64,000 nucleotides of DNA, taken from an uncultured Candidatus Rokubacteria bacterium. Its GTDB lineage: Bacteria > Methylomirabilota > Methylomirabilia > Rokubacteriales > CSP1-6. The stretch is taken from positions 1,568,001-1,632,000 of the forward strand of contig CAVYTA010000006.1 in the NCBI GenBank assembly GCA_963771355.1, read 5' to 3'. Each line of letters begins with the position of its first letter. The first letter of the stretch is position 1. Below are positions 1 to 64,000 of the stretch, piece after piece. Position numbers and translations under genes: made by a program. Below the pieces are notes generated by a model. That model worked only from the letters and a program-made list of their open reading frames with translations, ran no database searches and was not told the DNA's origin.

Positions 1-551
1 TGCTTGGTGAAGTCGAGGTTGCGCGCCCCGAACAGGATGCCGAACAGGGCGAGGGTGCCGGCCACGAGCACGGTGGGGTCGAAGATGTCGAGCACGGACG
101 CATCCCGCATGATCATGGTGAAGGACACCGATACCGCCTTCAGCTGCAGCGCGATGTAGGGAATCATCCCGCCCACCACCAGCAGCGCCACCAGCATCCC
201 CAGGGGCGCCGACTTGCCGTAGCGGCTCGAGATGAAGTCCGAGATGGACGTGATGCGCTGCTCCTTGGCCACCCGCACCAGCTTGCGCAGCAGCACCGGC
301 CACAGGAGCGCGATGCACGCCGGCCCGAGGTAGATGGTGAGGAACTCCAGCCCCCGGTTGGCCGCCAGCCCCACGCTGCCGTAGAAGGTCCACGCGGTGC
401 AGTACACCGAGGCGGCGAGCACGTAGGTGAGCGTGCGCAGCCGGCCGCGGGCCATCCAGCGCGACCCCGTCTCGGCGAGGGTAGCGACCACGAAGAGGAA
501 GACCAGGTAGGCCAGGACGACCCCGAGGAGGCTGCCCTGGGAGAGCCACAT
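1..551 (-). CDS. Na+/solute symporter (SLC5)-domain protein, probably CrbS/CbrA-like sensor; runs off window end
   Basis: Manual translation from ATG at 551: MWLSQGSLLG...SVYCTAWTFYGSVG...RITSISDFISSRYGKS...PYIALQLKA, motifs typical of SLC5-domain sensor kinases. ATG overlaps upstream TGA. Confidence 0.8.
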   Translation of the reverse strand, partial: MWLSQGSLLGVVLAYLVFLFVVATLAETGSRWMARGRLRTLTYVLAASVYCTAWTFYGSVGLAANRGLEFLTIYLGPACIALLWPVLLRKLVRVAKEQRITSISDFISSRYGKSAPLGMLVALLVVGGMIPYIALQLKAVSVSFTMIMRDASVLDIFDPTVLVAGTLALFGILFGARNLDFTK

Positions 552-754
552 CAGGCCGCGTCCTCCGGTCCCCGCGGCCGCCGGGCTTCCAGCACGAGGA
601 GGATCACGATGGCCGCCCACACCCCGAAGAGGTAGAGAACCATCACCGGGATGCCGAGGAAGAGGACGGGGCGATTGGCGATGGACAGGAGCGGCCAGAC
701 CAGGCAGGCCCCGAAGAGCAGGAAGCTGGCGACCAGGCGCTCCATGGCCCTCAT
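551..754 (-). CDS. small 2-TM membrane protein coupled to the SLC5-domain gene
   Basis: MRAMERLVASFLLFG...LFGVWAAIVILL: two hydrophobic helices. TGATG overlap with the downstream gene; TATAAT upstream. Confidence 0.65.
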   Translation of the reverse strand: MRAMERLVASFLLFGACLVWPLLSIANRPVLFLGIPVMVLYLFGVWAAIVILLVLEARRPRGPEDAA

Positions 755-777
755 TGGCGTGGCGGGATTATACTCCC

Positions 778-1101
778 TCAGCGGGACGGCGAATCGGGGG
801 AGGGCATTCCCCCGGCGGGGGGTCCGACGAAGCGGCGTAGCACGAGATCCCCGAAGTCCGCCTCCAGCTCCGCCGCCACCGTGTCGGCCACCTCCTCGGG
901 ACTGCCCGCGCGCTCGACGTCGGCATCCTGGCCCCATCCCTCGAGGTACGCCTCGGCCTCGGTGGCCCCCTCGCGCATCGCGAGCGCGTCGATGAGGTCC
1001 TGGAAGCGCGGCGTGAGGGCCACGCGTACCGTCCGACCGTCACCCTCGGCCTCCACCAGGGACGGGATATCCTTCCAGCGGACGATACGATACCGCGCCA
1101 T
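778..1101 (-). CDS. 'Virulence factor' (PF13769-like) domain protein, often found in methyltransferase/MetF neighbourhoods
   Basis: WKDIP...RFQDLIDALAM..G...AYLEGW signature. Confidence 0.7.
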   Translation of the reverse strand: MARYRIVRWKDIPSLVEAEGDGRTVRVALTPRFQDLIDALAMREGATEAEAYLEGWGQDADVERAGSPEEVADTVAAELEADFGDLVLRRFVGPPAGGMPSPDSPSR

Positions 1102-1164
1102 CCGTTATCGGCCCCCCGCGTCGCGCATCATGGCGCCCATTCTATCCAAAACGGCTCCGTTGCC

Positions 1165-1193
1165 TTGACAAAGCGCAACCCCACCCCTACGCT
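1165..1193 (+). promoter_or_regulatory. sigma70-type promoter for the DUF169-MtaA fusion
   Basis: TTGACA-17 bp-TACGCT, followed by GGGAGG RBS and ATG 1214. Confidence 0.6.
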
Positions 1194-1213
1194 CGGCCTC
1201 GGGAGGATCCTCA

Positions 1214-3058
1214 ATGATCGACGTGCAGACGGCGGATCGGGAGCTCCAGACCTATATCCGCCCGCAGACCTTCCCGGTGGCGATCCGGATGCTCAAGCCC
1301 GGCGAGCCCATTCCGGACCGCGCGCGCCGTCCCGCGCGGGACTTCAAGAAGCTCAGCATGTCGTGCCAGGTCATCGACATGTCGCGGCGCTACGGCTGGA
1401 TGATCGCGCTCACGCGCGAGGACCACATCTGCTCGCTCGGCATCACCGCCATCGGCTTCGACCGGCCCCTGCCCATCTACAACGTGGGCACGCTGTGCGA
1501 GGGCATGTACACGGAGACGAAGGAAGCGGGCGCGCGCTCCGAGGCCGCCATCGACAAGTTCGCGCCCGGGGAGTACGAGACCCTGCTGGTGGCGCCGCTG
1601 GACCGCGCCACCTTCGAGCCGCATCTGGTCTGCGTCTATGCCAATCCCGCCCAGGTGATGCGGCTCACCCAGGCCGCGCTGTGGAAGCGTGGCGGCCGTC
1701 TTACCTCCTCCTTCGAGGGGCGCGCGGTCTGCGCCGACATCATCGTCACCACCATGAAGACCGGGGAGGCGCAGGTCATCCTCCCTTGCTCCGGGGACCG
1801 CATCTTCGGGCAGACGCAGGATCACGAGATGGCCTTCGCCATCCCGTGGGCGCGGATGGAGGAGATGGTGGAGGGCCTGCGGGGCACTCACAACGGCGGC
1901 ATCCGCTATCCCATCACCCAGTTCATGGAGTACGAGGCCAAGCTGCCGCCGCGCTACATGGAGGTGAACAAGCTCTGGGACGCCGAGAAGGGCAAGAGCG
2001 CGCTCACCAACCGGGACCGCGTGGTGGCCGCCTACAAGCGCTCGTTCTCCGACCGCGTGCCCGTCTATCCCATCGTGGCGTCGTTCGCGGGCACGCTGGA
2101 CGGGCTGAGCATCGAGGAGTACTGCACCAACCCCGTCAAGGCCATCAACGCGATGATGAACTACTACGAGCGCTATCAGCCCGACGTGGTGCTCGCCTAC
2201 AACGACCTCGCCAAGGAGGCGGAGGCCTTCGGCTGCGGCGTGAAGTACTCCGACTACGTGGTGCCCTCCATCGAGACCCACATCCTCGAGGACAAGGCCT
2301 CCCTGGCCCGGCTGGTGATGCCCGATCCCTACCGGACGGGGCGGCTGCCCGGTTTCCTCGAGCAGTGCGAGGCGCTCGTCAAGGCCAAGCCGCCGGCGGC
2401 CACCGGGGCGGTGGCGGTGGGCCCGTGGACCATCGCCATGCTGCTGCGGAACCCGGAGATGATGCTGCTCGACACCTTCGAGGATCCGCAGTTCATTCAC
2501 GACCTCATGCGGATCGCCACCGACTTCTCGAAGGTGTGGGGCGATGCCATCGTGAAGACCGGGATCGGACTGTCCTACTCCGAGCCCACCGCCTCCATCA
2601 GCTTGATCTCGCCCGACAACTACCGCGAGTTCATCGCGCCCTATCACAAGGAGCTGGTGGACCACTTCAAGGCCAAGAAGGTGGGAGTGACCACCCACAT
2701 CTGCGGCACCACCTATCCGATCTACGAAGACCTGATCCAGTGCGGGTTCACCACGGTGTCGTTCGACCTCGATCAGCAGGCCGATCCCGCGCTGCACGTG
2801 GACCAGCTCACGCGCTTCATGGAGGTGGTCAAGGGACGCGCGGTGGCCATCGGGAACGTGGATGCCACCAAGTTCGAGAAGACGACGCGGGAGGAGATGG
2901 AAGCCGACGTGCGGCGCTGCATCGATGCCGCCGCCCGGCACTCCGGCTTCATCCTGTCGACCTCGTGCGAGATCCCCCCGCGGTCCAATCCCGAGATCGT
3001 GAAGTGGTTCATGGACGCGGCCCACGACTACGGACGCTACGAGCGCGTGCTGGGCTGA
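1214..3058 (+). CDS. DUF169 domain fused to UroD/MtaA-CmuA-family methylcobalamin:thiol methyltransferase
   Basis: N-half has the DUF169-like Cys motifs (SCQ, HICSLG, AVCAD, PCSGDR). C-half starts DRVPVYP and has Zn ligands HICG and STSCEI plus GNVD. Confidence 0.75.
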   Translation: MIDVQTADRELQTYIRPQTFPVAIRMLKPGEPIPDRARRPARDFKKLSMSCQVIDMSRRYGWMIALTREDHICSLGITAIGFDRPLPIYNVGTLCEGMYTETKEAGARSEAAIDKFAPGEYETLLVAPLDRATFEPHLVCVYANPAQVMRLTQAALWKRGGRLTSSFEGRAVCADIIVTTMKTGEAQVILPCSGDRIFGQTQDHEMAFAIPWARMEEMVEGLRGTHNGGIRYPITQFMEYEAKLPPRYMEVNKLWDAEKGKSALTNRDRVVAAYKRSFSDRVPVYPIVASFAGTLDGLSIEEYCTNPVKAINAMMNYYERYQPDVVLAYNDLAKEAEAFGCGVKYSDYVVPSIETHILEDKASLARLVMPDPYRTGRLPGFLEQCEALVKAKPPAATGAVAVGPWTIAMLLRNPEMMLLDTFEDPQFIHDLMRIATDFSKVWGDAIVKTGIGLSYSEPTASISLISPDNYREFIAPYHKELVDHFKAKKVGVTTHICGTTYPIYEDLIQCGFTTVSFDLDQQADPALHVDQLTRFMEVVKGRAVAIGNVDATKFEKTTREEMEADVRRCIDAAARHSGFILSTSCEIPPRSNPEIVKWFMDAAHDYGRYERVLG

Positions 3059-3085
3059 GCGGCGCCGGGCGGCGCCAAAGACGAA

Positions 3086-3112
3086 GGGCGCGGTGGGAAT
3101 CCCACCGCGCCC
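3086..3112 (-). terminator. rho-independent terminator between convergent genes
   Basis: Perfect 12-bp stem GGGCGCGGTGGG/CCCACCGCGCCC, followed on the minus strand by TTCGTCTTT. Confidence 0.7.
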
Positions 3113-3136
3113 GGGCTGGCTAGGCTCGAGACCGGT

Positions 3137-3529
3137 CTACCAGCGGAACGGCTTCTTGGACGGCGGAACGCCATAAGCGCCCCGATCCCCGCCGCCGCCG
3201 CCGGGACCACCGCGACCACCCCCACCGGGCCGGCCGCCGCGACCGCCCCCACCGCGCGGGCCGCCCCCGCCACCACCCGCCGGCCGCGGGTTGGAGACGT
3301 TCACGGTGAGCTTGCGCCCGTCGAGCTCCTTGCCGTTGAGCTCGGCGATCGCGCGCTGAGCCTCCTCGGCGGTGGCCATCTCGACGAACCCGAAGCCCCG
3401 GGACTGCCCCGAGAACTTATCGGTCACCACCGACGCCGACTCCACCGTCCCGCACTGCGCGAAGTACTCGCGCAGCGTCTCACTCGTGGTTGAGTAGGAC
3501 AGACCGCCCACGTAAAGTTTTGCAGCCAT
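3137..3529 (-). CDS. RRM RNA-binding protein with Gly/Arg-rich tail
   Basis: RNP2 KLYVGGL, RNP1 RGFGFVEM; AAGGAG RBS. Confidence 0.92.
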   Translation of the reverse strand: MAAKLYVGGLSYSTTSETLREYFAQCGTVESASVVTDKFSGQSRGFGFVEMATAEEAQRAIAELNGKELDGRKLTVNVSNPRPAGGGGGGPRGGGGRGGRPGGGGRGGPGGGGGDRGAYGVPPSKKPFRW

Positions 3530-3670
3530 CTGGATCTCCTTGGGGCGACCGCTCGATTCTGACGCAGGCTCCGCAGCGCGAAGACGCTCACCGTCGCCAG
3601 GGATGGCGAGTCGAACAACCCGGGGTAGTGTACACCATGGCCCCGGGTCGCGCCACGCGCGAGATCCGTC

Positions 3671-4078
3671 TTAGCCGCACACCTCGCGCACCTGGGCCGC
3701 CGCGTCCCGGCGGGCCGCCTTCGGCTCGGCCGCCCAGTCGATCTTGTCGAGCACGTCCTCGGGCGCGAAGGGCTTCGCGAGCACGCGGAAGCCCTGGAGC
3801 TCGAACGGCACGTATTCCTCCACCCGCGTTCCCGCCGGCACCGTCACCACCACCGGCACTCCCGGCGCCACCGTCTCGAAGAGCCGGCCACGATCCGCGC
3901 CGGCCAGTCGTAGCGTGCCCGCATCCACCAGCACCGCGGACACCGGTGCCTCCATCAGGTAGCGGACACCCTCGCAGAATGTCTCCGCCATCCGGATCGC
4001 CACGCCGCGCTCCAGGCAGGTCATCGCCAGGGAGGCGCCGAGGGTCCGGTCTCGATCGATCAAGAGAATGCGATTCAT
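3671..4078 (-). CDS. stand-alone divergent response-regulator receiver domain
   Basis: ILLIDRD...VLVD...VVVT...AKPF receiver pattern; GAAAGGA RBS before ATG 4078. Confidence 0.65.
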   Translation of the reverse strand: MNRILLIDRDRTLGASLAMTCLERGVAIRMAETFCEGVRYLMEAPVSAVLVDAGTLRLAGADRGRLFETVAPGVPVVVTVPAGTRVEEYVPFELQGFRVLAKPFAPEDVLDKIDWAAEPKAARRDAAAQVREVCG

Positions 4079-4118
4079 GTTGTTCCGTCCTTTCGGGTTT
4101 CGAACCGCGGGAAAAGAG

Positions 4119-4134
4119 AGCAAGGCTCGTGCCG
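4119..4134 (-). promoter_or_regulatory. sigma54 (-24/-12) promoter
   Basis: Minus strand CGGCACGAGCCTTGCT matches TGGCACG-N4-TTGC; lies next to an NtrC-family activator gene. Confidence 0.7.
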
Positions 4135-4267
4135 AAATGCGCAAGCTCCACTCGGACTCGGAGTTTCAGCTACTTGACGAGCCCCTCAGGATGCTCGGGG
4201 TGACAGGATCGGGCACGCTACCCGGCCTCTCCTGACACTGCCGGGGCGCAACAGGGCGGCTCGCGGC

Positions 4268-5634
<1,367 letters not shown>

Positions 5635-5638
<4 letters not shown>

Positions 5639-8600
5639 CGGCTGGGCTCTCCGGTTGGGACGGGACTGGTGAGGGGGAGCACGACGCGGAACGAGGCGCC
5701 CGCGCCCGGGCTCGAGTGGACCTCGATGCGGCCGGCGTGCTCGGTGACGATGCCCTGGGCGAGGGCCAGGCCGAGCCCGGTGCCCTGGCCCGGCGGTTTG
5801 GTGGTGAAGAAGGGATCGAAGAGTCGGGGCAGGATCGCCTCGGGAATGCCCGGCCCCGCGTCGCGGAACTCGATCTCCGCCTCCCCGCCGCGCACGCGCG
5901 TGGAGACCGTGAGGCGGCCTCGTCCCTCCATGGCCTCCAGCGCGTTGGCGGCGATGCCGAGAAAGACCTGGCGCAGCTGCCCCTCGTTGGCGATCACCGG
6001 CGGCAGGGCGGGATCGAACTCGGTGACCATCTCGCTGGAGGCGAAGCGCGGCTGGTGGCGCAGCAGCTCCAGCGTCCGCTCCACCAGCGCGTTCACGTCG
6101 GTGGCGCCCCGCCGGCTGCCGGGATCGCGGACGAAGCGGAGCAGGCTGCCGGTGAACTCCTTGCACCGGTAGGCCTCCTCTTCGATGAGCGCGAGATAGC
6201 TCGGGAAGTCGCGGAAGGCGTCCAGCCCGGCGAGACGCGGATCGCGGGCGCGCTCCCGCAGCGCTTCCGCGCAGCCGGCGATGGTGGCGAGGGGGTTGTT
6301 GATCTCGTGCGCCACGCCTGCCACCAGCCGCCCCGCGGTGGTGAGGCGCTCGGTGAGGAGCATCTGCCGCTCGAGGCGCTTCGGCAGGGTGATGTCCTCG
6401 ATCAGCAGGATGGCATGGGTGACGCGATGGTGGGGGCCCCGCAAGGGCGCCGCGGTGAGCCGGAGCATGCGCGTCTCCGCCGCCACCACCATCTCCTCCT
6501 CGGTCTGGTGCACCTCACCGTCCACGAGCACCCCCTCGAGAAAGCCGCGCACCGCGGCGGCCTTGGCGGGGGGCACGCGGTCGAGAAAGTCGGCGCCGGT
6601 GGCCGGCTCGCCGGTGAGCACGGTGGCGCCCTCGCGGTTGGCGCTCACCACCGTGAGGTCGCGATCGAGCACGTAGAGCCCCAGCGGCAGGGTCTCCAGC
6701 ACCACCTCCACGAAGCGCTTCTGCTCGTCCAGCTCGCGGGTCCGCTCGACCACCATGGCCTCCAGCCGCTCCGAGTAGGTCCGCACCGAGCTGAAGAGCC
6801 GGGCGTGCTCGAGGGCGAGCGCCGCCTGGTCCGCGAAGGCGGAGGCGAGGGCCACCTCGTGGACCTGGAAGTGATGCACGTCGGTGCGCAGGGCGGTGAG
6901 CGCGCCCAGGGTGCGGCCGCTCGCGACGAGGGGCACCGCGAGCATGGAGCGCAGCCCGCCTGCCACCGCGGGCTGGGGGAAGGCGCGCGGGTCGTTCCAG
7001 AGATCCGCGCTCTGCAGCGGCCGGCCTTCCGCGACGGCGAGACCGGTGATGCCCTGGCCTACCCGCACCCGGATCTGGCCCACCCGGGCCGGCCCCTCGT
7101 CCAGACTCGCCACCGAGGTCAGCTCGCCGGTGGCCTCGTCGAGCGTGAAGATGCTTCCCGACTGCACGCCCAGCACCTCGCGCGCCTGGTGAAGGATGAC
7201 GCGGATGGTCTCGCCGAGCTCGAGGCTCTGGCTCACCGCGCGGCCTGCCGCCAGGAGGGCCTCGGTCTCTCGCGCGCGGCGCTGGCTCTCCTCGAAGAAC
7301 CGCGCGTTCTGGATGGCGATGCCCGCCTGCTCCGCGAAGGCCTCCAGCAGGGTCTCTTCCCGGGAGGAAAAGTAGCCCGGCTCGCGCGAGTAGGCGGAAA
7401 TCACCCCGATCACGGCGGCGCCCGTCCGTAGCGGCACCGACAGCATGGCGCGAATTCCCTCTCTCTCGTCGATCACGGCGTCGGAGGTGCGGGGATCTCC
7501 ACGCATGTCCTCCACCCGGAACGGCGTGCCGGAGGCCGCCGCCCGCCCGATGATGCCGGCTCCCACCTTCGTGGACAGCGTCCGCCACTCCGCGGTGCGG
7601 GAGCCGTGCGCGGCCACGTGCTCGACGACGTTACCCTCCGCATTGAGCAGGCCGATGCCGCAGCCGGCGCTGCCGATCAGCGCGTTCACCGATCGGCTGA
7701 TGGTGGCGAGCACGGCGGGAAGGTGCAGCCGGGCGCTGATGAGCCGGCTCGTCTCGTTGAGCGCGCCCAGCGCCTCCGCGCGACGGAGCGTCTCGGCGTG
7801 GAGCCGGGCGTGCTCGATGGCGGAGGCCAGCGGGAGGGCCACCTCGGAGAGGATCTCCACGTCTTCCGCGCTGAAGGCGCGCGGGGTGGAGTGGCCCACG
7901 AAGAGGGAGCCGATGACCTCGCCCTGGGTGATGAGCGGCGCGAGCACCGCCGACTGGAAGCCGCGGCGCAGGAAGCGCTCGCGGCTCACCGGCGGCAGGC
8001 GCGGGTCGGAGAGATCGTCGATCCGGATCGGCGCGCGCTGCTCGGCCACCCACTGGGCGATGGAGCCCGCGCTGGGCAGGCGCATATCGCGCGCCTCCGT
8101 GCCGAGGGGGTCGTCGGGGCTCACCACGATGTCGACGAGGCGGAGCTCCTGCCGCTCGCGGTCCAGAAGACCCACGCCCAGCGCGGAGAAGCGGATGAGG
8201 CGCGCCACCGCCCGCGCGACCGCCTGGTAGACGCCGGCCAGGTCCAGCGCCGAGCTGGCGAGGGAGGTGACCTCGTTGACAACTTCCAAGCGGCGCGTGC
8301 GCTGGTGGAGCTGCCACACCTGGGCCATCGCGAGGCCGAACTCCTCCGGAAAGCCCAGCGGGATCCGGTCGGCGTGCAGGCCGCCGCGGCCGCCGGGACC
8401 GAGCAGGACGAAGCGACCCGTGGGCGCCGCGGGCTCGCCGAGGCTCGCGCGCAGCAGGCAGGGCCGCCCGCGGCGGCGCCAGCCCGGTGGAGGCTCGCGC
8501 AGCGTCCGGAAGGACACGCCTCGCGCGGGCTCGGCCAGCCGCTGGCCGATCCAGGTCTCCAGCGCCGAGCCCGGCCGCGGCCCCACCGTGACCTGGATGC

Positions 8601-8751
8601 GGCTGCCGCCCGCGGGCGTGAAGAGGAGGCCGCCCGCCACCGCGCCGGAATCCTCCACCAAGCGGCGGAGGGTCCGGGCGAATCCGGCCTCCGGCGATGC
8701 CGCCCGTCCCAGCGTGGCCAGGAGATCCGGGAACAGCCGCCCGATCTTCAT
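5635..8751 (-). CDS. cytoplasmic multi-GAF/PAS sensor histidine kinase
   Basis: Three GAF-like repeats, PAS, AHEINNPL H-box, DAGPGI, FDPFFTTK, GTGLGL. Confidence 0.88.
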
Positions 8752-8770
8752 CTCCCGGTCCTCACCGTCC

Positions 8771-10360
8771 TTACGACGGGGACAGCACGCGGCCGGGCAG
8801 GGCGCCGGTGTGCTCGCCGCCCTCGACGACCACGCGGCCGTTGACGAGGACGTGGCTGATTCCCGCCGCGTACCGGTGCGGCTCCTCGTAGGTCGCGCGG
8901 TCGATGATCCGCGCGGCGTCGAAGGCGACCACGTCGGCGCGCGCCCCCACCCGCAGCACCCCACGATCACCCAGCCCCAGCCGGTCGGCGGGCAGCCCGG
9001 TCATCTTCCGCACCGCCTCCGGCAGGGCGATGACCCGCTCGTCCCGCGCATAGCGGCCGAGGACCCGCGGGAAGGTCCCATAGCTCCGCGGGTGCGGCTG
9101 GCCGGCGGCCATGGGGCCTTCCACCGCCAGCGACGAGCCGTCGGAGCCGATCATCACGTGCGGGTGCACGAGGGCGGTGCGGAAGTCCGCCTCGTCCAGC
9201 TGAAACAGGATGACGCTGCCCTTGCCCGCCTCGTCCACGAGGAGGTCCATCGCCGCCTCCAGCGGGTCCTGCCCACGGGTCGCCGCGATCTCCGAGACCC
9301 GCCGGCCCTGGGCATCCGGCCGCGCGACCGCATAGGCGATCATCACGTCCTCCCAGCCGATGCCGCGGCTGAGGATGCCCGCACCGCCGTTGATCTCCGC
9401 GCGGATGCGCGCGCGCGCGGCGGGGTCGGTGAGTCGGCCCAGCATGGCCTCGATGCCGCCCTCGAGCACCCAGTCGGGCAGAAGCGTCCGGAGCGAGGTG
9501 CTGGACGCGGTATACGGGTACACGTCCGCGCGCACGTCGAGCCCCTCCGCGCGCGCGGCGTCGATGAGGACCAGCGCGTCCTTGACCCGTCCCCAGTGGG
9601 CGCGTCCCGCCGCCTTGATGTGGCTCACCTGCACCGGCAAGCCACCCGCGCGCCCGACCTGGATGGCCTCGCGGACGGCCTCCAGCAGCGTCGCGCCCTC
9701 GCCGCGGATATGGCTCGCGTAGATCCCGCGCCGGGCCCCCGCGCGCTTCGCGATACCGACGATCTCGTCGGTGGCGGCGTAGGAGCCGGGAGCGTAGATG
9801 AGCCCGGTGGCGAGCCCGGCGGCGCCGTCCGCCATGGACTCGTCCATCAGCCGCTCCATGGTGGCCTGCTCGCGCGCGGTGGGCGGCCGGCGCGCGAAGC
9901 CCATGGCGGCGAGCCGCAGCGTGCCGTGACCGATGAGCTGCACGACGTTCAGCGCCACGCCCTCGTCCTCGTAGCGGCGCAGATAGTCGCGGGTGGAGCG
10001 CCAGGAGAAGTCCATGCCCTCCGGCACGTAGAGGGCGAAGCCGCGGATCTCCTCGTGGAACTCGTCGGAGAGGGGCGCGGGAGAAAAGCCGCAGTTGCCC
10101 ACCACCTCGGTGGTCACGCCCTGGCGGATCTTGGACTCCGCCCGGCGATTTCCCCACAGCCGCCAGTCCGAGTGCGAGTGGATGTCGATGAAGCCGGGCG
10201 TCACGGTGAGCCCGGCGACGTCGAGGGTGCGGCCGGCGCCCTCGTGCGCGAGATCGCCCACTGCCTCGATGCGATCGCCCGTGATGCCCACGTCCGCGCG
10301 CCGCGGGGGCGCGCCGGTGCCGTCGATGACGGCCCCGCCGGCGATCTTGAGGTCAAACAC
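8771..10360 (-). CDS. N-acyl-D-amino-acid deacylase (D-aminoacylase)
   Basis: PGFIDIHSH, GNCG, SHIK, IGSD, HPRSYGTFPR; GTG start. Confidence 0.88.
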   Translation of the reverse strand: MFDLKIAGGAVIDGTGAPPRRADVGITGDRIEAVGDLAHEGAGRTLDVAGLTVTPGFIDIHSHSDWRLWGNRRAESKIRQGVTTEVVGNCGFSPAPLSDEFHEEIRGFALYVPEGMDFSWRSTRDYLRRYEDEGVALNVVQLIGHGTLRLAAMGFARRPPTAREQATMERLMDESMADGAAGLATGLIYAPGSYAATDEIVGIAKRAGARRGIYASHIRGEGATLLEAVREAIQVGRAGGLPVQVSHIKAAGRAHWGRVKDALVLIDAARAEGLDVRADVYPYTASSTSLRTLLPDWVLEGGIEAMLGRLTDPAARARIRAEINGGAGILSRGIGWEDVMIAYAVARPDAQGRRVSEIAATRGQDPLEAAMDLLVDEAGKGSVILFQLDEADFRTALVHPHVMIGSDGSSLAVEGPMAAGQPHPRSYGTFPRVLGRYARDERVIALPEAVRKMTGLPADRLGLGDRGVLRVGARADVVAFDAARIIDRATYEEPHRYAAGISHVLVNGRVVVEGGEHTGALPGRVLSPS

Positions 10361-11709
10361 GGGGCGCCTCCCGGAAGTCGAGGACGGACTCGCACCATGC
10401 GGCGGCGCCGAGGAGGCGCGCTTCCGCGAAGACGCCCCCCACGAGCTGCAGCGAGAGGGGCAGGCCCTCCCGCGCGATCCCGCTCGGCAGCGCGATGGAC
10501 GGCATGCCGGCATGGCTCCACGGCGCGCAGAAGTACGGGTCACCGGTGGACTCGAGCCCGCGCGGCGCGGGCCCGGGAGCGGTGGGGGTGAGGAGCGCGT
10601 CGTAGCGCAGGGCGGTGGGCGCCATCTCGTCCCGGAACCGACGGAGGTGGCCGCGGGCGGCGAGGAAGTCCACCGCCCGGATGCCCTGCCCGACGGTCAG
10701 GGCCTCCCGGATCTTGGGCGGATACTCCTCGGCGAGCCGCGGGAAGTTCGGCGCGTGATAGGCGGCGGCCTCGGCGCGCACTACCACCTGCCCGGAATCG
10801 TGGAGGCCCGCGAAGGACGACGGCAGGGGCACATCGATGAGGGTAGCGCCGGCGGCGGCCAGGCGGCGCATCACCTCGCCCAGGTGCTCGACGTTCTCGG
10901 GCGCGGCGCGCTCGACGAGGGCGCGCAGCACGCCGATGCGCGGGGCGGGCCCGGGGCCGGCTCCGAGGCCGGCCAGGTAGTCGTCCACCGGATGCGGGAC
11001 GGACAATGGGTCGGCGCGGTCGGGCCCGGCGAGGATCTGGAGTGTGAGCGCCACGTCCTCCACCGCCCGCGCGAAGATGCCCACATGGTCATTGCTCCAG
11101 GAGAGCGGCACGACGCCGGCGGCGCTGATGCGGCCGTGGGTGGGCTTGAAGCCCACCACCCCGCAGTAGGCGGCCGGCCGCAGGACCGACCCCACCGTCT
11201 GCGAGCCGAGGGCCAGCGGCACCATGCGCGCACCCACCGCCGCGGCGGAGCCCGAGGATGAGCCGCCGGGCGTGTGCTCGGCATTCCAGGGGTTGGGGGT
11301 CGGGCTCGGGTCCATCAGGGCAAAGGTGGTGGTGGTCACCTTGCCGAGAATCACCGCGCCCGCCGCGCGCAGGCGCGCCACCGAGGCGGCATCGGTGCCG
11401 GGCTGGCGATGCGCGAAGGCGTTCGCGCCCGCGCGCGTCGGCATGCCGGCCACGTCGAAGATGTCCTTGAGGGCCACCGGCACGCCGTGCAGCGGACCGA
11501 CGAAGGCGCCCGCGGCGGCCTGGGCCGCCCGCTCGCGCGCCGTCCGCCGCGCGCCCTCGCGGTCGAGGTGCACCCAGGCCTTCACGGTGGGCTCGATCTT
11601 GTCGATGCGCTCGAGCAGCGCCTCGACCCACTCCACTGGATCCATCTGGCGCGCACGCACACGTCGAGCACCTTCAGCCGCGGTAAGGGAAGCGAAAGCG
11701 GATTGTGTA

Positions 11710-11714
<5 letters not shown>
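10353..11714 (-). CDS. amidase-signature family protein (start uncertain: possible ATT at 11714, otherwise ATG near 11645)
   Basis: GPLHGVPVALKD, GGSSSGS, GSQTVGSVLRPA. Confidence 0.85.
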
Positions 11715-13557
<1,843 letters not shown>

Positions 13558-13559
13558 CG

Positions 13560-14102
13560 CTAGGCGCCCGCCGCGCGCGCGGCGCCGGCGCCCCGCGCGC
13601 GCTCGGCGAGCAGCAGCGCCACGCGCGCCGCGACCTGATCGGCCCCGAGCGCGCTGGTGTCCACGGTGAGGTCGGCGCGGCGATAGAAGGGCTCGCGCGC
13701 GCGATAGAGCGCCTCCACGTCGGCGGGTGTGCGGCCGGCCAGCATGGGCCGCTCGCCCGCGCGCTGGGCGCGCGCGTAGAGGCTCGCAAAGTCGCCCCCC
13801 AGCCACACCACCGTGCCCAGCTCGCGGAGCGCCTCCGGCATGCCCGGGCGGCAGGGCAGCCCGCCGCCGGTGGCGATGACGTCACCCCGCTTGAGGGCGA
13901 GGAGCCGGACCGCCTCTGCCTCGGCGGCGCGGAAATATTCCTCGCCGTGGGTCGCGAAGATGGTGGGGATCGAGCAGCCCTCGCGGGCGATGATCATGTC
14001 GTCGGTCTCGACGAAGCACCGGCCGAGGCGGCGGGCGAGCAGCCGGCCCACTGAAGACTTCCCCGCCCCCATGAAGCCCACCAGAATGACGTTGTCCGCC
14101 AT
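13560..14102 (-). CDS. aroK: shikimate kinase
   Basis: GFMGAGKSSVG P-loop, GEEYFR, ATGGG, RPML. Confidence 0.9.
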   Translation of the reverse strand: MADNVILVGFMGAGKSSVGRLLARRLGRCFVETDDMIIAREGCSIPTIFATHGEEYFRAAEAEAVRLLALKRGDVIATGGGLPCRPGMPEALRELGTVVWLGGDFASLYARAQRAGERPMLAGRTPADVEALYRAREPFYRRADLTVDTSALGADQVAARVALLLAERARGAGAARAAGA

Positions 14103-14114
14103 GTTCCAGCCATC

Positions 14115-14624
14115 CTAGCAGATTCGCGCCGAGCCCCGGCGCGCCCGCGCGACCACGTCCTCCATGCGGTAGCCGTAGAGCTGCGGGGGAGTGGCGCCGG
14201 CCTCGGCCAGCCAGCAGTCGAGCTGGCTGCGGTGGTGCACCTCGTGCTCGACCATGGCCATGAGGAAGCGCCAGAGCCGCATGGTCTGGCCCTCGAGGTC
14301 ACGGATCGACTCCTCGAGCCGCGTGTCCGGCACCGTCGCGAGCCGCGCCATCTCCCGCGCGTGGCCGTCCGAAAGCAGCGCCCGAGTGGCCGCGAGCTCG
14401 CGCTCCGGCCCGGGATCGAGGTCCTCCGTCCACCGGTCGTCGACCACGCGGGCCACGAAGAAGCGCTCCGCGCCCGCCAGGTGCCGGACGATGGCGCCGC
14501 AGCTCCACTCGTCAGGCCGCGGGCGCCAGCCCACCAGGGCCGGCGTGACGCGGTCCACCGCCACCCAGGTGCGGCGCCGCACCCCCTCGAAGTACCGGAT
14601 GAAGTCGGCGACGGAGCGGATCAT
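14115..14624 (-). CDS. DinB-family protein
   Basis: WS...IVRHL and EHEVHHRSQL metal-binding motifs. Confidence 0.8.
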   Translation of the reverse strand: MIRSVADFIRYFEGVRRRTWVAVDRVTPALVGWRPRPDEWSCGAIVRHLAGAERFFVARVVDDRWTEDLDPGPERELAATRALLSDGHAREMARLATVPDTRLEESIRDLEGQTMRLWRFLMAMVEHEVHHRSQLDCWLAEAGATPPQLYGYRMEDVVARARRGSARIC

Positions 14625-15655
14625 GCGGGGTCGCCCTCCGCGCGGTTCATGGGCTCGACGTAGAGCGCGCGGACGACCTCCCACACGCCGGCGAGCACGG
14701 GAATGGCGACCAGCGCGCCCACCACGCCGGCGAGCTGGGCGCCGGCGAGAATGGCGAGCAGCACGGCGACCGGGTGCAGCCCGGTGGCGCGTCCCACGAA
14801 CTGCGGAACGAGCACCTTGCCCTCGACGAGATTCGCGCCCCAGAAGAGCAGGCCCGTCCAGACCCCCAGCATCGGCGAGATATTGACCGCGCTCACGATG
14901 CCCAGCACCGCCGCCGCCGGCGAGCCGAGAAAGGGCACCACGTTCAGCGCAAAGGCGATGCCGCCGATGAGCAACCAGTACGGCACGCCCAGCAGCGCCA
15001 GCCCCACCGCGATCATCGTCCCCACGCAGAGGCTTACCACCAGCTGCCCGCGCACGTAGCCGCCCATCACGGCGAGCACGCGCGGGGCGAGCGCGAGGGC
15101 GTGCGCGCGGGGGCGGGGTGGGAGCATTCGCGCGAGGGAAAACCCGATGCGCTCGGCGTCCAGCACCAGGTAGGCGGCCAGCACCAGCACGAGGAAGAAT
15201 CCGACCACCGCGCCGAGCATACCCGCCGTCGCGCGCAGCGTATTTTCAAGGAGCACCTGGCCCACCTTCTGGAGGCCGTCGGCCCCCGCGGTCGGCGGGG
15301 GAAGGGGCAGCTCCCAGTGGGCCACCCACGCGAGCACGCGCCGGATCAGCCCGCGGGCGTTCTCGAGGTGCAAGGGCAGCTGCTGGACGAACTCCCGCGT
15401 CTGCTCGGCGAGGGCGGGAACGAGGAACCGCCCCAGCACCGCGAGCACCAGCGCAAAGCCCGCGTAGACGGCGATCACGGTCACCAGGCGCGGGATGCGC
15501 CGCTGGTCACCCCAGCGGGCGGCGGGCAGGATGGCGGCGGCGAGGATGACCGCGGTGAGCAGGACCATCCAGATCTGCCAGGTCTGGACCAGCACCCAGG
15601 CGGCGAAGACGGCGAGCGCGACGCGCCCGATGGTGCTCCAGGACAACGGGGTCAC
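14621..15655 (-). CDS. AI-2E family (PerM) transporter
   Basis: Multi-TM; GYVRGQ, VPFLG, LHPV, GALVAIP. Confidence 0.85.
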   Translation of the reverse strand: MTPLSWSTIGRVALAVFAAWVLVQTWQIWMVLLTAVILAAAILPAARWGDQRRIPRLVTVIAVYAGFALVLAVLGRFLVPALAEQTREFVQQLPLHLENARGLIRRVLAWVAHWELPLPPPTAGADGLQKVGQVLLENTLRATAGMLGAVVGFFLVLVLAAYLVLDAERIGFSLARMLPPRPRAHALALAPRVLAVMGGYVRGQLVVSLCVGTMIAVGLALLGVPYWLLIGGIAFALNVVPFLGSPAAAVLGIVSAVNISPMLGVWTGLLFWGANLVEGKVLVPQFVGRATGLHPVAVLLAILAGAQLAGVVGALVAIPVLAGVWEVVRALYVEPMNRAEGDPA

Positions 15656-16386
15656 CGTCGCACCGTGGCGACGGCGGGCGCCCGCCGGTAGGCGCAGTCG
15701 CGCATCCAGCAGCGCCGGCACTGGGTGAAGTAGTGGTCCACCCTGGCCTCGGGCCCGATCCCCACCAGCAGGGTGATGGTCTTGCCCGGCGTCATGAAGC
15801 ACGCCTCGTTGAGGTGGACGCCGATGGGCTCGCCGTCGCAGAGCTGGAACAGCGCGCGCTGCTCCGCGGTATCCCAGCCGGCATAGCCCGGGCTGATGCG
15901 GTTGGTGACCTGCAGCTGCTCGCCGAGGCCGACCTGGCAGAGAAGATCGTTCACGTACTCGGCCAGGCTCTCCACCGCCGCCGAGCCCACGCTGTCGAGC
16001 ATGACCGCCAGGGGGAACTCTCGCACGTCGAAGAGCGCGCGCACGCGCTCCTCGATGGCGTCCCCCACCGTGCAGATTGCCGCTCCCACCGCGGTGAGCG
16101 GGCCCCACAGCCGGTCGATCTGGGGAATGTGCAGCGCCTCGCCGCCGGCCTCGATGAGGCCGGGCCCCTGCCCCGTCACCGCGCGGGCCCGGTAGACCAC
16201 TCGCGGGTACATGAGGCTCTCGCCGAGCGCGAGCGCCTCGTCGAAGATGGCGCGCACCTCGGCGGTGGGCACGTCGACGCCCTTCTTGTAGCCCTGGAAG
16301 CGCAGCACCTCGTCGGGATCGACGCGGAGGGGGAGCCCGTCGAGCACGACGGGCCCGGGGGCCAGGACAGACGGCAGACCGCTCAC
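15652..16386 (-). CDS. stand-alone B12-dependent methionine synthase activation (AdoMet-binding) domain protein
   Basis: ICTVG, LDSVGSAAVE, RISPGY..W, IGVHL...MTP, C-terminal CxxCxxxxC. Confidence 0.78.
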   Translation of the reverse strand: MSGLPSVLAPGPVVLDGLPLRVDPDEVLRFQGYKKGVDVPTAEVRAIFDEALALGESLMYPRVVYRARAVTGQGPGLIEAGGEALHIPQIDRLWGPLTAVGAAICTVGDAIEERVRALFDVREFPLAVMLDSVGSAAVESLAEYVNDLLCQVGLGEQLQVTNRISPGYAGWDTAEQRALFQLCDGEPIGVHLNEACFMTPGKTITLLVGIGPEARVDHYFTQCRRCWMRDCAYRRAPAVATVRR

Positions 16387-17306
16387 CGCTTGCGGCGGGC
16401 GCGCGCCACCTCGGCGATGAGCCGGATGTGCTCGGGGCCGGATCCGCAGCAGGCCCCCACGATATTGCATCCCGCATCGAGCAGCGCCGGATAGTCCTTG
16501 GCCATGGCCTCCGGCCCGAGCTCGTAGGTGGTGACGTCACCCTTGGTGATGGGCAGCCCGGCATTTGGATAGGCGATCAGGGGAGCATCGGTGACCGCGC
16601 GCATCTCGCGGATGATGGTGATGGCGCGATCGGGCCCGCGGCCGCAGTTCATTCCCACGATGTCGGCGCCCGCGGCGAGGAGGGTCTTCGCCACCTCGGC
16701 GGGACTCTCGCCCCACATGGTGCGGTCGCGATCGTGCTGCTCCTCGTACTGGAAAAACATGGTGGCCATCACGGGGAGGTCCGTCACCGCCTTGCAGGCG
16801 GCGATGGCCGCCGTCGCCTCCTGCGGGAACATCATGGTCTCGACGGCGAAGATGTCGACGCCACCCTCGGCGAGCGCCTCCGCCTGCTCGGTGAACGTCT
16901 CGAGGTACTGCGCGTCGGTGGCGACGTTGTCGCCCACGCCGTAGTCGGCGGGGACGCAGGAGGTCGGCCCGATGGAGCCCGCCACCCAGCGGCCCGGCGG
17001 ACACACCGCGCGCGCCAGCCGCGCCCCCTTGACGTTCAGCTCGCGGGTGCGGTCGCCGATCCGGTACTCGTTGAGCTTGAGGCGGGTGCCGCCGAAGGTG
17101 TTCGTCTCGACGAAATCGGAGCCGGCGTCGAAGTAGCCCCCGTGGATGCCGCGCACCACCTCGGCGTGCGAGTCGTTCCACACCTCCGGGCAGGCCCCGT
17201 TGAGGAGGCCGGCGTCGAAGAGCGCGGTCCCGTAGCCCCCGTCGAAGACGAGGAGCTCGCCCGCCTTGACGCGCTGGACGATTTCCCAGCCGGAGGATCT
17301 GGTCAT
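16383..17306 (-). CDS. homocysteine S-methyltransferase domain protein (split MetH-like)
   Basis: DGGYGT, TNTFG, GSIGPT, Zn ligands GMNC and GACCG, PNAGLP. Confidence 0.85.
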   Translation of the reverse strand: MTRSSGWEIVQRVKAGELLVFDGGYGTALFDAGLLNGACPEVWNDSHAEVVRGIHGGYFDAGSDFVETNTFGGTRLKLNEYRIGDRTRELNVKGARLARAVCPPGRWVAGSIGPTSCVPADYGVGDNVATDAQYLETFTEQAEALAEGGVDIFAVETMMFPQEATAAIAACKAVTDLPVMATMFFQYEEQHDRDRTMWGESPAEVAKTLLAAGADIVGMNCGRGPDRAITIIREMRAVTDAPLIAYPNAGLPITKGDVTTYELGPEAMAKDYPALLDAGCNIVGACCGSGPEHIRLIAEVARARRKR

Positions 17307-17974
17307 GTGGCGGCGGGCACTCCGAGGAGCTCTTTGGCGCGGACGACGGCGAGGGTGGAGTCCCGGGCGTAGCCGTCGGCGCCGATCTCATCGGCATACG
17401 CCTGGCTCACCGGAGCGCCCCCGATCATCACCTTGACCCGCTCACGGTGGCCGGCCTTGCTCAGCGCGTCGATCGTCCGCTTCATCGCCGGCATGGTCGT
17501 GGTCATCAGCGCGGAGATCCCCACGATCTGGGCGCCGTGCTCCTCGACGGCGGCGACGAACTTCTCGGGCGCCACGTCGCGCCCGAGGTTGATCACCTTG
17601 AAGCCCGCCCCCTCCAGCATCATGGCCACCAGGTTCTTGCCGATGTCGTGGAGGTCACCCTGCGCGGTGCCGATCACGATCACGCCCAGGTCCTGCTGCT
17701 CGCGGGCGGCGGCAGTGATGAGGGGCTTGAGGAGATCGAGCCCGGCGTACATCGCCCGCGCGGACAGGAGCACCTGGGGCACGTAGTATTCGTTGCGCCG
17801 GAACTTCTCCCCCACCACGTCCATGCCGGGGATGAGCCCCCGGAAGATGAGCTCCTTGGGGTCCATCGAGCGGGCCAAGCCGTCCTGGGTCTTCCGGGCC
17901 ACCGTGTCCTTGTCCCCGAGAATCAGAGCGCGCGACATGGTGGGGTAGTCGAACTCCTCGGGCGGATCACTCAT
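17303..17974 (-). CDS. corrinoid (cobalamin-binding) protein, MtbC/MetH cap+B12 domain type
   Basis: GDLHDIGKNLV, SALMTTT, IGGAP. Confidence 0.92.
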   Translation of the reverse strand: MSDPPEEFDYPTMSRALILGDKDTVARKTQDGLARSMDPKELIFRGLIPGMDVVGEKFRRNEYYVPQVLLSARAMYAGLDLLKPLITAAAREQQDLGVIVIGTAQGDLHDIGKNLVAMMLEGAGFKVINLGRDVAPEKFVAAVEEHGAQIVGISALMTTTMPAMKRTIDALSKAGHRERVKVMIGGAPVSQAYADEIGADGYARDSTLAVVRAKELLGVPAAT

Positions 17975-19368
17975 GCTCGGACCTGGGTGCCTCCGGCCTT
18001 GACGGTGGGATGGCCGGCGCGCAGCCACATGCCCATGCCGCCGGCGACGTTGTACCAGCGCGCGGCCATGCCCTCGCGGGCGAGCGCGCTGATGACCAGG
18101 CTGGAGCGGAGCCCGCCCGCGCACACCACCGCGGTGGGCCGGCCGGCGGGCAGCTCGGCGAGCCGGCGCACCGCCTCGCCCATGGGGAGATGGAAGGCGC
18201 CCTCGATATGCCCCTCGTCCCACTCGAAGGGCTCGCGAACGTCGACGATGAGGAGATCCGCCTGCTCTTCCTTCATGGTCGCCAGATCGTGCACGCTGAT
18301 CTGTGGCACCTGGTCCACCGGGTGGCCCTGGCTCTTCCAGTCACCCATGCCCCACTGCAGATGCCCCGCGATCTCGTCGAGCCCGATGCGCCCCAGTCCC
18401 TGCACGGCGCGGGTGAGATCGGTCGGGCCGCCGGCGACCAGCACGAGCGGACGGTCGGCGGGCGCGAACAGTCCCACGCGGTTTGCGAACTGCGGGCTGT
18501 CGATCCAGACATTGAGGGCGCCGGGGACATGGCCCTCCCCGAACTCGGCCGCCGTGCGGATGTCCACCACGGTGGCGCCCTTGCCCATCAGCTCGCGCAC
18601 CTGCGCCGCCGAGAGCGCCCGCGGCTCTCCGGACAGGGGCAGCGCGCGCGCCCGATTGCGGGCGATGATGCGGTCGAAGTTCGGCGGCTTGGCGGGGAGC
18701 CCGGTCATGAGGGCCCGGACGAAGGACGCCTCGTCCTCGGCGCGGAGCGCCAGATTGAAGCGCCGCTCGAAGCCGATGGTGGTGGTGGTCTTGCTCGACA
18801 TGGCGCGCCCGCAGGCCGAGCCCGCGCCGTGCGCCGGATACACCTCCACGCTGTCGGGCAGCGTGAGGAGTCGACGGGTCAGGCTCTGATAGAGCGTGGC
18901 CGCCGCCCGCTCGCCGCCGAAGTCGGGACGGCCCACGTCGCCCACGAAGAGCGTATCGCCGGTGAGGATGAACCAGGGCTCCTCGCCGCGGCTCCGGTCG
19001 GTCACGAGGAGCGAGACGCTCTCCGGGGTATGGCCCGGGGTGTGGAGGACCCGGAAGGCCACATTGCCGATGAGGATGGTCTCCTCGTCCTCGATCGGCG
19101 TGGTGGGGAAAGCCGCGTCGGCGGCCGGGTGCATGAGGATGCGGGCACCGGTCTGGTCCGCCAGGGCCTGATTGCCCGAGATGTGGTCGGCGTGGAGATG
19201 GGTGTCGAAGACGTGGGTCACGGTGAGGCCCTTGCGCCGGGCCAGCGCCATGTACTCGTCCACGCGATCCCGCGCCGGATCGACCACGGCCGCCTCGCCC
19301 GCCTGGCCACAGCCGATCAGATATGAGAGGCAGCCGGCCTCCTCGTTGAGAATCTGCTGGAAAATCAT
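17971..19368 (-). CDS. MBL-fold hydrolase/persulfide dioxygenase fused to two rhodanese domains
   Basis: THLHADH, HTPGHTPE, GDTLF, YPAHG; rhodanese GHVPGA, GHIEGA, CAGGLRS. Confidence 0.85.
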   Translation of the reverse strand: MIFQQILNEEAGCLSYLIGCGQAGEAAVVDPARDRVDEYMALARRKGLTVTHVFDTHLHADHISGNQALADQTGARILMHPAADAAFPTTPIEDEETILIGNVAFRVLHTPGHTPESVSLLVTDRSRGEEPWFILTGDTLFVGDVGRPDFGGERAAATLYQSLTRRLLTLPDSVEVYPAHGAGSACGRAMSSKTTTTIGFERRFNLALRAEDEASFVRALMTGLPAKPPNFDRIIARNRARALPLSGEPRALSAAQVRELMGKGATVVDIRTAAEFGEGHVPGALNVWIDSPQFANRVGLFAPADRPLVLVAGGPTDLTRAVQGLGRIGLDEIAGHLQWGMGDWKSQGHPVDQVPQISVHDLATMKEEQADLLIVDVREPFEWDEGHIEGAFHLPMGEAVRRLAELPAGRPTAVVCAGGLRSSLVISALAREGMAARWYNVAGGMGMWLRAGHPTVKAGGTQVRA

Positions 19369-19507
19369 CGGTCGAATTGTCCCACAGGGCTCCGGTAGGG
19401 CGCAAGGCCGGACGCTCAATCTCCGTAGGAACTTGACCGGGCCTTGCCTGTTACACTAGAGTTTGCGAAATCCCACCGGCGGGTGAGGGGAAGGACGGGC
19501 AGGTCGA

Positions 19508-20272
19508 ATGCGGCTCAAGGTGCTCGGGGCCTACGGCAGTGACGGGCAGGGCCAGCGACCGTCGGCCTTCCTCGTCGACGACCACGTCTTGGTGGACGCG
19601 GGCACCGTCGGTGGCGCTCTCTCCGTCGCCGAGCAAACCGCCATCACCCACGCGGTGCTGAGCCACGCCCACCTCGACCACACCGTGGGCCTCGCCTTCC
19701 TCGCCGACACCCTGGCCATGGTCGCTCCGGAGCGCTCGGTCACCGCGTGCAGCATCGCCCCCGTCATCGAGACGCTCCGCACCCACGTCTTCAACGACTC
19801 GCTCTGGCCCGACTTCCTGGCCATCCCCAACCGCAACGCGCCGGTGCTGAAGCTCCGCGAGCTGCCGGAGGAAGGCGAGGCGCGCGTGGGAGAGCTCTGG
19901 GTGACGCCGGTCCTGGTGGATCACACCATTCCCACCACGGGCTTCATCATCCACGACGGCGAGACTGGCTTCGTCTACTCGGGGGATACGGGGCCCACCA
20001 CGCGGCTGTGGCAGGTGGCCCGGGAGATGCGCGGGCTCAAGGCGCTCGTGGTGGAGACGGCCTTCCCCAATCGGCTGGACGCCCTCGCGCGCGCCTCGGG
20101 GCATCTCACCCCGGCGAAGCTACGCGAGGAGATGAAGAAGATGCCCGCCGATCTTCCCGTGTGGATCTTCCACATCAAGCCGCAGCTGTATCAGGAAACC
20201 GCAGAAGAGCTGGCCCAGATCGACCCCGCCCGCCTTCACATCCTCGAGCAGGGCAAGACCTACACTCTCTAG
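19508..20272 (+). CDS. class II (MBL-fold) 3',5'-cyclic-nucleotide phosphodiesterase
   Basis: SHAHLDH, HVFNDSLWPDF, SGDTGPT, GHLTP, HIKP. Confidence 0.8.
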   Translation: MRLKVLGAYGSDGQGQRPSAFLVDDHVLVDAGTVGGALSVAEQTAITHAVLSHAHLDHTVGLAFLADTLAMVAPERSVTACSIAPVIETLRTHVFNDSLWPDFLAIPNRNAPVLKLRELPEEGEARVGELWVTPVLVDHTIPTTGFIIHDGETGFVYSGDTGPTTRLWQVAREMRGLKALVVETAFPNRLDALARASGHLTPAKLREEMKKMPADLPVWIFHIKPQLYQETAEELAQIDPARLHILEQGKTYTL

Positions 20273-20299
20273 TCCTTCGAGGCCCCCCGGCACGCGCGG

Positions 20300-21295
20300 T
20301 CAGGGGGCGTCGATCAGTCGGCTCAAGGACTCCCGGAATGGAAAGAGGCTAAATATGCCTCCCGTATGGATGAAACAGATCCTCTGCCCGAGCGCCTTGG
20401 GATCCTTTTCGAGCGTGGTGATGAGACCGGTGAAGGCCTTCGCGGTGTACACCGGATCGAGGACCAGGCCCTCTTCGCGAGCCAGGCGCACGATGGTCGC
20501 CAACTCGGCGTCGCCTACCGACGCCCGCCCCACGCCCTGATAGCCGTCGATCAGATGAAAGCTCTTCGGCACCTCGATGGCGAAGCCGAAACGCTGGATC
20601 GCCGCGACCATGGTCCGCCCGATATGGTCGCGCACCTTGGCCGCCGGCCAGGCAATGGGAATGCCGACGATCTCACCCGGAAGACCGGCCAGCTGCTTGC
20701 CCATGAGCATGCCGCCCTGGCTGCCGCCGCTGTACACGGAGATCACCACCGAATCGAAGCGGGGCGCCCCGTGATTGATCTGGTCGGCCAGCTCCACCGC
20801 ACACTCGAGATAGCCCAGCGCCCCCACCTCGTTGGCCCCGCTTTCCGGAATCACATAGGGCCGGTGCCCCCGGGCCACCACGTCGGCGGCGAGCTCCGCC
20901 ATCACCTCGTCCACGCGCTCCCACTGCGGGTCGGTGAGATAGCGCACCTCCGCGCCCAGCAGCCGGTCGAGCAGCAAGTTGCCGTCATAGGCCTCCGGGC
21001 GAGTCCCCTTGACGGCGAGAATGGCGTTCATGCCCAGCCGGGCCGCCACCGCGGACACGGCACGGCAGCAGTTGGACTGCAGCGTGCCGCACGTGATGAG
21101 GGTGTCCGCGCCCTGGGCGAGGGCCTCGCCCACGAGGAACTCGAGCTTGCGTACCTTGTTGCCGGACTCCAGCAGCCCGGTCAGGTCGTCCCGCTTGACA
21201 TAGAGCTCGACGCCGAGCCGACGCGAGAGCCGATCGAGCTTGAGGATGGGAGTGGGCGACAGCGCGAGGGGGATGCGGGGAGGCCCGGCAGGCAT
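20300..21295 (-). CDS. D-cysteine desulfhydrase / ACC deaminase family PLP enzyme
   Basis: KRDDLTG..SGNKVRKLEFL, QSN, LDPVYTAKA, HTGG. Confidence 0.88.
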   Translation of the reverse strand: MPAGPPRIPLALSPTPILKLDRLSRRLGVELYVKRDDLTGLLESGNKVRKLEFLVGEALAQGADTLITCGTLQSNCCRAVSAVAARLGMNAILAVKGTRPEAYDGNLLLDRLLGAEVRYLTDPQWERVDEVMAELAADVVARGHRPYVIPESGANEVGALGYLECAVELADQINHGAPRFDSVVISVYSGGSQGGMLMGKQLAGLPGEIVGIPIAWPAAKVRDHIGRTMVAAIQRFGFAIEVPKSFHLIDGYQGVGRASVGDAELATIVRLAREEGLVLDPVYTAKAFTGLITTLEKDPKALGQRICFIHTGGIFSLFPFRESLSRLIDAP

Positions 21296-21337
21296 GATCC
21301 ATCGTAGCACCCTCCCCACTCCGGCGGAGGGTTCAGC

Positions 21338-22156
21338 TCATGGCTGGCAGTCGGGGCACCAGTAGGTGGACCGGCCGCGAAGCGACTCCGTCAGGATCCT
21401 GGCGCCGCAGCGCGGGCAGGGCTTGCGCGCCCGGTGGTGGACGCGGAAGAACTCGCGCTTGGGCTCGCCGCGCAGCGGCCCCGCCCCGACGAGCTGCCGG
21501 AGCGCCGCGGTGGCCGCCGCCAGCGTGGTCGCGGTGGCGGCGTGGACCCGCGCGATCTCCTCCGCCGTCATGAGGGACGCCGTGCGGCGGGGCTTGATGC
21601 GCGCCTCCCAGAGGATCTCGTCCGCATAGGCATTGCCGAGGCCCCCGATGAGCCGCTGGTCGCAGAGCACGGTCTTGATGGGCCAGAGCTTGTTGCGGGC
21701 GCAGAGGGCCTGCAGCGCCGCCACCGTGAAGGCGGGCGCGAGCGGGTCCAGCCCGCCACGCTCCTTGCGATCGAGCCCCACCCACATCTTGGCCTCACCG
21801 GGCTTGAGGAGATCGAAGTGGCGGTCGGAGAAGACCAGCCGCGCGCCGTCTTCTCGCTCGAGCGTGAGCACGGGCAGCGGCACCCGCGCGGTCGCGTCCG
21901 CCGGCAGCCAGTACGGCTCGCCGCCCAGCATGAAGTGCACGTCGACCCGGGGGCCGGCCTCCAGCGCGAGCGCGAGGATCTTGCCGCGCCGACTGACCGC
22001 CGTCACGCGCCGCCCCGTCACGGCGGCCTGGAAGGGCTCGGGCGCCACCGCCCGCAGCACGCGCGGCTCGTGGACCTCGACCGAGCGGATCGCGCGCTCC
22101 ACCAGAAGGGGTGCCAGCGCCTCGGCGTAGACGGTCAGCTCGGGCAGCTCGGCCAC
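21338..22156 (-). CDS. Fpg/Nei family DNA glycosylase
   Basis: (M)AELPEL, RRGK, H2TH GLGNAYADEILW, Zn finger CPRC...CPDCQ. Confidence 0.85.
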   Translation of the reverse strand: MAELPELTVYAEALAPLLVERAIRSVEVHEPRVLRAVAPEPFQAAVTGRRVTAVSRRGKILALALEAGPRVDVHFMLGGEPYWLPADATARVPLPVLTLEREDGARLVFSDRHFDLLKPGEAKMWVGLDRKERGGLDPLAPAFTVAALQALCARNKLWPIKTVLCDQRLIGGLGNAYADEILWEARIKPRRTASLMTAEEIARVHAATATTLAAATAALRQLVGAGPLRGEPKREFFRVHHRARKPCPRCGARILTESLRGRSTYWCPDCQP

Positions 22157-22207
22157 TGGCCCCTTCGCCTCGACGCTCCTCACGCCCGCTGCCCCGAGGG
22201 AAGCGGG

Positions 22208-22522
22208 CTAGGAGGCGTGGTCCTTCTTGAGCGCGGAGGCGATGGGAGCGAAGTCGTAGGCGGGGAAGACCTGATAGCGGAAGGCGCCCCAGGCCTTCCC
22301 CTCCATGTAGCGGTTGAGGCTCCGCAGCTTGTCCGGCTCGACGCGCAGGGTGATGACGAACCCGTAGGACATCGCCACCACCCACGAGACCAGCTCCGAG
22401 CCCTCCGGCGGGAAATCGCGGTAGAAGCCGGTCTGGCGCAGATGCGCCATGATCTCGTCGAGGGTCTTGGTCTGATCGTGGTGGAGCAGCACGGTCACGA
22501 GCACGCGAGTGTCGTCGGGCAT
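22208..22522 (-). CDS. hypothetical small protein
   Basis: 104-aa ORF with typical codon usage and GGAGG RBS. Confidence 0.6.
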   Translation of the reverse strand: MPDDTRVLVTVLLHHDQTKTLDEIMAHLRQTGFYRDFPPEGSELVSWVVAMSYGFVITLRVEPDKLRSLNRYMEGKAWGAFRYQVFPAYDFAPIASALKKDHAS

Positions 22523-22582
22523 CGGGCGCCTCCCGGGAGGGAACTGTGGCGCGCGGCACGCGGATTGTCAATAATGGCGCGC

Positions 22583-23809
22583 GTGACCCGCGACCCGGAG
22601 ACCCTGGCGAACCCGCGGCTCTGGATCGCCTTCGCCAGCATGTTCCTGGTGTCGGGGATCACCAATGTCTTCCCCGTCTTCTTCCCCGCTCTTCTCGCCG
22701 AGTTCGGGGGCTCGCGCGGCGCCACCGCGTTCACCGTGTCGCTGTGCTGGATCGGAGGGGCCGTGTTCGGCCCGCTCGCCGGCTATCTCGTGGCGCGCGG
22801 GAACCCGCGTGCGGTGGTGGCGGCCGGCCTCAGCGCCGCCGCGCTGGGCATGCTCGCGGGGGCGCTGGCGCCGAGCCTGCCCGCGTTCATCCTCACCCTC
22901 GGCGTGGGCGCCGGCATCGGCATCGGGCTCACCGGCATCGCCACCCAGGCGGCGCTCCTCGCCGACGTTTACGTGCGCCGCCGGGGCCTGGCCATGGGCA
23001 TCGCGTTCTCCGGATCCATGGCGGGCTATGCGGTGGCGCCCCTCGTCCACTGGACCATCGAGCAGGCGGGCTGGCGGGCGGCGCTGGCCGCGTACGGCGT
23101 GACGGTGGCGGGACTGCTTCCGCTGGCCTGGCGCTTCCTCCCCGCGCGTCTCGAGAGCGCGCGCGCCGTGGCGACGTCCCCCGCCTCCGAGGGGCACCCG
23201 ACCGTCCGGCGCATCGTCACCTCCGCGCCCTTCCTCATGCTCTTCGTCTGCTTCACCAGCCCGCCGCTCTTCGGCTATCTCGCCACCACCCAGCACGCGC
23301 TCTACTTCGCCGCGCGCGGCTTCAGCGCGGAGGAGGCGTCGCTGATGCTGGCGGTGGGCGGCGTTCTCTCCGCCGGCGGGCGCATGCTCTCGGGCGTCGT
23401 TGCGGATCGGCTGGGCGCCCCCACCGCGGGCTTCCTCTCCTTCGGCCTCTCGCTCACCGGCATGCTGTGCCTCTTCGGGCTCGAGCTCTGGCCCCTCCGG
23501 CTCCTCGCCTACACCTACGTGCTCTTCCTCTTCCTGCCGCTGGGCAGTCGCGCCACCATCGTCTCCGTGCTGGTGAGCCGCCTCACCCCGCCCCGCCACT
23601 ACGGGGTGATCTTCGGGATCCTCGGCATCGGGAACAACCTGGGCGCGGCGGCGGGCCCGTGGATGTCGGGCGCGCTGTTCGACCGGACGGGATCCTACCT
23701 CGTGATCTATCTCTGGGCCGCGGGCGTCGGGCTGCTCGGGCTCGTCACCCTCGCCGCGTTCGTGCTCATGACGCGCGAGGCCGCCACCGCTGGCCCGCGC
23801 GTACGGTGA
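22583..23809 (+). CDS. MFS transporter (MCT/OFA-like; start 22574 or 22583)
   Basis: About 12 hydrophobic segments, RRRGLAMGIA, GVVADRLG, GALFDRTGSY. Confidence 0.85.
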   Translation: MTRDPETLANPRLWIAFASMFLVSGITNVFPVFFPALLAEFGGSRGATAFTVSLCWIGGAVFGPLAGYLVARGNPRAVVAAGLSAAALGMLAGALAPSLPAFILTLGVGAGIGIGLTGIATQAALLADVYVRRRGLAMGIAFSGSMAGYAVAPLVHWTIEQAGWRAALAAYGVTVAGLLPLAWRFLPARLESARAVATSPASEGHPTVRRIVTSAPFLMLFVCFTSPPLFGYLATTQHALYFAARGFSAEEASLMLAVGGVLSAGGRMLSGVVADRLGAPTAGFLSFGLSLTGMLCLFGLELWPLRLLAYTYVLFLFLPLGSRATIVSVLVSRLTPPRHYGVIFGILGIGNNLGAAAGPWMSGALFDRTGSYLVIYLWAAGVGLLGLVTLAAFVLMTREAATAGPRVR

Positions 23810-24908
23810 GCACGGGCGCGAGGCGCCGCGACGCGCGCACCTCGTTGCCGGCGGCATCGCCGAAGGTGAAGTCGCCGTCTTCCACCGTGAGCACCGCGGC
23901 ATCGCCCGCCGCGCCGGCGGCCAGTGTGCCCAGGGTCCCCGCCTGCCCGACCGCGCGCGCGGGCGCCGCCGTCACGGCCTCGATCACCGCCGGCAGCGAC
24001 ATGCCCAGCGCCAGAAAGGTGGACATCACGCCGAGGAGGTCGTACATGCGTCGCGCCACCAGCGGCCGCACCATGTCGGTGGACAGCGTACTGGGCGGCA
24101 GCCCCTGCTCGAGGGCGGCGCGAGCCACCCGGAGGTCGATGTGCACGCCGGCGTGTCCGACGTCGAGGACCACCCCGCGCGCGGCGGCGTCGCGCACCGA
24201 CGGCCGCACCCGCCCGCCGGTGTCGAGGATGCCATGGTCATACCCGTTGAAGATATGGGTGACGATGTCACCGGGACCCAAGCGCGCGAGGATCTCCTCG
24301 AGCGGAATCGGCGTCCCCGAGATGTGGACCATGAGGCGCCGGCCGGTGGCGTCGCAGACCCGACGGGCCATGTCCAGCACCGGCCGCGCATTGGCCTCGC
24401 CGGTGGCCAGATGCTGGATGCGCACCTTGAGGCCGAGCAGCTCGGGAAACCGCGCGAGCGCGTCGCGGGCCCGGTCCTCCTGGGCGAACCGGAGGTCCTG
24501 GAGCTCCCCCACCCCGGCGGCGAGGCTTTGCAGACCCGTGGTGGCGAGGTGGAGGAAGGCGAGCACGCGGGTGTCGGCGCGGCGGATGACCCAGTCGCGG
24601 AAGCCGGCATAGGTGGCCCAGCCCGCGCTGCCGGCATCCACGCCGGTGGTGACGCCCACCGGCAGGCAGGCCGCGTCGGGATCCACGAAGAGCGGCATGC
24701 CGCGGTGGAAGAAGTGGCCGTGCAGGTCGATGAGCCCCGGCGTGACGTAGCGGCCGGCGACGTCCACGACCTCCGCCGCGCGCACCGCGAGATCGGGCCC
24801 CAGCGCGGCGACCCGCCCATTGGCGAAGGCCACGTCCATGCGCCCCTCGAGGCCCGCCCCGGGATCGAGGACGGTGCCGCCCTTGAGGAGCAGATCGGCG
24901 TCGATCAC
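23766..24908 (-). CDS. amidohydrolase/deacetylase (dihydroorotase-like)
   Basis: PGLIDLHGH, DAGSAG, GLKVR, MVHI, DVGH, LSTD. Confidence 0.85.
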   Translation of the reverse strand: MIDADLLLKGGTVLDPGAGLEGRMDVAFANGRVAALGPDLAVRAAEVVDVAGRYVTPGLIDLHGHFFHRGMPLFVDPDAACLPVGVTTGVDAGSAGWATYAGFRDWVIRRADTRVLAFLHLATTGLQSLAAGVGELQDLRFAQEDRARDALARFPELLGLKVRIQHLATGEANARPVLDMARRVCDATGRRLMVHISGTPIPLEEILARLGPGDIVTHIFNGYDHGILDTGGRVRPSVRDAAARGVVLDVGHAGVHIDLRVARAALEQGLPPSTLSTDMVRPLVARRMYDLLGVMSTFLALGMSLPAVIEAVTAAPARAVGQAGTLGTLAAGAAGDAAVLTVEDGDFTFGDAAGNEVRASRRLAPVLTVRAGQRWRPRAS

Positions 24909-24911
24909 GCG

Positions 24912-25754
24912 CTACCCGACGTGCGTGACGAAGCTGGCGTACCGATCCACGAGCGGCAGAACCGTGTCGCGGTCGGCGGACGGCAGGGTGAAGATCGCGC
25001 GCTCGACGCCCTGATCCCGCCACATGGCGAGCTTGGCCTCGTCGGGCTTCGCCCCGAAGAGTGACACCGTGACGGTGGCCGGATCACGTCCCAGCTTCGC
25101 GGCACGGGCGCGGAGGTCGGCCAGGCCCTCGTCGATCGGATCGCGACTGCTGATGGGCATCCAGTGGCCGTCGAACTCGGCCGCGCGCTGCCGCGCGTGC
25201 GGGCCGGTGCCCCCCATCAGGATGGGCGGATGGGGCTTCTGCACCGGCTTGGGATAGGACCAGAGCCGGTCGAAGTTGACGTACTTCCCGTGGTACTCGG
25301 CCTCGTCCCGCTCCCAGATAGCTTTCATCGCGGCGATGCGCTCGCGCAGGACCTTCCACCGGCTGGCGAAGTCGGTCCCGTGCTGCGCCATCTCTTCCGC
25401 GTTCCAGCCCCCTCCCACGCCGAACAGCACGCGGCCGCGTGAGAGCCAGTCCAGGCTGGCCACCTCCTTGGCGAGCGTGATGGGATCCCGCTCGATGACG
25501 AGGCAGATGCCGGTGCCGAGCTTGATCCGGCTTGTCACCGCCGCCGCCGCCCCCAGCGCCACGAAGGGATCCAGCGTATGCCAGTACTCGCGCGGGAGCG
25601 GGGCGCCGCCCGGCCAGGGACTCTGCCGGCTGGCCGGGATATGCGTGTGCTCCGGCACCCAGAAGGATTCGAAGCCGCGATCCTCGAGGGCCCGCGCGAG
25701 CTCGTCGGGTCGGATGGAGTAGTCGGTGGCGAAGATGTAGCAGCCGTATTTCAT
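24912..25754 (-). CDS. LLM-class (luciferase-like, possibly F420-dependent) oxidoreductase
   Basis: WVPEHTHIP, LDPFVAL, LAKEVASLD, GGGWN, PKPVQKPHPP. Confidence 0.87.
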   Translation of the reverse strand: MKYGCYIFATDYSIRPDELARALEDRGFESFWVPEHTHIPASRQSPWPGGAPLPREYWHTLDPFVALGAAAAVTSRIKLGTGICLVIERDPITLAKEVASLDWLSRGRVLFGVGGGWNAEEMAQHGTDFASRWKVLRERIAAMKAIWERDEAEYHGKYVNFDRLWSYPKPVQKPHPPILMGGTGPHARQRAAEFDGHWMPISSRDPIDEGLADLRARAAKLGRDPATVTVSLFGAKPDEAKLAMWRDQGVERAIFTLPSADRDTVLPLVDRYASFVTHVG

Positions 25755-25916
25755 GATCGGCCCTTTCGAAGATGTGGGGGTTCGAACGACCGGGGTGCCG
25801 GAAGCGCCGCCCATTATACGCCGCCGCCCACCAATTCCTTGGCGCGCGCGCGAGGCCGTACTACGCTTTCCCCGTGGCCGCGGCCCGGACTCGGCCGGCC
25901 CGGAAGGAGATCTCAT

Positions 25917-26270
25917 ATGCAGACGAGCATACGGATCAGGTGGACGCTCGTGGGACTGGTGGTGCTCGCGCTGACCATGCCCGGCTGGGTGGGGGCAGAG
26001 TCGGCGGGCGGGCTCGATGCCGCGACCGGCCAGGTCAAGGCGGGAGCCAGCCAGATCGGGGAAGGCCAGGTCTTGAACGGCGCCGGCGAGATGACCAAGG
26101 GCGTCGGCAAGACCATCGTCGAGGGCGCCAAGGTCACCGGACGTGGGCTGAGCCGCGCGGGACAGGTGGCCGGCTTCGGCATCCGGACGGCCTGGGACAC
26201 CAGCTTCGACGCGACGGTGGACGCCACCGACGCGACGGTCGGCTTCTTCAAGCGCCTCGCCGACTTCTAG
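25917..26270 (+). CDS. small secreted Gly/Ala-rich hypothetical protein
   Basis: AAGGAG RBS; signal-peptide-like N-terminus. Confidence 0.6.
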   Translation: MQTSIRIRWTLVGLVVLALTMPGWVGAESAGGLDAATGQVKAGASQIGEGQVLNGAGEMTKGVGKTIVEGAKVTGRGLSRAGQVAGFGIRTAWDTSFDATVDATDATVGFFKRLADF

Positions 26271-26277
26271 CGTTCCC

Positions 26278-28827
26278 TCAGCGCGGCGGGCGGGCCAGGT
26301 AGGCAGCGAGGGCGGTGGACTCGCGCTCCTGGAACCGCGCCGCCACGCGGAGCTGCTCCAGGTACTGCTCCAGCGTCTTCCCGCCCAGGGTGATCTTGTT
26401 GCGCTCGAAGAACTCCCGCACGTCGCGCTCCCACTCGGGGCTCACCAGGCTCGTCACGCCCTCGTAGAGACGACGGTAGGCGCTCGCCGGGTACTGCCCG
26501 GCCATCGCTTCCCAGTGCTCCTTGACGAATTCCCAGGCCAGCCCGCGTGCGTACACGGAGCCCAGCATGGAGCGGATCAGGAAGGGTGCGTCCTGGCTTC
26601 GCACCTCGCCGTTGAGCGTTCGCTCGAGCGTCTGCCGGATGAGCGCGGGCTCGCGGAAGGCGCCCAGCGCGTAGAGGTAGCGCTGCTCCTCCTGCGGGTT
26701 CCGCGCGTTGCGGAACCGCTGGAAGAAGTCCGCATACTCGCGCTCGCCGCCGGTGAAGGCCAGGATGGCGATGACCGCGGGCAGGACATTGGGATCCAGC
26801 ACCGACTCGTCCTCGACGTACCGGGCCCACATCGCGCGCGCCTGCGCCTGCGTCTCCTCGTCGTTGCCGAGGGTGCCGAGCACTCGGAGGAGGTCGCCGC
26901 GGAGCTGCCGGACGAGCTCGCTCTCGCCCGCCTCGCGCTCCCAGCCCAGACGCTCGGCGGCGAGGCCCACCCGGTGGCGCACGAAGGCCTCCAGCCCGGG
27001 CCGAGCGCTCTCGGGCAGCACCCGGTTGACGTAGCCGAGGGAGCCGGTCAGGACCATCCACACATTGCGGTCCCTCTCCTCGCGGAAGCGCCCGGTCAGC
27101 TCCAGGTACTCCACCACCGGCAGGAGGCCGGCCTGGGCCAGCGCGAAGGCGTCACTCGCCACGTTGAAGCGGTCGATGGGCGGCACCTTGGCAACCGAGC
27201 GCGCGAGCTTCTTGAGCATGGCGGGGGCGTACCCGACCCGGAAGAAGCCATGACCACCCGTGTTCGCGAGCACCCAGTCCGGCGCCGCCGGCAGCTCGAC
27301 CCGCGTCTCCGCCTCCCCGAGCAGCAGGCGCTTGTCCACCCATCCGCCCTTCACCGAGGCGCGCAGGAAGATGGGGATGCGCCAGCGCTCGTCGGGGCTG
27401 CCCTCCGCGCCGAGATAGGTGAAGCGGCGCTGGGAGAGCTTGACCCCCGCTCCGTCGGCCTCGACGGACACCAGCGGATAGCCCGGCCGGAATATCCAGG
27501 CGTCCATGATCTCGGGGATGGGCTGGCCCGACGCCTTGCCCAGCGCCTTCCAGAGATCGGTGGTCTCGGCGTTGCCGTAGCGGTGGTCGTCAAGATACAG
27601 GCGCACGCCTTCTCGAAACACCGCCGGGCCGATGGACTGCTCGAGCATGCGGAGCACGCCGGCGCCCTTCTCGTAGGTAAGGAGGTCGAACATCGCCTCG
27701 CAGTCTTGCGGGGCCCTCACCTCGAACTCGATCGGCCGCGTGGACAGGAGCCCGTCCACCCCCATCGCCGCCGAGCGGGAGACGCCGAAGTTCACCCAGC
27801 GCTCCCACTCCGGCTTCCAGGCGTCCACCGCGAGCATCTCCATGAAGGTGGCGAAGGCCTCGTTGAGCCAGATGCCGTTCCACCACACCATGGTCACGAG
27901 ATCGCCGAACCACATGTGGGCCAGCTCGTGGGCCACCACGTCGGCCACGCGCTCCAGCTCGGAGTGCGACGCCGCGGTCTCGTCCACCAGGAGCGCGGTC
28001 TCGCGGAAGGTGATGGCGCCGAGATTTTCCATGGCCCCCGCCGCGAAGTCCGGAATGGCGAGGAAGTCGACCTTGTCACCCGGATAGGGGATGCCGTAGT
28101 ACTTCTCGAAGAAGTCCAGGGCAAAGGCCCCGCAGTCCAGCGCGAAGCGCGCCAGGGGCGCCTTGCCCGGCACGCACCACACGCGCAGCGGGGTAGACCC
28201 CACCATCACCGGCGCGGTGGCCTCCAGCTCGCCCACGATGAAGGCGACCAGGTAGGTGGACATCTTGATCGAGTCGGCGAAGCGCACCACCCGGCGGCCG
28301 CCCTCCGCCGGCTCCTCGCTCACCACCGCGGTGTTGGAGATGGCGGCGAGCCCGGCCGGGACCACCAGGGTGACGGAGAACACCGCCTTGCCGGCGGGCT
28401 CGTCCCAGCACGGGAAGGCTCGCCGCGCGTCGGTGGCCTCGAACTGGGTGGCGGCGATGGTGTGGGTGACGCCGGCGGCGTCCTTGTAGGTGCTGCGGTA
28501 GAAGCCGCGCAGCCGGTCGTTGAGGGTCCCGGTGAAGGCCAGCGTGAGCCGCCACTCCCCCGGCGCGAGGGCCGACGGGAAGAGGAGTCGCGCCCGCTCC
28601 TGCGCCTCCTCGAGCACGGCCGACCCCTGCACCACGGTGCCGGCAGCGTCGCGGATGGACACCGCCTGGATCGCGAGCTCGGCGGCATTCAGCACGATCT
28701 CGGTCACCGGCTCGCGGATGGTGACGGTCACCGTTTCCTCGCCCGCGAAGGTGGCGGCGTCGAGATCGGGCACGAGTCGGAGCTCGTAGCGGTTCGGCAC
28801 CACGGACGACGGCAACCGATAGTCCAT
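26278..28827 (-). CDS. M1 family aminopeptidase (puromycin-sensitive/ERAP1-C type)
   Basis: GAMEN, HELAH-X18-E, YEKG, ATQFEATDARRAFPC. Confidence 0.93.
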   Translation of the reverse strand: MDYRLPSSVVPNRYELRLVPDLDAATFAGEETVTVTIREPVTEIVLNAAELAIQAVSIRDAAGTVVQGSAVLEEAQERARLLFPSALAPGEWRLTLAFTGTLNDRLRGFYRSTYKDAAGVTHTIAATQFEATDARRAFPCWDEPAGKAVFSVTLVVPAGLAAISNTAVVSEEPAEGGRRVVRFADSIKMSTYLVAFIVGELEATAPVMVGSTPLRVWCVPGKAPLARFALDCGAFALDFFEKYYGIPYPGDKVDFLAIPDFAAGAMENLGAITFRETALLVDETAASHSELERVADVVAHELAHMWFGDLVTMVWWNGIWLNEAFATFMEMLAVDAWKPEWERWVNFGVSRSAAMGVDGLLSTRPIEFEVRAPQDCEAMFDLLTYEKGAGVLRMLEQSIGPAVFREGVRLYLDDHRYGNAETTDLWKALGKASGQPIPEIMDAWIFRPGYPLVSVEADGAGVKLSQRRFTYLGAEGSPDERWRIPIFLRASVKGGWVDKRLLLGEAETRVELPAAPDWVLANTGGHGFFRVGYAPAMLKKLARSVAKVPPIDRFNVASDAFALAQAGLLPVVEYLELTGRFREERDRNVWMVLTGSLGYVNRVLPESARPGLEAFVRHRVGLAAERLGWEREAGESELVRQLRGDLLRVLGTLGNDEETQAQARAMWARYVEDESVLDPNVLPAVIAILAFTGGEREYADFFQRFRNARNPQEEQRYLYALGAFREPALIRQTLERTLNGEVRSQDAPFLIRSMLGSVYARGLAWEFVKEHWEAMAGQYPASAYRRLYEGVTSLVSPEWERDVREFFERNKITLGGKTLEQYLEQLRVAARFQERESTALAAYLARPPR

Positions 28828-28864
28828 GACGTTGAAGGATACCAAAATCCATGGAGCGGCACAC

Positions 28865-28894
28865 TTGACATCTCTTCGGCGGCGGGCCCACACT
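28865..28894 (+). promoter_or_regulatory. sigma70-type promoter, probably leaderless SDR transcript
   Basis: TTGACA-18 bp-CACACT, 8 nt before GTG 28903; no RBS. Confidence 0.5.
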
Positions 28895-28902
28895 CGCCAG
28901 GC

Positions 28903-29712
28903 GTGAGAACCCTTCGGGATCGCGTCGCGCTGGTGACGGGCGGGGGCAGCGGCATCGGCCGCGCGCTCTGCCTCGCCTTCGCGGGCGACGGCGCGCGCGC
29001 GGTGGTGGTGGCCGACGTCGACGAGACCGGCATGGCGGAGACCGCGGCGGCGGTGGAACGCGCGGGCAGCCGCGCCGTCACCGTGCGCACCGACGTGAGC
29101 CGCCGGGCGGACGTCGAGGCCCTGGCCGATCGCGCCTGGCGCGAGTGCGGGGCGGTGGACGTCCTCTGCAACAATGCCGGCATCGCGCTGTGGGGTGGGC
29201 TCGACAAGGCCACGCATCAGGACTGGGAGTGGGCCATCGGCGTGAACCTGTGGGGCGTGATCCACGGGGTCGAGGCCTTTGTCCCGCGCATGATCGCGCA
29301 GAAGACGGACGGCCACATCGTCAACACCGCCTCCATGGCCGGGCTCATCGCCTCCGAGGGCCTCGGCGTCTACAACACCACCAAGTACGCGGTGGTCGGG
29401 CTCTCGGAGACGCTCCAGAAGGACCTGCGCGCGCATCAGATCGGCGTGTCCGTCCTTTGTCCCATGGGCGTGAAGACCGCCATCCGCCAGAGCGCGCGGA
29501 GCCGGCCCGAGGCGCTGCGCAATCCCGCCGAGGCCGACTCCGGCGGCGAGGTCGAGCTGATCGGCCGCTATCTCACCCCCGAGCACGTGGCGGAGCGCGT
29601 GCTGCGGGCCATCCACGACAACCGTCTCTATGTCATCACCCACGCGGAGGGGCTCGAGCCGCTGCGGCGGCGCCTCGCCCGCATGGAAAAAGCCATCGAG
29701 GAGTGCCAGTGA
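28903..29712 (+). CDS. short-chain dehydrogenase/reductase
   Basis: TGGGSGIG, NNAG, YNTTK. Confidence 0.9.
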   Translation: MRTLRDRVALVTGGGSGIGRALCLAFAGDGARAVVVADVDETGMAETAAAVERAGSRAVTVRTDVSRRADVEALADRAWRECGAVDVLCNNAGIALWGGLDKATHQDWEWAIGVNLWGVIHGVEAFVPRMIAQKTDGHIVNTASMAGLIASEGLGVYNTTKYAVVGLSETLQKDLRAHQIGVSVLCPMGVKTAIRQSARSRPEALRNPAEADSGGEVELIGRYLTPEHVAERVLRAIHDNRLYVITHAEGLEPLRRRLARMEKAIEECQ

Positions 29713-30639
29713 ATGCGCTTTGAGCCAGTAGTCGGCTGGGGCACGCTGCCCGCCGGATGGCGTTACGTCGAGGTCGCCGGCGTGGCGGTGGACGCCAAGG
29801 ACAATGTCTTCTGCTTCACGCGGGGCGAGCATCCCGTCATCGTCTTCGATCGCGACGGCAAGTTCCTCCGCTCCTGGGGCGAGGGACAGATCCGGCGCGC
29901 CCACGGGATCTCCCTCGACGCCGAGGGCATGCTGTGGCTCACCGACGACCTCCACCACACCAGCCGCAAGTTCACGCCGGAGGGTAAGCTCCTCCTCACC
30001 ATCGGGGATCCGGACACGCCGTCCTCCCTCCAGGGCGGCCGGCCCTTCAACCGGCCCACCCACGTCGCCGTCTGCCCGCGAACCGGCAATCTGTATCTCT
30101 CCGACGGCTACGGGAACTCCCGCGTCCACAAGTACGCGCCCGACGGCCGGCATCTGCTGTCGTGGGGCGAGCCCGGCACCGATCCCGGGCAGTTCAATCT
30201 CCCTCACAATCTCACTACCGACCGGAACGGGCTCGTTTACGTGGCCGACCGCGAGAACCACCGGGTGCAGATCTTCGACGGGGAGGGGCGCTACCAGGGC
30301 CAGTGGAACAACCTGCACCGCCCGTGCGGGCTCTACACCGACCGGCGCCAGGACGATCACCTCTACGTGGGCGAGCTCGGCTCGGCGCTCCCGGTGACGG
30401 CGCAGACGCCCAACATCGGCCCGCGCGTCACCGTGCTGAACGCCAAGGGTGAGCGGGTGGCGCGCTTCGGCGGCCAGTTCGAGGGCGAGAAGCCGGGCGA
30501 GTTCACCGCCCCGCATAGCGTGGTGACCGACTCGCGGGGCGATGTGTACGTGTCCGAGGTCTCGTGGACGGCCAAGGGAAGCCTCCAGAGCCCGCCGCGC
30601 GAGATCCGGTCGCTGCAGAAATTCCGCCGGCTGGACTAG
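29713..30639 (+). CDS. NHL-repeat protein (peptidyl-alpha-hydroxyglycine amidating lyase-like)
   Basis: Repeated FNRPT/FNLPH/FTAPH, DGYGNSRV, ADRENHRVQ. Confidence 0.82.
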   Translation: MRFEPVVGWGTLPAGWRYVEVAGVAVDAKDNVFCFTRGEHPVIVFDRDGKFLRSWGEGQIRRAHGISLDAEGMLWLTDDLHHTSRKFTPEGKLLLTIGDPDTPSSLQGGRPFNRPTHVAVCPRTGNLYLSDGYGNSRVHKYAPDGRHLLSWGEPGTDPGQFNLPHNLTTDRNGLVYVADRENHRVQIFDGEGRYQGQWNNLHRPCGLYTDRRQDDHLYVGELGSALPVTAQTPNIGPRVTVLNAKGERVARFGGQFEGEKPGEFTAPHSVVTDSRGDVYVSEVSWTAKGSLQSPPREIRSLQKFRRLD

Positions 30640-30652
30640 GACGGGGCCGCGC

Positions 30653-31849
30653 GTGACGGACGGCGAGGTCGGCTTCAACCCGTTCCTCCCCGAGTTCCAC
30701 GCCGATCCCTATCCCTTCTACCGGCGCCTGCGCGAGGCCGACCCGGTTCACCTCAGCTCCCTCGGCCTGTGGGTGCTCACCCGCTACGACGACTGCGTGA
30801 CCTGCCTCCGTGATCCGCGCTTCGGCCGCGACGGCTTCGAGCTGCTGCTGGCGCAGTTCGGCGAGGGCTCCGGCAAGCCCCTGCCCCGCTCCATGCTCTT
30901 CCGCGACCCGCCCGACCACACTCGGCTCCGCTCGCTGGTCAACCGCGCCTTCACGCCGCGCGTGATCGAGGGATTGCGGAGCCACATCCAGGGCATCGTG
31001 GACCGACTCCTGGACCGGGTGCAGTCCCGGGGCGAGATGGACGTGATCGGCGACCTCGCCTATCCCCTGCCGGTCACGGTGATCTGCGACATGCTGGGCG
31101 TCCCCGTCGCCGACCACGAGCAGATCAAGGAGTGGTCGTCGGACATCATCCGGAGCCTGGACGCCATCGGGGTGCCGTCCGACGAGACCATCGTCGCACG
31201 CGGCCGCGTCGGCCGGGAGGGCATCGCCGACTACTTCCGCGGTCTCCTGCCCGAGCGCCGGCGGAATCCGCGCGCGGATCTCCTCTCCTCGCTCATCGCG
31301 GTCGAGGAGCAGGGCGACCGCCTGACCGAGGGCGAGCTCCTCTCCACCTGCGTGCTGCTCTTCATCGCCGGCCATGAGACCACAGTGAACCTCATCGGCA
31401 ACGGCCTCCTCGCGCTGCTCCAGCACCGCGACCAGCTCGAGCGCCTCCTCGCCGACCCGGGCCTGGTAGGGACCGCGGTGGAGGAGCTGCTTCGCTTCGA
31501 CAGCCCGGTGCAGCGCACCGCGCGCATCACCAACGCGGAGGTGGAGCTCGGCGGGAAGGTCCTGCCGAAGGGCGCCTTCGTCGTCGCCGCCATCGGCGCC
31601 GCCAATCGCGATCCCGCCCACTTCGCCGATCCGGACCGCCTCGACATCGCGCGGGCCGACAACCGGCACATCGCCTTCGGCTTCGGCATTCACTTCTGCC
31701 TGGGCGCCCCGCTGGCCCGCGTCGAAGGTCAGATCGCGCTGCAGTCGCTCCTCCGCCGGATGCCCCGACTCCGCCTCGCGAGCCCCGAGCCCGGGTGGCG
31801 CGAATCGTCCACGCTGCGCGGCCTCAAGGCGCTCCCGGTCGCGTTCTAG
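30653..31849 (+). CDS. cytochrome P450
   Basis: AGHETT, EELLR, FGFGIHFCLG heme motif. Confidence 0.93.
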   Translation: MTDGEVGFNPFLPEFHADPYPFYRRLREADPVHLSSLGLWVLTRYDDCVTCLRDPRFGRDGFELLLAQFGEGSGKPLPRSMLFRDPPDHTRLRSLVNRAFTPRVIEGLRSHIQGIVDRLLDRVQSRGEMDVIGDLAYPLPVTVICDMLGVPVADHEQIKEWSSDIIRSLDAIGVPSDETIVARGRVGREGIADYFRGLLPERRRNPRADLLSSLIAVEEQGDRLTEGELLSTCVLLFIAGHETTVNLIGNGLLALLQHRDQLERLLADPGLVGTAVEELLRFDSPVQRTARITNAEVELGGKVLPKGAFVVAAIGAANRDPAHFADPDRLDIARADNRHIAFGFGIHFCLGAPLARVEGQIALQSLLRRMPRLRLASPEPGWRESSTLRGLKALPVAF

Positions 31850-31885
31850 GGGGCGCGGCCGGCGGGCGACGTTAGCGGCGCGGGC

Positions 31886-32479
31886 TCACGCGCGGCGCGG
31901 GAGGGCGAAGTAGCGCTGGAGCAGGGGCGCCCACGCTTCGAGCCGGCGCGTCGGCCGGTCGGGCACCTTGGCGAGATCGTCCCAGCGCCGGAGACGCACC
32001 GCGTCCGCCAGCCAGGGATGCCGGGTCAGGGTCGACACCGTCTCCGGGGTCATGACACCCCCCTGCAGCGTCAGCGTGTACCGAGAGCCCGGCGTGAGGG
32101 TGCCCCAGTAGGCGGGCTCGATCGCGCAGAGATAGCGCTTGGCGTCGGCGTGCATGCGCACCAGCCACGCCACGCGCTCGGGCACGTAAGGCGCGATGAG
32201 ATCCGCGCCCACGTCGTGGTGGCCTTTCGCGTCCGGGCCGGCGCCGACGGCGCGATCCTTCTTGTCGAAGATGAGGCGTGGATCCACCGCGAAGCGGCCC
32301 ACGTCGTGGAGCAGGCAGGCGAGCTGGAGCTCATCGTCCGCGCCCGCGTCGCGGGCCAGCTCCGCGCACTGGAGGGAATGCGCCAGCTCGGTGACGGGCT
32401 CGCCTCCGTACCGGCGCGCCGCCGAGCCGGCGAAGGCGTCGAGCAGGCGATCGGTCATGCTTCGCGCGACGCCTTCCAT
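31886..32479 (-). CDS. HD-domain protein, PhnZ/TmpB-like
   Basis: HSLQCA, LLHDVG, HADAKRYL, LRRWDDLAK. Confidence 0.75.
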   Translation of the reverse strand: MEGVARSMTDRLLDAFAGSAARRYGGEPVTELAHSLQCAELARDAGADDELQLACLLHDVGRFAVDPRLIFDKKDRAVGAGPDAKGHHDVGADLIAPYVPERVAWLVRMHADAKRYLCAIEPAYWGTLTPGSRYTLTLQGGVMTPETVSTLTRHPWLADAVRLRRWDDLAKVPDRPTRRLEAWAPLLQRYFALPRRA

Positions 32480-32486
32480 GCTTGGG

Positions 32487-33884
32487 CTAACCCGCGTCCC
32501 CCGGCTTCACCATCTCCTCCGGGCGCACGAGGCGGTCGAACTCCTCCGCGGTGACGTAGCCGAGGGTCAGCGCGGCCTCGCGGAGGGTGGTCCCGTCCGT
32601 GTGCGCCCGCTTCGCGATCTGCGCCGCGCGGTCGTAGCCGATCTGGGGAGCCAGCGCGGTGACCAGCATGAGGGAGTTGCCCACGTGATCGGCGATGCGC
32701 GCCACCCGGGGCTGGATGCCCTCCGCGCAGTGCTCGCGGAACGACTCCGAGGCGTCCGCCAGCAGTCGGATCGAGCGCAGCACGTTCGAGACGATGAGCG
32801 GCTTGTAGACGTTCAGCTCGAAGTTCCCCGACGCCCCCCCGAAGCCCACCGCGACGTCATTGCCCATCGCCTGGCAGCACACCATGGTGAGGGCCTCGCA
32901 CTGGGTGGGATTTACCTTGCCGGGCATGATGCTGGAGCCCGGCTCGTTCTCCGGAATGGAGATCTCGCCGAGGCCGGAGCGCGGGCCCGAGGCCATCCAG
33001 CGCACGTCGTTCGCGATCTTCATGAGGGCGGCGGCGAGGGTGCGCAAGGCGCTGGAGGCCTGGAGGTCGGCCTCGTGGGAGGCCAGCGCCTGGAACTTGT
33101 TGGGCGCGCTGGTGAACGGCCGGCCGGTGAGGCTGGCCAGCGTCTTCGCCACCCGCTCGCCGAAACCCTCGGGCGCGTTGAGCCCGGTCCCGACCGCGGT
33201 GCCGCCGATGGCCAGCTCGCACAGGGCCGGCAAGGTGCCCCGCACCGCGGCGAGGGCCTGGTCGAGCATGGCCACCCAGCCGGAGATCTCCTGGCCCAGG
33301 GTCAGCGGGGTGGCGTCCTGGAGATGCGTGCGGCCGATCTTCACGATGTCCGCGAACGCCCGCGCCTTCGCGTCGAGCGTGCCGCGCAGCGCTTCCAGGG
33401 CGGGACGCAGGCGGCCCTCGATCTCCTCCACCTCGGCCACGTGCATGGCGGTGGGGAACACGTCGTTGGAGGACTGCGACCGGTTCACGTCGTCGTTGGG
33501 ATGAATCGGTTTCTTCGAGCCCCGCACGCCCCCCAGGAGCTCGATGGCGCGGTTGGCGATCACTTCGTTGGCGTTCATGTTGGTCTGGGTGCCGCTGCCC
33601 GTCTGCCAGACCACCAGGGGGAAGTCGTCCTCGAGCTTGCCCTCGATCACCTCGTCGGCCGCCCGGATGATGGCGTCCGCCTCGTCGGCGGGCAGGAGGC
33701 CGAGCTCCCGATTCACCATCGCGCAGGCCTTCTTGACCAATCCCAGCGCACGGATGAACTCCCGGGGGAACCGCTCGCCGCCGATCTTGAAGTGCTCCAG
33801 CGAGCGCTGCGTCTGCGCGCCCCAGTACCGGTCGGCGGGAACCTCGATCGGGCCCATGGTGTCGGTCTCGATGCGCGTGTTCAT
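32487..33884 (-). CDS. fumC: class II fumarate hydratase
   Basis: [32 protein letters not shown]. Confidence 0.96.
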
Positions 33885-34003
33885 CGTGATCTTTCTGCCT
33901 TGCCGCGGCTAGCATAGCACTGCTTGTCGAGGGACAGGCCCCACGGCGGCTCCTTCACGTTCGAGCTCGTTCCCGGCGCCGGCCAGTAGGCCGACGCCGC
34001 GCC

Positions 34004-34609
34004 TCATGGGTCGGGCAGCTCCTCCAGGGGGACGCGTCCGGCCACGTCGAAGACGCCGCCGCCTCGTGGCGTCAAGATCAGCATCTCGCCCTCGTCGATG
34101 GGAATGCCCGTCAAGTTCCGGATGGTGAACTGGTGGGTGACCAGGACCAGGTTCCCGCCCGCGGGCGGCTCGCCGGCGAGCGCGCGGATCTCCGCCGTGC
34201 GCCGAGCCTGGATCTCGGGGTTGGTGATCGATTGCTGCAGGGGGAGCCATTCCTCCACCCGCTCGAAGGCAAGGCGGGCGGTTTCCAGGCAACGGCAGTA
34301 GCCGCTCGAGAGCACACGTCCCACCGGAACGCTCCGCGCGCGGAACACGGCCCCGATCAAGCGCGCGTCCTCGCGTCCGTCATCGTTGAGATTCCGCTGG
34401 CGCGCGCAGTCCGAAAGGGGGGCCCCCACCGCGTCGCGCTGGCTCATATCGGTGGCGGCGTGGCGGATCAGCACGACCTGCCCGCCCCCCTTGAGCAAGG
34501 TCCAGAGCGCTTCGTCCACGGCCCCCGCCGGCGCCGCGGCAAGGACCGAGGCCGCGATGAGAACCAGGGCCGTCACCCCCACCCGGACTCCGCCCCCGAT
34601 CCGTCGCAT
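34004..34609 (-). CDS. secreted histidine phosphatase family protein
   Basis: Signal peptide, IRHA, CRCLETA, VTHQ. Confidence 0.78.
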   Translation of the reverse strand: MRRIGGGVRVGVTALVLIAASVLAAAPAGAVDEALWTLLKGGGQVVLIRHAATDMSQRDAVGAPLSDCARQRNLNDDGREDARLIGAVFRARSVPVGRVLSSGYCRCLETARLAFERVEEWLPLQQSITNPEIQARRTAEIRALAGEPPAGGNLVLVTHQFTIRNLTGIPIDEGEMLILTPRGGGVFDVAGRVPLEELPDP

Positions 34610-34641
34610 GGCTTGGCCTATCCCCAGCATAGCGCTCCGGT

Positions 34642-35799
34642 CTAGGCGATACGTCGGCCGAGCGGCCGGAAGATAAGTCGCCCCGAAACCACGAGGGCGC
34701 CCGCCCCGACCAGGGCCACGAAATAGCCGGCGAGACGCTCTCCGAGAAGCCCGCTCAGCACGGGACCGAGGAAGACGGCAGAGTCCATGCCCACGCGGTA
34801 CAGGCCGGTGCGCCAGGCCAGCCCGGTCACGCCCATGTGCTCGCGGATGATGCCGAGGGGCAGCATCCATCCCGCCAAACCCATCCCGAAACAGGCGCAA
34901 CCCGCGACGAAGAGGGGAAAGCCGCCGAGCCCGGTGCCCAAGGTGCCGAGCGCGAGCACGGCCATCACCGCGCCGAGCACGGGGACACGCCCCACGCGGT
35001 CCGCGAGTCGGCCCACCGGCAGCAGCACGATGAGATCCACGATCTGGGCCAGCGCCATGAGAATGGACACGCCGCCCCGTCCCAGGCCGAACTCACGGGT
35101 GCCGCGCAGCGGGATCAGGAACTGGCTCACCGACGACCAGGCCAGCGCCATGAGCATGCCCACGCCGAGCATGAGCCAGAACACGCGCTCATCACGCGGG
35201 GCGGCCGCACCGGCCGCGACTTCCGCCCCGCGTGGAGGGGAAACCGCCGGCGGCGTGGGAGGAAAGCGGCGAAGGAGCGCCCGCCCGAGCACGGGACCGA
35301 TGAGCAACGGGGCGGCGGCCACGGGGAGCGAGAGATTCCAGGGCCAGTGGGCGGGGAGAATCCCCATCAGCGTCAGCCCGCCCAGGATGCCGAGCATCCC
35401 GGAAAACTCGAAGAGATTGAGGCGGAACGAGCCCCCCGCGCCGCCGTCGTGCTGGAGGAGGGCGGTGATGCCGCCGACCATGAGGAGGGTATGGCCGATG
35501 CCCATGAGCGCGCGGCCGAGTACGAGCAGCGGGAAGGAGGGGGCGAGGACGAGGCAGAGGAGACCGGCGGCGAGGAAGACCGGCGACAGCACCAGGCTCA
35601 GGGCGACGTGCCGCCCGGCGAGGAGGCCGGCGGGGGCCGCCCCCGCCATCCGCGCGAACCCGAACGCGCCTGCCACCACTCCGAGCTGCCAGTCCGCGAG
35701 TCCACGCGTCTGCGCGATCTCAGGCAGGACGGGACCGAAGGCGCCTACGAGGAAGGTGTTGCCAGCCATCAGCAGGCACAGAAGCGCCGTGCCGCTCAG
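34642..35799 (-). CDS. MFS transporter (start uncertain: CTG overlapping upstream TGA, or ATG 35769)
   Basis: About 12 TM segments, GRLADRVGR. Confidence 0.78.
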   Translation of the reverse strand: MSGTALLCLLMAGNTFLVGAFGPVLPEIAQTRGLADWQLGVVAGAFGFARMAGAAPAGLLAGRHVALSLVLSPVFLAAGLLCLVLAPSFPLLVLGRALMGIGHTLLMVGGITALLQHDGGAGGSFRLNLFEFSGMLGILGGLTLMGILPAHWPWNLSLPVAAAPLLIGPVLGRALLRRFPPTPPAVSPPRGAEVAAGAAAPRDERVFWLMLGVGMLMALAWSSVSQFLIPLRGTREFGLGRGGVSILMALAQIVDLIVLLPVGRLADRVGRVPVLGAVMAVLALGTLGTGLGGFPLFVAGCACFGMGLAGWMLPLGIIREHMGVTGLAWRTGLYRVGMDSAVFLGPVLSGLLGERLAGYFVALVGAGALVVSGRLIFRPLGRRIA

Positions 35800-36680
35800 G
35801 GCGTGAATGGGGGGGCGTCTCCAAAGGGATAGAAGGGCGGCATGTCCTTGCTCGGTCGCATGGTGAACCGGGGCGGGCGCTTCTCGAGGAAGGAGGTGAC
35901 GCCTTCGCGCGCGTCCGCCGATCGTCCCATGTACTCCATGCCGCGCGAGTCGAGGCGATGTCCCGCCATGGGATGGTCGGCGCCGAGCAGCGTCCACATC
36001 ATCCGCCGCGCCAGCGCCACCGACACCGCGGAGGTATTGTCGGCGATCTCGCGCGCGAGAGCCCGGGCGGTGGGGAGCAGCCGGTCCGGCTCGACCACGC
36101 GGCTCACCAGGCCCCCCGCCAGCGCCTCCGTGGCCGGAAACACGCGGCCGGAGTACACCCACTCCGCGGCCTGATTGATGCCGACGATTCGGGGCAGGAA
36201 CCAGGTGCTGCCGGCCTCGGGCACGACGCCGCGCCGGCTGAAGACGAAGCCGATCCGCGCCGCCGTGGACGCGATGCGGATGTCCATGGGCAAGGTCATG
36301 GTGGCGCCGAAACCCACCGCGGGCCCGTTGATGGCGGCGATCACCGGCTTCTTCATGTCGAAGACGCGCAGCGTGAAGAGCCCGCCGCCGTCCCGATGCG
36401 GCTCGGCCGCCGGGCCGTCTTCGCGGGCGGCGCCCCGAGGGGCGCGCGCCGCCACGTCGAAAGTCCGGGCGCCCGCGGAGAGATCGGCGCCCGCGCAGAA
36501 GGCGCGCCCCGCTCCGGTCACGATCACCACCCGGATCGCGTCGTCGGCATCGGCCCGCTCGAAGGCCTCCAGCAGCTCGCGCAGCATGGTGCGAGTCAGG
36601 GCATTGAGCGTGGCGGGGCGGTCGAGGGTGACGGTGAGGACGCCATCCTCGACTTCGTAGCGAAGCTCCTGGAAGTCCAT
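35796..36680 (-). CDS. enoyl-CoA hydratase/crotonase family protein (in frame with the upstream regulator)
   Basis: AFCAGADL, KPVIAAING, GVVPEAG; own GGGAG RBS and ATG 36680. Confidence 0.85.
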   Translation of the reverse strand: MDFQELRYEVEDGVLTVTLDRPATLNALTRTMLRELLEAFERADADDAIRVVIVTGAGRAFCAGADLSAGARTFDVAARAPRGAAREDGPAAEPHRDGGGLFTLRVFDMKKPVIAAINGPAVGFGATMTLPMDIRIASTAARIGFVFSRRGVVPEAGSTWFLPRIVGINQAAEWVYSGRVFPATEALAGGLVSRVVEPDRLLPTARALAREIADNTSAVSVALARRMMWTLLGADHPMAGHRLDSRGMEYMGRSADAREGVTSFLEKRPPRFTMRPSKDMPPFYPFGDAPPFTP

Positions 36681-38129
36681 CAGGCTCCCGGGCGCTCGAT
36701 GCCGCCGGGCTCGCCGGAGGCCGGCCTCCTCGTCTTCCGCCGCCTTGAGCTTGCGGAACACGGTCTTGGGATCGATGCCGAGCAGCTTGGCGGTGAGAGT
36801 CTTGTTGCCGCGGGTCATGCGCAGCGTCTCTTCGAGCATCCGCTGTTCGACCTCCGCGAGGGGGGTCCCCACGCGGATACGCAGCGTCCCTTCCCCGCCG
36901 CTCTCGCCCGCCGTCCCCTCGCCCAGCGCGGGACGCTCGAGCACAATGGCGTTCTCCGTGATCTTTTCGGGAAGATCGCCCACCTCGACGGTGTTGGCGC
37001 GCGCCAGCACCACCGCCCGCTCCACCACGTTCTCCAGCTCCCGGACATTGCCCGGCCAGGCATAGGCCTCGAGGCAGCGGAGGGCGTCGTCCGAGAAGCC
37101 CACCAGCGCGCGGTTGTTCTTCGCCGAATAGACGCGCAGGAAGTGCTGGGCGAGCACGGCCACGTCCTCGCGCTTCTCCCGCAGCGGCGGCGCCGTGACC
37201 GCGATCACGTTCAGCCGGTAGAAGAGGTCCTCGCGGAACCGCTTCTCCTTGACGAGAACGGCGAGGTCCTGATTGCTGGCGGTGACGATGCGCACGTCGA
37301 CCTTGATGGTCCGGGTGCCGCCCAGCCGCTCGAATTCACCCTCCTGCAATACTCGCAGGATCTTGGGCTGGGTCACCGGTGAGAGGTCGGCCACCTCGTC
37401 GAGGAAGAGCGTACCCCCGTCGGCCAACTCGAAGCGGCCCTCTTTCCGTCCCGCCGCGCCGGTGAAGGCACCCCTCTCGTAGCCGAACAGCTCGGATTCC
37501 AGCAAGGTCTCCGGCAGGGCGGCGCAGTTGACGGCCACGAAGGGACCCGCGCGCCGCGGGGAGCGATCGTGAATGGCGCGCGCCACCAGCTCCTTGCCGG
37601 TCCCGCTCTCGCCGTGGATGAGCACGGTGGCGGAGCTGTTGGCCACCTGATCCACCAGCGTCATCATGGCCCGGAAGGCCGGGCTCACCCCGATGAGGTT
37701 GCCCTGGGCGAGAAGATCGTCCAGGCGGCGCTGGAGAGCCAGGTTCTGCGCGATCAGCTCTCGGCGCTCGAGCGCCTTGCGGATGACGCGGATCAGCTGG
37801 GCGCGCTGGAAGGGCTTGGTGAGGAAGTCCACCGCCCCATCCTTCATCGCCGTCACCGCCTCCTCGACGGTGCCGAAGGCGGTGAGCAGGATCACGTCGA
37901 CGTCGGGCACCGCCGACTTGACCTCGCGCAGGAGCTCGAGCCCGGTGAGGCCCGGCATGCGCAGGTCGGAGAGGAGCAGGTCCACCCCGCCCTGGCGCAG
38001 GCGATCGAGCGCGGCCTGGCCGTCGGGGGCGAGCACCACGGTATAACCCTCGCGCGCGAGGGTGCGCTCCAGGCTCTGCCGCACCGCGGGGTCATCGTCG
38101 GCGACGAGAAGGGTGGCGGGCTCAGCCAC
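36681..38129 (-). CDS. sigma54-dependent response regulator; no stop before the crotonase (reads through to 35796)
   Basis: ADDD, SDLRMP, GESGTGKE, GAFTGA, Fis HTH. Confidence 0.85.
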
Positions 38130-39432
38130 GCTCGATCCTCTTGACGGGCAGCGCAATCATGAACGTGGTCCCCTCGCCGGGTTGACTCGACCACCGCACC
38201 TGGCCGCCGTGCTCCTCGGCGATCTGCCGCGTGATGGACAGTCCGAGGCCGGTGCCCTGCGGCTTGGTGGTGAAGAACTGCTCGAAGAGCCGCTCGCCCA
38301 CCTCGGCGCTGATGCCGGGGCCGGTGTCGGTCACCGCGATCTCCACGGTGTCGTCGAGCCGCCGCGTGGTCACGGTGAGGGCGCCGCCCTGAGACACCGC
38401 CTCGAGCCCGTTCTTGATGAGGTTGAGCACGGCCTGGCGGAGGAGCGTCCGGTCGATGGTCATGGGCGGCACCGTGGCGTCGGTGCTGACGTCGAGGGTG
38501 ATACCCTGCCGGGCGGCCAGCGGGCGCACGAACTCCGTCACCGCGCCCACCATGTCGTTCACCGAATCCTCCTCGAACTGGGCCCGCGGGAAGCGCGCAA
38601 AGGCCAGATACTCCTCGGTGAGCGCGTCGAGCGCTCCCACCTGATCGCGAATGGCAACCACCAGCCCCTTCGCTTCCACCATCTCCGCCTCGCCCCGCCC
38701 TCCCACGATGTCCCCCAGCAGCTCGGCGTTGAGGCCGATGGCGGCGATGGGGTTGCGCACCTCGTGGGCCATCTTGAGCGAGAGCCGCCCCACCGTGGCC
38801 ATTCTGTCCGCCAGCAACAGCTCCTGCTGCGCGGCCTGAAGCCGGGTGAGGGTGCCGGTGAGCTCGTCGTTGAGCCGCTCGACCTCGTTGCGGCCGCGCC
38901 GTTCGCGCGCGGCCACATGCGCGATGGCGAAAGCCGGCAGCCCGAAGAAGGCAACCAGGATCATGACCGGCACCCAGCCCACCCAGGGGGGTACGAGCCA
39001 CGAGGAGGCCGCGAAGAGCAGGCCGGCCACCACCGACAGCACCAGCCCCACCGCGCGGCCGAAGTAGTAGGCGTTGATGGCGAGCAGGGGAAAGAAGAGG
39101 AGATAGTAGAGGCTGTCGCCGCCGCCGGTCAGGAACAGCAGCGCGAACACGATGAGAAGATCCACCGCGAGCGCCCCGCTGAAGATGAAGCGCGTGGCGC
39201 GGGGATTCACGGTGACCAGCGCCAGGATGCAGGCCTTGTAGGCGGCGAACCAGAGCACGAGGGAAAAGAGGTCGAAGCGATAGCGCGGGCGCAGCGGGGC
39301 CAGGCCGAGGGTGGCCAGACCACCGACCATGACGACAGCCAGCAGGAAGGCGAACAGGCGCTCGTCCCGCTCGAGCAGGCGGAAGACGGCGGCCCATGGG
39401 TTCCGCGCCAAAGACGTCATACGCTCTTCCAT
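38122..39432 (-). CDS. membrane sensor histidine kinase
   Basis: N-terminal TM helices, AHEVRNP, NLIKNG, DTGPGI, GTGLGL. Confidence 0.88.
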   Translation of the reverse strand: MEERMTSLARNPWAAVFRLLERDERLFAFLLAVVMVGGLATLGLAPLRPRYRFDLFSLVLWFAAYKACILALVTVNPRATRFIFSGALAVDLLIVFALLFLTGGGDSLYYLLFFPLLAINAYYFGRAVGLVLSVVAGLLFAASSWLVPPWVGWVPVMILVAFFGLPAFAIAHVAARERRGRNEVERLNDELTGTLTRLQAAQQELLLADRMATVGRLSLKMAHEVRNPIAAIGLNAELLGDIVGGRGEAEMVEAKGLVVAIRDQVGALDALTEEYLAFARFPRAQFEEDSVNDMVGAVTEFVRPLAARQGITLDVSTDATVPPMTIDRTLLRQAVLNLIKNGLEAVSQGGALTVTTRRLDDTVEIAVTDTGPGISAEVGERLFEQFFTTKPQGTGLGLSITRQIAEEHGGQVRWSSQPGEGTTFMIALPVKRIERG

Positions 39433-39443
39433 CCGCCCGACCA

Positions 39444-40883
39444 CTATAGCGCGTTCGAGGGGGCTTGGGCGCGCGGCTCCTCCGGGGCCGGCGCGGATGG
39501 GGCCGCCCCCCGCACCTCCTCCCGCCGCAGCAGCGGCACCGCCAGCAGCGGCACCAGACCCAGGAGCCCGACGATGATCATGAGGCGCCCCAGGCCCTCG
39601 TAGCTTTCCTGCGTCACCGCAAACGCGGTGTTGAGGTAGCGGGTGAAGAGCTCGCTGGCCGACAGGGCCAGGTTCATCAGCGAGGCCATGATGGCGAACA
39701 TGGTGGCCTCCGCCCCCGGCGGCGCGGTCCGGGCGATGAGCACCAGCATGGGGACCATGGCGAGCTGGCCGAGCGGCGCCGAGATGGTGGTGTCGATGAA
39801 CGCGAAGGTCCGCGGGCTGAGTCCCAGCCACTCGTTGACTCCGTAGTAGAGGCCGATGCTCGGCAGGTAGAGGATGAAGCTCGCCACGCTGACCCAGGTG
39901 ATGGTGAAGCTCACCGGCCGGCGTGCGATCGGCTTGCGGAAGAGGATGAGGCCCACCAGGCTCAGCACCGACGACACCTGGGCGAGCAGGCCGAGGAACT
40001 CCGGATCGAACTTCAGGTGGTCGATGACCCAGTAGCTATAGCCCTGCCCCACACCCGGCACCGCCCGATAGAGAAAGATCACGAAGGCGGATACCGCGAC
40101 CGCGCGCGACAGGCCGATCCGCTGGAGGAGCAGCACGATGAGGGTGCCGGACACCGCGAGGACGATCTCCTGGGCGAACGGCACCGCGAGGGCCTCGAGG
40201 CCCACGCTGAAGGCGGCATACGCGAGCCCGCCGATCAGCACCATCCGCGCGCGCCCTCCCCCCAGGGGACCCTCCTCCCGCGCCGCCGGGGCGCGCTCGG
40301 ACGGGCGAACGAAGAGCGCCGCCAGCGCGACCGTGACCGGCAGCAGGGCCGCGAGCGCGAACACCGGACGGGGGCCCAGGAGCCCGGTGAGCACCCCGCT
40401 GGCGTAGCCCACGCTGATGGTGCCCACCAGCAGGGCCATCCGGCCCAGCGTCTGGAGATGGGCCATCTCCTCGTCGGTCCGGGCCACTTCCACCGAGAGC
40501 GCGTCGGCCACGACGTCCTGAATCATGAAGCCGACCGCCACCAGCACCACCGCGGCGAGATAGGCGGTCTTGCTCGAGACGCCGGTGGCGAGGTAGAGGT
40601 AGCCCCCGAACGAGCAGAGCGCTCCCAGGAGGAGATAGGCCTTCCGTCGACTGCCCAGGATGGGATAGACGTCGGACGACACGCCGACCACCATCTTCAT
40701 GCTCCAGGGCAGGCCCACCCAGAACGCGATGGCTGCCGCCTCCGCCGGCGTGATGCCCAACGCCTCCTTCTGGAAGTAGAGCGCGGCCAGGCTGGTGATC
40801 CCGCTCGCGCCATAGGCGAAATAGGTGAGGAGGACGGGAAGGTACGCGACCTTGAGTGTCTTGAGCGAAGCGGGCGCGGGCAC
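39444..40883 (-). CDS. BT1-like folate/biopterin-family MFS transporter
   Basis: LPWSMK...SD.YPI.GSRRKAY, DVVADA, EATMFA..ASLMNL. Confidence 0.75.
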   Translation of the reverse strand: MPAPASLKTLKVAYLPVLLTYFAYGASGITSLAALYFQKEALGITPAEAAAIAFWVGLPWSMKMVVGVSSDVYPILGSRRKAYLLLGALCSFGGYLYLATGVSSKTAYLAAVVLVAVGFMIQDVVADALSVEVARTDEEMAHLQTLGRMALLVGTISVGYASGVLTGLLGPRPVFALAALLPVTVALAALFVRPSERAPAAREEGPLGGGRARMVLIGGLAYAAFSVGLEALAVPFAQEIVLAVSGTLIVLLLQRIGLSRAVAVSAFVIFLYRAVPGVGQGYSYWVIDHLKFDPEFLGLLAQVSSVLSLVGLILFRKPIARRPVSFTITWVSVASFILYLPSIGLYYGVNEWLGLSPRTFAFIDTTISAPLGQLAMVPMLVLIARTAPPGAEATMFAIMASLMNLALSASELFTRYLNTAFAVTQESYEGLGRLMIIVGLLGLVPLLAVPLLRREEVRGAAPSAPAPEEPRAQAPSNAL

Positions 40884-40951
40884 GCCTGAAGTTTACCGCA
40901 TCCATGGCGCGCGCCTTGACGGGTCCGTCCCGGCCGGGTAGGTTCGGGCGC

Positions 40952-41629
40952 ATGCCCCTCCTCGGCCACGCCATTCTCGCGATCTGGAACGACATCGCCC
41001 CCGGCGGCGACGCCGAGTTCAACCACTGGCACATCAGCGAGCACTTCCCGGAGCGGTTGAGCGTGCCGGGATTCCTCCGCGGCCGGCGATACGACGTGGC
41101 CAGCGGGACGCCGGCCTACTTCACCCTCTACGAGACAGAGTCGGTGGACGTGCTCCAGAGCCCGGGCTACCTCGCCCGCCTCAACGCGCCCACTTCCTGG
41201 ACCACGAAGTGCATCCAGCTCTTCCGGAACAACCGCCGCACCGCCTGCCGCAACACGGTGTCCCTCGGGCAGGGCGTGGGCGGGGCCCTGGCCACCCTGG
41301 AGCTGGGCCCGGCCGCCGGCGGTGACGAGACGCTCCGGGCCTGGCTCACCGCCACCGCCCTCCCCGCCCTCGCGGGCCGTCCCGGCATCACCGGCGCCCA
41401 CCTCTCAGAGGCCGACGTCGAGATGACGGTGGTGCGGACGGCGGAGAAGAAGCTCCTGGACAAGCCCGATACGCTCGCCCGCTGGGTGGTGATGGTGGAG
41501 GGTCTCGACACGGAGACCGTCGCCGGCGCGTGCGGGGCCGTGCTCGGGGACGAGGTCCTCACGCGGCACGGGGCGGCGCCCGACCGCTCCCTCGCCGTGT
41601 ATCGCCTCGTCTACACCCTCGGCGGCTGA
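40952..41629 (+). CDS. hypothetical protein (EthD/DUF4286-like tandem domains)
   Basis: FNHWH..EH..ERL..PGF...RRY; preceded by TTGACG-17-TAGGTT. Confidence 0.6.
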   Translation: MPLLGHAILAIWNDIAPGGDAEFNHWHISEHFPERLSVPGFLRGRRYDVASGTPAYFTLYETESVDVLQSPGYLARLNAPTSWTTKCIQLFRNNRRTACRNTVSLGQGVGGALATLELGPAAGGDETLRAWLTATALPALAGRPGITGAHLSEADVEMTVVRTAEKKLLDKPDTLARWVVMVEGLDTETVAGACGAVLGDEVLTRHGAAPDRSLAVYRLVYTLGG

Positions 41630-41640
41630 GCCGGACCGCG

Positions 41641-43044
41641 TCAGTCCAGCGGCGGCCGGCGGCGGTGCCAGTCCGTCGCGCGCTCGTACGCGTGCCCGGC
41701 GCGCAGCACGGCGGCCTCGTCGAACGGCCGCCCCACGATCTGCATGCCGAGCGGCAGGCCACTCGCCGCGAAGCCACAAGGCAGCGCCAGCACCGGCAGG
41801 CCGAGGCCGTTCCACGGCCGCGTCAGGCGCGAGAATCGCCCCATGCGCGCGGCGACGGCCTCCCCTTCCCCCGCGGTGGCGTCGGCCAGCGTGGGGGCAG
41901 GCTCGGGAATGGCGGGCAAGACCAGAAGGTCGGTCTCCGCGAAAACCTCGTCGTTGAACCCGCGCGCCAGCCGCGCCCGCAGGCGAAGGGCCTGGAGATA
42001 GTCGTGCGCCGAGAGGCGCGTGCCCACCGCGAGCCGCGCCCGCACCGCAGGCTGCAGCTCGTGCGGACGCTCGCGGAGAATGCGGGAGTGTACCGCCGCG
42101 CTTTCCGCGCGCGCGATGAGGCTGCTCACGTCGTGGATGACCTGGGGATCGGGAAGCCGGAGCGACGTCACCCGGGCGCCCAGGCGCTCGAAGGTCACGA
42201 GCGCGGCCTGCGTGGTCGCGGCCACCTCGGACGCGACGCCATCGAGGTAGTAGTTCTCCGGCATCGCGATCCGCAGGCCGGCGATCGACCGCTCGAGCTC
42301 GGCCAGATAGCCCGGCACCGGGCGTGGGCTCGAGGTGGCGTCCTGGGGATCGGGCCCGGCGATGACTTCCAGCAGCAGGGCGACGTCGGCCACCGTGCGC
42401 GCCATGGGCCCGATGTGGTCCATCGCCCAGGACAACGGCATCGCTCCCGCCCGGCTCACCCGGCCATAGGTGGGCTTGAGCCCCACGATGCCGCAGCAGG
42501 CAGCGGGTAACCGGATGGAGCCGCCGGTGTCCGTACCCAGCGCGCCCAGGGCCAGCCCCGCCGCCACCGCTACCGCCGAGCCGCTGGAGGAGCCTCCCGA
42601 CACGTGACCGGCGCGCCAGGGGTTCTGCGCGTCGCCATGGTGCGCGTTGTCGCCGAAGGGACCGAGCGCCAGCTCCGCCATGTTGAGCTTGCCGAGCGTG
42701 TTCGCGCCCGCCTCGACCAGGCGGGCCACCGCGGTGGCGTCCCGCTCGGCGAAGAAGTACTCCGCGGTCTTGGTGCCGCATGACGTCGGGAGACCGCCGA
42801 TGTGAAAGAGGTCCTTGTGGGCGAGCGGCACCCCGTGCAGCGGGCCGCGCCAGCGACCGGCGGCGGCCTCCGCCTCGAGCTCGCGTGCGCGGGCCAGGGC
42901 TCCCGCCGCATCCACCGTGATGTAGGCACGCAGGCGGCCGTCGAGACGCTCGATGCGCGCCAGGCACTGCTGGGCAACTTCGACGGGTGAGATCCGCCGC
43001 GCGCGGATGGCCGCGGCCAGCGCGGCGATGGTCCAGTCGGTCAT
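41641..43044 (-). CDS. amidase-signature family protein (GatA-like)
   Basis: GPLHGVP..HKD, GGSSSGS, GTDTGGSIRLPA. Confidence 0.9.
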   Translation of the reverse strand: MTDWTIAALAAAIRARRISPVEVAQQCLARIERLDGRLRAYITVDAAGALARARELEAEAAAGRWRGPLHGVPLAHKDLFHIGGLPTSCGTKTAEYFFAERDATAVARLVEAGANTLGKLNMAELALGPFGDNAHHGDAQNPWRAGHVSGGSSSGSAVAVAAGLALGALGTDTGGSIRLPAACCGIVGLKPTYGRVSRAGAMPLSWAMDHIGPMARTVADVALLLEVIAGPDPQDATSSPRPVPGYLAELERSIAGLRIAMPENYYLDGVASEVAATTQAALVTFERLGARVTSLRLPDPQVIHDVSSLIARAESAAVHSRILRERPHELQPAVRARLAVGTRLSAHDYLQALRLRARLARGFNDEVFAETDLLVLPAIPEPAPTLADATAGEGEAVAARMGRFSRLTRPWNGLGLPVLALPCGFAASGLPLGMQIVGRPFDEAAVLRAGHAYERATDWHRRRPPLD

Positions 43045-43253
43045 CGCGCGGCGGACCGGCGGGATGCTCCGGGGCGCGGATCCGGCAGCGGCGCCGCCTC
43101 GTCCGGCGCAGCCGCCTCGAGCGCGGCGGCGAAGCGCGCGGGCTCCTCGACCAGGGACAGGTCGGCCTCCGCCCGCTCGATCACCGCCGCCATGCCCGCC
43201 ACTTCCGCGCGGGCGGGATCGCGGGGGCCATCCGGCACGGCGGGCGTGCTCAC
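43041..43253 (-). CDS. small protein coupled to amidase (possible GatC/AtzG-like accessory)
   Basis: Fills the gap exactly, with GTGA and ATGA overlaps at each end; acidic DLSLVEEPA segment. Confidence 0.45.
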   Translation of the reverse strand: MSTPAVPDGPRDPARAEVAGMAAVIERAEADLSLVEEPARFAAALEAAAPDEAAPLPDPRPGASRRSAAR

Positions 43254-44035
43254 CGCTCGGCCCGCGCGCGGCAGTCCGCGAGCATCGCGATGAGCGTGGA
43301 CCGCGCCGCCTCCAGCGAGGTGACCTCGGCGGGGAAGGCGATGCGCCGGGCGGTGAGCTCGGACCCGCGGCGGATGCGGAGCCGGAAGCCGAGCCGGTCC
43401 ACCGCCACCATCTCCGCCGCGTCCGCGGGGATCCCGCCGAGCACGCGGGCGAACACGAGGAGCGCGTCCGCGTGGTCGCGGTTCATGTGCTCGATGATGC
43501 TCGCCGCGCCCTCCGCGAGCGGATCGGGCCGAGCGGCGGCATAGGCCTCGGCGCCCACCCAATCCATGGCGGCGAACCCGCCCACGAAGTAGACCTCGGC
43601 CACTTCGAGACGCCAGAAGGCGAAGTCGTCGAAGTCCACCCAGGCGGCCGCCTCGGGATGCCGCTCGAGATAGCGCGCGCGGACGGCGGGGAGATCCGGC
43701 GCGGCGAGCGGTCGTGCCTCGCCCACCAGGGTGGCGCGCGCGGCGGCCAGCGGATCGTCCGCCCGGCCCGGCTGGGTCACGAGCAGACTCGCCCGGCGAT
43801 CGGCCTCCAGGTTGCGCGTGTGCATGGCCATGCCGCTGATGAGGACGAGGGGCCGGCCGCGCTCGTCGGGAGCATATGGCATCACCGAGCCGAAGGGATG
43901 GCCTGGGTGCCGGCGGGACAGTGTGGAGAGCGCGCCGGTGCGCGCGACGTGCACGAGGGTGCGGGCCCGCTCGGCGTAGCTGGGCTCGGCGGCGGCGGGG
44001 ACCGTGGGCGCGCTGGAATCCGCGTGCTGACTCAT
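43250..44035 (-). CDS. HugZ/pyridoxamine-oxidase-like protein with DUF2470 domain
   Basis: HPFGS, HTRNL, YFVGGFA, IIEHMNRDH, VDRLG. Confidence 0.82.
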   Translation of the reverse strand: MSQHADSSAPTVPAAAEPSYAERARTLVHVARTGALSTLSRRHPGHPFGSVMPYAPDERGRPLVLISGMAMHTRNLEADRRASLLVTQPGRADDPLAAARATLVGEARPLAAPDLPAVRARYLERHPEAAAWVDFDDFAFWRLEVAEVYFVGGFAAMDWVGAEAYAAARPDPLAEGAASIIEHMNRDHADALLVFARVLGGIPADAAEMVAVDRLGFRLRIRRGSELTARRIAFPAEVTSLEAARSTLIAMLADCRARAER

Positions 44036-45756
44036 GGCGATGCGCTGACTGTATCACCGGCGCCGGCGAGACGCGCAGCGAGGCGCTGGGCATCTTCCAC
44101 CACGAGGACCGTGAGCGGCGCCTGACGGTTGCGCAGCGTGAGCTCGTGCCGCGGCAGCGCCGTCGTCGGCACGCCGGCGCGTGTCGCCACCACCTCCGAG
44201 ATCACCAGCTCGCACTGGTAGTCCTTGGTCAGGGCCTCCAGCCGCGCGGCCACGTGCACGGTGTCGCCCACCGCGGTGAGATAGAACGCCTGGCCGTACC
44301 CCATGCCCCCCACCACGGTGGACCCCGAGTGGATGCCGATCCCGATGCGCAGCGGCGAATCGAGCTCGTCGCCCAGGGACTGGCTCAGCTCGCGCACGCG
44401 CTCCACCATGGCCGCGGCGGCGCCGAGCGCCTGACGGCAACCGACGGCGGCGCCCTTTTCGACCCCGAAGAGCGCCATCACCCCGTCGCCGGTGAACTGG
44501 TTGACGATCCCCCCCGCGTCCGTGACCGCGGTGCCCACCGCCTCGAAGTAGCGGTTGAGGAAGAAGACGACGTCATAGGGCAGCCGGTGCTCGGCCAGCC
44601 GGGTGAAGCCGCGGAGGTCGGCGAAGAGCACGGCGATCTCCCGCTCCTGGCCGTGACGGGCGCCGACTTGCAAGGCGGCCGCCTGGGCCGACAGCGAGGC
44701 CGGCATGAGCGGGACCACCGCGATGTCCCCGGCCGGGCGAAGCTGGCAGGCCAGCCGCACGTTGGGAGGGGCGCTCACGCGTTCGAGCACGCGCGCCTCG
44801 GCGGCACTCGGCGCCGGGAGCGCGCCCAGGTCGCCCACCACGCGGATCCGGCACGTCGAGCAGCGGCCGCGGCCCCCGCAGGCGGACGCGTGCGGGATCC
44901 GCCCGAATCGGCTCGCCTCGAGCACGCTCCAGCCGGGCGGCACGAGGACGTCGCGGCGCTCCGGATAGCTCACGCGAATCATGCCCCGGCGCCGGCGGAT
45001 TCGCTCGCGCGCGACCCGCGCGATCAGCACGCCGACGAGGGCGGCGCCATAGGTCGCCAGCATGGCGCGCTGGATCTCGCCCGGCCGCGCGCGCTCCGCG
45101 GGTGTCACGGGCTGGGCCGTCCGCATCAGGTCGCGGGCCAACCCCGGCGTCCGGGCCAGCAGCGCCGCCGCCTCTCGCGCGCCGGCGGCGAAGCCCAGCA
45201 GGGCCAGCACCGGCACGAGGAGCGCGCCCGCGAAGAGCGCCAGGGCCACGCGCGGATACCACCGACGAAACCGGAGCCAGAAGTGAAGCCCCATGCAGCC
45301 GTGGATCCAGGCGATGAGCAGGAGGCACACCTGACGCAGTCCCGCGGTCGGGTCGAAGACCCACAAGAAAAGCAGCACCCGCGCGTACGACGGCGTGGTG
45401 CCGAGCAGCGCGTCGGTCACCCCAGTCCCTGCGATGTGGGAGAGCAGGAGCGGTGGGATGGCGAGGCCGAGGACGAGCTGGGCCGCCTCCCAGGCCGGCA
45501 TTCGCAGCGTGCGGCGCCGGTAGAGCGCCCAGAGCCCGAGGCCCAGATGGGTGATGAGCGCCCCGTAGAGGAGGACCATGCCCGGCGGGCTGCGCCAGAG
45601 GAGCAGGGCCCAGGTGAGTCCCCGCTCCATCGCCCCGAGGGAGATCAGGCCCAGGGCGTGGTTGCTGAGATGGAGGAGGACGTAGGTGAACAGCGTCAGG
45701 CCGCCCCAGAGACGCACTTTCCTGGTCAGGGGCGTCCCGGCGAGGACGAATCGCAT
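44032..45756 (-). CDS. CyaC-type adenylate cyclase (His-rich TM domain + 2Fe-2S ferredoxin + class III cyclase)
   Basis: TM HxxNH motif, CGGRGRCSTC...RLACQ, FADLRGFT, GDGVMALFG, VGDTVHVAARLE. Confidence 0.85.
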   Translation of the reverse strand: MRFVLAGTPLTRKVRLWGGLTLFTYVLLHLSNHALGLISLGAMERGLTWALLLWRSPPGMVLLYGALITHLGLGLWALYRRRTLRMPAWEAAQLVLGLAIPPLLLSHIAGTGVTDALLGTTPSYARVLLFLWVFDPTAGLRQVCLLLIAWIHGCMGLHFWLRFRRWYPRVALALFAGALLVPVLALLGFAAGAREAAALLARTPGLARDLMRTAQPVTPAERARPGEIQRAMLATYGAALVGVLIARVARERIRRRRGMIRVSYPERRDVLVPPGWSVLEASRFGRIPHASACGGRGRCSTCRIRVVGDLGALPAPSAAEARVLERVSAPPNVRLACQLRPAGDIAVVPLMPASLSAQAAALQVGARHGQEREIAVLFADLRGFTRLAEHRLPYDVVFFLNRYFEAVGTAVTDAGGIVNQFTGDGVMALFGVEKGAAVGCRQALGAAAAMVERVRELSQSLGDELDSPLRIGIGIHSGSTVVGGMGYGQAFYLTAVGDTVHVAARLEALTKDYQCELVISEVVATRAGVPTTALPRHELTLRNRQAPLTVLVVEDAQRLAARLAGAGDTVSASP

Positions 45757-45770
45757 CAGACGCGGCGGCC

Positions 45771-46571
45771 CTAGAGGGCGCTTCGCCCCGCCGCCTTGTC
45801 GAGAAAGCGGACCAGCACGCGATTGAACTCCTCGGGCTGCTCGAGATTCGACAGGTGCGAGGCGGAGCGCAGGATCGCCAGCTCGGCCGATGGCAGGGCG
45901 GCGTGGATATCGCGCGCCATCTCCACCGGGGTGCCCGGATCCTCCTCGCCCACGATGACCAGCGCCGGACAGGCGACGGCGCCGAGCCGGTCGGTGACGT
46001 TGATCTTCGGGATGGCGTGGCAGCAGCCGATGTAACCCTGGGCGGGCGTGGCGCGGATCATCGCGCCCACCTGCTCCATGAGATCCGGGCGCCGGGCGCG
46101 GAAGGGGGCGGTGAACCACCGGCCGAGCGTGGGCTCGACCAGGGGCTCCATCCCCTTCGCCTCCACGGTCTTGATGCGGTCTTGCCAGACGGGCGCCGCG
46201 GCCGCCGGGTAGCGGCTCGTCGTGTCACAGAGGACGAGGCTCTGGACCATCTCCGGATACTTCAGCGCGAAGATCTGGCCGATCATTCCGCCCATGGAGA
46301 GGCCCACGAAGTGTGTCCGCGCGATGCCGAGCCCGCCGAGGAGCCCGTGGACGTCTTCCGCCAGCTGCTCCAGCGTGTAGGCGCCCGCGGGCGCGCCCGA
46401 CTGGCCGTGGCCGCGCGTGTCGAAGCGCAGCACGCGATAGCGGCCCCGGAGCGCGGCCGCCTGAGCGTCCCACATCGAGAGGTCGCAGCCCAGTGAGTGG
46501 CTGAACGTCACCACCGGCCCCTCCCCTTCGATGGCGTAGTTGATCTCGATTCCGTTGACGGAGAGCTTCAT
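45771..46571 (-). CDS. pcaD: 3-oxoadipate enol-lactonase-like alpha/beta hydrolase
   Basis: HSLG, DTRGHG, GLSMGG, HLSNLEQP. Confidence 0.75.
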   Translation of the reverse strand: MKLSVNGIEINYAIEGEGPVVTFSHSLGCDLSMWDAQAAALRGRYRVLRFDTRGHGQSGAPAGAYTLEQLAEDVHGLLGGLGIARTHFVGLSMGGMIGQIFALKYPEMVQSLVLCDTTSRYPAAAAPVWQDRIKTVEAKGMEPLVEPTLGRWFTAPFRARRPDLMEQVGAMIRATPAQGYIGCCHAIPKINVTDRLGAVACPALVIVGEEDPGTPVEMARDIHAALPSAELAILRSASHLSNLEQPEEFNRVLVRFLDKAAGRSAL

Positions 46572-46584
46572 CGCTGGTCCCCTC

Positions 46585-49500
46585 TCACTCTTTGGTGGCG
46601 GTGCTGGGGCAGATCTGGTTGTACGCGCAGTATCGGCAGATCTGGTAGCCCGGCGTGGGATCGAACTGCCGCGCGCGAATGCCGGCGGCGGCCTCCTCGA
46701 TGGCGGTGCGCGCGTCGGCGAGATCCTCGGCGGTGGGCGTATGCCGACCGGCGAGGCCGGACTCGAGGAAGCGCAGCTCCACGCGTGCGGGGAGCTCGCC
46801 GGTGGCCTGCTGGTGGGCCAGCGCGTACATCTTGAGCTGAAGGCTCTCGCGCGCACGCTTGTCGGCGGCCTTCTGCTCGGTGACGTCGCTGGATTTGTAG
46901 TCCACGATCACCGTGCCCTCGGGGGTGTCGTCCACGCGATCAAACCGGCCCCGCACCCGCGTGGGGCCGAGGGCAAACATGAATTCACCTTCCACGCTCA
47001 GCGGCTTCTGGCCGGACGCCTCCTCCTCGTGATAGAAGCGCGTGAGCGCCTCCACGCCCGCCTGCTTGCGCTTCTCCTCGTGCTCGCGGGTGAGGAAGCC
47101 TTCGTTGCGCCAGGCATCGTCGAATGCCCGGAGGAAATCCTCGAGCGAAGTGTAGTTACCCGCCACGCGCCGACGCAGGTAGAGTTCCACTGCCTTGTGC
47201 AGCGCGCTGCCGTAGACGATGGCGTGGTGCTGCCGCAGCGGGATGCGCAGCAGGTGCACGTACTGGTACTTCAGCGGGCACGTGCGGTAGTCGTCCACCT
47301 GGTGGTGGCTCACCATCAGCTCGGCGTCGGCAGGCAGCGGCGCCTGCCCCGCGCTCTGATGCTCCGGCGGGGGCGCGTTGCGCTTCAGCTCCTCGATGGG
47401 CTGGGCCCTGAAAAGCCGCACCGCGTCCACCGACAGCTCGAGCGCCTCTACCACGAACTGGCTCACCTTCCACTTGCGCTTACCGCCGAGGTCCTCGGCG
47501 CCGGTGAGATAGAGCCGATCCTTGGCTCGGGTCATCGCCACGTAGAAGAGCCGGCGCTCTTCCTGAAGGTGGAAATCCCCGCCCGGCAAGGTGTCCTTGA
47601 TGAGGGCAGCCGGCATCTCGATGGGCTCCGAGCGCCGGATCGAAGGGAAACGGTTGTGCACACAGTTGACCACGAATACTACTGGCCACTCGAGCCCCTT
47701 CGCTTTGTGCACGGTAAGCACATGCACCGCGGGGATGTCCGAGTCGGGCTCCGCCAAGGGCGGATCGTCATCGGCATCGATCAACGCGTCGAGATGATTC
47801 ACGAACTCGCGCACGGTATCGTACTTCAGCACGCGTCCGGCATCCCGCACCCGGCTGAAGAACTTGCTGACGTTCTGGACCTCCTGCTCCAGCTCCGCGG
47901 GCGCCTTCGCGTAGCGGGTCATCAGCCCGGAGTCGGTGAGGAACTGATACAGGAGCTCGCCGGTGGGTGTCTCCCGCGCCAGCTCCATGTAGCGCTGAAG
48001 GTCCGCCACCAGCCGGCGCACCGCCGCCGCGCCCTCCTCGCTCAACGCCACCTCCGCCGGCGGATCCCGGAGCACGTCGAAGAGCCAGCGATGGCGCCGG
48101 TCGGCAAAGGTGGCGCACTTGGTGAGGTCCACGATCGGCACCTGATAGATGTCGGAGGACGCGAGGTAGTGCAGGCTCACCGATTCGTCAGGATGCGCCA
48201 CCGTCCGGAGGAACGAGATGAGCAGCCGGATTTCCGGCCGGCCGTAGAGCCCGGCATTCCCCGAGAAGGTCCAAGGCAGGTCGCGCGTATTGAGCGCCCG
48301 GAGAAAAGCGTCGGCGTCGTTGTTGGCCCGGACCAGGATGGCGAAGTCCTTGAGCGGCCGCCCCTGCGCGTGCTCCTCGACGATGAGGTCGGCCACCTGA
48401 TCCGCCTCGGAGGTGAGGGTGTCGAAAGCCAGGTAGCGCGGCGGCCGCGGGTTGGGGGCCGCCCCTGTCATGCTGATCAGCTTCTTGCTGATTCCGTACT
48501 TCACTTCGAGCCGGTCGGGGTTATTGAACTGGATGAGCCGGTACGCGCTGTCCAGCACTTCCTGCGGACACCGGTAGTTCTCGGTAAGCACGATGTCCCG
48601 GGCGTCCGGATAGCGCTCCTTGAACTGGAGCACGTTCGAGATCGCGGCTCCCCGCCACTTGTAGATCGACTGATCGTCGTCGGCGACCACGGCGAGATTC
48701 CGGTGCCGCTCGGCCAGCCGCTCCACGATCTCGTTCTGCGCGTAGTTGGTGTCCTGGAACTCGTCCACCAGAACGTACTTGAACCGCTCCTGGTACCGGC
48801 GCAGCACGTGTGGGCGGGTCCGGAAGAGCCGGAGCGTCTCCACGATCTGGTCGCCGAAGTCGATCTGGCCGAGGCGCGCCATCAAGGTCTGGTACTGGGC
48901 ATAGGTGCGCGCCAGCTCGAGATGCTCCTCCGCCTCCAGCCGGCCCTCGTCGTCGGCGGCGCTCGAGAGGAGAACTTCCGCCTGCGCGAGATAGGCGTCC
49001 GGACCCACGTCCTCGTCCTTGAGCCGGCTGAAGAGGCCAAGGAAGGCCTGGAGATGCCGGGTCGGATCACCCAGCGGACGGTAGTGCTTGAGCGGAAACT
49101 CGAAGAGGTGATCGCGCAGGAAGATCACTTGCTCCGCGCGGGTGAGCACCCGGAAGTCAGGCGTGAGCCCCAGCTCGAGCGCGTTCTCCTTGATGAGGCG
49201 ATCGCCGAAGGCGTGAAAAGTGGAGATCTGCACGTCGGCATAGCCGTAGGGGACGAGCGTGTCCACCCGCTCCTCCATCTCGGCGGCCGCCTTGTCGGTG
49301 AAGGTCAGGGCCAGGATCTCGGAGGGACGCGCGCGCCGCGCGGCGATGAGGTAGGCGATGCGCCGGGTGATGACCGTGGTCTTCCCGGTGCCGGCGCCGG
49401 CGATGATGAGCAGCGGCCCGGCCTCGTGGGTGACGGCGGCGCGCTGGGCCTCGTTGAGGCCTTCGAGGATCCGATCGATGCCGCGCGGTTCCCGCTCCAT
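46585..49500 (-). CDS. UvrD/REP-family helicase with C-terminal PD-(D/E)xK nuclease
   Basis: AGAGTGKT, VDEFQD, TVHKAKGLE, EERRLFYVAMTRA; GRFDRVD...VDYK; Cys set CPLKY...CRYC...C. Confidence 0.9.
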   Translation of the reverse strand: MEREPRGIDRILEGLNEAQRAAVTHEAGPLLIIAGAGTGKTTVITRRIAYLIAARRARPSEILALTFTDKAAAEMEERVDTLVPYGYADVQISTFHAFGDRLIKENALELGLTPDFRVLTRAEQVIFLRDHLFEFPLKHYRPLGDPTRHLQAFLGLFSRLKDEDVGPDAYLAQAEVLLSSAADDEGRLEAEEHLELARTYAQYQTLMARLGQIDFGDQIVETLRLFRTRPHVLRRYQERFKYVLVDEFQDTNYAQNEIVERLAERHRNLAVVADDDQSIYKWRGAAISNVLQFKERYPDARDIVLTENYRCPQEVLDSAYRLIQFNNPDRLEVKYGISKKLISMTGAAPNPRPPRYLAFDTLTSEADQVADLIVEEHAQGRPLKDFAILVRANNDADAFLRALNTRDLPWTFSGNAGLYGRPEIRLLISFLRTVAHPDESVSLHYLASSDIYQVPIVDLTKCATFADRRHRWLFDVLRDPPAEVALSEEGAAAVRRLVADLQRYMELARETPTGELLYQFLTDSGLMTRYAKAPAELEQEVQNVSKFFSRVRDAGRVLKYDTVREFVNHLDALIDADDDPPLAEPDSDIPAVHVLTVHKAKGLEWPVVFVVNCVHNRFPSIRRSEPIEMPAALIKDTLPGGDFHLQEERRLFYVAMTRAKDRLYLTGAEDLGGKRKWKVSQFVVEALELSVDAVRLFRAQPIEELKRNAPPPEHQSAGQAPLPADAELMVSHHQVDDYRTCPLKYQYVHLLRIPLRQHHAIVYGSALHKAVELYLRRRVAGNYTSLEDFLRAFDDAWRNEGFLTREHEEKRKQAGVEALTRFYHEEEASGQKPLSVEGEFMFALGPTRVRGRFDRVDDTPEGTVIVDYKSSDVTEQKAADKRARESLQLKMYALAHQQATGELPARVELRFLESGLAGRHTPTAEDLADARTAIEEAAAGIRARQFDPTPGYQICRYCAYNQICPSTATKE

Positions 49501-49556
49501 GTCGCTACCCGCGAATCATAACATTCGCGCGCAGGGCCGCGGCCACGGCGCGGCGG

Positions 49557-50522
49557 CTAGCGACGGATCTCCGTGCTGTCCGAGGCCATCAGCTCCTCCA
49601 GCTCGGCGCGGCCGACCAGCGCGATGTCGCCCCAGATCGTGCACTTCAGCGCGGCCAGCGCGGTGCCCGCATCCACCGCCGCCTGCGCGCCACCCCCGGT
49701 GAGCAGGGCCCAGAGAAAGCCCGCCGCGAACGCATCTCCGGCCCCCACACGGTCTACCACGGACACGGTATAGCGCTTGCGCGGCCGCCACACCGTGCCG
49801 CCCTCGAGCACGGCCGCGCCCGCCTCGCCGAGCGTGAGCGCGATGGTGGCCTGAGGCGCATGCGTCCGCAGACCTGCCAGCACAGCCTCGGGAGAGCCCG
49901 TGTGCTCGAACACCGTCTCCGCATCGTCCGCGCCGATGAAGAGGTAGCGTACGGCGGGCAGGATCTCCACGAGAAAGTCCCGCGCCTCCTTCGGCGTCCA
50001 CAGGCGGCCCCGATAGTTGATGTCGAGCGACAGGGACACGCCGGCCGCGGCCGCCTCGCGCACCGCACGCCGGATCACCTCGCGGAGATTCTCGCCGAGC
50101 GCGGGCGTGATCCCGGACAGATGCAGGAGACGGGTGCCCCGCAGCCGCGTCCAGTCCACGTCCTCCGGCTGGAGCCGGCTCATCGCCGAATCGCGCCGAT
50201 CGTACAGGATGCGGACCGGGCGCGGCGCCATGCCGTACTCCAGGAAGTACAGGCCCATGCGCGCCCCCTCGGGTCGGAGCACCCCCGCGCAGTCGACGCC
50301 ATGCCCCGTGAGCTCACGCAGCGCGCGGTCCGCCCAGGCATGCGCGGCCGGAAACGCGGAGATGAACGCGGTGCGCAAGCCGAGGCGCGCGCAGGCGGCG
50401 GCCACGTTGGCCTCGGAACCGCCGATCTGCACGTCCAGGGAGACGGCCTGCTCGAGTCGCTGCGGGGGCGGCGCGGCGAGCCGCAGCATCACCTCTCCCA
50501 GCGAGACGAGGTCGAAGCCCAT
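49557..50522 (-). CDS. kdgK: PfkB-family sugar kinase (2-keto-3-deoxygluconate kinase-like)
   Basis: GEVMLR, GGSEANVA, SGITPAL, DINYR, DRVGAGDAF. Confidence 0.78.
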   Translation of the reverse strand: MGFDLVSLGEVMLRLAAPPPQRLEQAVSLDVQIGGSEANVAAACARLGLRTAFISAFPAAHAWADRALRELTGHGVDCAGVLRPEGARMGLYFLEYGMAPRPVRILYDRRDSAMSRLQPEDVDWTRLRGTRLLHLSGITPALGENLREVIRRAVREAAAAGVSLSLDINYRGRLWTPKEARDFLVEILPAVRYLFIGADDAETVFEHTGSPEAVLAGLRTHAPQATIALTLGEAGAAVLEGGTVWRPRKRYTVSVVDRVGAGDAFAAGFLWALLTGGGAQAAVDAGTALAALKCTIWGDIALVGRAELEELMASDSTEIRR

Positions 50523-50531
50523 GCCGGGCGG

Positions 50532-51332
50532 TCAGGCGGTGGAGACGAGCCGGACGGTGAAGGAGCTGCCGAACATCAAGGAGGAGCGCACCGACTCGAC
50601 GTGGCGCGCCTGATCGAAGGTGACGCGAGCCGGCTGGCTCGAGCGCGCCCACGAGGAGAAGCGCGTGATGTCGATCTGCGCGCTCAGCAGGCCGGTGGCA
50701 GGATCCGACGTCACCCGGAAGCGAAGCGGCACGATCTCGGCGCGATAGCCGTTCGCCGAGACATCGTCCAGTCCTTCGTTCTCCGCCTTCGCCCGGCGCA
50801 CGATCGCGGTGCGGTAGTAGCCCTCGCCGTCCTGCTCGAGCCGATTCGCCGCAAAATTCAGCATGGCGGAGGCGATGTCGTCCACCGCCTGCCCCGCCGG
50901 GAGTTTGATCACATCGTCCACTTGGCGACGCCGGCCGAGAAACAAGGTGTAGCCTACGGAGTGGAACTCCACCGTGCCGTGCTCGTAGTTGTACTTCATC
51001 GTGCTCCAGCTCTCCCGACCGCGCACGGTACCGGTGCTCAGACTTTCGAGGGGCAGGAAGCGCCCGGCGCGAATGATCCCGCTCGCCTCCGTTCGCAGCG
51101 TGACCCCCGTGCCCTCGCCCGTGAGCACCACGCGATAACGGCTCGCCCCGTAGTCGATGTCCTCCGTCATGGTGCCGGACACGTGATAGGTCAGGAGGTC
51201 GAAGAGCACCCCGACGTCGGCCTGGTAGGAAAAGGTTTTCCTGCTCGGTAATCCCGCCCCGGCGACACGGGGCAAGAGAAGGAAGGCCAGAGGCAAACCC
51301 AGGAAGTGGCGTCGCGATAGAATCGGGGCCAT
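50532..51332 (-). CDS. exported hypothetical protein with Tat signal
   Basis: SRRHFL twin-arginine motif + hydrophobic stretch; beta-rich mature region. Confidence 0.65.
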   Translation of the reverse strand: MAPILSRRHFLGLPLAFLLLPRVAGAGLPSRKTFSYQADVGVLFDLLTYHVSGTMTEDIDYGASRYRVVLTGEGTGVTLRTEASGIIRAGRFLPLESLSTGTVRGRESWSTMKYNYEHGTVEFHSVGYTLFLGRRRQVDDVIKLPAGQAVDDIASAMLNFAANRLEQDGEGYYRTAIVRRAKAENEGLDDVSANGYRAEIVPLRFRVTSDPATGLLSAQIDITRFSSWARSSQPARVTFDQARHVESVRSSLMFGSSFTVRLVSTA

Positions 51333-51451
51333 GGATACGTTGATTGTACCCGACGCGGGAGGCGGAGGAAACTTGGTTTCCCTCCAGTTTCTTGCTATGG
51401 TTCCGATTACCTCGCTTTAACTTTCAGTGGTTTAGGGGGCAGACCGTCTCC

Positions 51452-52696
51452 ATGAGACATGGACGGCGCGTAGTCATCACGGGCATCGGCGTCGTTGCCC
51501 CCAATGGCATCGGTAAGCAGGCCTACTGGGACAGCCTCATCGCGGGCCGGTCCGGTGTGGACTGGATTACCGAGTTCAACACTGACCCCTATCCTTGCAA
51601 GGTCGCCGCCAAGGTCAAGAACTTCGATCCGGGGGCGTTCATCAGAACGAAGCAAGTTCGCCATATGGGAAGGTTCAGTCAATTCGCGGTTGCAGCCGCC
51701 AGGATGGCTCTAGATGATTCCCAGCTTGCGTTAACTCCGTCAGTGACAAGCCGGGCGGCCGTCTGCTTTGGAACATCTGGTGGGGCCCCAATCTTTGAGG
51801 AGGCTGTGATTAACTTTCACACGGGGGGCTTGCAAGCGGTTGATCCTTGGACCGCTCTGGAATACCCGCCTCATGCGCCGGCATCTTACGTCTCGATCGA
51901 ACTCGGTATCACTGGCCGGACTCTCTCCATCGCGTCGAATTGCTGCACGGGACTTGATGCCATTCAGTCAGCGACCACAGAGATCAGATCAGGACGTACG
52001 AGCGTTGTACTGGCAGGAAGCGCAGAAGCTCCGATCTCTCCCGCAATTTTTGCCACATTCTCCGCGCTCGGAGCATTGAGCAAGCGGAGTGATGACCCCA
52101 CTAAAGCTTCGCGCCCCTATGACCTCTTGAGAGATGGCCTCGTCATTGGTGAAGGTGCCGCAGCTTTCGTTCTCGAAGAAATAGAGCACGCAAGAGATCG
52201 TGGCGCGAGAATTTTTGCTGAGATAAAAGGCGCAAGCGGTGCGAGCGAAGCGATCGATATGCGTAAGGGGGACCTGTCCGGAAGAGTAATGGCGAGGGCA
52301 CTATCAGGCGCGATCCAGGATTCTGGACTCAAGGCCACCGACATCGACTATGTAAACGCCCATGGCAGTTCGCTCCCAGATTTTGATGTTTGTGATTCGA
52401 ACGCCTTCAAACAGGCGCTCTCCGATCACGCGTACAGAATTCCGATCTCGTCGATAAAATCCATGATCGGCCAACCCTTTGCTGCCGCTGGGTCTCTTCA
52501 GGCGGCCGCTGCATGTCTTTCTCTGGAGCATCAGCGCGTACCGCCAACTATCAATCAAGAGTTCCCCGACCCCCGATGCGATCTTGACTATGTTCCAAAC
52601 GTATCTCGTGTAGCACGAATCAGGAACATCTTGGTGAATGGCCATGGTTTCGGTGGAGGGTGTACTGCCATAGTAGTCGGACGAACTGACGAATGA
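51452..52696 (+). CDS. beta-ketoacyl synthase (FabF/KS-alpha-like) with variant active site
   Basis: RVVITGIG, SNCCTGLDA, SRPYD..RDG...GEGA, YVNAHGSS, SSIKSMIGQ, GFGG. Confidence 0.85.
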   Translation: MRHGRRVVITGIGVVAPNGIGKQAYWDSLIAGRSGVDWITEFNTDPYPCKVAAKVKNFDPGAFIRTKQVRHMGRFSQFAVAAARMALDDSQLALTPSVTSRAAVCFGTSGGAPIFEEAVINFHTGGLQAVDPWTALEYPPHAPASYVSIELGITGRTLSIASNCCTGLDAIQSATTEIRSGRTSVVLAGSAEAPISPAIFATFSALGALSKRSDDPTKASRPYDLLRDGLVIGEGAAAFVLEEIEHARDRGARIFAEIKGASGASEAIDMRKGDLSGRVMARALSGAIQDSGLKATDIDYVNAHGSSLPDFDVCDSNAFKQALSDHAYRIPISSIKSMIGQPFAAAGSLQAAAACLSLEHQRVPPTINQEFPDPRCDLDYVPNVSRVARIRNILVNGHGFGGGCTAIVVGRTDE

Positions 52697-52709
52697 GGAT
52701 CTTGAAGCT

Positions 52710-55199
52710 GTGGTTCTGAGTACCCGACTCCTTGGAGTCATCGTACTCTCATCCGCACTTGCGAGTCTTGGTCTGCTTGTCTTCCTCAACAATACACGCG
52801 CACAAGTTAACCGCCACTTCGCTCTCTCCGTCCTCAGTATTGTTGGCTGGATCGTAAGCATCACCATTGCACTGTCCCTGGAAGATCTGCATAAGGCAGT
52901 GGCTTTTGGGCGGTTAGCTTTTGCATTCGCGGGCAGCATTCCCTTCACACTCCTCCTAGTCATCCATGCTTTTCCAGTCCCCCAAGTAGTGTCTGCTAGG
53001 CGAACGCTCATTATTCCCGGTCTGCTTTGTGCTGCTTTTACCTTGATCTCACTGACGCCACTGGTGGTCGTCGGAGCGCAGCGAACCGCCCAGAAGACAA
53101 ATTTTATTTACGGTCCTCTGCACCCTCTCTTTTCGTTTTATGCCGCAGCGAGTCTCGGCTTTGCGCTATACCTGCTCTGGCGCAAACTACGAATGGCCTC
53201 CGGCCTTCGAAAACTCCAGCTGCGCTATTTGCTGCTCGGCATACTCCTTGGCGGTGCTGGGGCAATCACGACAAATGTTGTGATCCCCCTCGTATGGAAG
53301 ACGTCACAGTACAGCGTCCTCGGCCCATACTTCACCTTGCTACTGGTCTCATTCTCTGCCCACGCAATCATTCGTCATCGTCTGATGGACATTCGTCTCG
53401 TGGTCCGGCGGGGCTCCGTCTACCTGATGGCTGTTGCAGGTGCCGGAGCCGTTTTTATTGCACTCATCGGCACCATCGCCGCCCTTACCGCCACCAGAAC
53501 CCAAGATGTTCCGATTGCAATTCAGGTCGCACTAGCACTAGGGCTGGCCCTCGCCTTTCAGCCACTCAAGCAATGGATTCAGAATGGCTTCGATCGCTAC
53601 CTCTACCGAGAGTCGTACGACTATCGAACCATCATCCGTGAAGCGAGCCGTACAATTGCCTCTCTTCTCGATTTGAAGTCGCTCGTGGACTATCTCTCCG
53701 ATACAGTAAGCGACTCTCTCAGGCCGGACTATGTAGCCGTGTTCGTTCGAGAGCCCTCGCAGAGCTCATTCTCTCTGGTGGCATTCAAGACCACTCTGGA
53801 TCTCGAGCGCCCGGCTCTTCCAGCTTCGCTCGCTATGGCATCTGCGCTCCCTTTCTTTCTCGAAAGACATCGTCGCGGGCTCCTTCGTGATGATCTTGGA
53901 ACCGCCGTGGTCGGGCATGACGCTGAAACCGCGATCGAACATCTCAACAAGGTTGGCGCCGAACTGGCGATCCCCTTCATGTCAGAAAGAACCCTACTAG
54001 GGCTCCTTCTTATGGGACCCAAGCTTTCTGGCGACGCCTATTTTTCTGACGATCTCGAACTGCTCTCCACGCTCTCGAATCAGGCTGCTATCGCGATGCA
54101 GAATGCACAGCTTTATCGCCAGGTGCTTCTCGCCAACGAATACATCGAGAACATTCTGGGCACGATGGAAAACGGCGTCGTAGCAATTGACTCACATCGC
54201 GCAATTACATTGTGCAATAAGGCCGCTGAGCGGATGACTGGGATTGCAGCCGCATCACTGCGAAACCAGGGTGGCAGACAGCTTCCGGACGCGCTTTGGA
54301 GTCCTCTTGAAGCAACACTGAGTGACGGCCATGCGCGGACGCAACTGGAATCTGCTCTCATTGACGATGCTGGACGCGCAGTTCCGGTGGTCTGCGCCAC
54401 TTCTCCACTTAGAGATAAGCTCGGAACAATTCTCGGGGCCGTGATCGTATTCAGTGATCTCAGCAGACTAAAAGACCTGGAACGGGAAAAGCGCCGCGGA
54501 GAACGACTGGCCGCGTTCGGAGCATTGGCCTCAGGTATAGCGCACGAAATCAAGAATCCGCTCGTAGCGATCCGTACTTTTGCGGAACTTCTGCCGGAAC
54601 GATTTACTGACGAAGAGTTCCGACAAGACTTCTCCGTCATAGTTTTGAAGGAGATCGAGCGGATTGACCAGCTAGTTGGAAGGCTCAGGGGGCTGGCCGT
54701 CCCGTCTCATACCGCATTCCGAAGCGTGGATACTATCGAGCCACTTGAGGAGACGCTGGCGCTTCTGCGAGCCCAGTTCCTTCAGAAGCGAATCAATCTG
54801 ACGCGTGCATACACGGCATCCAATACTCGAATCTCAGGAGATTCAGATCAGTTGAAACAACTCTTTCTCAATATCCTTATCAATGCTGTCGAGGCGATGG
54901 AGCATGATGGGCAGTTGACTATTCGCCTAGCGGACCTAGCGACGCACGATGGCCAGAGTTTGCTCATCGAGGTGTCTGATTCAGGTCCCGGAATCCCCGA
55001 AAACATAATTGGAAAAATCTTCGAACCCTTCGTGACGACGAAGCCCAAAGGATCCGGGCTTGGTTTGGCAATTTGCCGGGGCATTACTGACGCACACAAG
55101 GGAACTATTCGCGCGACAAACGTCGATCTTGGAAACGGGACTACTATCTTGATTGAGTTCCCTGTCGCAACCGACCTACAGCCTGCCACTGTCCAGTAG
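52710..55199 (+). CDS. membrane HisKA_7TM-like-GAF-PAS sensor histidine kinase (copy 1)
   Basis: Multi-TM N-terminus, AHAIIRHRLMDI, GPKLSGDAY GAF, AHEIKNPL, NILINA, DSGPGI, GSGLGL. Confidence 0.88.
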   Translation: MVLSTRLLGVIVLSSALASLGLLVFLNNTRAQVNRHFALSVLSIVGWIVSITIALSLEDLHKAVAFGRLAFAFAGSIPFTLLLVIHAFPVPQVVSARRTLIIPGLLCAAFTLISLTPLVVVGAQRTAQKTNFIYGPLHPLFSFYAAASLGFALYLLWRKLRMASGLRKLQLRYLLLGILLGGAGAITTNVVIPLVWKTSQYSVLGPYFTLLLVSFSAHAIIRHRLMDIRLVVRRGSVYLMAVAGAGAVFIALIGTIAALTATRTQDVPIAIQVALALGLALAFQPLKQWIQNGFDRYLYRESYDYRTIIREASRTIASLLDLKSLVDYLSDTVSDSLRPDYVAVFVREPSQSSFSLVAFKTTLDLERPALPASLAMASALPFFLERHRRGLLRDDLGTAVVGHDAETAIEHLNKVGAELAIPFMSERTLLGLLLMGPKLSGDAYFSDDLELLSTLSNQAAIAMQNAQLYRQVLLANEYIENILGTMENGVVAIDSHRAITLCNKAAERMTGIAAASLRNQGGRQLPDALWSPLEATLSDGHARTQLESALIDDAGRAVPVVCATSPLRDKLGTILGAVIVFSDLSRLKDLEREKRRGERLAAFGALASGIAHEIKNPLVAIRTFAELLPERFTDEEFRQDFSVIVLKEIERIDQLVGRLRGLAVPSHTAFRSVDTIEPLEETLALLRAQFLQKRINLTRAYTASNTRISGDSDQLKQLFLNILINAVEAMEHDGQLTIRLADLATHDGQSLLIEVSDSGPGIPENIIGKIFEPFVTTKPKGSGLGLAICRGITDAHKGTIRATNVDLGNGTTILIEFPVATDLQPATVQ

Positions 55200-55362
55200 A
55201 TCGACTACTACTTCCGACGTCCTCGGCTTTTCGCCTTTGCTCTAGTACTGCGCTTGAGTCAATATCGACGTCCAGTGTATGAAAATGTCCACGTCTTGTA
55301 GCAAGTCTCGTGTTGGTTAACGTTGATAGGCGTTAGAAGACTGAATCGGGCTGAGCGAGGCC

Positions 55363-57822
55363 ATGCAAATTAGCTCAAGTGCCATACCGCTTCTCGCCAC
55401 TGCATTACTGAATCTGGCAATCGCAATCTACGTTTACGGGCGGAATCCTCGGAGCACCCCCCACCTAGCCCTATCCGCAATGGCGTTCCTAGGCGGCATG
55501 TGGGCTGCCGGCGTCGCGTTCGGCAGTTACTCGAGTCCCGTCTCGCTTGCGTCTGTACGTTTCACTTTGGCAGTGGCGAGCCTTGCTCCTCTTGCATCTC
55601 TCGTTCTCGCAGAAACTTTCCCTGCAGGAGGCGGTCTCAGAGCGAGCCTCCCTTTGCGGCTGTATGCCCCGCCGTCACTGCTGTTCTTCGTACTGGCCTT
55701 TTCTTCTCTCCTTGTGATTTCAGTGCAAGAAGGTCAGTCCGGCGTCAGGATTGAATATGGACTACTTCATCCGGCCTATGGAGTTTATATCCTCTCGGGT
55801 TTTGGTAGCGCAATCTGGATTCTAACCAAGAAGCATCGAAAAGCGTCCGGAGCACTGCGACTTCAGAGCAAGTACCTTTTGATTGCACTGTCGATCCCTA
55901 TAATTTTGGGAACCGTGACGAACCTACTTGTTCCGTTAGTCTTTGGAACGTCGGCGCTAAGCAAATACGGTCCCTTCTTTTCTCTCGTCATGATCATACT
56001 GATCGCCCACGCCATCATCCGCCACCGCTTGATGGACATTCGCGTCAAGGTGCGGCGTGGTGCGGTATATCTCGCCGCGGTGCTGGTGGCGGGCCTCGTC
56101 CTCCTGTGCCTCCTCATGGCATCCAACGCGTTCTTCCACGATTCAAACCGGGCGCCGGTGCGCGAGATTCTTCTCGCGCTGCTGGTGGCGGTGCTCTTTG
56201 CGCCCCTGAAGGGGCAGATCCAGCGCGCATTCGATCGCTATCTGTACCGCGAGCCCTACGACTATCAGCGGACGATCCGGGAGACGAGCCGCGCGCTGAG
56301 CGCCACCATCGACCTACCCGCGCTGCTAGGCCACTTCGCGCGCACCGTCGGGGCCACGCTCAGACCTGAGGGGCTCGCTATCTACCTCCTCGACGTGGAG
56401 GAGGACCGCTTCGAGCGCGCGCACCTGCACGGACACGGCACGTTCCCCAAGCATGCGCCGCGCACGGTGTCGCTCCTGGTGACGCTCGATCGGGAGCGTT
56501 GCCTGCTCTTTCGTGACGAGGTCGGCCGACAGTCAGACGGTGGCGATGCCGTGACGACGCTGGGAGAGTTCGATCATCTGGGGACGGAGGTGCTCGTGCC
56601 CCTCATTGCGGACGATCACGTCATCGGATTTCTCGCCGTCGGGCCCAAGCGCTCAGGCGACCCCTTCTTCAGCGACGACGCCGATCTGCTCGCCACGCTG
56701 GCCAACCAGTCCGCGGTGGCGGTGCGCAATGCCCAGATTCACCAGCAGGTTGTCCAGGTCAACGAGCACATTCAGCGCATCCTGGCCACGATCGAGAGCG
56801 GCGTCGCCGCGGTCGGGGCCAAGGGCCGGATCACGCTCTTCAATCGAGCCGCCGAGACCTTGGCCGGAATCTCTGCCGAGGAACTGCAAGGGAAGCCGGT
56901 CGCGCACTTGCCAGGTCCGCTGGCACGGCTGCTCGAGGCGGCGGCCGGCGGCGGCTCCAGCTCCCAGGTCGAGATTAGCCTCCCCGACGCGTCCGGGCAG
57001 ATGGTCCCCTTGATGTGCTCCACCTCGCCCCTCGTCGGCCCGCGCGGTATCCCCCTGGGGGCGGTGGCCGTTTTCAGCGACCTCTCGCGACTGAAAGAGC
57101 TGGAGCAGGAGAAGCGTCGGGCCGAGCGCCTGGCCTCGCTGGAGGCCATTGCCTCGGGCATGGTGCATGAGATCCGGAACCCCCTCGTGTCCCTCAAGGC
57201 CTTTACCCAGCTCCTGCCGACCCGGTTCGACGACCCCGAATTCCGGGCTAGGCTGGTCCGCATGGCCGACCGGCAGATCTCACGCATCGACGAGCTCCTG
57301 GGACGCTTCCGCACCCTGGCTTCGGCTCCGGCCCAACCGATGGGGCTGGTCGATCTCCTTGACCCGTTACGGTCTGCGTTGGAGTTACTGCTGCCCGAGC
57401 GGGAGGCGCGAGGAGTGCAGTTGCGACGGGTGGGAATTGAATCCGTGCCCAAGATCGTGGGGAATGATTCTCTATTGGAACAGCTTTTCCATAACTTATG
57501 CCTCAATGCCATCGAAGCCATGACCGCCGGGGGAGAGCTTACGGTGCGGGTTGCTGACCTGTGCGAAGCGGGCGGGAGCACCCTGCTTGTGGAGATCTCG
57601 GACACCGGATGTGGCATCCCCGACCACCTCCTCGACAATATCTTCAATCCGTTCGTCACCACCAAGTCGAGAGGTTCAGGCCTCGGGCTGGCCATCTGCA
57701 GCAGCGTCGCCGACGCACATCGGGCAATCCTGAGCGCTCGCAACCACACCGGCCGACCCGGCTGCACGTTCGCCATCGAATTTCCCGTCCCCGACAGGCG
57801 CCCCCCCAAACTTCACATCTGA
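55363..57822 (+). CDS. membrane HisKA_7TM-like-GAF-PAS sensor histidine kinase (copy 2)
   Basis: Same architecture: AHAIIRHRLMDI, GPKRSGDPF, VHEIRNPL, DTGCGI, GSGLGL. Confidence 0.88.
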   Translation: MQISSSAIPLLATALLNLAIAIYVYGRNPRSTPHLALSAMAFLGGMWAAGVAFGSYSSPVSLASVRFTLAVASLAPLASLVLAETFPAGGGLRASLPLRLYAPPSLLFFVLAFSSLLVISVQEGQSGVRIEYGLLHPAYGVYILSGFGSAIWILTKKHRKASGALRLQSKYLLIALSIPIILGTVTNLLVPLVFGTSALSKYGPFFSLVMIILIAHAIIRHRLMDIRVKVRRGAVYLAAVLVAGLVLLCLLMASNAFFHDSNRAPVREILLALLVAVLFAPLKGQIQRAFDRYLYREPYDYQRTIRETSRALSATIDLPALLGHFARTVGATLRPEGLAIYLLDVEEDRFERAHLHGHGTFPKHAPRTVSLLVTLDRERCLLFRDEVGRQSDGGDAVTTLGEFDHLGTEVLVPLIADDHVIGFLAVGPKRSGDPFFSDDADLLATLANQSAVAVRNAQIHQQVVQVNEHIQRILATIESGVAAVGAKGRITLFNRAAETLAGISAEELQGKPVAHLPGPLARLLEAAAGGGSSSQVEISLPDASGQMVPLMCSTSPLVGPRGIPLGAVAVFSDLSRLKELEQEKRRAERLASLEAIASGMVHEIRNPLVSLKAFTQLLPTRFDDPEFRARLVRMADRQISRIDELLGRFRTLASAPAQPMGLVDLLDPLRSALELLLPEREARGVQLRRVGIESVPKIVGNDSLLEQLFHNLCLNAIEAMTAGGELTVRVADLCEAGGSTLLVEISDTGCGIPDHLLDNIFNPFVTTKSRGSGLGLAICSSVADAHRAILSARNHTGRPGCTFAIEFPVPDRRPPKLHI

Positions 57823-57913
57823 AAACGGCCTTGGTCGTCTCGGCCGACGAGGTCCTGCGAAGTCGTCTCCGTCGCAGTCTGGATGGCCGTGCGGTGTTCC
57901 CGGTCGGCTCGGA
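57087..57913 (+). repeat. diverged direct repeat, copy A (kinase 3' end + start of the 59080 gene)
   Basis: Aligns by eye with 58509-59174, e.g. aatgattc.ctattggaacagcttttcca.aacttatgc and ggccgtgcggtgttc.cggtcggctc. Confidence 0.85.
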
Positions 57914-58224
57914 TCAACACGGAGTTTCCGTCTACGGTCCCTTGACCCAGCGCGAGGGTCGTGGTCCGGATGGGGGTGCACTTTGCCCCCGCAGTGCCCG
58001 CCCCACAGTGCATCGGGTGTAAGTGCCCGCGGCATGGAGCGTTCGCTTCACCGGATTCGCTTCCCAGGGGGCCGCTGCCCCGTCGGCGGTGCAGCGGCCT
58101 CCTGGCGGCGGCCAGCGATGCGGCTACATTTTCATGGTTCCCACACACTTGGGCGGAGGGCGCCCGCGGCATGTGCCTGGCGCGAATCCTGCCTACTCAG
58201 ACCGACCGGCGGAATACTGTCCCC

Positions 58225-58500
58225 ATGAAAACTCCGCTCGACCTCGCTAGCCTAAAAAGCCCATATCGGTCGACGCGTTGTCTCCGCCGATGTCGTCCGC
58301 GCCGCGCCGGCGAGCCTCCTGCGCCTGACCTTCGGGCGGTCCGGGCCCGAGCTCGCGCCGGGGGCGACGTGCTGCCACCGGGCTGGCACACCCTCTACTT
58401 CCCTCTACCGCGCTGCCGCCCAGCGCGCTCCATTCTGATGGCAGTCCGCGTGATGCGAGAGTGGTCCCGCCCATGCCCCTGCCGCGGCACATGTTCACCA
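58225..58500 (+). pseudogene. frameshifted N-terminal fragment of a MaoC/HTD2-like (mesaconyl-C4-CoA hydratase-type) gene
   Basis: Stitched frames give MKTPLDL...HIGRR...GDVLPPGWHTLYF...DGSP...PPMPLPRHMF. Confidence 0.6.
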
Positions 58501-58508
58501 GCGAGCGA

Positions 58509-59060
58509 GCGACTGAGGGAGCTGGAGCCGGAGAAACGTCGGGTCGAACGTCTGGCCTCGTTGGGACGCTTCCGCACCTTGACCCCGGCTCCGGCCCAAC
58601 GGATGGGGCTGGTCGATCGCCTTGACCCCCTCCAGTCGACGTTGGGCTTACTGCTACCAGAGCCGGAGTTATGCTGCGTGCCGTTACGCCGTATCGGGAT
58701 CGGGGCCGTGCTCGAGATGGTGGGTAATGATTCACTATTGGAACAGCTTTTCCACAACTTATGCTTAAATGCCATAGAGCCATGACCGCCGGAGTAGAAC
58801 TCACGGTGCGGGTTGCCAATCGGTGCGAGACAGGCGGGAGCACCCTGCTCGTGCAGATCTCGGACACCGGACGTGGCATCCCCGACGGCGTCCTCGATAA
58901 CCTCTTCAATCCCTTCGTGACGACCAAGCCGAGAGGGTCGAGCTTCGGCCTTGCCATCTCCAGAAGCGTCGCTGACGCGCATCGGGCCACCCTGAATGCC
59001 CGAAACCACGTCGGCCGACCCGGCTGCCCATCGCAATCGAATTTCCCGTGACTGATAGGC
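58509..59060 (+). pseudogene. decayed copy of the kinase C-terminus (start of repeat copy B, which extends to ~59174)
   Basis: H-box region deleted (joins ERLASL to GRFRTL); 1-nt frameshift at gccatagagccatg; GSGLGL changed to GSSFGL. Confidence 0.8.
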
Positions 59061-59079
59061 GCTCTTCCAAAATTCACGT

Positions 59080-61134
59080 ATGAGAACGGCCCTGGTGGTC
59101 TCGGCAGACGAGGCCTTGCGAGCTCGTCTCCGCCATAGTCTCGACGGCCGTGCGGTGTTCGCGGTCGGCTCCGACGAGGAGGCCCTGCGGACGCTCCGGT
59201 TCACCGCCGTGGACCTGATCGTCAAGGAGGCGACACCCACCCGCGAAGTCCCCGTCTTCATTGAGCGGGCCCGGCAGATTTGCCCCACGGCGGTGGTGGT
59301 CTGTGTGCTTACTGCCGACTCGGCGCCCGAAGACGATCCCGCTGTCGAACAGGCCGACTTCGTCCTCCTCCACCCCTTCTCGGCCAGCCACTTCCAGAGC
59401 GTGCTTCGCCAGGCCGAGGAGAAGCTCCGGCTGCTCCAGGAGGTTTCGGCGCTGCGCTCAACGTCGCGACGGCTGCCCGAGGCGCCCACTGGCCCTGTTC
59501 CCGGGGACTCCGGGCCCGCGCTGGACCTGCCGTCCGACGTGCTGACGCGGATGGTGAAGGAGTTTGCCAAGGCCCTGTCGGCGGGGTTCGACATCTCGCG
59601 CGTGCTCGATCTCTTTCTCGACGCAGTGGCCGAGCTGGCGCGGCCCACGCGCAGCGCTATCCTGGTGGCGGACCAGGTCGGCCGACTATACCGGATCACG
59701 GCCTTCCGGGGCCTGGCGCCCCACGTGGTCGAGTCGGTGGTCCTGTCAGCCGACGCGGGCCTGCCCCTCTGGCTCGCCGGGGAAGGTCGCCTCATCCACA
59801 TCGAGGAAGCGCAGGCGCGCGCCTCGGACCCCACCGCGCGCGAGATCGCGCGCGAGATGGCGGTGCTCCAGGCGACGATCGCGATGCCGCTGATGTCCCA
59901 CGGCGAGCTGGTCGCGGTGCTCACCCTTGGCCAGCGGGTGACCGGCGGCGGCTACAGCCGGCGCGAGACCGAGATCATCTACAACCTGGCCAGCCACCTC
60001 GCCACCGCGATCCGGGACATCCGAGTTCACCACCTCCTCGAGTACCAGAAGCAGTTCACCGAGCGGATCCTCGCGCACATGTCCAACGGCGTCATCACCA
60101 TCGGGCCGGACGAGCGCGTGGTGATCATCAACCGTCGGGCGGAGGAGATCCTCGGGATGGCGGCCCGCGACGCGCTCAATCGGGACCTGCGTGTCCTTCC
60201 CTCGCCGCTGGGCGATCTGCTCTTCGAGACGCTCACGCGCGGCCGCGCCGTTCATCGCGAGGAGGTGCAGCTCGCCCTGCGCAGCCTGCCCCTCGAGGTG
60301 TCCACCTACCCGGTGATGGGCGACAGCGCCACCACCCTGGGAGCGGTGCTGGTCTTCGAGGACCTCACCGCCCAGCGCCAGGCCTCCCGCGAGCGCCGCG
60401 AGGCGGAGCAGCTCGAGCTGCTCACCCGCGTGGTGGCGCGGATCGCGGATGAGATCAAGAACCCGCTCGTCTCTATCCGCACCTTCATGGAGCTCCTCGA
60501 GGAGCGCTACGACGACGCGGGTTTCCGCAGCCATTTCGCCTCCGTGGTGGGACGCGACGTGCGGCGACTCGTGCAGATGTTCGAGAAGCTGGCGGCCCTG
60601 GTAAACGAGGGTGACTACAAGCTGGAAGTGCTGGACGTGCGGCTCGCGGTCGAGGAGTGCCTGCTGGAGCTGGGCGCCCAGCCCGTGCCCGCGGCGGGGG
60701 CGGAGGCGCGGCTCCTCACCTTCATCGACGAATCCACGCAGAAGCACGTCTCCGCCACCTATTCCTTCGAGGGCCGGACCTTCCTGGTACGGGGCGATCG
60801 CGCCATGCTCAAGAAGGCGATCGCCTACCTCGTCTGGTATCTCCTGCGCAAGACGTCCGGCCAGGACGCCAAGCTCTCCGTCTCCGTATCCCGTCTCGAC
60901 AAGGAGGACCGTGTGCGGATCATCGTCGCCTCGCGCACCGCCGATGTCCGGGCGGACGAGCTGCACCGCATCTTCGATCCCATCCAGGTCGTCCAGGAGA
61001 ACCTCATCGACGTGGGGCCCTGCGTGAGCCAGCGCATCATCGAGGCGCAGGGCGGACGGCTGGAAGCCAAGCAGGGACGCGCCGAGGTGGCCTTCACCGC
61101 GGTGCTGCCGGGCGTCCCCGGGAGCATGGCATGA
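59080..61134 (+). CDS. pseudo-receiver-GAF-PAS pseudo-histidine kinase
   Basis: ADEIKNPL in place of AHEIKNPL; N, G1 and G2 boxes degenerate; intact 684-aa ORF. Confidence 0.8.
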   Translation: MRTALVVSADEALRARLRHSLDGRAVFAVGSDEEALRTLRFTAVDLIVKEATPTREVPVFIERARQICPTAVVVCVLTADSAPEDDPAVEQADFVLLHPFSASHFQSVLRQAEEKLRLLQEVSALRSTSRRLPEAPTGPVPGDSGPALDLPSDVLTRMVKEFAKALSAGFDISRVLDLFLDAVAELARPTRSAILVADQVGRLYRITAFRGLAPHVVESVVLSADAGLPLWLAGEGRLIHIEEAQARASDPTAREIAREMAVLQATIAMPLMSHGELVAVLTLGQRVTGGGYSRRETEIIYNLASHLATAIRDIRVHHLLEYQKQFTERILAHMSNGVITIGPDERVVIINRRAEEILGMAARDALNRDLRVLPSPLGDLLFETLTRGRAVHREEVQLALRSLPLEVSTYPVMGDSATTLGAVLVFEDLTAQRQASRERREAEQLELLTRVVARIADEIKNPLVSIRTFMELLEERYDDAGFRSHFASVVGRDVRRLVQMFEKLAALVNEGDYKLEVLDVRLAVEECLLELGAQPVPAAGAEARLLTFIDESTQKHVSATYSFEGRTFLVRGDRAMLKKAIAYLVWYLLRKTSGQDAKLSVSVSRLDKEDRVRIIVASRTADVRADELHRIFDPIQVVQENLIDVGPCVSQRIIEAQGGRLEAKQGRAEVAFTAVLPGVPGSMA

Positions 61135-63434
61135 CGGACCGCGCGCGCATCCTCGTGGTGGACGACGAGATGGGGCCGCGGGAATCGCTCCGCATGATCC
61201 TCAAGCCCCGGCACGACATCGCCACCGCCGACAGCGGCGAGGCCGCCCTCCGTACGCTGAAGAGCTTCCACCCGGACCTGATCTTCATGGACATCAAGAT
61301 GCCGCAGATGGACGGCATCGAGCTCCTCCGCCGCATCAAGAGCATCGATCCCAGCATCGAGGTCGTGATGATCACGGCCTACGCGTCCCTGGAGACGGTC
61401 AAGAACGCATTGACCCATGGGGCCTTCGAGTACTTGATCAAGCCCTTCAGCCGCCAGGACCTCGAGGAGACGGTGCGGCGCGCGCTGGCCCGGCGACAGA
61501 CCGAGGTGGGCACGCGCAATCAGCTCACCGCACTCGTGGACGAGATGCGCGCCCTCTCCGGCAAGACCCGCGACCACGAGGAAGAGGCCCGTCGCGAGCA
61601 GGCGGAACAGTCGCTCCGCGTGACCCAGCTGTCCATCCTGCGGGAAATCTCGCGCGGCTTGCTCGGCCAGCTCGACCTCACCCAGCTCGTGGCCACCATC
61701 ACCGAGCAGCTCCGCTCGGCGCTGGGCTACGACGAGGTGCGCATCCACCTGGGCTCAGCACCGGCGGAGACTCCCGCGGGCCCGTCCACGGTGGTGTGTC
61801 CCATCCGCGACGACGGCAGCACGCTGGGCTACCTCGCCGCCGCCAACCAGGGCACGCGCGCCATCGATCCGCGCGAACGCGAGCTGCTGGAGATGCTGTC
61901 GGACTACCTCGCAGTAGCCATCCGCAACTCGCGGCTCTACGGCCAGGTGGCCGACACCAAGCGATCGCTCGAGCAGCTCATCCAGTCCGCGGGTGACGGC
62001 ATCATCTCGCTGGACCGCAACGACAACATCGTGGGCTGGAATCCGGCCGCGGAGCGTATCTTCACGCTGCCCAGCCGAGATGCGATCGGCCGCCCCATCA
62101 CCGAGCTGCTGCCGCGGGACCAGTACAAGAGCGCGCGCAACGCGCTGGCCACCACCGCGCCCGTCCGGGTGTTCGAGGTCGTCTCGCGGCGCGAGGACGG
62201 CAGCGGGCTCAGCCTCGCGGTGACCCTGTCCGCCCTCACCGACCGCGAGGGGCAGCTCGAGGGCGTGCTCGCCATCGTGCACGACACCACCGCCCAGCGG
62301 GAGCTCGAGGCGCAGATGCTCCAATCGGAAAAGCTCACTGCGCTGGGACAGATGGCGGGCGGCATCGCGCATGACTTCAACAACCTGCTCCAGGCCATCC
62401 TCGGCTACGCCCAGCTCATGGGGAAGAATCCCGCCAACGTGGACGTGGTCCGGCGCGGGCTGGACGTCATCGAGGCCGCCGCCACCGGCGGCGCGGAGAC
62501 GGTGCGGCGCATCCAGAAGTTCGCGCGGCTCCGGCCCGACGAGCCGTTCGTGTCACTGGACCTCAACAGCGTGGTGAACGACGCGGTGGCGATCACCCAG
62601 CCGCGCTGGGAGGAACGCGCGGCCAAGGGCGGCCTGCCCCTGCGCATGGAGCTGAGCCTGCCCGCGATTCCCGTCGTGATGGGGCGCCCCTCGGAGCTGA
62701 ACGAGGTCATCACCAATCTCATCCTCAACGCCATCGACGCGATGCCGGAGGGCGGCGTGCTGAGCATCCGGACCAGCGTCGACCGCGGCGACTCCGTCGT
62801 CCTCACCGTGGCCGACACCGGGACCGGCATGCCGGAGGCGGTGCGCAAGCGCGTGTTCGACCCCTTCTTCACCACCAAGGGCGAGCTGGGCACCGGCCTC
62901 GGACTGTCGGTCTCCTATTCCATCGTGAAGCGCCATAACGGCGAGATGCGGGTGGACAGCCAGGTGGGACGCGGCACCGCCTTCACCATCGTGCTCCCGG
63001 CGGCGATGGCGTTCTCGGCGGATGCGCCCGCGGAGCTCGACACCCTGGGCAGCCGGCGCGGCCGCATCCTGCTGGTGGACAACGACGCCCAGGTGCTCGC
63101 CATCCTCACCGAGATGCTGCGCGAGGGGAACCACGAGGTGGTGCCGGTGGCCAGCGGCCCCGCCGCCATGGACGCCTTCCGGCCGGGGGCCTTCGACGTG
63201 ATCCTCACCAATCTCGGCATGGTGGGCATGACAGGCTGGGAGGTCGCGCAGCGCATCCGCGCCCGCGACCGCAACGTGCCGGTGGTCTTCATCACGGGAT
63301 GGGGACTACACGAGGAGGACCAGGAGCGTTGCCGGCACCTGGGAATCCACCACGTGCTCTTCAAGCCGGTCGGCCCCGGCGAGCTGCACCGGGCCATTCA
63401 GAGCACGCTCGCCGAGCACGCCGCCCGCGCCTAG
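61131..63434 (+). CDS. hybrid histidine kinase REC-GAF-PAS-HisKA-HATPase-REC
   Basis: VVDDE/FMDIKMP/IKPF; AHDFNNLL, NLILNA, DTGTGM, GTGLGL; C-terminal REC with LTNLGM. Confidence 0.88.
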   Translation: MTDRARILVVDDEMGPRESLRMILKPRHDIATADSGEAALRTLKSFHPDLIFMDIKMPQMDGIELLRRIKSIDPSIEVVMITAYASLETVKNALTHGAFEYLIKPFSRQDLEETVRRALARRQTEVGTRNQLTALVDEMRALSGKTRDHEEEARREQAEQSLRVTQLSILREISRGLLGQLDLTQLVATITEQLRSALGYDEVRIHLGSAPAETPAGPSTVVCPIRDDGSTLGYLAAANQGTRAIDPRERELLEMLSDYLAVAIRNSRLYGQVADTKRSLEQLIQSAGDGIISLDRNDNIVGWNPAAERIFTLPSRDAIGRPITELLPRDQYKSARNALATTAPVRVFEVVSRREDGSGLSLAVTLSALTDREGQLEGVLAIVHDTTAQRELEAQMLQSEKLTALGQMAGGIAHDFNNLLQAILGYAQLMGKNPANVDVVRRGLDVIEAAATGGAETVRRIQKFARLRPDEPFVSLDLNSVVNDAVAITQPRWEERAAKGGLPLRMELSLPAIPVVMGRPSELNEVITNLILNAIDAMPEGGVLSIRTSVDRGDSVVLTVADTGTGMPEAVRKRVFDPFFTTKGELGTGLGLSVSYSIVKRHNGEMRVDSQVGRGTAFTIVLPAAMAFSADAPAELDTLGSRRGRILLVDNDAQVLAILTEMLREGNHEVVPVASGPAAMDAFRPGAFDVILTNLGMVGMTGWEVAQRIRARDRNVPVVFITGWGLHEEDQERCRHLGIHHVLFKPVGPGELHRAIQSTLAEHAARA

Positions 63435-63475
63435 CGGCCGGGCGCCGGAGGTTGTCGGACGGACGGTCGTCTTTC

Positions 63476-64000
63476 CTACGCCTTCCGGTCCTTCACGAGC
63501 TTGGAGAGCTTGCAGAAGGCGCAGATCTCGCCCGTGGTCACCTGCCCGCACACCCCGCACTCCTGGAGCTCTGGCCGCGCGGTCGGCTCGAAGACCGCGC
63601 GCGCCTTGTCGAGGAATCCAAACAGGAAGTTGTGCTTGGCGCCCGGCGAGGCTTCCTCGAGGCGGTTGAGGATGTCCTTGTGGGCGAGCGAGGTGGCCCC
63701 CTTCGAGAAGGGACATTCCTCCACGATGTAGTCGATCCCGCGCAGGAAGGCATAGGCCGCCGTCTCCCGCTCGGACAGGCGGTAGAGCGGCTTCACCCGC
63801 CGCGCCAGCTTGGGATGAGTGGAGGCCAGCATAGGGGACTGGCGCGGGAGCGCGTCCATCTGCCAGTGGAGGACCGAGCCGAACAGTGTGGCCGCCTCGT
63901 CGTCGAGGTTGTGCCCGGTGGCGACCACGGCGTAGCCATGCTCGAGGGCGGCGCGATTCAGGAGGTAGCGCTTGCTGAGCCCGCAGGCCGAGCAGGTTGG
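63476..64000 (-). CDS. ttuA: TtuA/Ncs6-type tRNA 2-thiolation protein (5' part outside window)
   Basis: CSACGLSKRY, ATGHNLDDE, EECPF, C-terminal CGVC...CAFC. Confidence 0.8.
   Translation of the reverse strand, partial: PTCSACGLSKRYLLNRAALEHGYAVVATGHNLDDEAATLFGSVLHWQMDALPRQSPMLASTHPKLARRVKPLYRLSERETAAYAFLRGIDYIVEECPFSKGATSLAHKDILNRLEEASPGAKHNFLFGFLDKARAVFEPTARPELQECGVCGQVTTGEICAFCKLSKLVKDRKA

Follow-up and report, generated by a model that had tools for sequence, protein, structure and literature searches.

What would a stand-alone ketosynthase (KS) do at the head of an operon whose other genes encode signalling proteins? The question is raised by a locus of an uncultured Candidatus Rokubacteria bacterium (GCA_963771355.1, contig CAVYTA010000006.1, positions 1,568,001-1,632,000 of the forward strand; these 64,000 nt are here called the window), in which five co-oriented ORFs encode a KS, two receptor kinases (HK1 and HK2), a pseudokinase and a hybrid kinase. 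In uncultured soil Rokubacteria, the KS and the sensor of kinase 1 (sensor 1) occur as distinct types, which are passed on and exchanged as a unit. Judging from sequence comparison, these co-swapped types likely mean that the KS makes a lipid signal read by the matching receptor, and a lipid-signal synthase with a cognate receptor, occurring in allelic dialects, is a reading that we hold to be fairly probable.

Operon layout and conservation

The KS ORF opens at TTG 51344 and ends at the stop at 52696; the true start is likely ATG 51452, as suggested by an upstream AGGGGG and an identical 414-aa database protein, giving a FabF-fold enzyme of 414 aa (51452..52696, + strand) that is the proposed signal synthase. 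It is followed on the same strand, after a 13-bp gap, by HK1 (52710..55199) and HK2 (55363..57822), both with the architecture HisKA_7TM (PF16927)-GAF-PAS-HisKA-HATPase, by the pseudokinase (59080..61134; degenerate receiver-like N-terminus, GAF, PAS and a HisKA domain with D457), and by the hybrid kinase (61131..63434; REC-GAF-PAS-HisKA-HATPase-REC), the last two joined by an ATGA overlap. The five co-oriented genes, the gap, the overlap and the His-to-Asp change in the pseudokinase had been reported in the first-pass annotation, and all are confirmed in the sequence. The insert between HK2 and the pseudokinase, the changed KS active site, the Asn in the C-terminal receiver of the hybrid kinase and the low-GC block, all described below, are additions to that annotation. 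A domain scan detected no ACP, CLF, reductase or DNA-binding domain in the five operon proteins or flanking ORFs; neither an exporter nor a methyltransferase is encoded within the window operon, and no output regulator for it was identified. Rfam gave no matches across 49000-64000, no sigma-70 promoter consensus was found (2.1 expected), and five runs listed as RNA contained 0.06-0.19 or 0.26 of the sequence words. A DUF3108-like protein with a twin-arginine-like N-terminus (50532..51332, - strand) is a frequent operon neighbour in two arrangements, and its operon membership is uncertain because it persists at loci without the module.

Between HK2 and the pseudokinase lie 1,257 bp (57823..59079, + strand) of degenerate duplication. 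This stretch comprises a non-functional pseudokinase start, a spacer of 635 bp, of which the genome has a 76% copy at another site, and what is left, frameshifted, of a second HK2 3' end. The frameshifted second copy (58562-59174) is 81% identical in nucleotides to 57299-57913, which spans the HK2 3' end and pseudokinase start. The insert is absent from the close relatives L021-L024 and L028; L132 carries a similar remnant. An assembly artefact was rejected as the source of the insert, since DNA-run contigs span both junctions, although the best-matching run may come from the source sample itself.

A lack of conserved KS-receptor adjacency had been set beforehand as grounds for refutation. The adjacency holds in Rokubacteria: of 70 loci selected by their receptor, 54 carry the KS immediately ahead of the first receptor gene, with 13 truncated and three exceptions; at L094, L100 and L111 the receptor has no KS upstream. 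Among 80 KS-selected metagenome loci, a receptor is directly downstream in all four that have the family motif, versus 3 of the 76 others. The KS occurs in 53 of 151 genomes of the phylum, all 53 being among the 91 with the pseudokinase. Genome absences were rejected as a measure of co-loss, because G004 (100% complete) and others, which at first sight had neither KS nor receptors, have contigs that stop inside the cassette; 20 of the 38 genomes with the pseudokinase and no KS were fetched, and gave 18 contig-end cuts, one two-piece KS, and one rearranged and cut locus. Clean module loss is seen in G038 alone, where KS, receptor and pseudokinase are all missing at a contiguous locus. No tRNA was found at L105.

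Exchange of the ketosynthase and sensor 1

The region 51452-56034 has a GC content of 0.542; with the genome cut into 1,196 bins of 4.6 kb (median 0.70), every bin lies above this value. The KS, HK1 and the HK2 sensor together form the lowest-GC block of the genome; in HK2 a low-GC sensor is fused to a cytoplasmic part of host GC. In a nucleotide comparison with the same-genus locus L028, an exchanged low-GC block (51708..55961) gives no alignment while both flanks align at 84-89%, with breakpoints within the KS and within the HK2 sensor; the pseudokinases of the two loci agree at 95%, the KSs at 54% and the first sensors at 38%. The window KS is of type I and that of L028 of type II; types III and IV are represented by L046 and L031. 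A recent single horizontal transfer was rejected as the sole cause of the low GC, because a GC3 step within the last receptor gene recurs in 24 of 40 loci. Family f4 has neither a GC step nor a sign of swapping.

Trees of the KS and sensor 1 have 14 of 19 splits in common and one in conflict, versus six common and 12 conflicting for the KS and pseudokinase, and the partial rho between KS and sensor 1 given the pseudokinase is 0.77 (25 loci), a comparison in which locus pairs are non-independent and in which the naming of types and AU groups followed inspection of the trees. Overall, the KS is tracked by the cytoplasmic half of receptor 1 too (partial rho 0.79), and physical linkage thus accounts for part of the congruence. 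At L064 and L026, KS and sensor 1 have switched type, and the cytoplasmic half of the same receptor stays with its host kin (support 94 and 97). Co-divergence and exchange of KS and sensor against a conserved kinase core, the pattern of agr and comQXP, are therefore found here. The co-variation of KS and sensor trees, proposed as a check in the first-pass annotation, is borne out for receptor 1; the sensor of receptor 2 follows the host tree and not the KS, and the suggestion that the KS product has two receptors is therefore unsupported.

The altered active site, the receptors and competing readings

The KS model (pLDDT 94.8) has the thiolase fold of KAS II, with a TM of 0.98 to Bacillus subtilis FabF (4ls8), and PF00109/PF02801 are found in 38 of 38 sequences. 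The protein scores below the TIGR03150 equivalog cut-off (409.3 versus 493.75 bits) and narrowly passes that of the broader NF005589 subfamily (388.2 versus 387 bits). A grouping with housekeeping FabF, which is encoded in its own plsX-fabF-rnc operon, had been named as part of a refutation; in the tree the KS instead forms a separate clade outside it (support 100/99). Elongating KSs have a Cys-His-His triad and require F400 for condensation (review, PMC9006962). The window KS lacks this triad of FabF (elongating KAS II) and has C164-H304-Q341, the second catalytic His being replaced by Gln, together with K336 and Q350. Across 59 family members, C164, H304, D312, K336 and Q350 are invariant, position 341 is Gln in 46, His in 10, Asn in two and Ile in one, and F400 is retained in only 16. 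The malonyl-handling side is altered by Q341 and Q350, by the missing threonines of HGTST and by the variability of F400. Of eight pairs, six had a measurable dS, and their dN/dS of 0.04-0.12 indicates purifying selection.

Gln341 and the scarcity of F400 fit an enzyme that no longer elongates just as well as one with new chemistry, and with such an active site the KS might bind a lipid rather than make one. The KS may then be a retired enzyme acting as a cytoplasmic co-sensor, which, bound to acyl-ACP or acylated, would touch receptor 1 and report fatty-acid status, the co-variation reflecting a protein interface. Such a role, which we consider unlikely, would suit the degenerate malonyl side beside an invariant C164, but H304, K336 and D312 are equally invariant, His341 persists in 10 members, and the sister forms at L149 and L150 keep Cys-His-His, with tailoring enzymes before the receptor. 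It would also suit an operon that already contains a pseudokinase and pseudo-receivers, and the finding that receptor 1 tracks the KS in its PAS and kinase regions as well (partial rho 0.78-0.82); against this, the membrane sensor always travels with the KS, and the single-receptor loci L027, L031, L087 and L110 have a cytoplasmic part of host-like GC3. If this co-sensor reading is right, the recruitment of a ketosynthase to serve a kinase would be unusual too.

Both receptors exceed the PF16927 gathering score of 28.6 bits (HK1 35.5, HK2 43.8), and both retain intact H-boxes (H612 and H602) along with N, G1 and G2 boxes, with no receiver domain detected in the domain scan. The HK1 sensor is predicted to adopt a GPCR-like 7TM fold with two further helices; a sequence search of its sensor and GAF regions against the PDB returned nothing significant, and a profile search and Foldseek gave GAF matches alone. 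HisKA_7TM is a widespread sensor domain; in the literature searched, two papers name it, as an item in a list, and give no ligand in those passages. A paralogous HisKA_7TM kinase is found downstream of a GNAT gene in six loci scanned.

Over sensor and GAF, both receptors of the window show a likeness to PrsK, a protein of PEP-CTERM envelope systems (E 5.8e-5 and 4.9e-9), consistent with a KS that makes a structural or protective membrane or envelope lipid, monitored by the 7TM kinase in the same cell as feedback and not cell-to-cell. The operon's lack of an exporter points the same way, as do the neighbours of the KS in relatives. The earlier claim that no ACP or other biosynthetic gene is present stands for the window; in relatives the KS is accompanied by a desaturase (L031), a second KS and an ACP (L037/L039), an SDR and ICMT-type methyltransferase (L149) or ICMT (L150), with PEMT-type methyltransferase and B12 radical-SAM genes also among the neighbours, and the desaturase, methyltransferases, SDR and radical-SAM enzymes act on lipids. 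Lipid-tailoring genes beside the KS speak for the signal-synthase reading as well. The second KS and the ACP of family f4 are retained in G038 without the operon KS. Deeply diverged types that are kept and exchanged among close relatives are, however, what strain-specific signalling predicts and are not readily accounted for by simple homeostasis, making the envelope lipid improbable. That KS and receptor are unrelated passengers of a recombination hot spot, co-varying by linkage alone, is very improbable, since, although the genes are adjacent, low in GC and raised in dS, and the congruence partly spans the whole of receptor 1, their order is kept across one order and beyond in differing chromosomal contexts, breakpoints lie within receptor genes where the sensor and kinase parts meet, the module was lost jointly in G038, and KS-7TM pairs also occur in unrelated low-GC contigs.

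A proposed relay and its relation to known systems

For a lipid-signal synthase with a cognate receptor, the KS would be supplied with an acyl chain by the general fatty-acid synthesis of the cell, C164 presumably being acylated from acyl-ACP, and would release a small lipid signal to be bound by the seven-helix sensor of receptor kinase 1. Because its malonyl-handling side is remodelled, the KS step would be non-standard, a head-to-head condensation or acyl transfer instead of routine elongation, and KS and sensor 1 would be exchanged between lineages as matched types. Kinases 1 and 2 may pass phosphate to D54 of the hybrid kinase, the only canonical phospho-acceptor Asp in the operon, with kinase 2 bringing a second, lineage-linked input. 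The pseudokinase has the H-box ADEIKNP, in which D457 replaces His (Asp in 46 of 48), no HATPase_c match and degenerate ATP-binding boxes, and would be a non-catalytic adaptor. In the hybrid kinase, N694 replaces the phospho-Asp of the C-terminal receiver (29 of 31; a pseudo-receiver), and H414, whose H-box is intact like those of HK1 and HK2, would signal onward to a response regulator whose gene lies outside the operon.

The luxM and luxN genes are adjacent. In LuxM-LuxN, as summarized in PMC5007282, the synthase of an acyl signal is paired with a membrane kinase of many helices, as is proposed here; LuxN of Vibrio harveyi has nine predicted helices and a ligand site between helices 4 and 7. 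LuxM is an AHL synthase, whereas the candidate synthase of the window is a thiolase-fold KS, and the window receptors lack the C-terminal receiver of LuxN and have an added PAS domain. With a LuxN model, 7 of 24 and 5 of 23 sensor homologues match at E<=1, weakly (best about 2-3e-4), in the helix 4-7 region (positions 125-310, best E 2.4e-4), and neither window receptor matches; no match in the genome exceeds the NF041945 (LuxN/AinR) cut-off, and LuxN membership of HK1 and HK2 was not established. The Ralstonia phcBSRQ operon, in the account given in PMC8578825, similarly begins with an enzyme for a fatty-acid-derived signal, followed by a membrane kinase and kinase/receiver proteins, and has no DNA-binding domain, its output regulator being encoded elsewhere; PhcB is a methyltransferase (PMC8578825). 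The window operon has no such synthase, and differs in its two receptors, His-to-Asp pseudokinase and swappable types. Specificity groups of Bacillus comQXP follow the same pattern as agr, with signal gene and sensor co-diverging. In staphylococcal agrBDC, as outlined in PMC5007282, the signal gene and N-terminal sensor co-diverge, the kinase C-terminus is conserved and the boundary lies inside the receptor gene, as in the window operon. The agr and comQXP signals are peptides, with no sequence evidence of homology to the window operon, and among the ORFs scanned at the operon none was identified as a peptide precursor.

Among ketosynthases, the photopyrone synthase PpyS is also a stand-alone enzyme that turns acyl donors of primary metabolism into a signal; according to PMC4578411, its OleA-based model has a catalytic Glu beside the triad Cys-His-Asn, and its product is read by the LuxR-type PluR. 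The window KS differs in its FabF fold, its Cys-His-Gln triad and its membrane kinase partner, and it is not OleA-like in sequence as PpyS, DarB and OleA are, Asn occurring in only two of the 59 members. It shares the fold, about 38-42% identity, the Cys, the first His and the Lys with FabF and type II PKS KS-alpha, and differs from them in its own clade and a second His that is mostly Gln; the KS-CLF-ACP adjacency of type II PKS is absent from the window, which has neither ACP nor CLF. No paper on a KS-HisKA_7TM pair was found in the main texts searched, most subscription papers aside.

We propose, tentatively, that the FabF-fold Cys-His-Gln KS may represent a new class of autoinducer synthase, forming with a GPCR-fold receptor kinase a quorum-sensing pair whose lipid dialects, at least four in number, are exchanged horizontally. 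HisKA_7TM occurs here with a single candidate enzyme and with natural matched and mismatched pairs, which makes ligand discovery a direct experiment. If the synthase-receptor reading is true, it would add a new synthase class to bacterial cell-to-cell signalling, reveal strain-specific lipid dialects in Rokubacteria and tie a GPCR-like bacterial fold to lipid ligands. As quorum-sensing dialects, the types would be the first small-lipid counterpart of the agr specificity groups, the orphan HisKA_7TM domain would gain a ligand class, and the pair would be one used by an abundant uncultured soil lineage.

Operon architecture and the low-GC block

The ORF positions bear out the five co-oriented genes (51452-63434) claimed in the first-pass annotation, which begin with a stand-alone ketosynthase (KS, 51452-52696), followed after a 13-bp gap by kinase 1 (52710-55199, H-box intact at H612) and then by kinase 2 (55363-57822, H-box intact at H602), the two receptors, both with HisKA_7TM-GAF-PAS-HisKA-HATPase domains above the Pfam cut-off. 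The pseudokinase (59080-61134) has no Pfam HATPase match and replaced N and G1 boxes, and the His-to-Asp change previously ascribed to it is borne out by Asp at the H-box in 46/48 homologues. The hybrid kinase (61131-63434), which overlaps it by ATGA, has an intact H-box (H414) and two Pfam receiver matches, the first canonical (D54 in 31/31) and the second with Asn in 29/31. With three intact H-boxes and the single canonical receiver D54, the operon thus comprises three kinases and one phospho-acceptor. Close homologues carry source names of Methylomirabilota/Rokubacteria, and the host is assigned to that group on this basis.

Two features of the DNA had been missed. The 1,257-bp gap between kinase 2 and the pseudokinase holds a frameshifted repeat of the junction of these genes (81% identical); in the relative loci L021-L024 and L028, kinase 2 directly abuts the pseudokinase. 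Among contigs from DNA runs (four studies), three span the left junction of the insert and two the right. The spacer within the duplication (57927-58561), with 76% identity to C6:2499259-2499817 of the same genome, resembles a fragment of some unrelated gene, and one DNA run has a 23-bp tandem duplication at 55260, between kinases 1 and 2. The second feature is a block that starts with the KS and ends where the kinase 2 sensor does; its GC of 0.542 lies below that of every one of the 1,196 genome bins. The KS, kinase 1 and sensor 2 have a GC3 of 0.56, compared with 0.81 in the remainder of kinase 2 and 0.90-0.94 downstream. Contigs of L161, L168, L169, L171 and L175 stop at or near the sensor/GAF border of the receptor nearest the pseudokinase, as expected if assemblies break there through strain-level variation or low GC; MAGs probably give too low a count of the cassette. 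Frameshifts in cassette genes of L166, L154, L155, L157, L158 and L021 could be sequencing errors or signal-null alleles; the UvrD gene of L021 is likewise frameshifted.

The ketosynthase and its genomic context

The KS model has a FabF fold (pLDDT 94.8, TM 0.98), and the KS scores below the FabF equivalog cut-off. Whether it groups with housekeeping FabF had been posed as a check on its proposed role in signal synthesis, and the tree leaves that role standing, with a KS clade (28 rows, support 100/99) that contains neither the five ‘KS-A’ paralogues nor the three housekeeping FabFs in the tree; the genome's housekeeping FabF sits elsewhere, in a plsX-fabF-rnc operon. All 59 KS members have C164, H304, D312, K336 and Q350. 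At the position of the second catalytic His they carry Q (46), H (10), N (2) or I (1), F400 is retained in 16, and FabF's HGTST motif has other residues in place of its threonines in nearly every member. According to a review (PMC9006962), the elongating triad is Cys-His-His and F400 is important for condensation. We infer from the residue patterns that the KS may keep acylation, with a remodelled malonyl step. Its dN/dS is 0.04-0.12 in six of eight pairs (the remaining two are saturated), indicating that the gene is maintained.

The KS lies directly ahead of the first receptor in 54 of 70 receptor-selected loci (from the best 80 of 206 matches), with 13 cut off and three exceptions (L094, with other genes in between, L100 and L111). 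Lack of such adjacency in other genomes had been named in the first-pass annotation as a result that would refute the proposal, and the adjacency is conserved. In a control set of 80 KS-selected metagenome loci, many on short contigs, a receptor is directly downstream in 4/4 loci carrying the family motif, and in three of the 76 without it (nearby in three more). Profile matches among 151 phylum genomes place the KS in 53, all within the 91 with the pseudokinase (kin not being independent), and two of the 53 carry a Cys-His-His sister form. Reading KS absences as gene loss was rejected, since most are contig ends inside the cassette; one genome (G038) has a clean joint loss of the module. A DUF3108-like protein (50532-51332) adjoins the operon in two arrangements, upstream with divergent orientation and, in another family, downstream with convergent orientation, yet it is retained in G038, which lacks the module. 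Outside the usual context, L105 carries a KS (6408-7637) and one receptor (7701-10097) amid genes of low GC3 that look mobile, no pseudokinase being apparent at the locus, and L081 carries a KS and one receptor with the pseudokinase and hybrid kinase inverted upstream.

Receptor sensors and related modules

In the AlphaFold model of sensor plus GAF (pLDDT 81), residues 3-223 align with the transmembrane domains of class C GPCRs (216 residues at 7% identity, rmsd 3.2, Z 16.8); helical bundles can reach up to about Z 13-14 by chance, and a common fold says nothing on function. PF16927 belongs to a GPCR clan in Pfam. LuxN model matches are weak (7/24 and 5/23 homologues at E<=1; 23 of the 30 chosen were covered) and none was found for the window's own receptors; the homologues' matches fall in the region of the LuxN ligand site reported in PMC5007282. 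PrsK (16/24) and LIC10906 (24/24) models match more often. About 15 representatives (P0145, P0148-P0150, P0160 and others) have two sensor-profile matches, the second from near residue 270, suggesting tandem 7TM sensors in one kinase.

Enzyme genes accompany several relatives. In the f4 locus family the operon KS is preceded by an ACP and by a KS of the Cys-His-His form, and L031 has a low-GC desaturase. In L150 an ICMT-type methyltransferase separates the receptor from a Cys-His-His KS; in L149, which has a REC-HD output, it does so together with an SDR. On further contigs, paired KS and 7TM proteins are accompanied by methyltransferase, ThiF, B12 radical-SAM or GH3 genes and by sigma-54 or GGDEF outputs. 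A second conserved, high-GC Rokubacteria module, a candidate second synthase-receptor system (L137:5599-9383, L138, L139, L140, L141 and L143), has a SAM methyltransferase and a GNAT acetyltransferase immediately ahead of a paralogous HisKA_7TM-GAF kinase and a receiver-bearing kinase; L146 has two methyltransferases. The GNAT gene precedes the paralogous kinase in six scanned loci, usually with a methyltransferase, and the GNAT neighbour is absent beside the other HisKA_7TM paralogues scanned. A low-GC3 pair in L148 (5691-8814) comprises a protein with a PRMT5-like methyltransferase match, placed ahead of a HisKA_7TM-adenylate/guanylate cyclase fusion. The window's own genome also holds a three-KS cluster (L052, G000:C5:546197-550688) in which two genes are KS and the third is CLF-like; its neighbours appear by eye glycosyltransferase- and halogenase-like.

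Exchange of ketosynthase and sensor 1

All five parts are near full length in 40 loci, 25 of them with a low-GC KS. In these 25, sensor 1 identity tracks that of the KS (rho 0.79, or a partial rho of 0.77 with the pseudokinase controlled for) and not the pseudokinase (partial 0.11). In trees of these loci and two outgroup loci, KS and sensor 1 have 14 of 19 supported splits in common with one conflict, KS and pseudokinase six with 12 conflicts, and the kinase half of the last receptor and pseudokinase 16 with one conflict. The KS tree served to define four types of KS, which require three changes on the sensor-1 tree versus nine on the pseudokinase tree. Between the window and the same-genus L028, identity is 95% for the pseudokinase, 54% for the KS and 38% for sensor 1, and their DNA alignment stops at 51708 and resumes at 55961, both inside genes. 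Placing host-sister loci together is rejected on the KS and sensor-1 trees (AU p 9e-56, 4e-6, 3e-22 and 9e-40, for groups picked post hoc from the trees). The f4 family has even dS and no GC step was found in it. Sensor 2 tracks the host (0.76) and not the KS (partial -0.08); the co-variation check proposed in the first-pass annotation is positive for sensor 1, and a reading of the KS product by both receptors is not supported.

Linkage contributes to this congruence, since receptor 1's cytoplasmic half, too, tracks the KS (partial 0.79 in 18 two-receptor loci, three having been dropped for short matches). Yet that half also tracks the host, at 0.51 versus 0.09 for sensor 1, and those of L064 and L026 cluster with host relatives belonging to a different type.

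A literature search covering listings and main-text passages found no description of a KS-HisKA_7TM pair; in passages of PMC5847659 and PMC6944256, the two papers found to name it, HisKA_7TM is only listed. On the comparative data, the KS is probably a lipid-signal synthase and receptor 1 its cognate sensor, the pair being swapped among relatives as matched types, with a relay that would run through hybrid kinase D54 and H414 to a regulator encoded elsewhere; in this scheme a DivL-like adaptor role would fall to the pseudokinase, and receptor 2 would supply a second input. That the KS is instead a co-sensor is unlikely, as is a lipid acting within the cell with feedback, and linkage alone, for all its contribution, is a very improbable explanation. 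A matched synthase-sensor pair would differ from PpyS (PMC4578411), would work like LuxM-LuxN and phcBSRQ (PMC8578825) but as a member of neither, and, though not an agr system, would have agr-like specificity groups.
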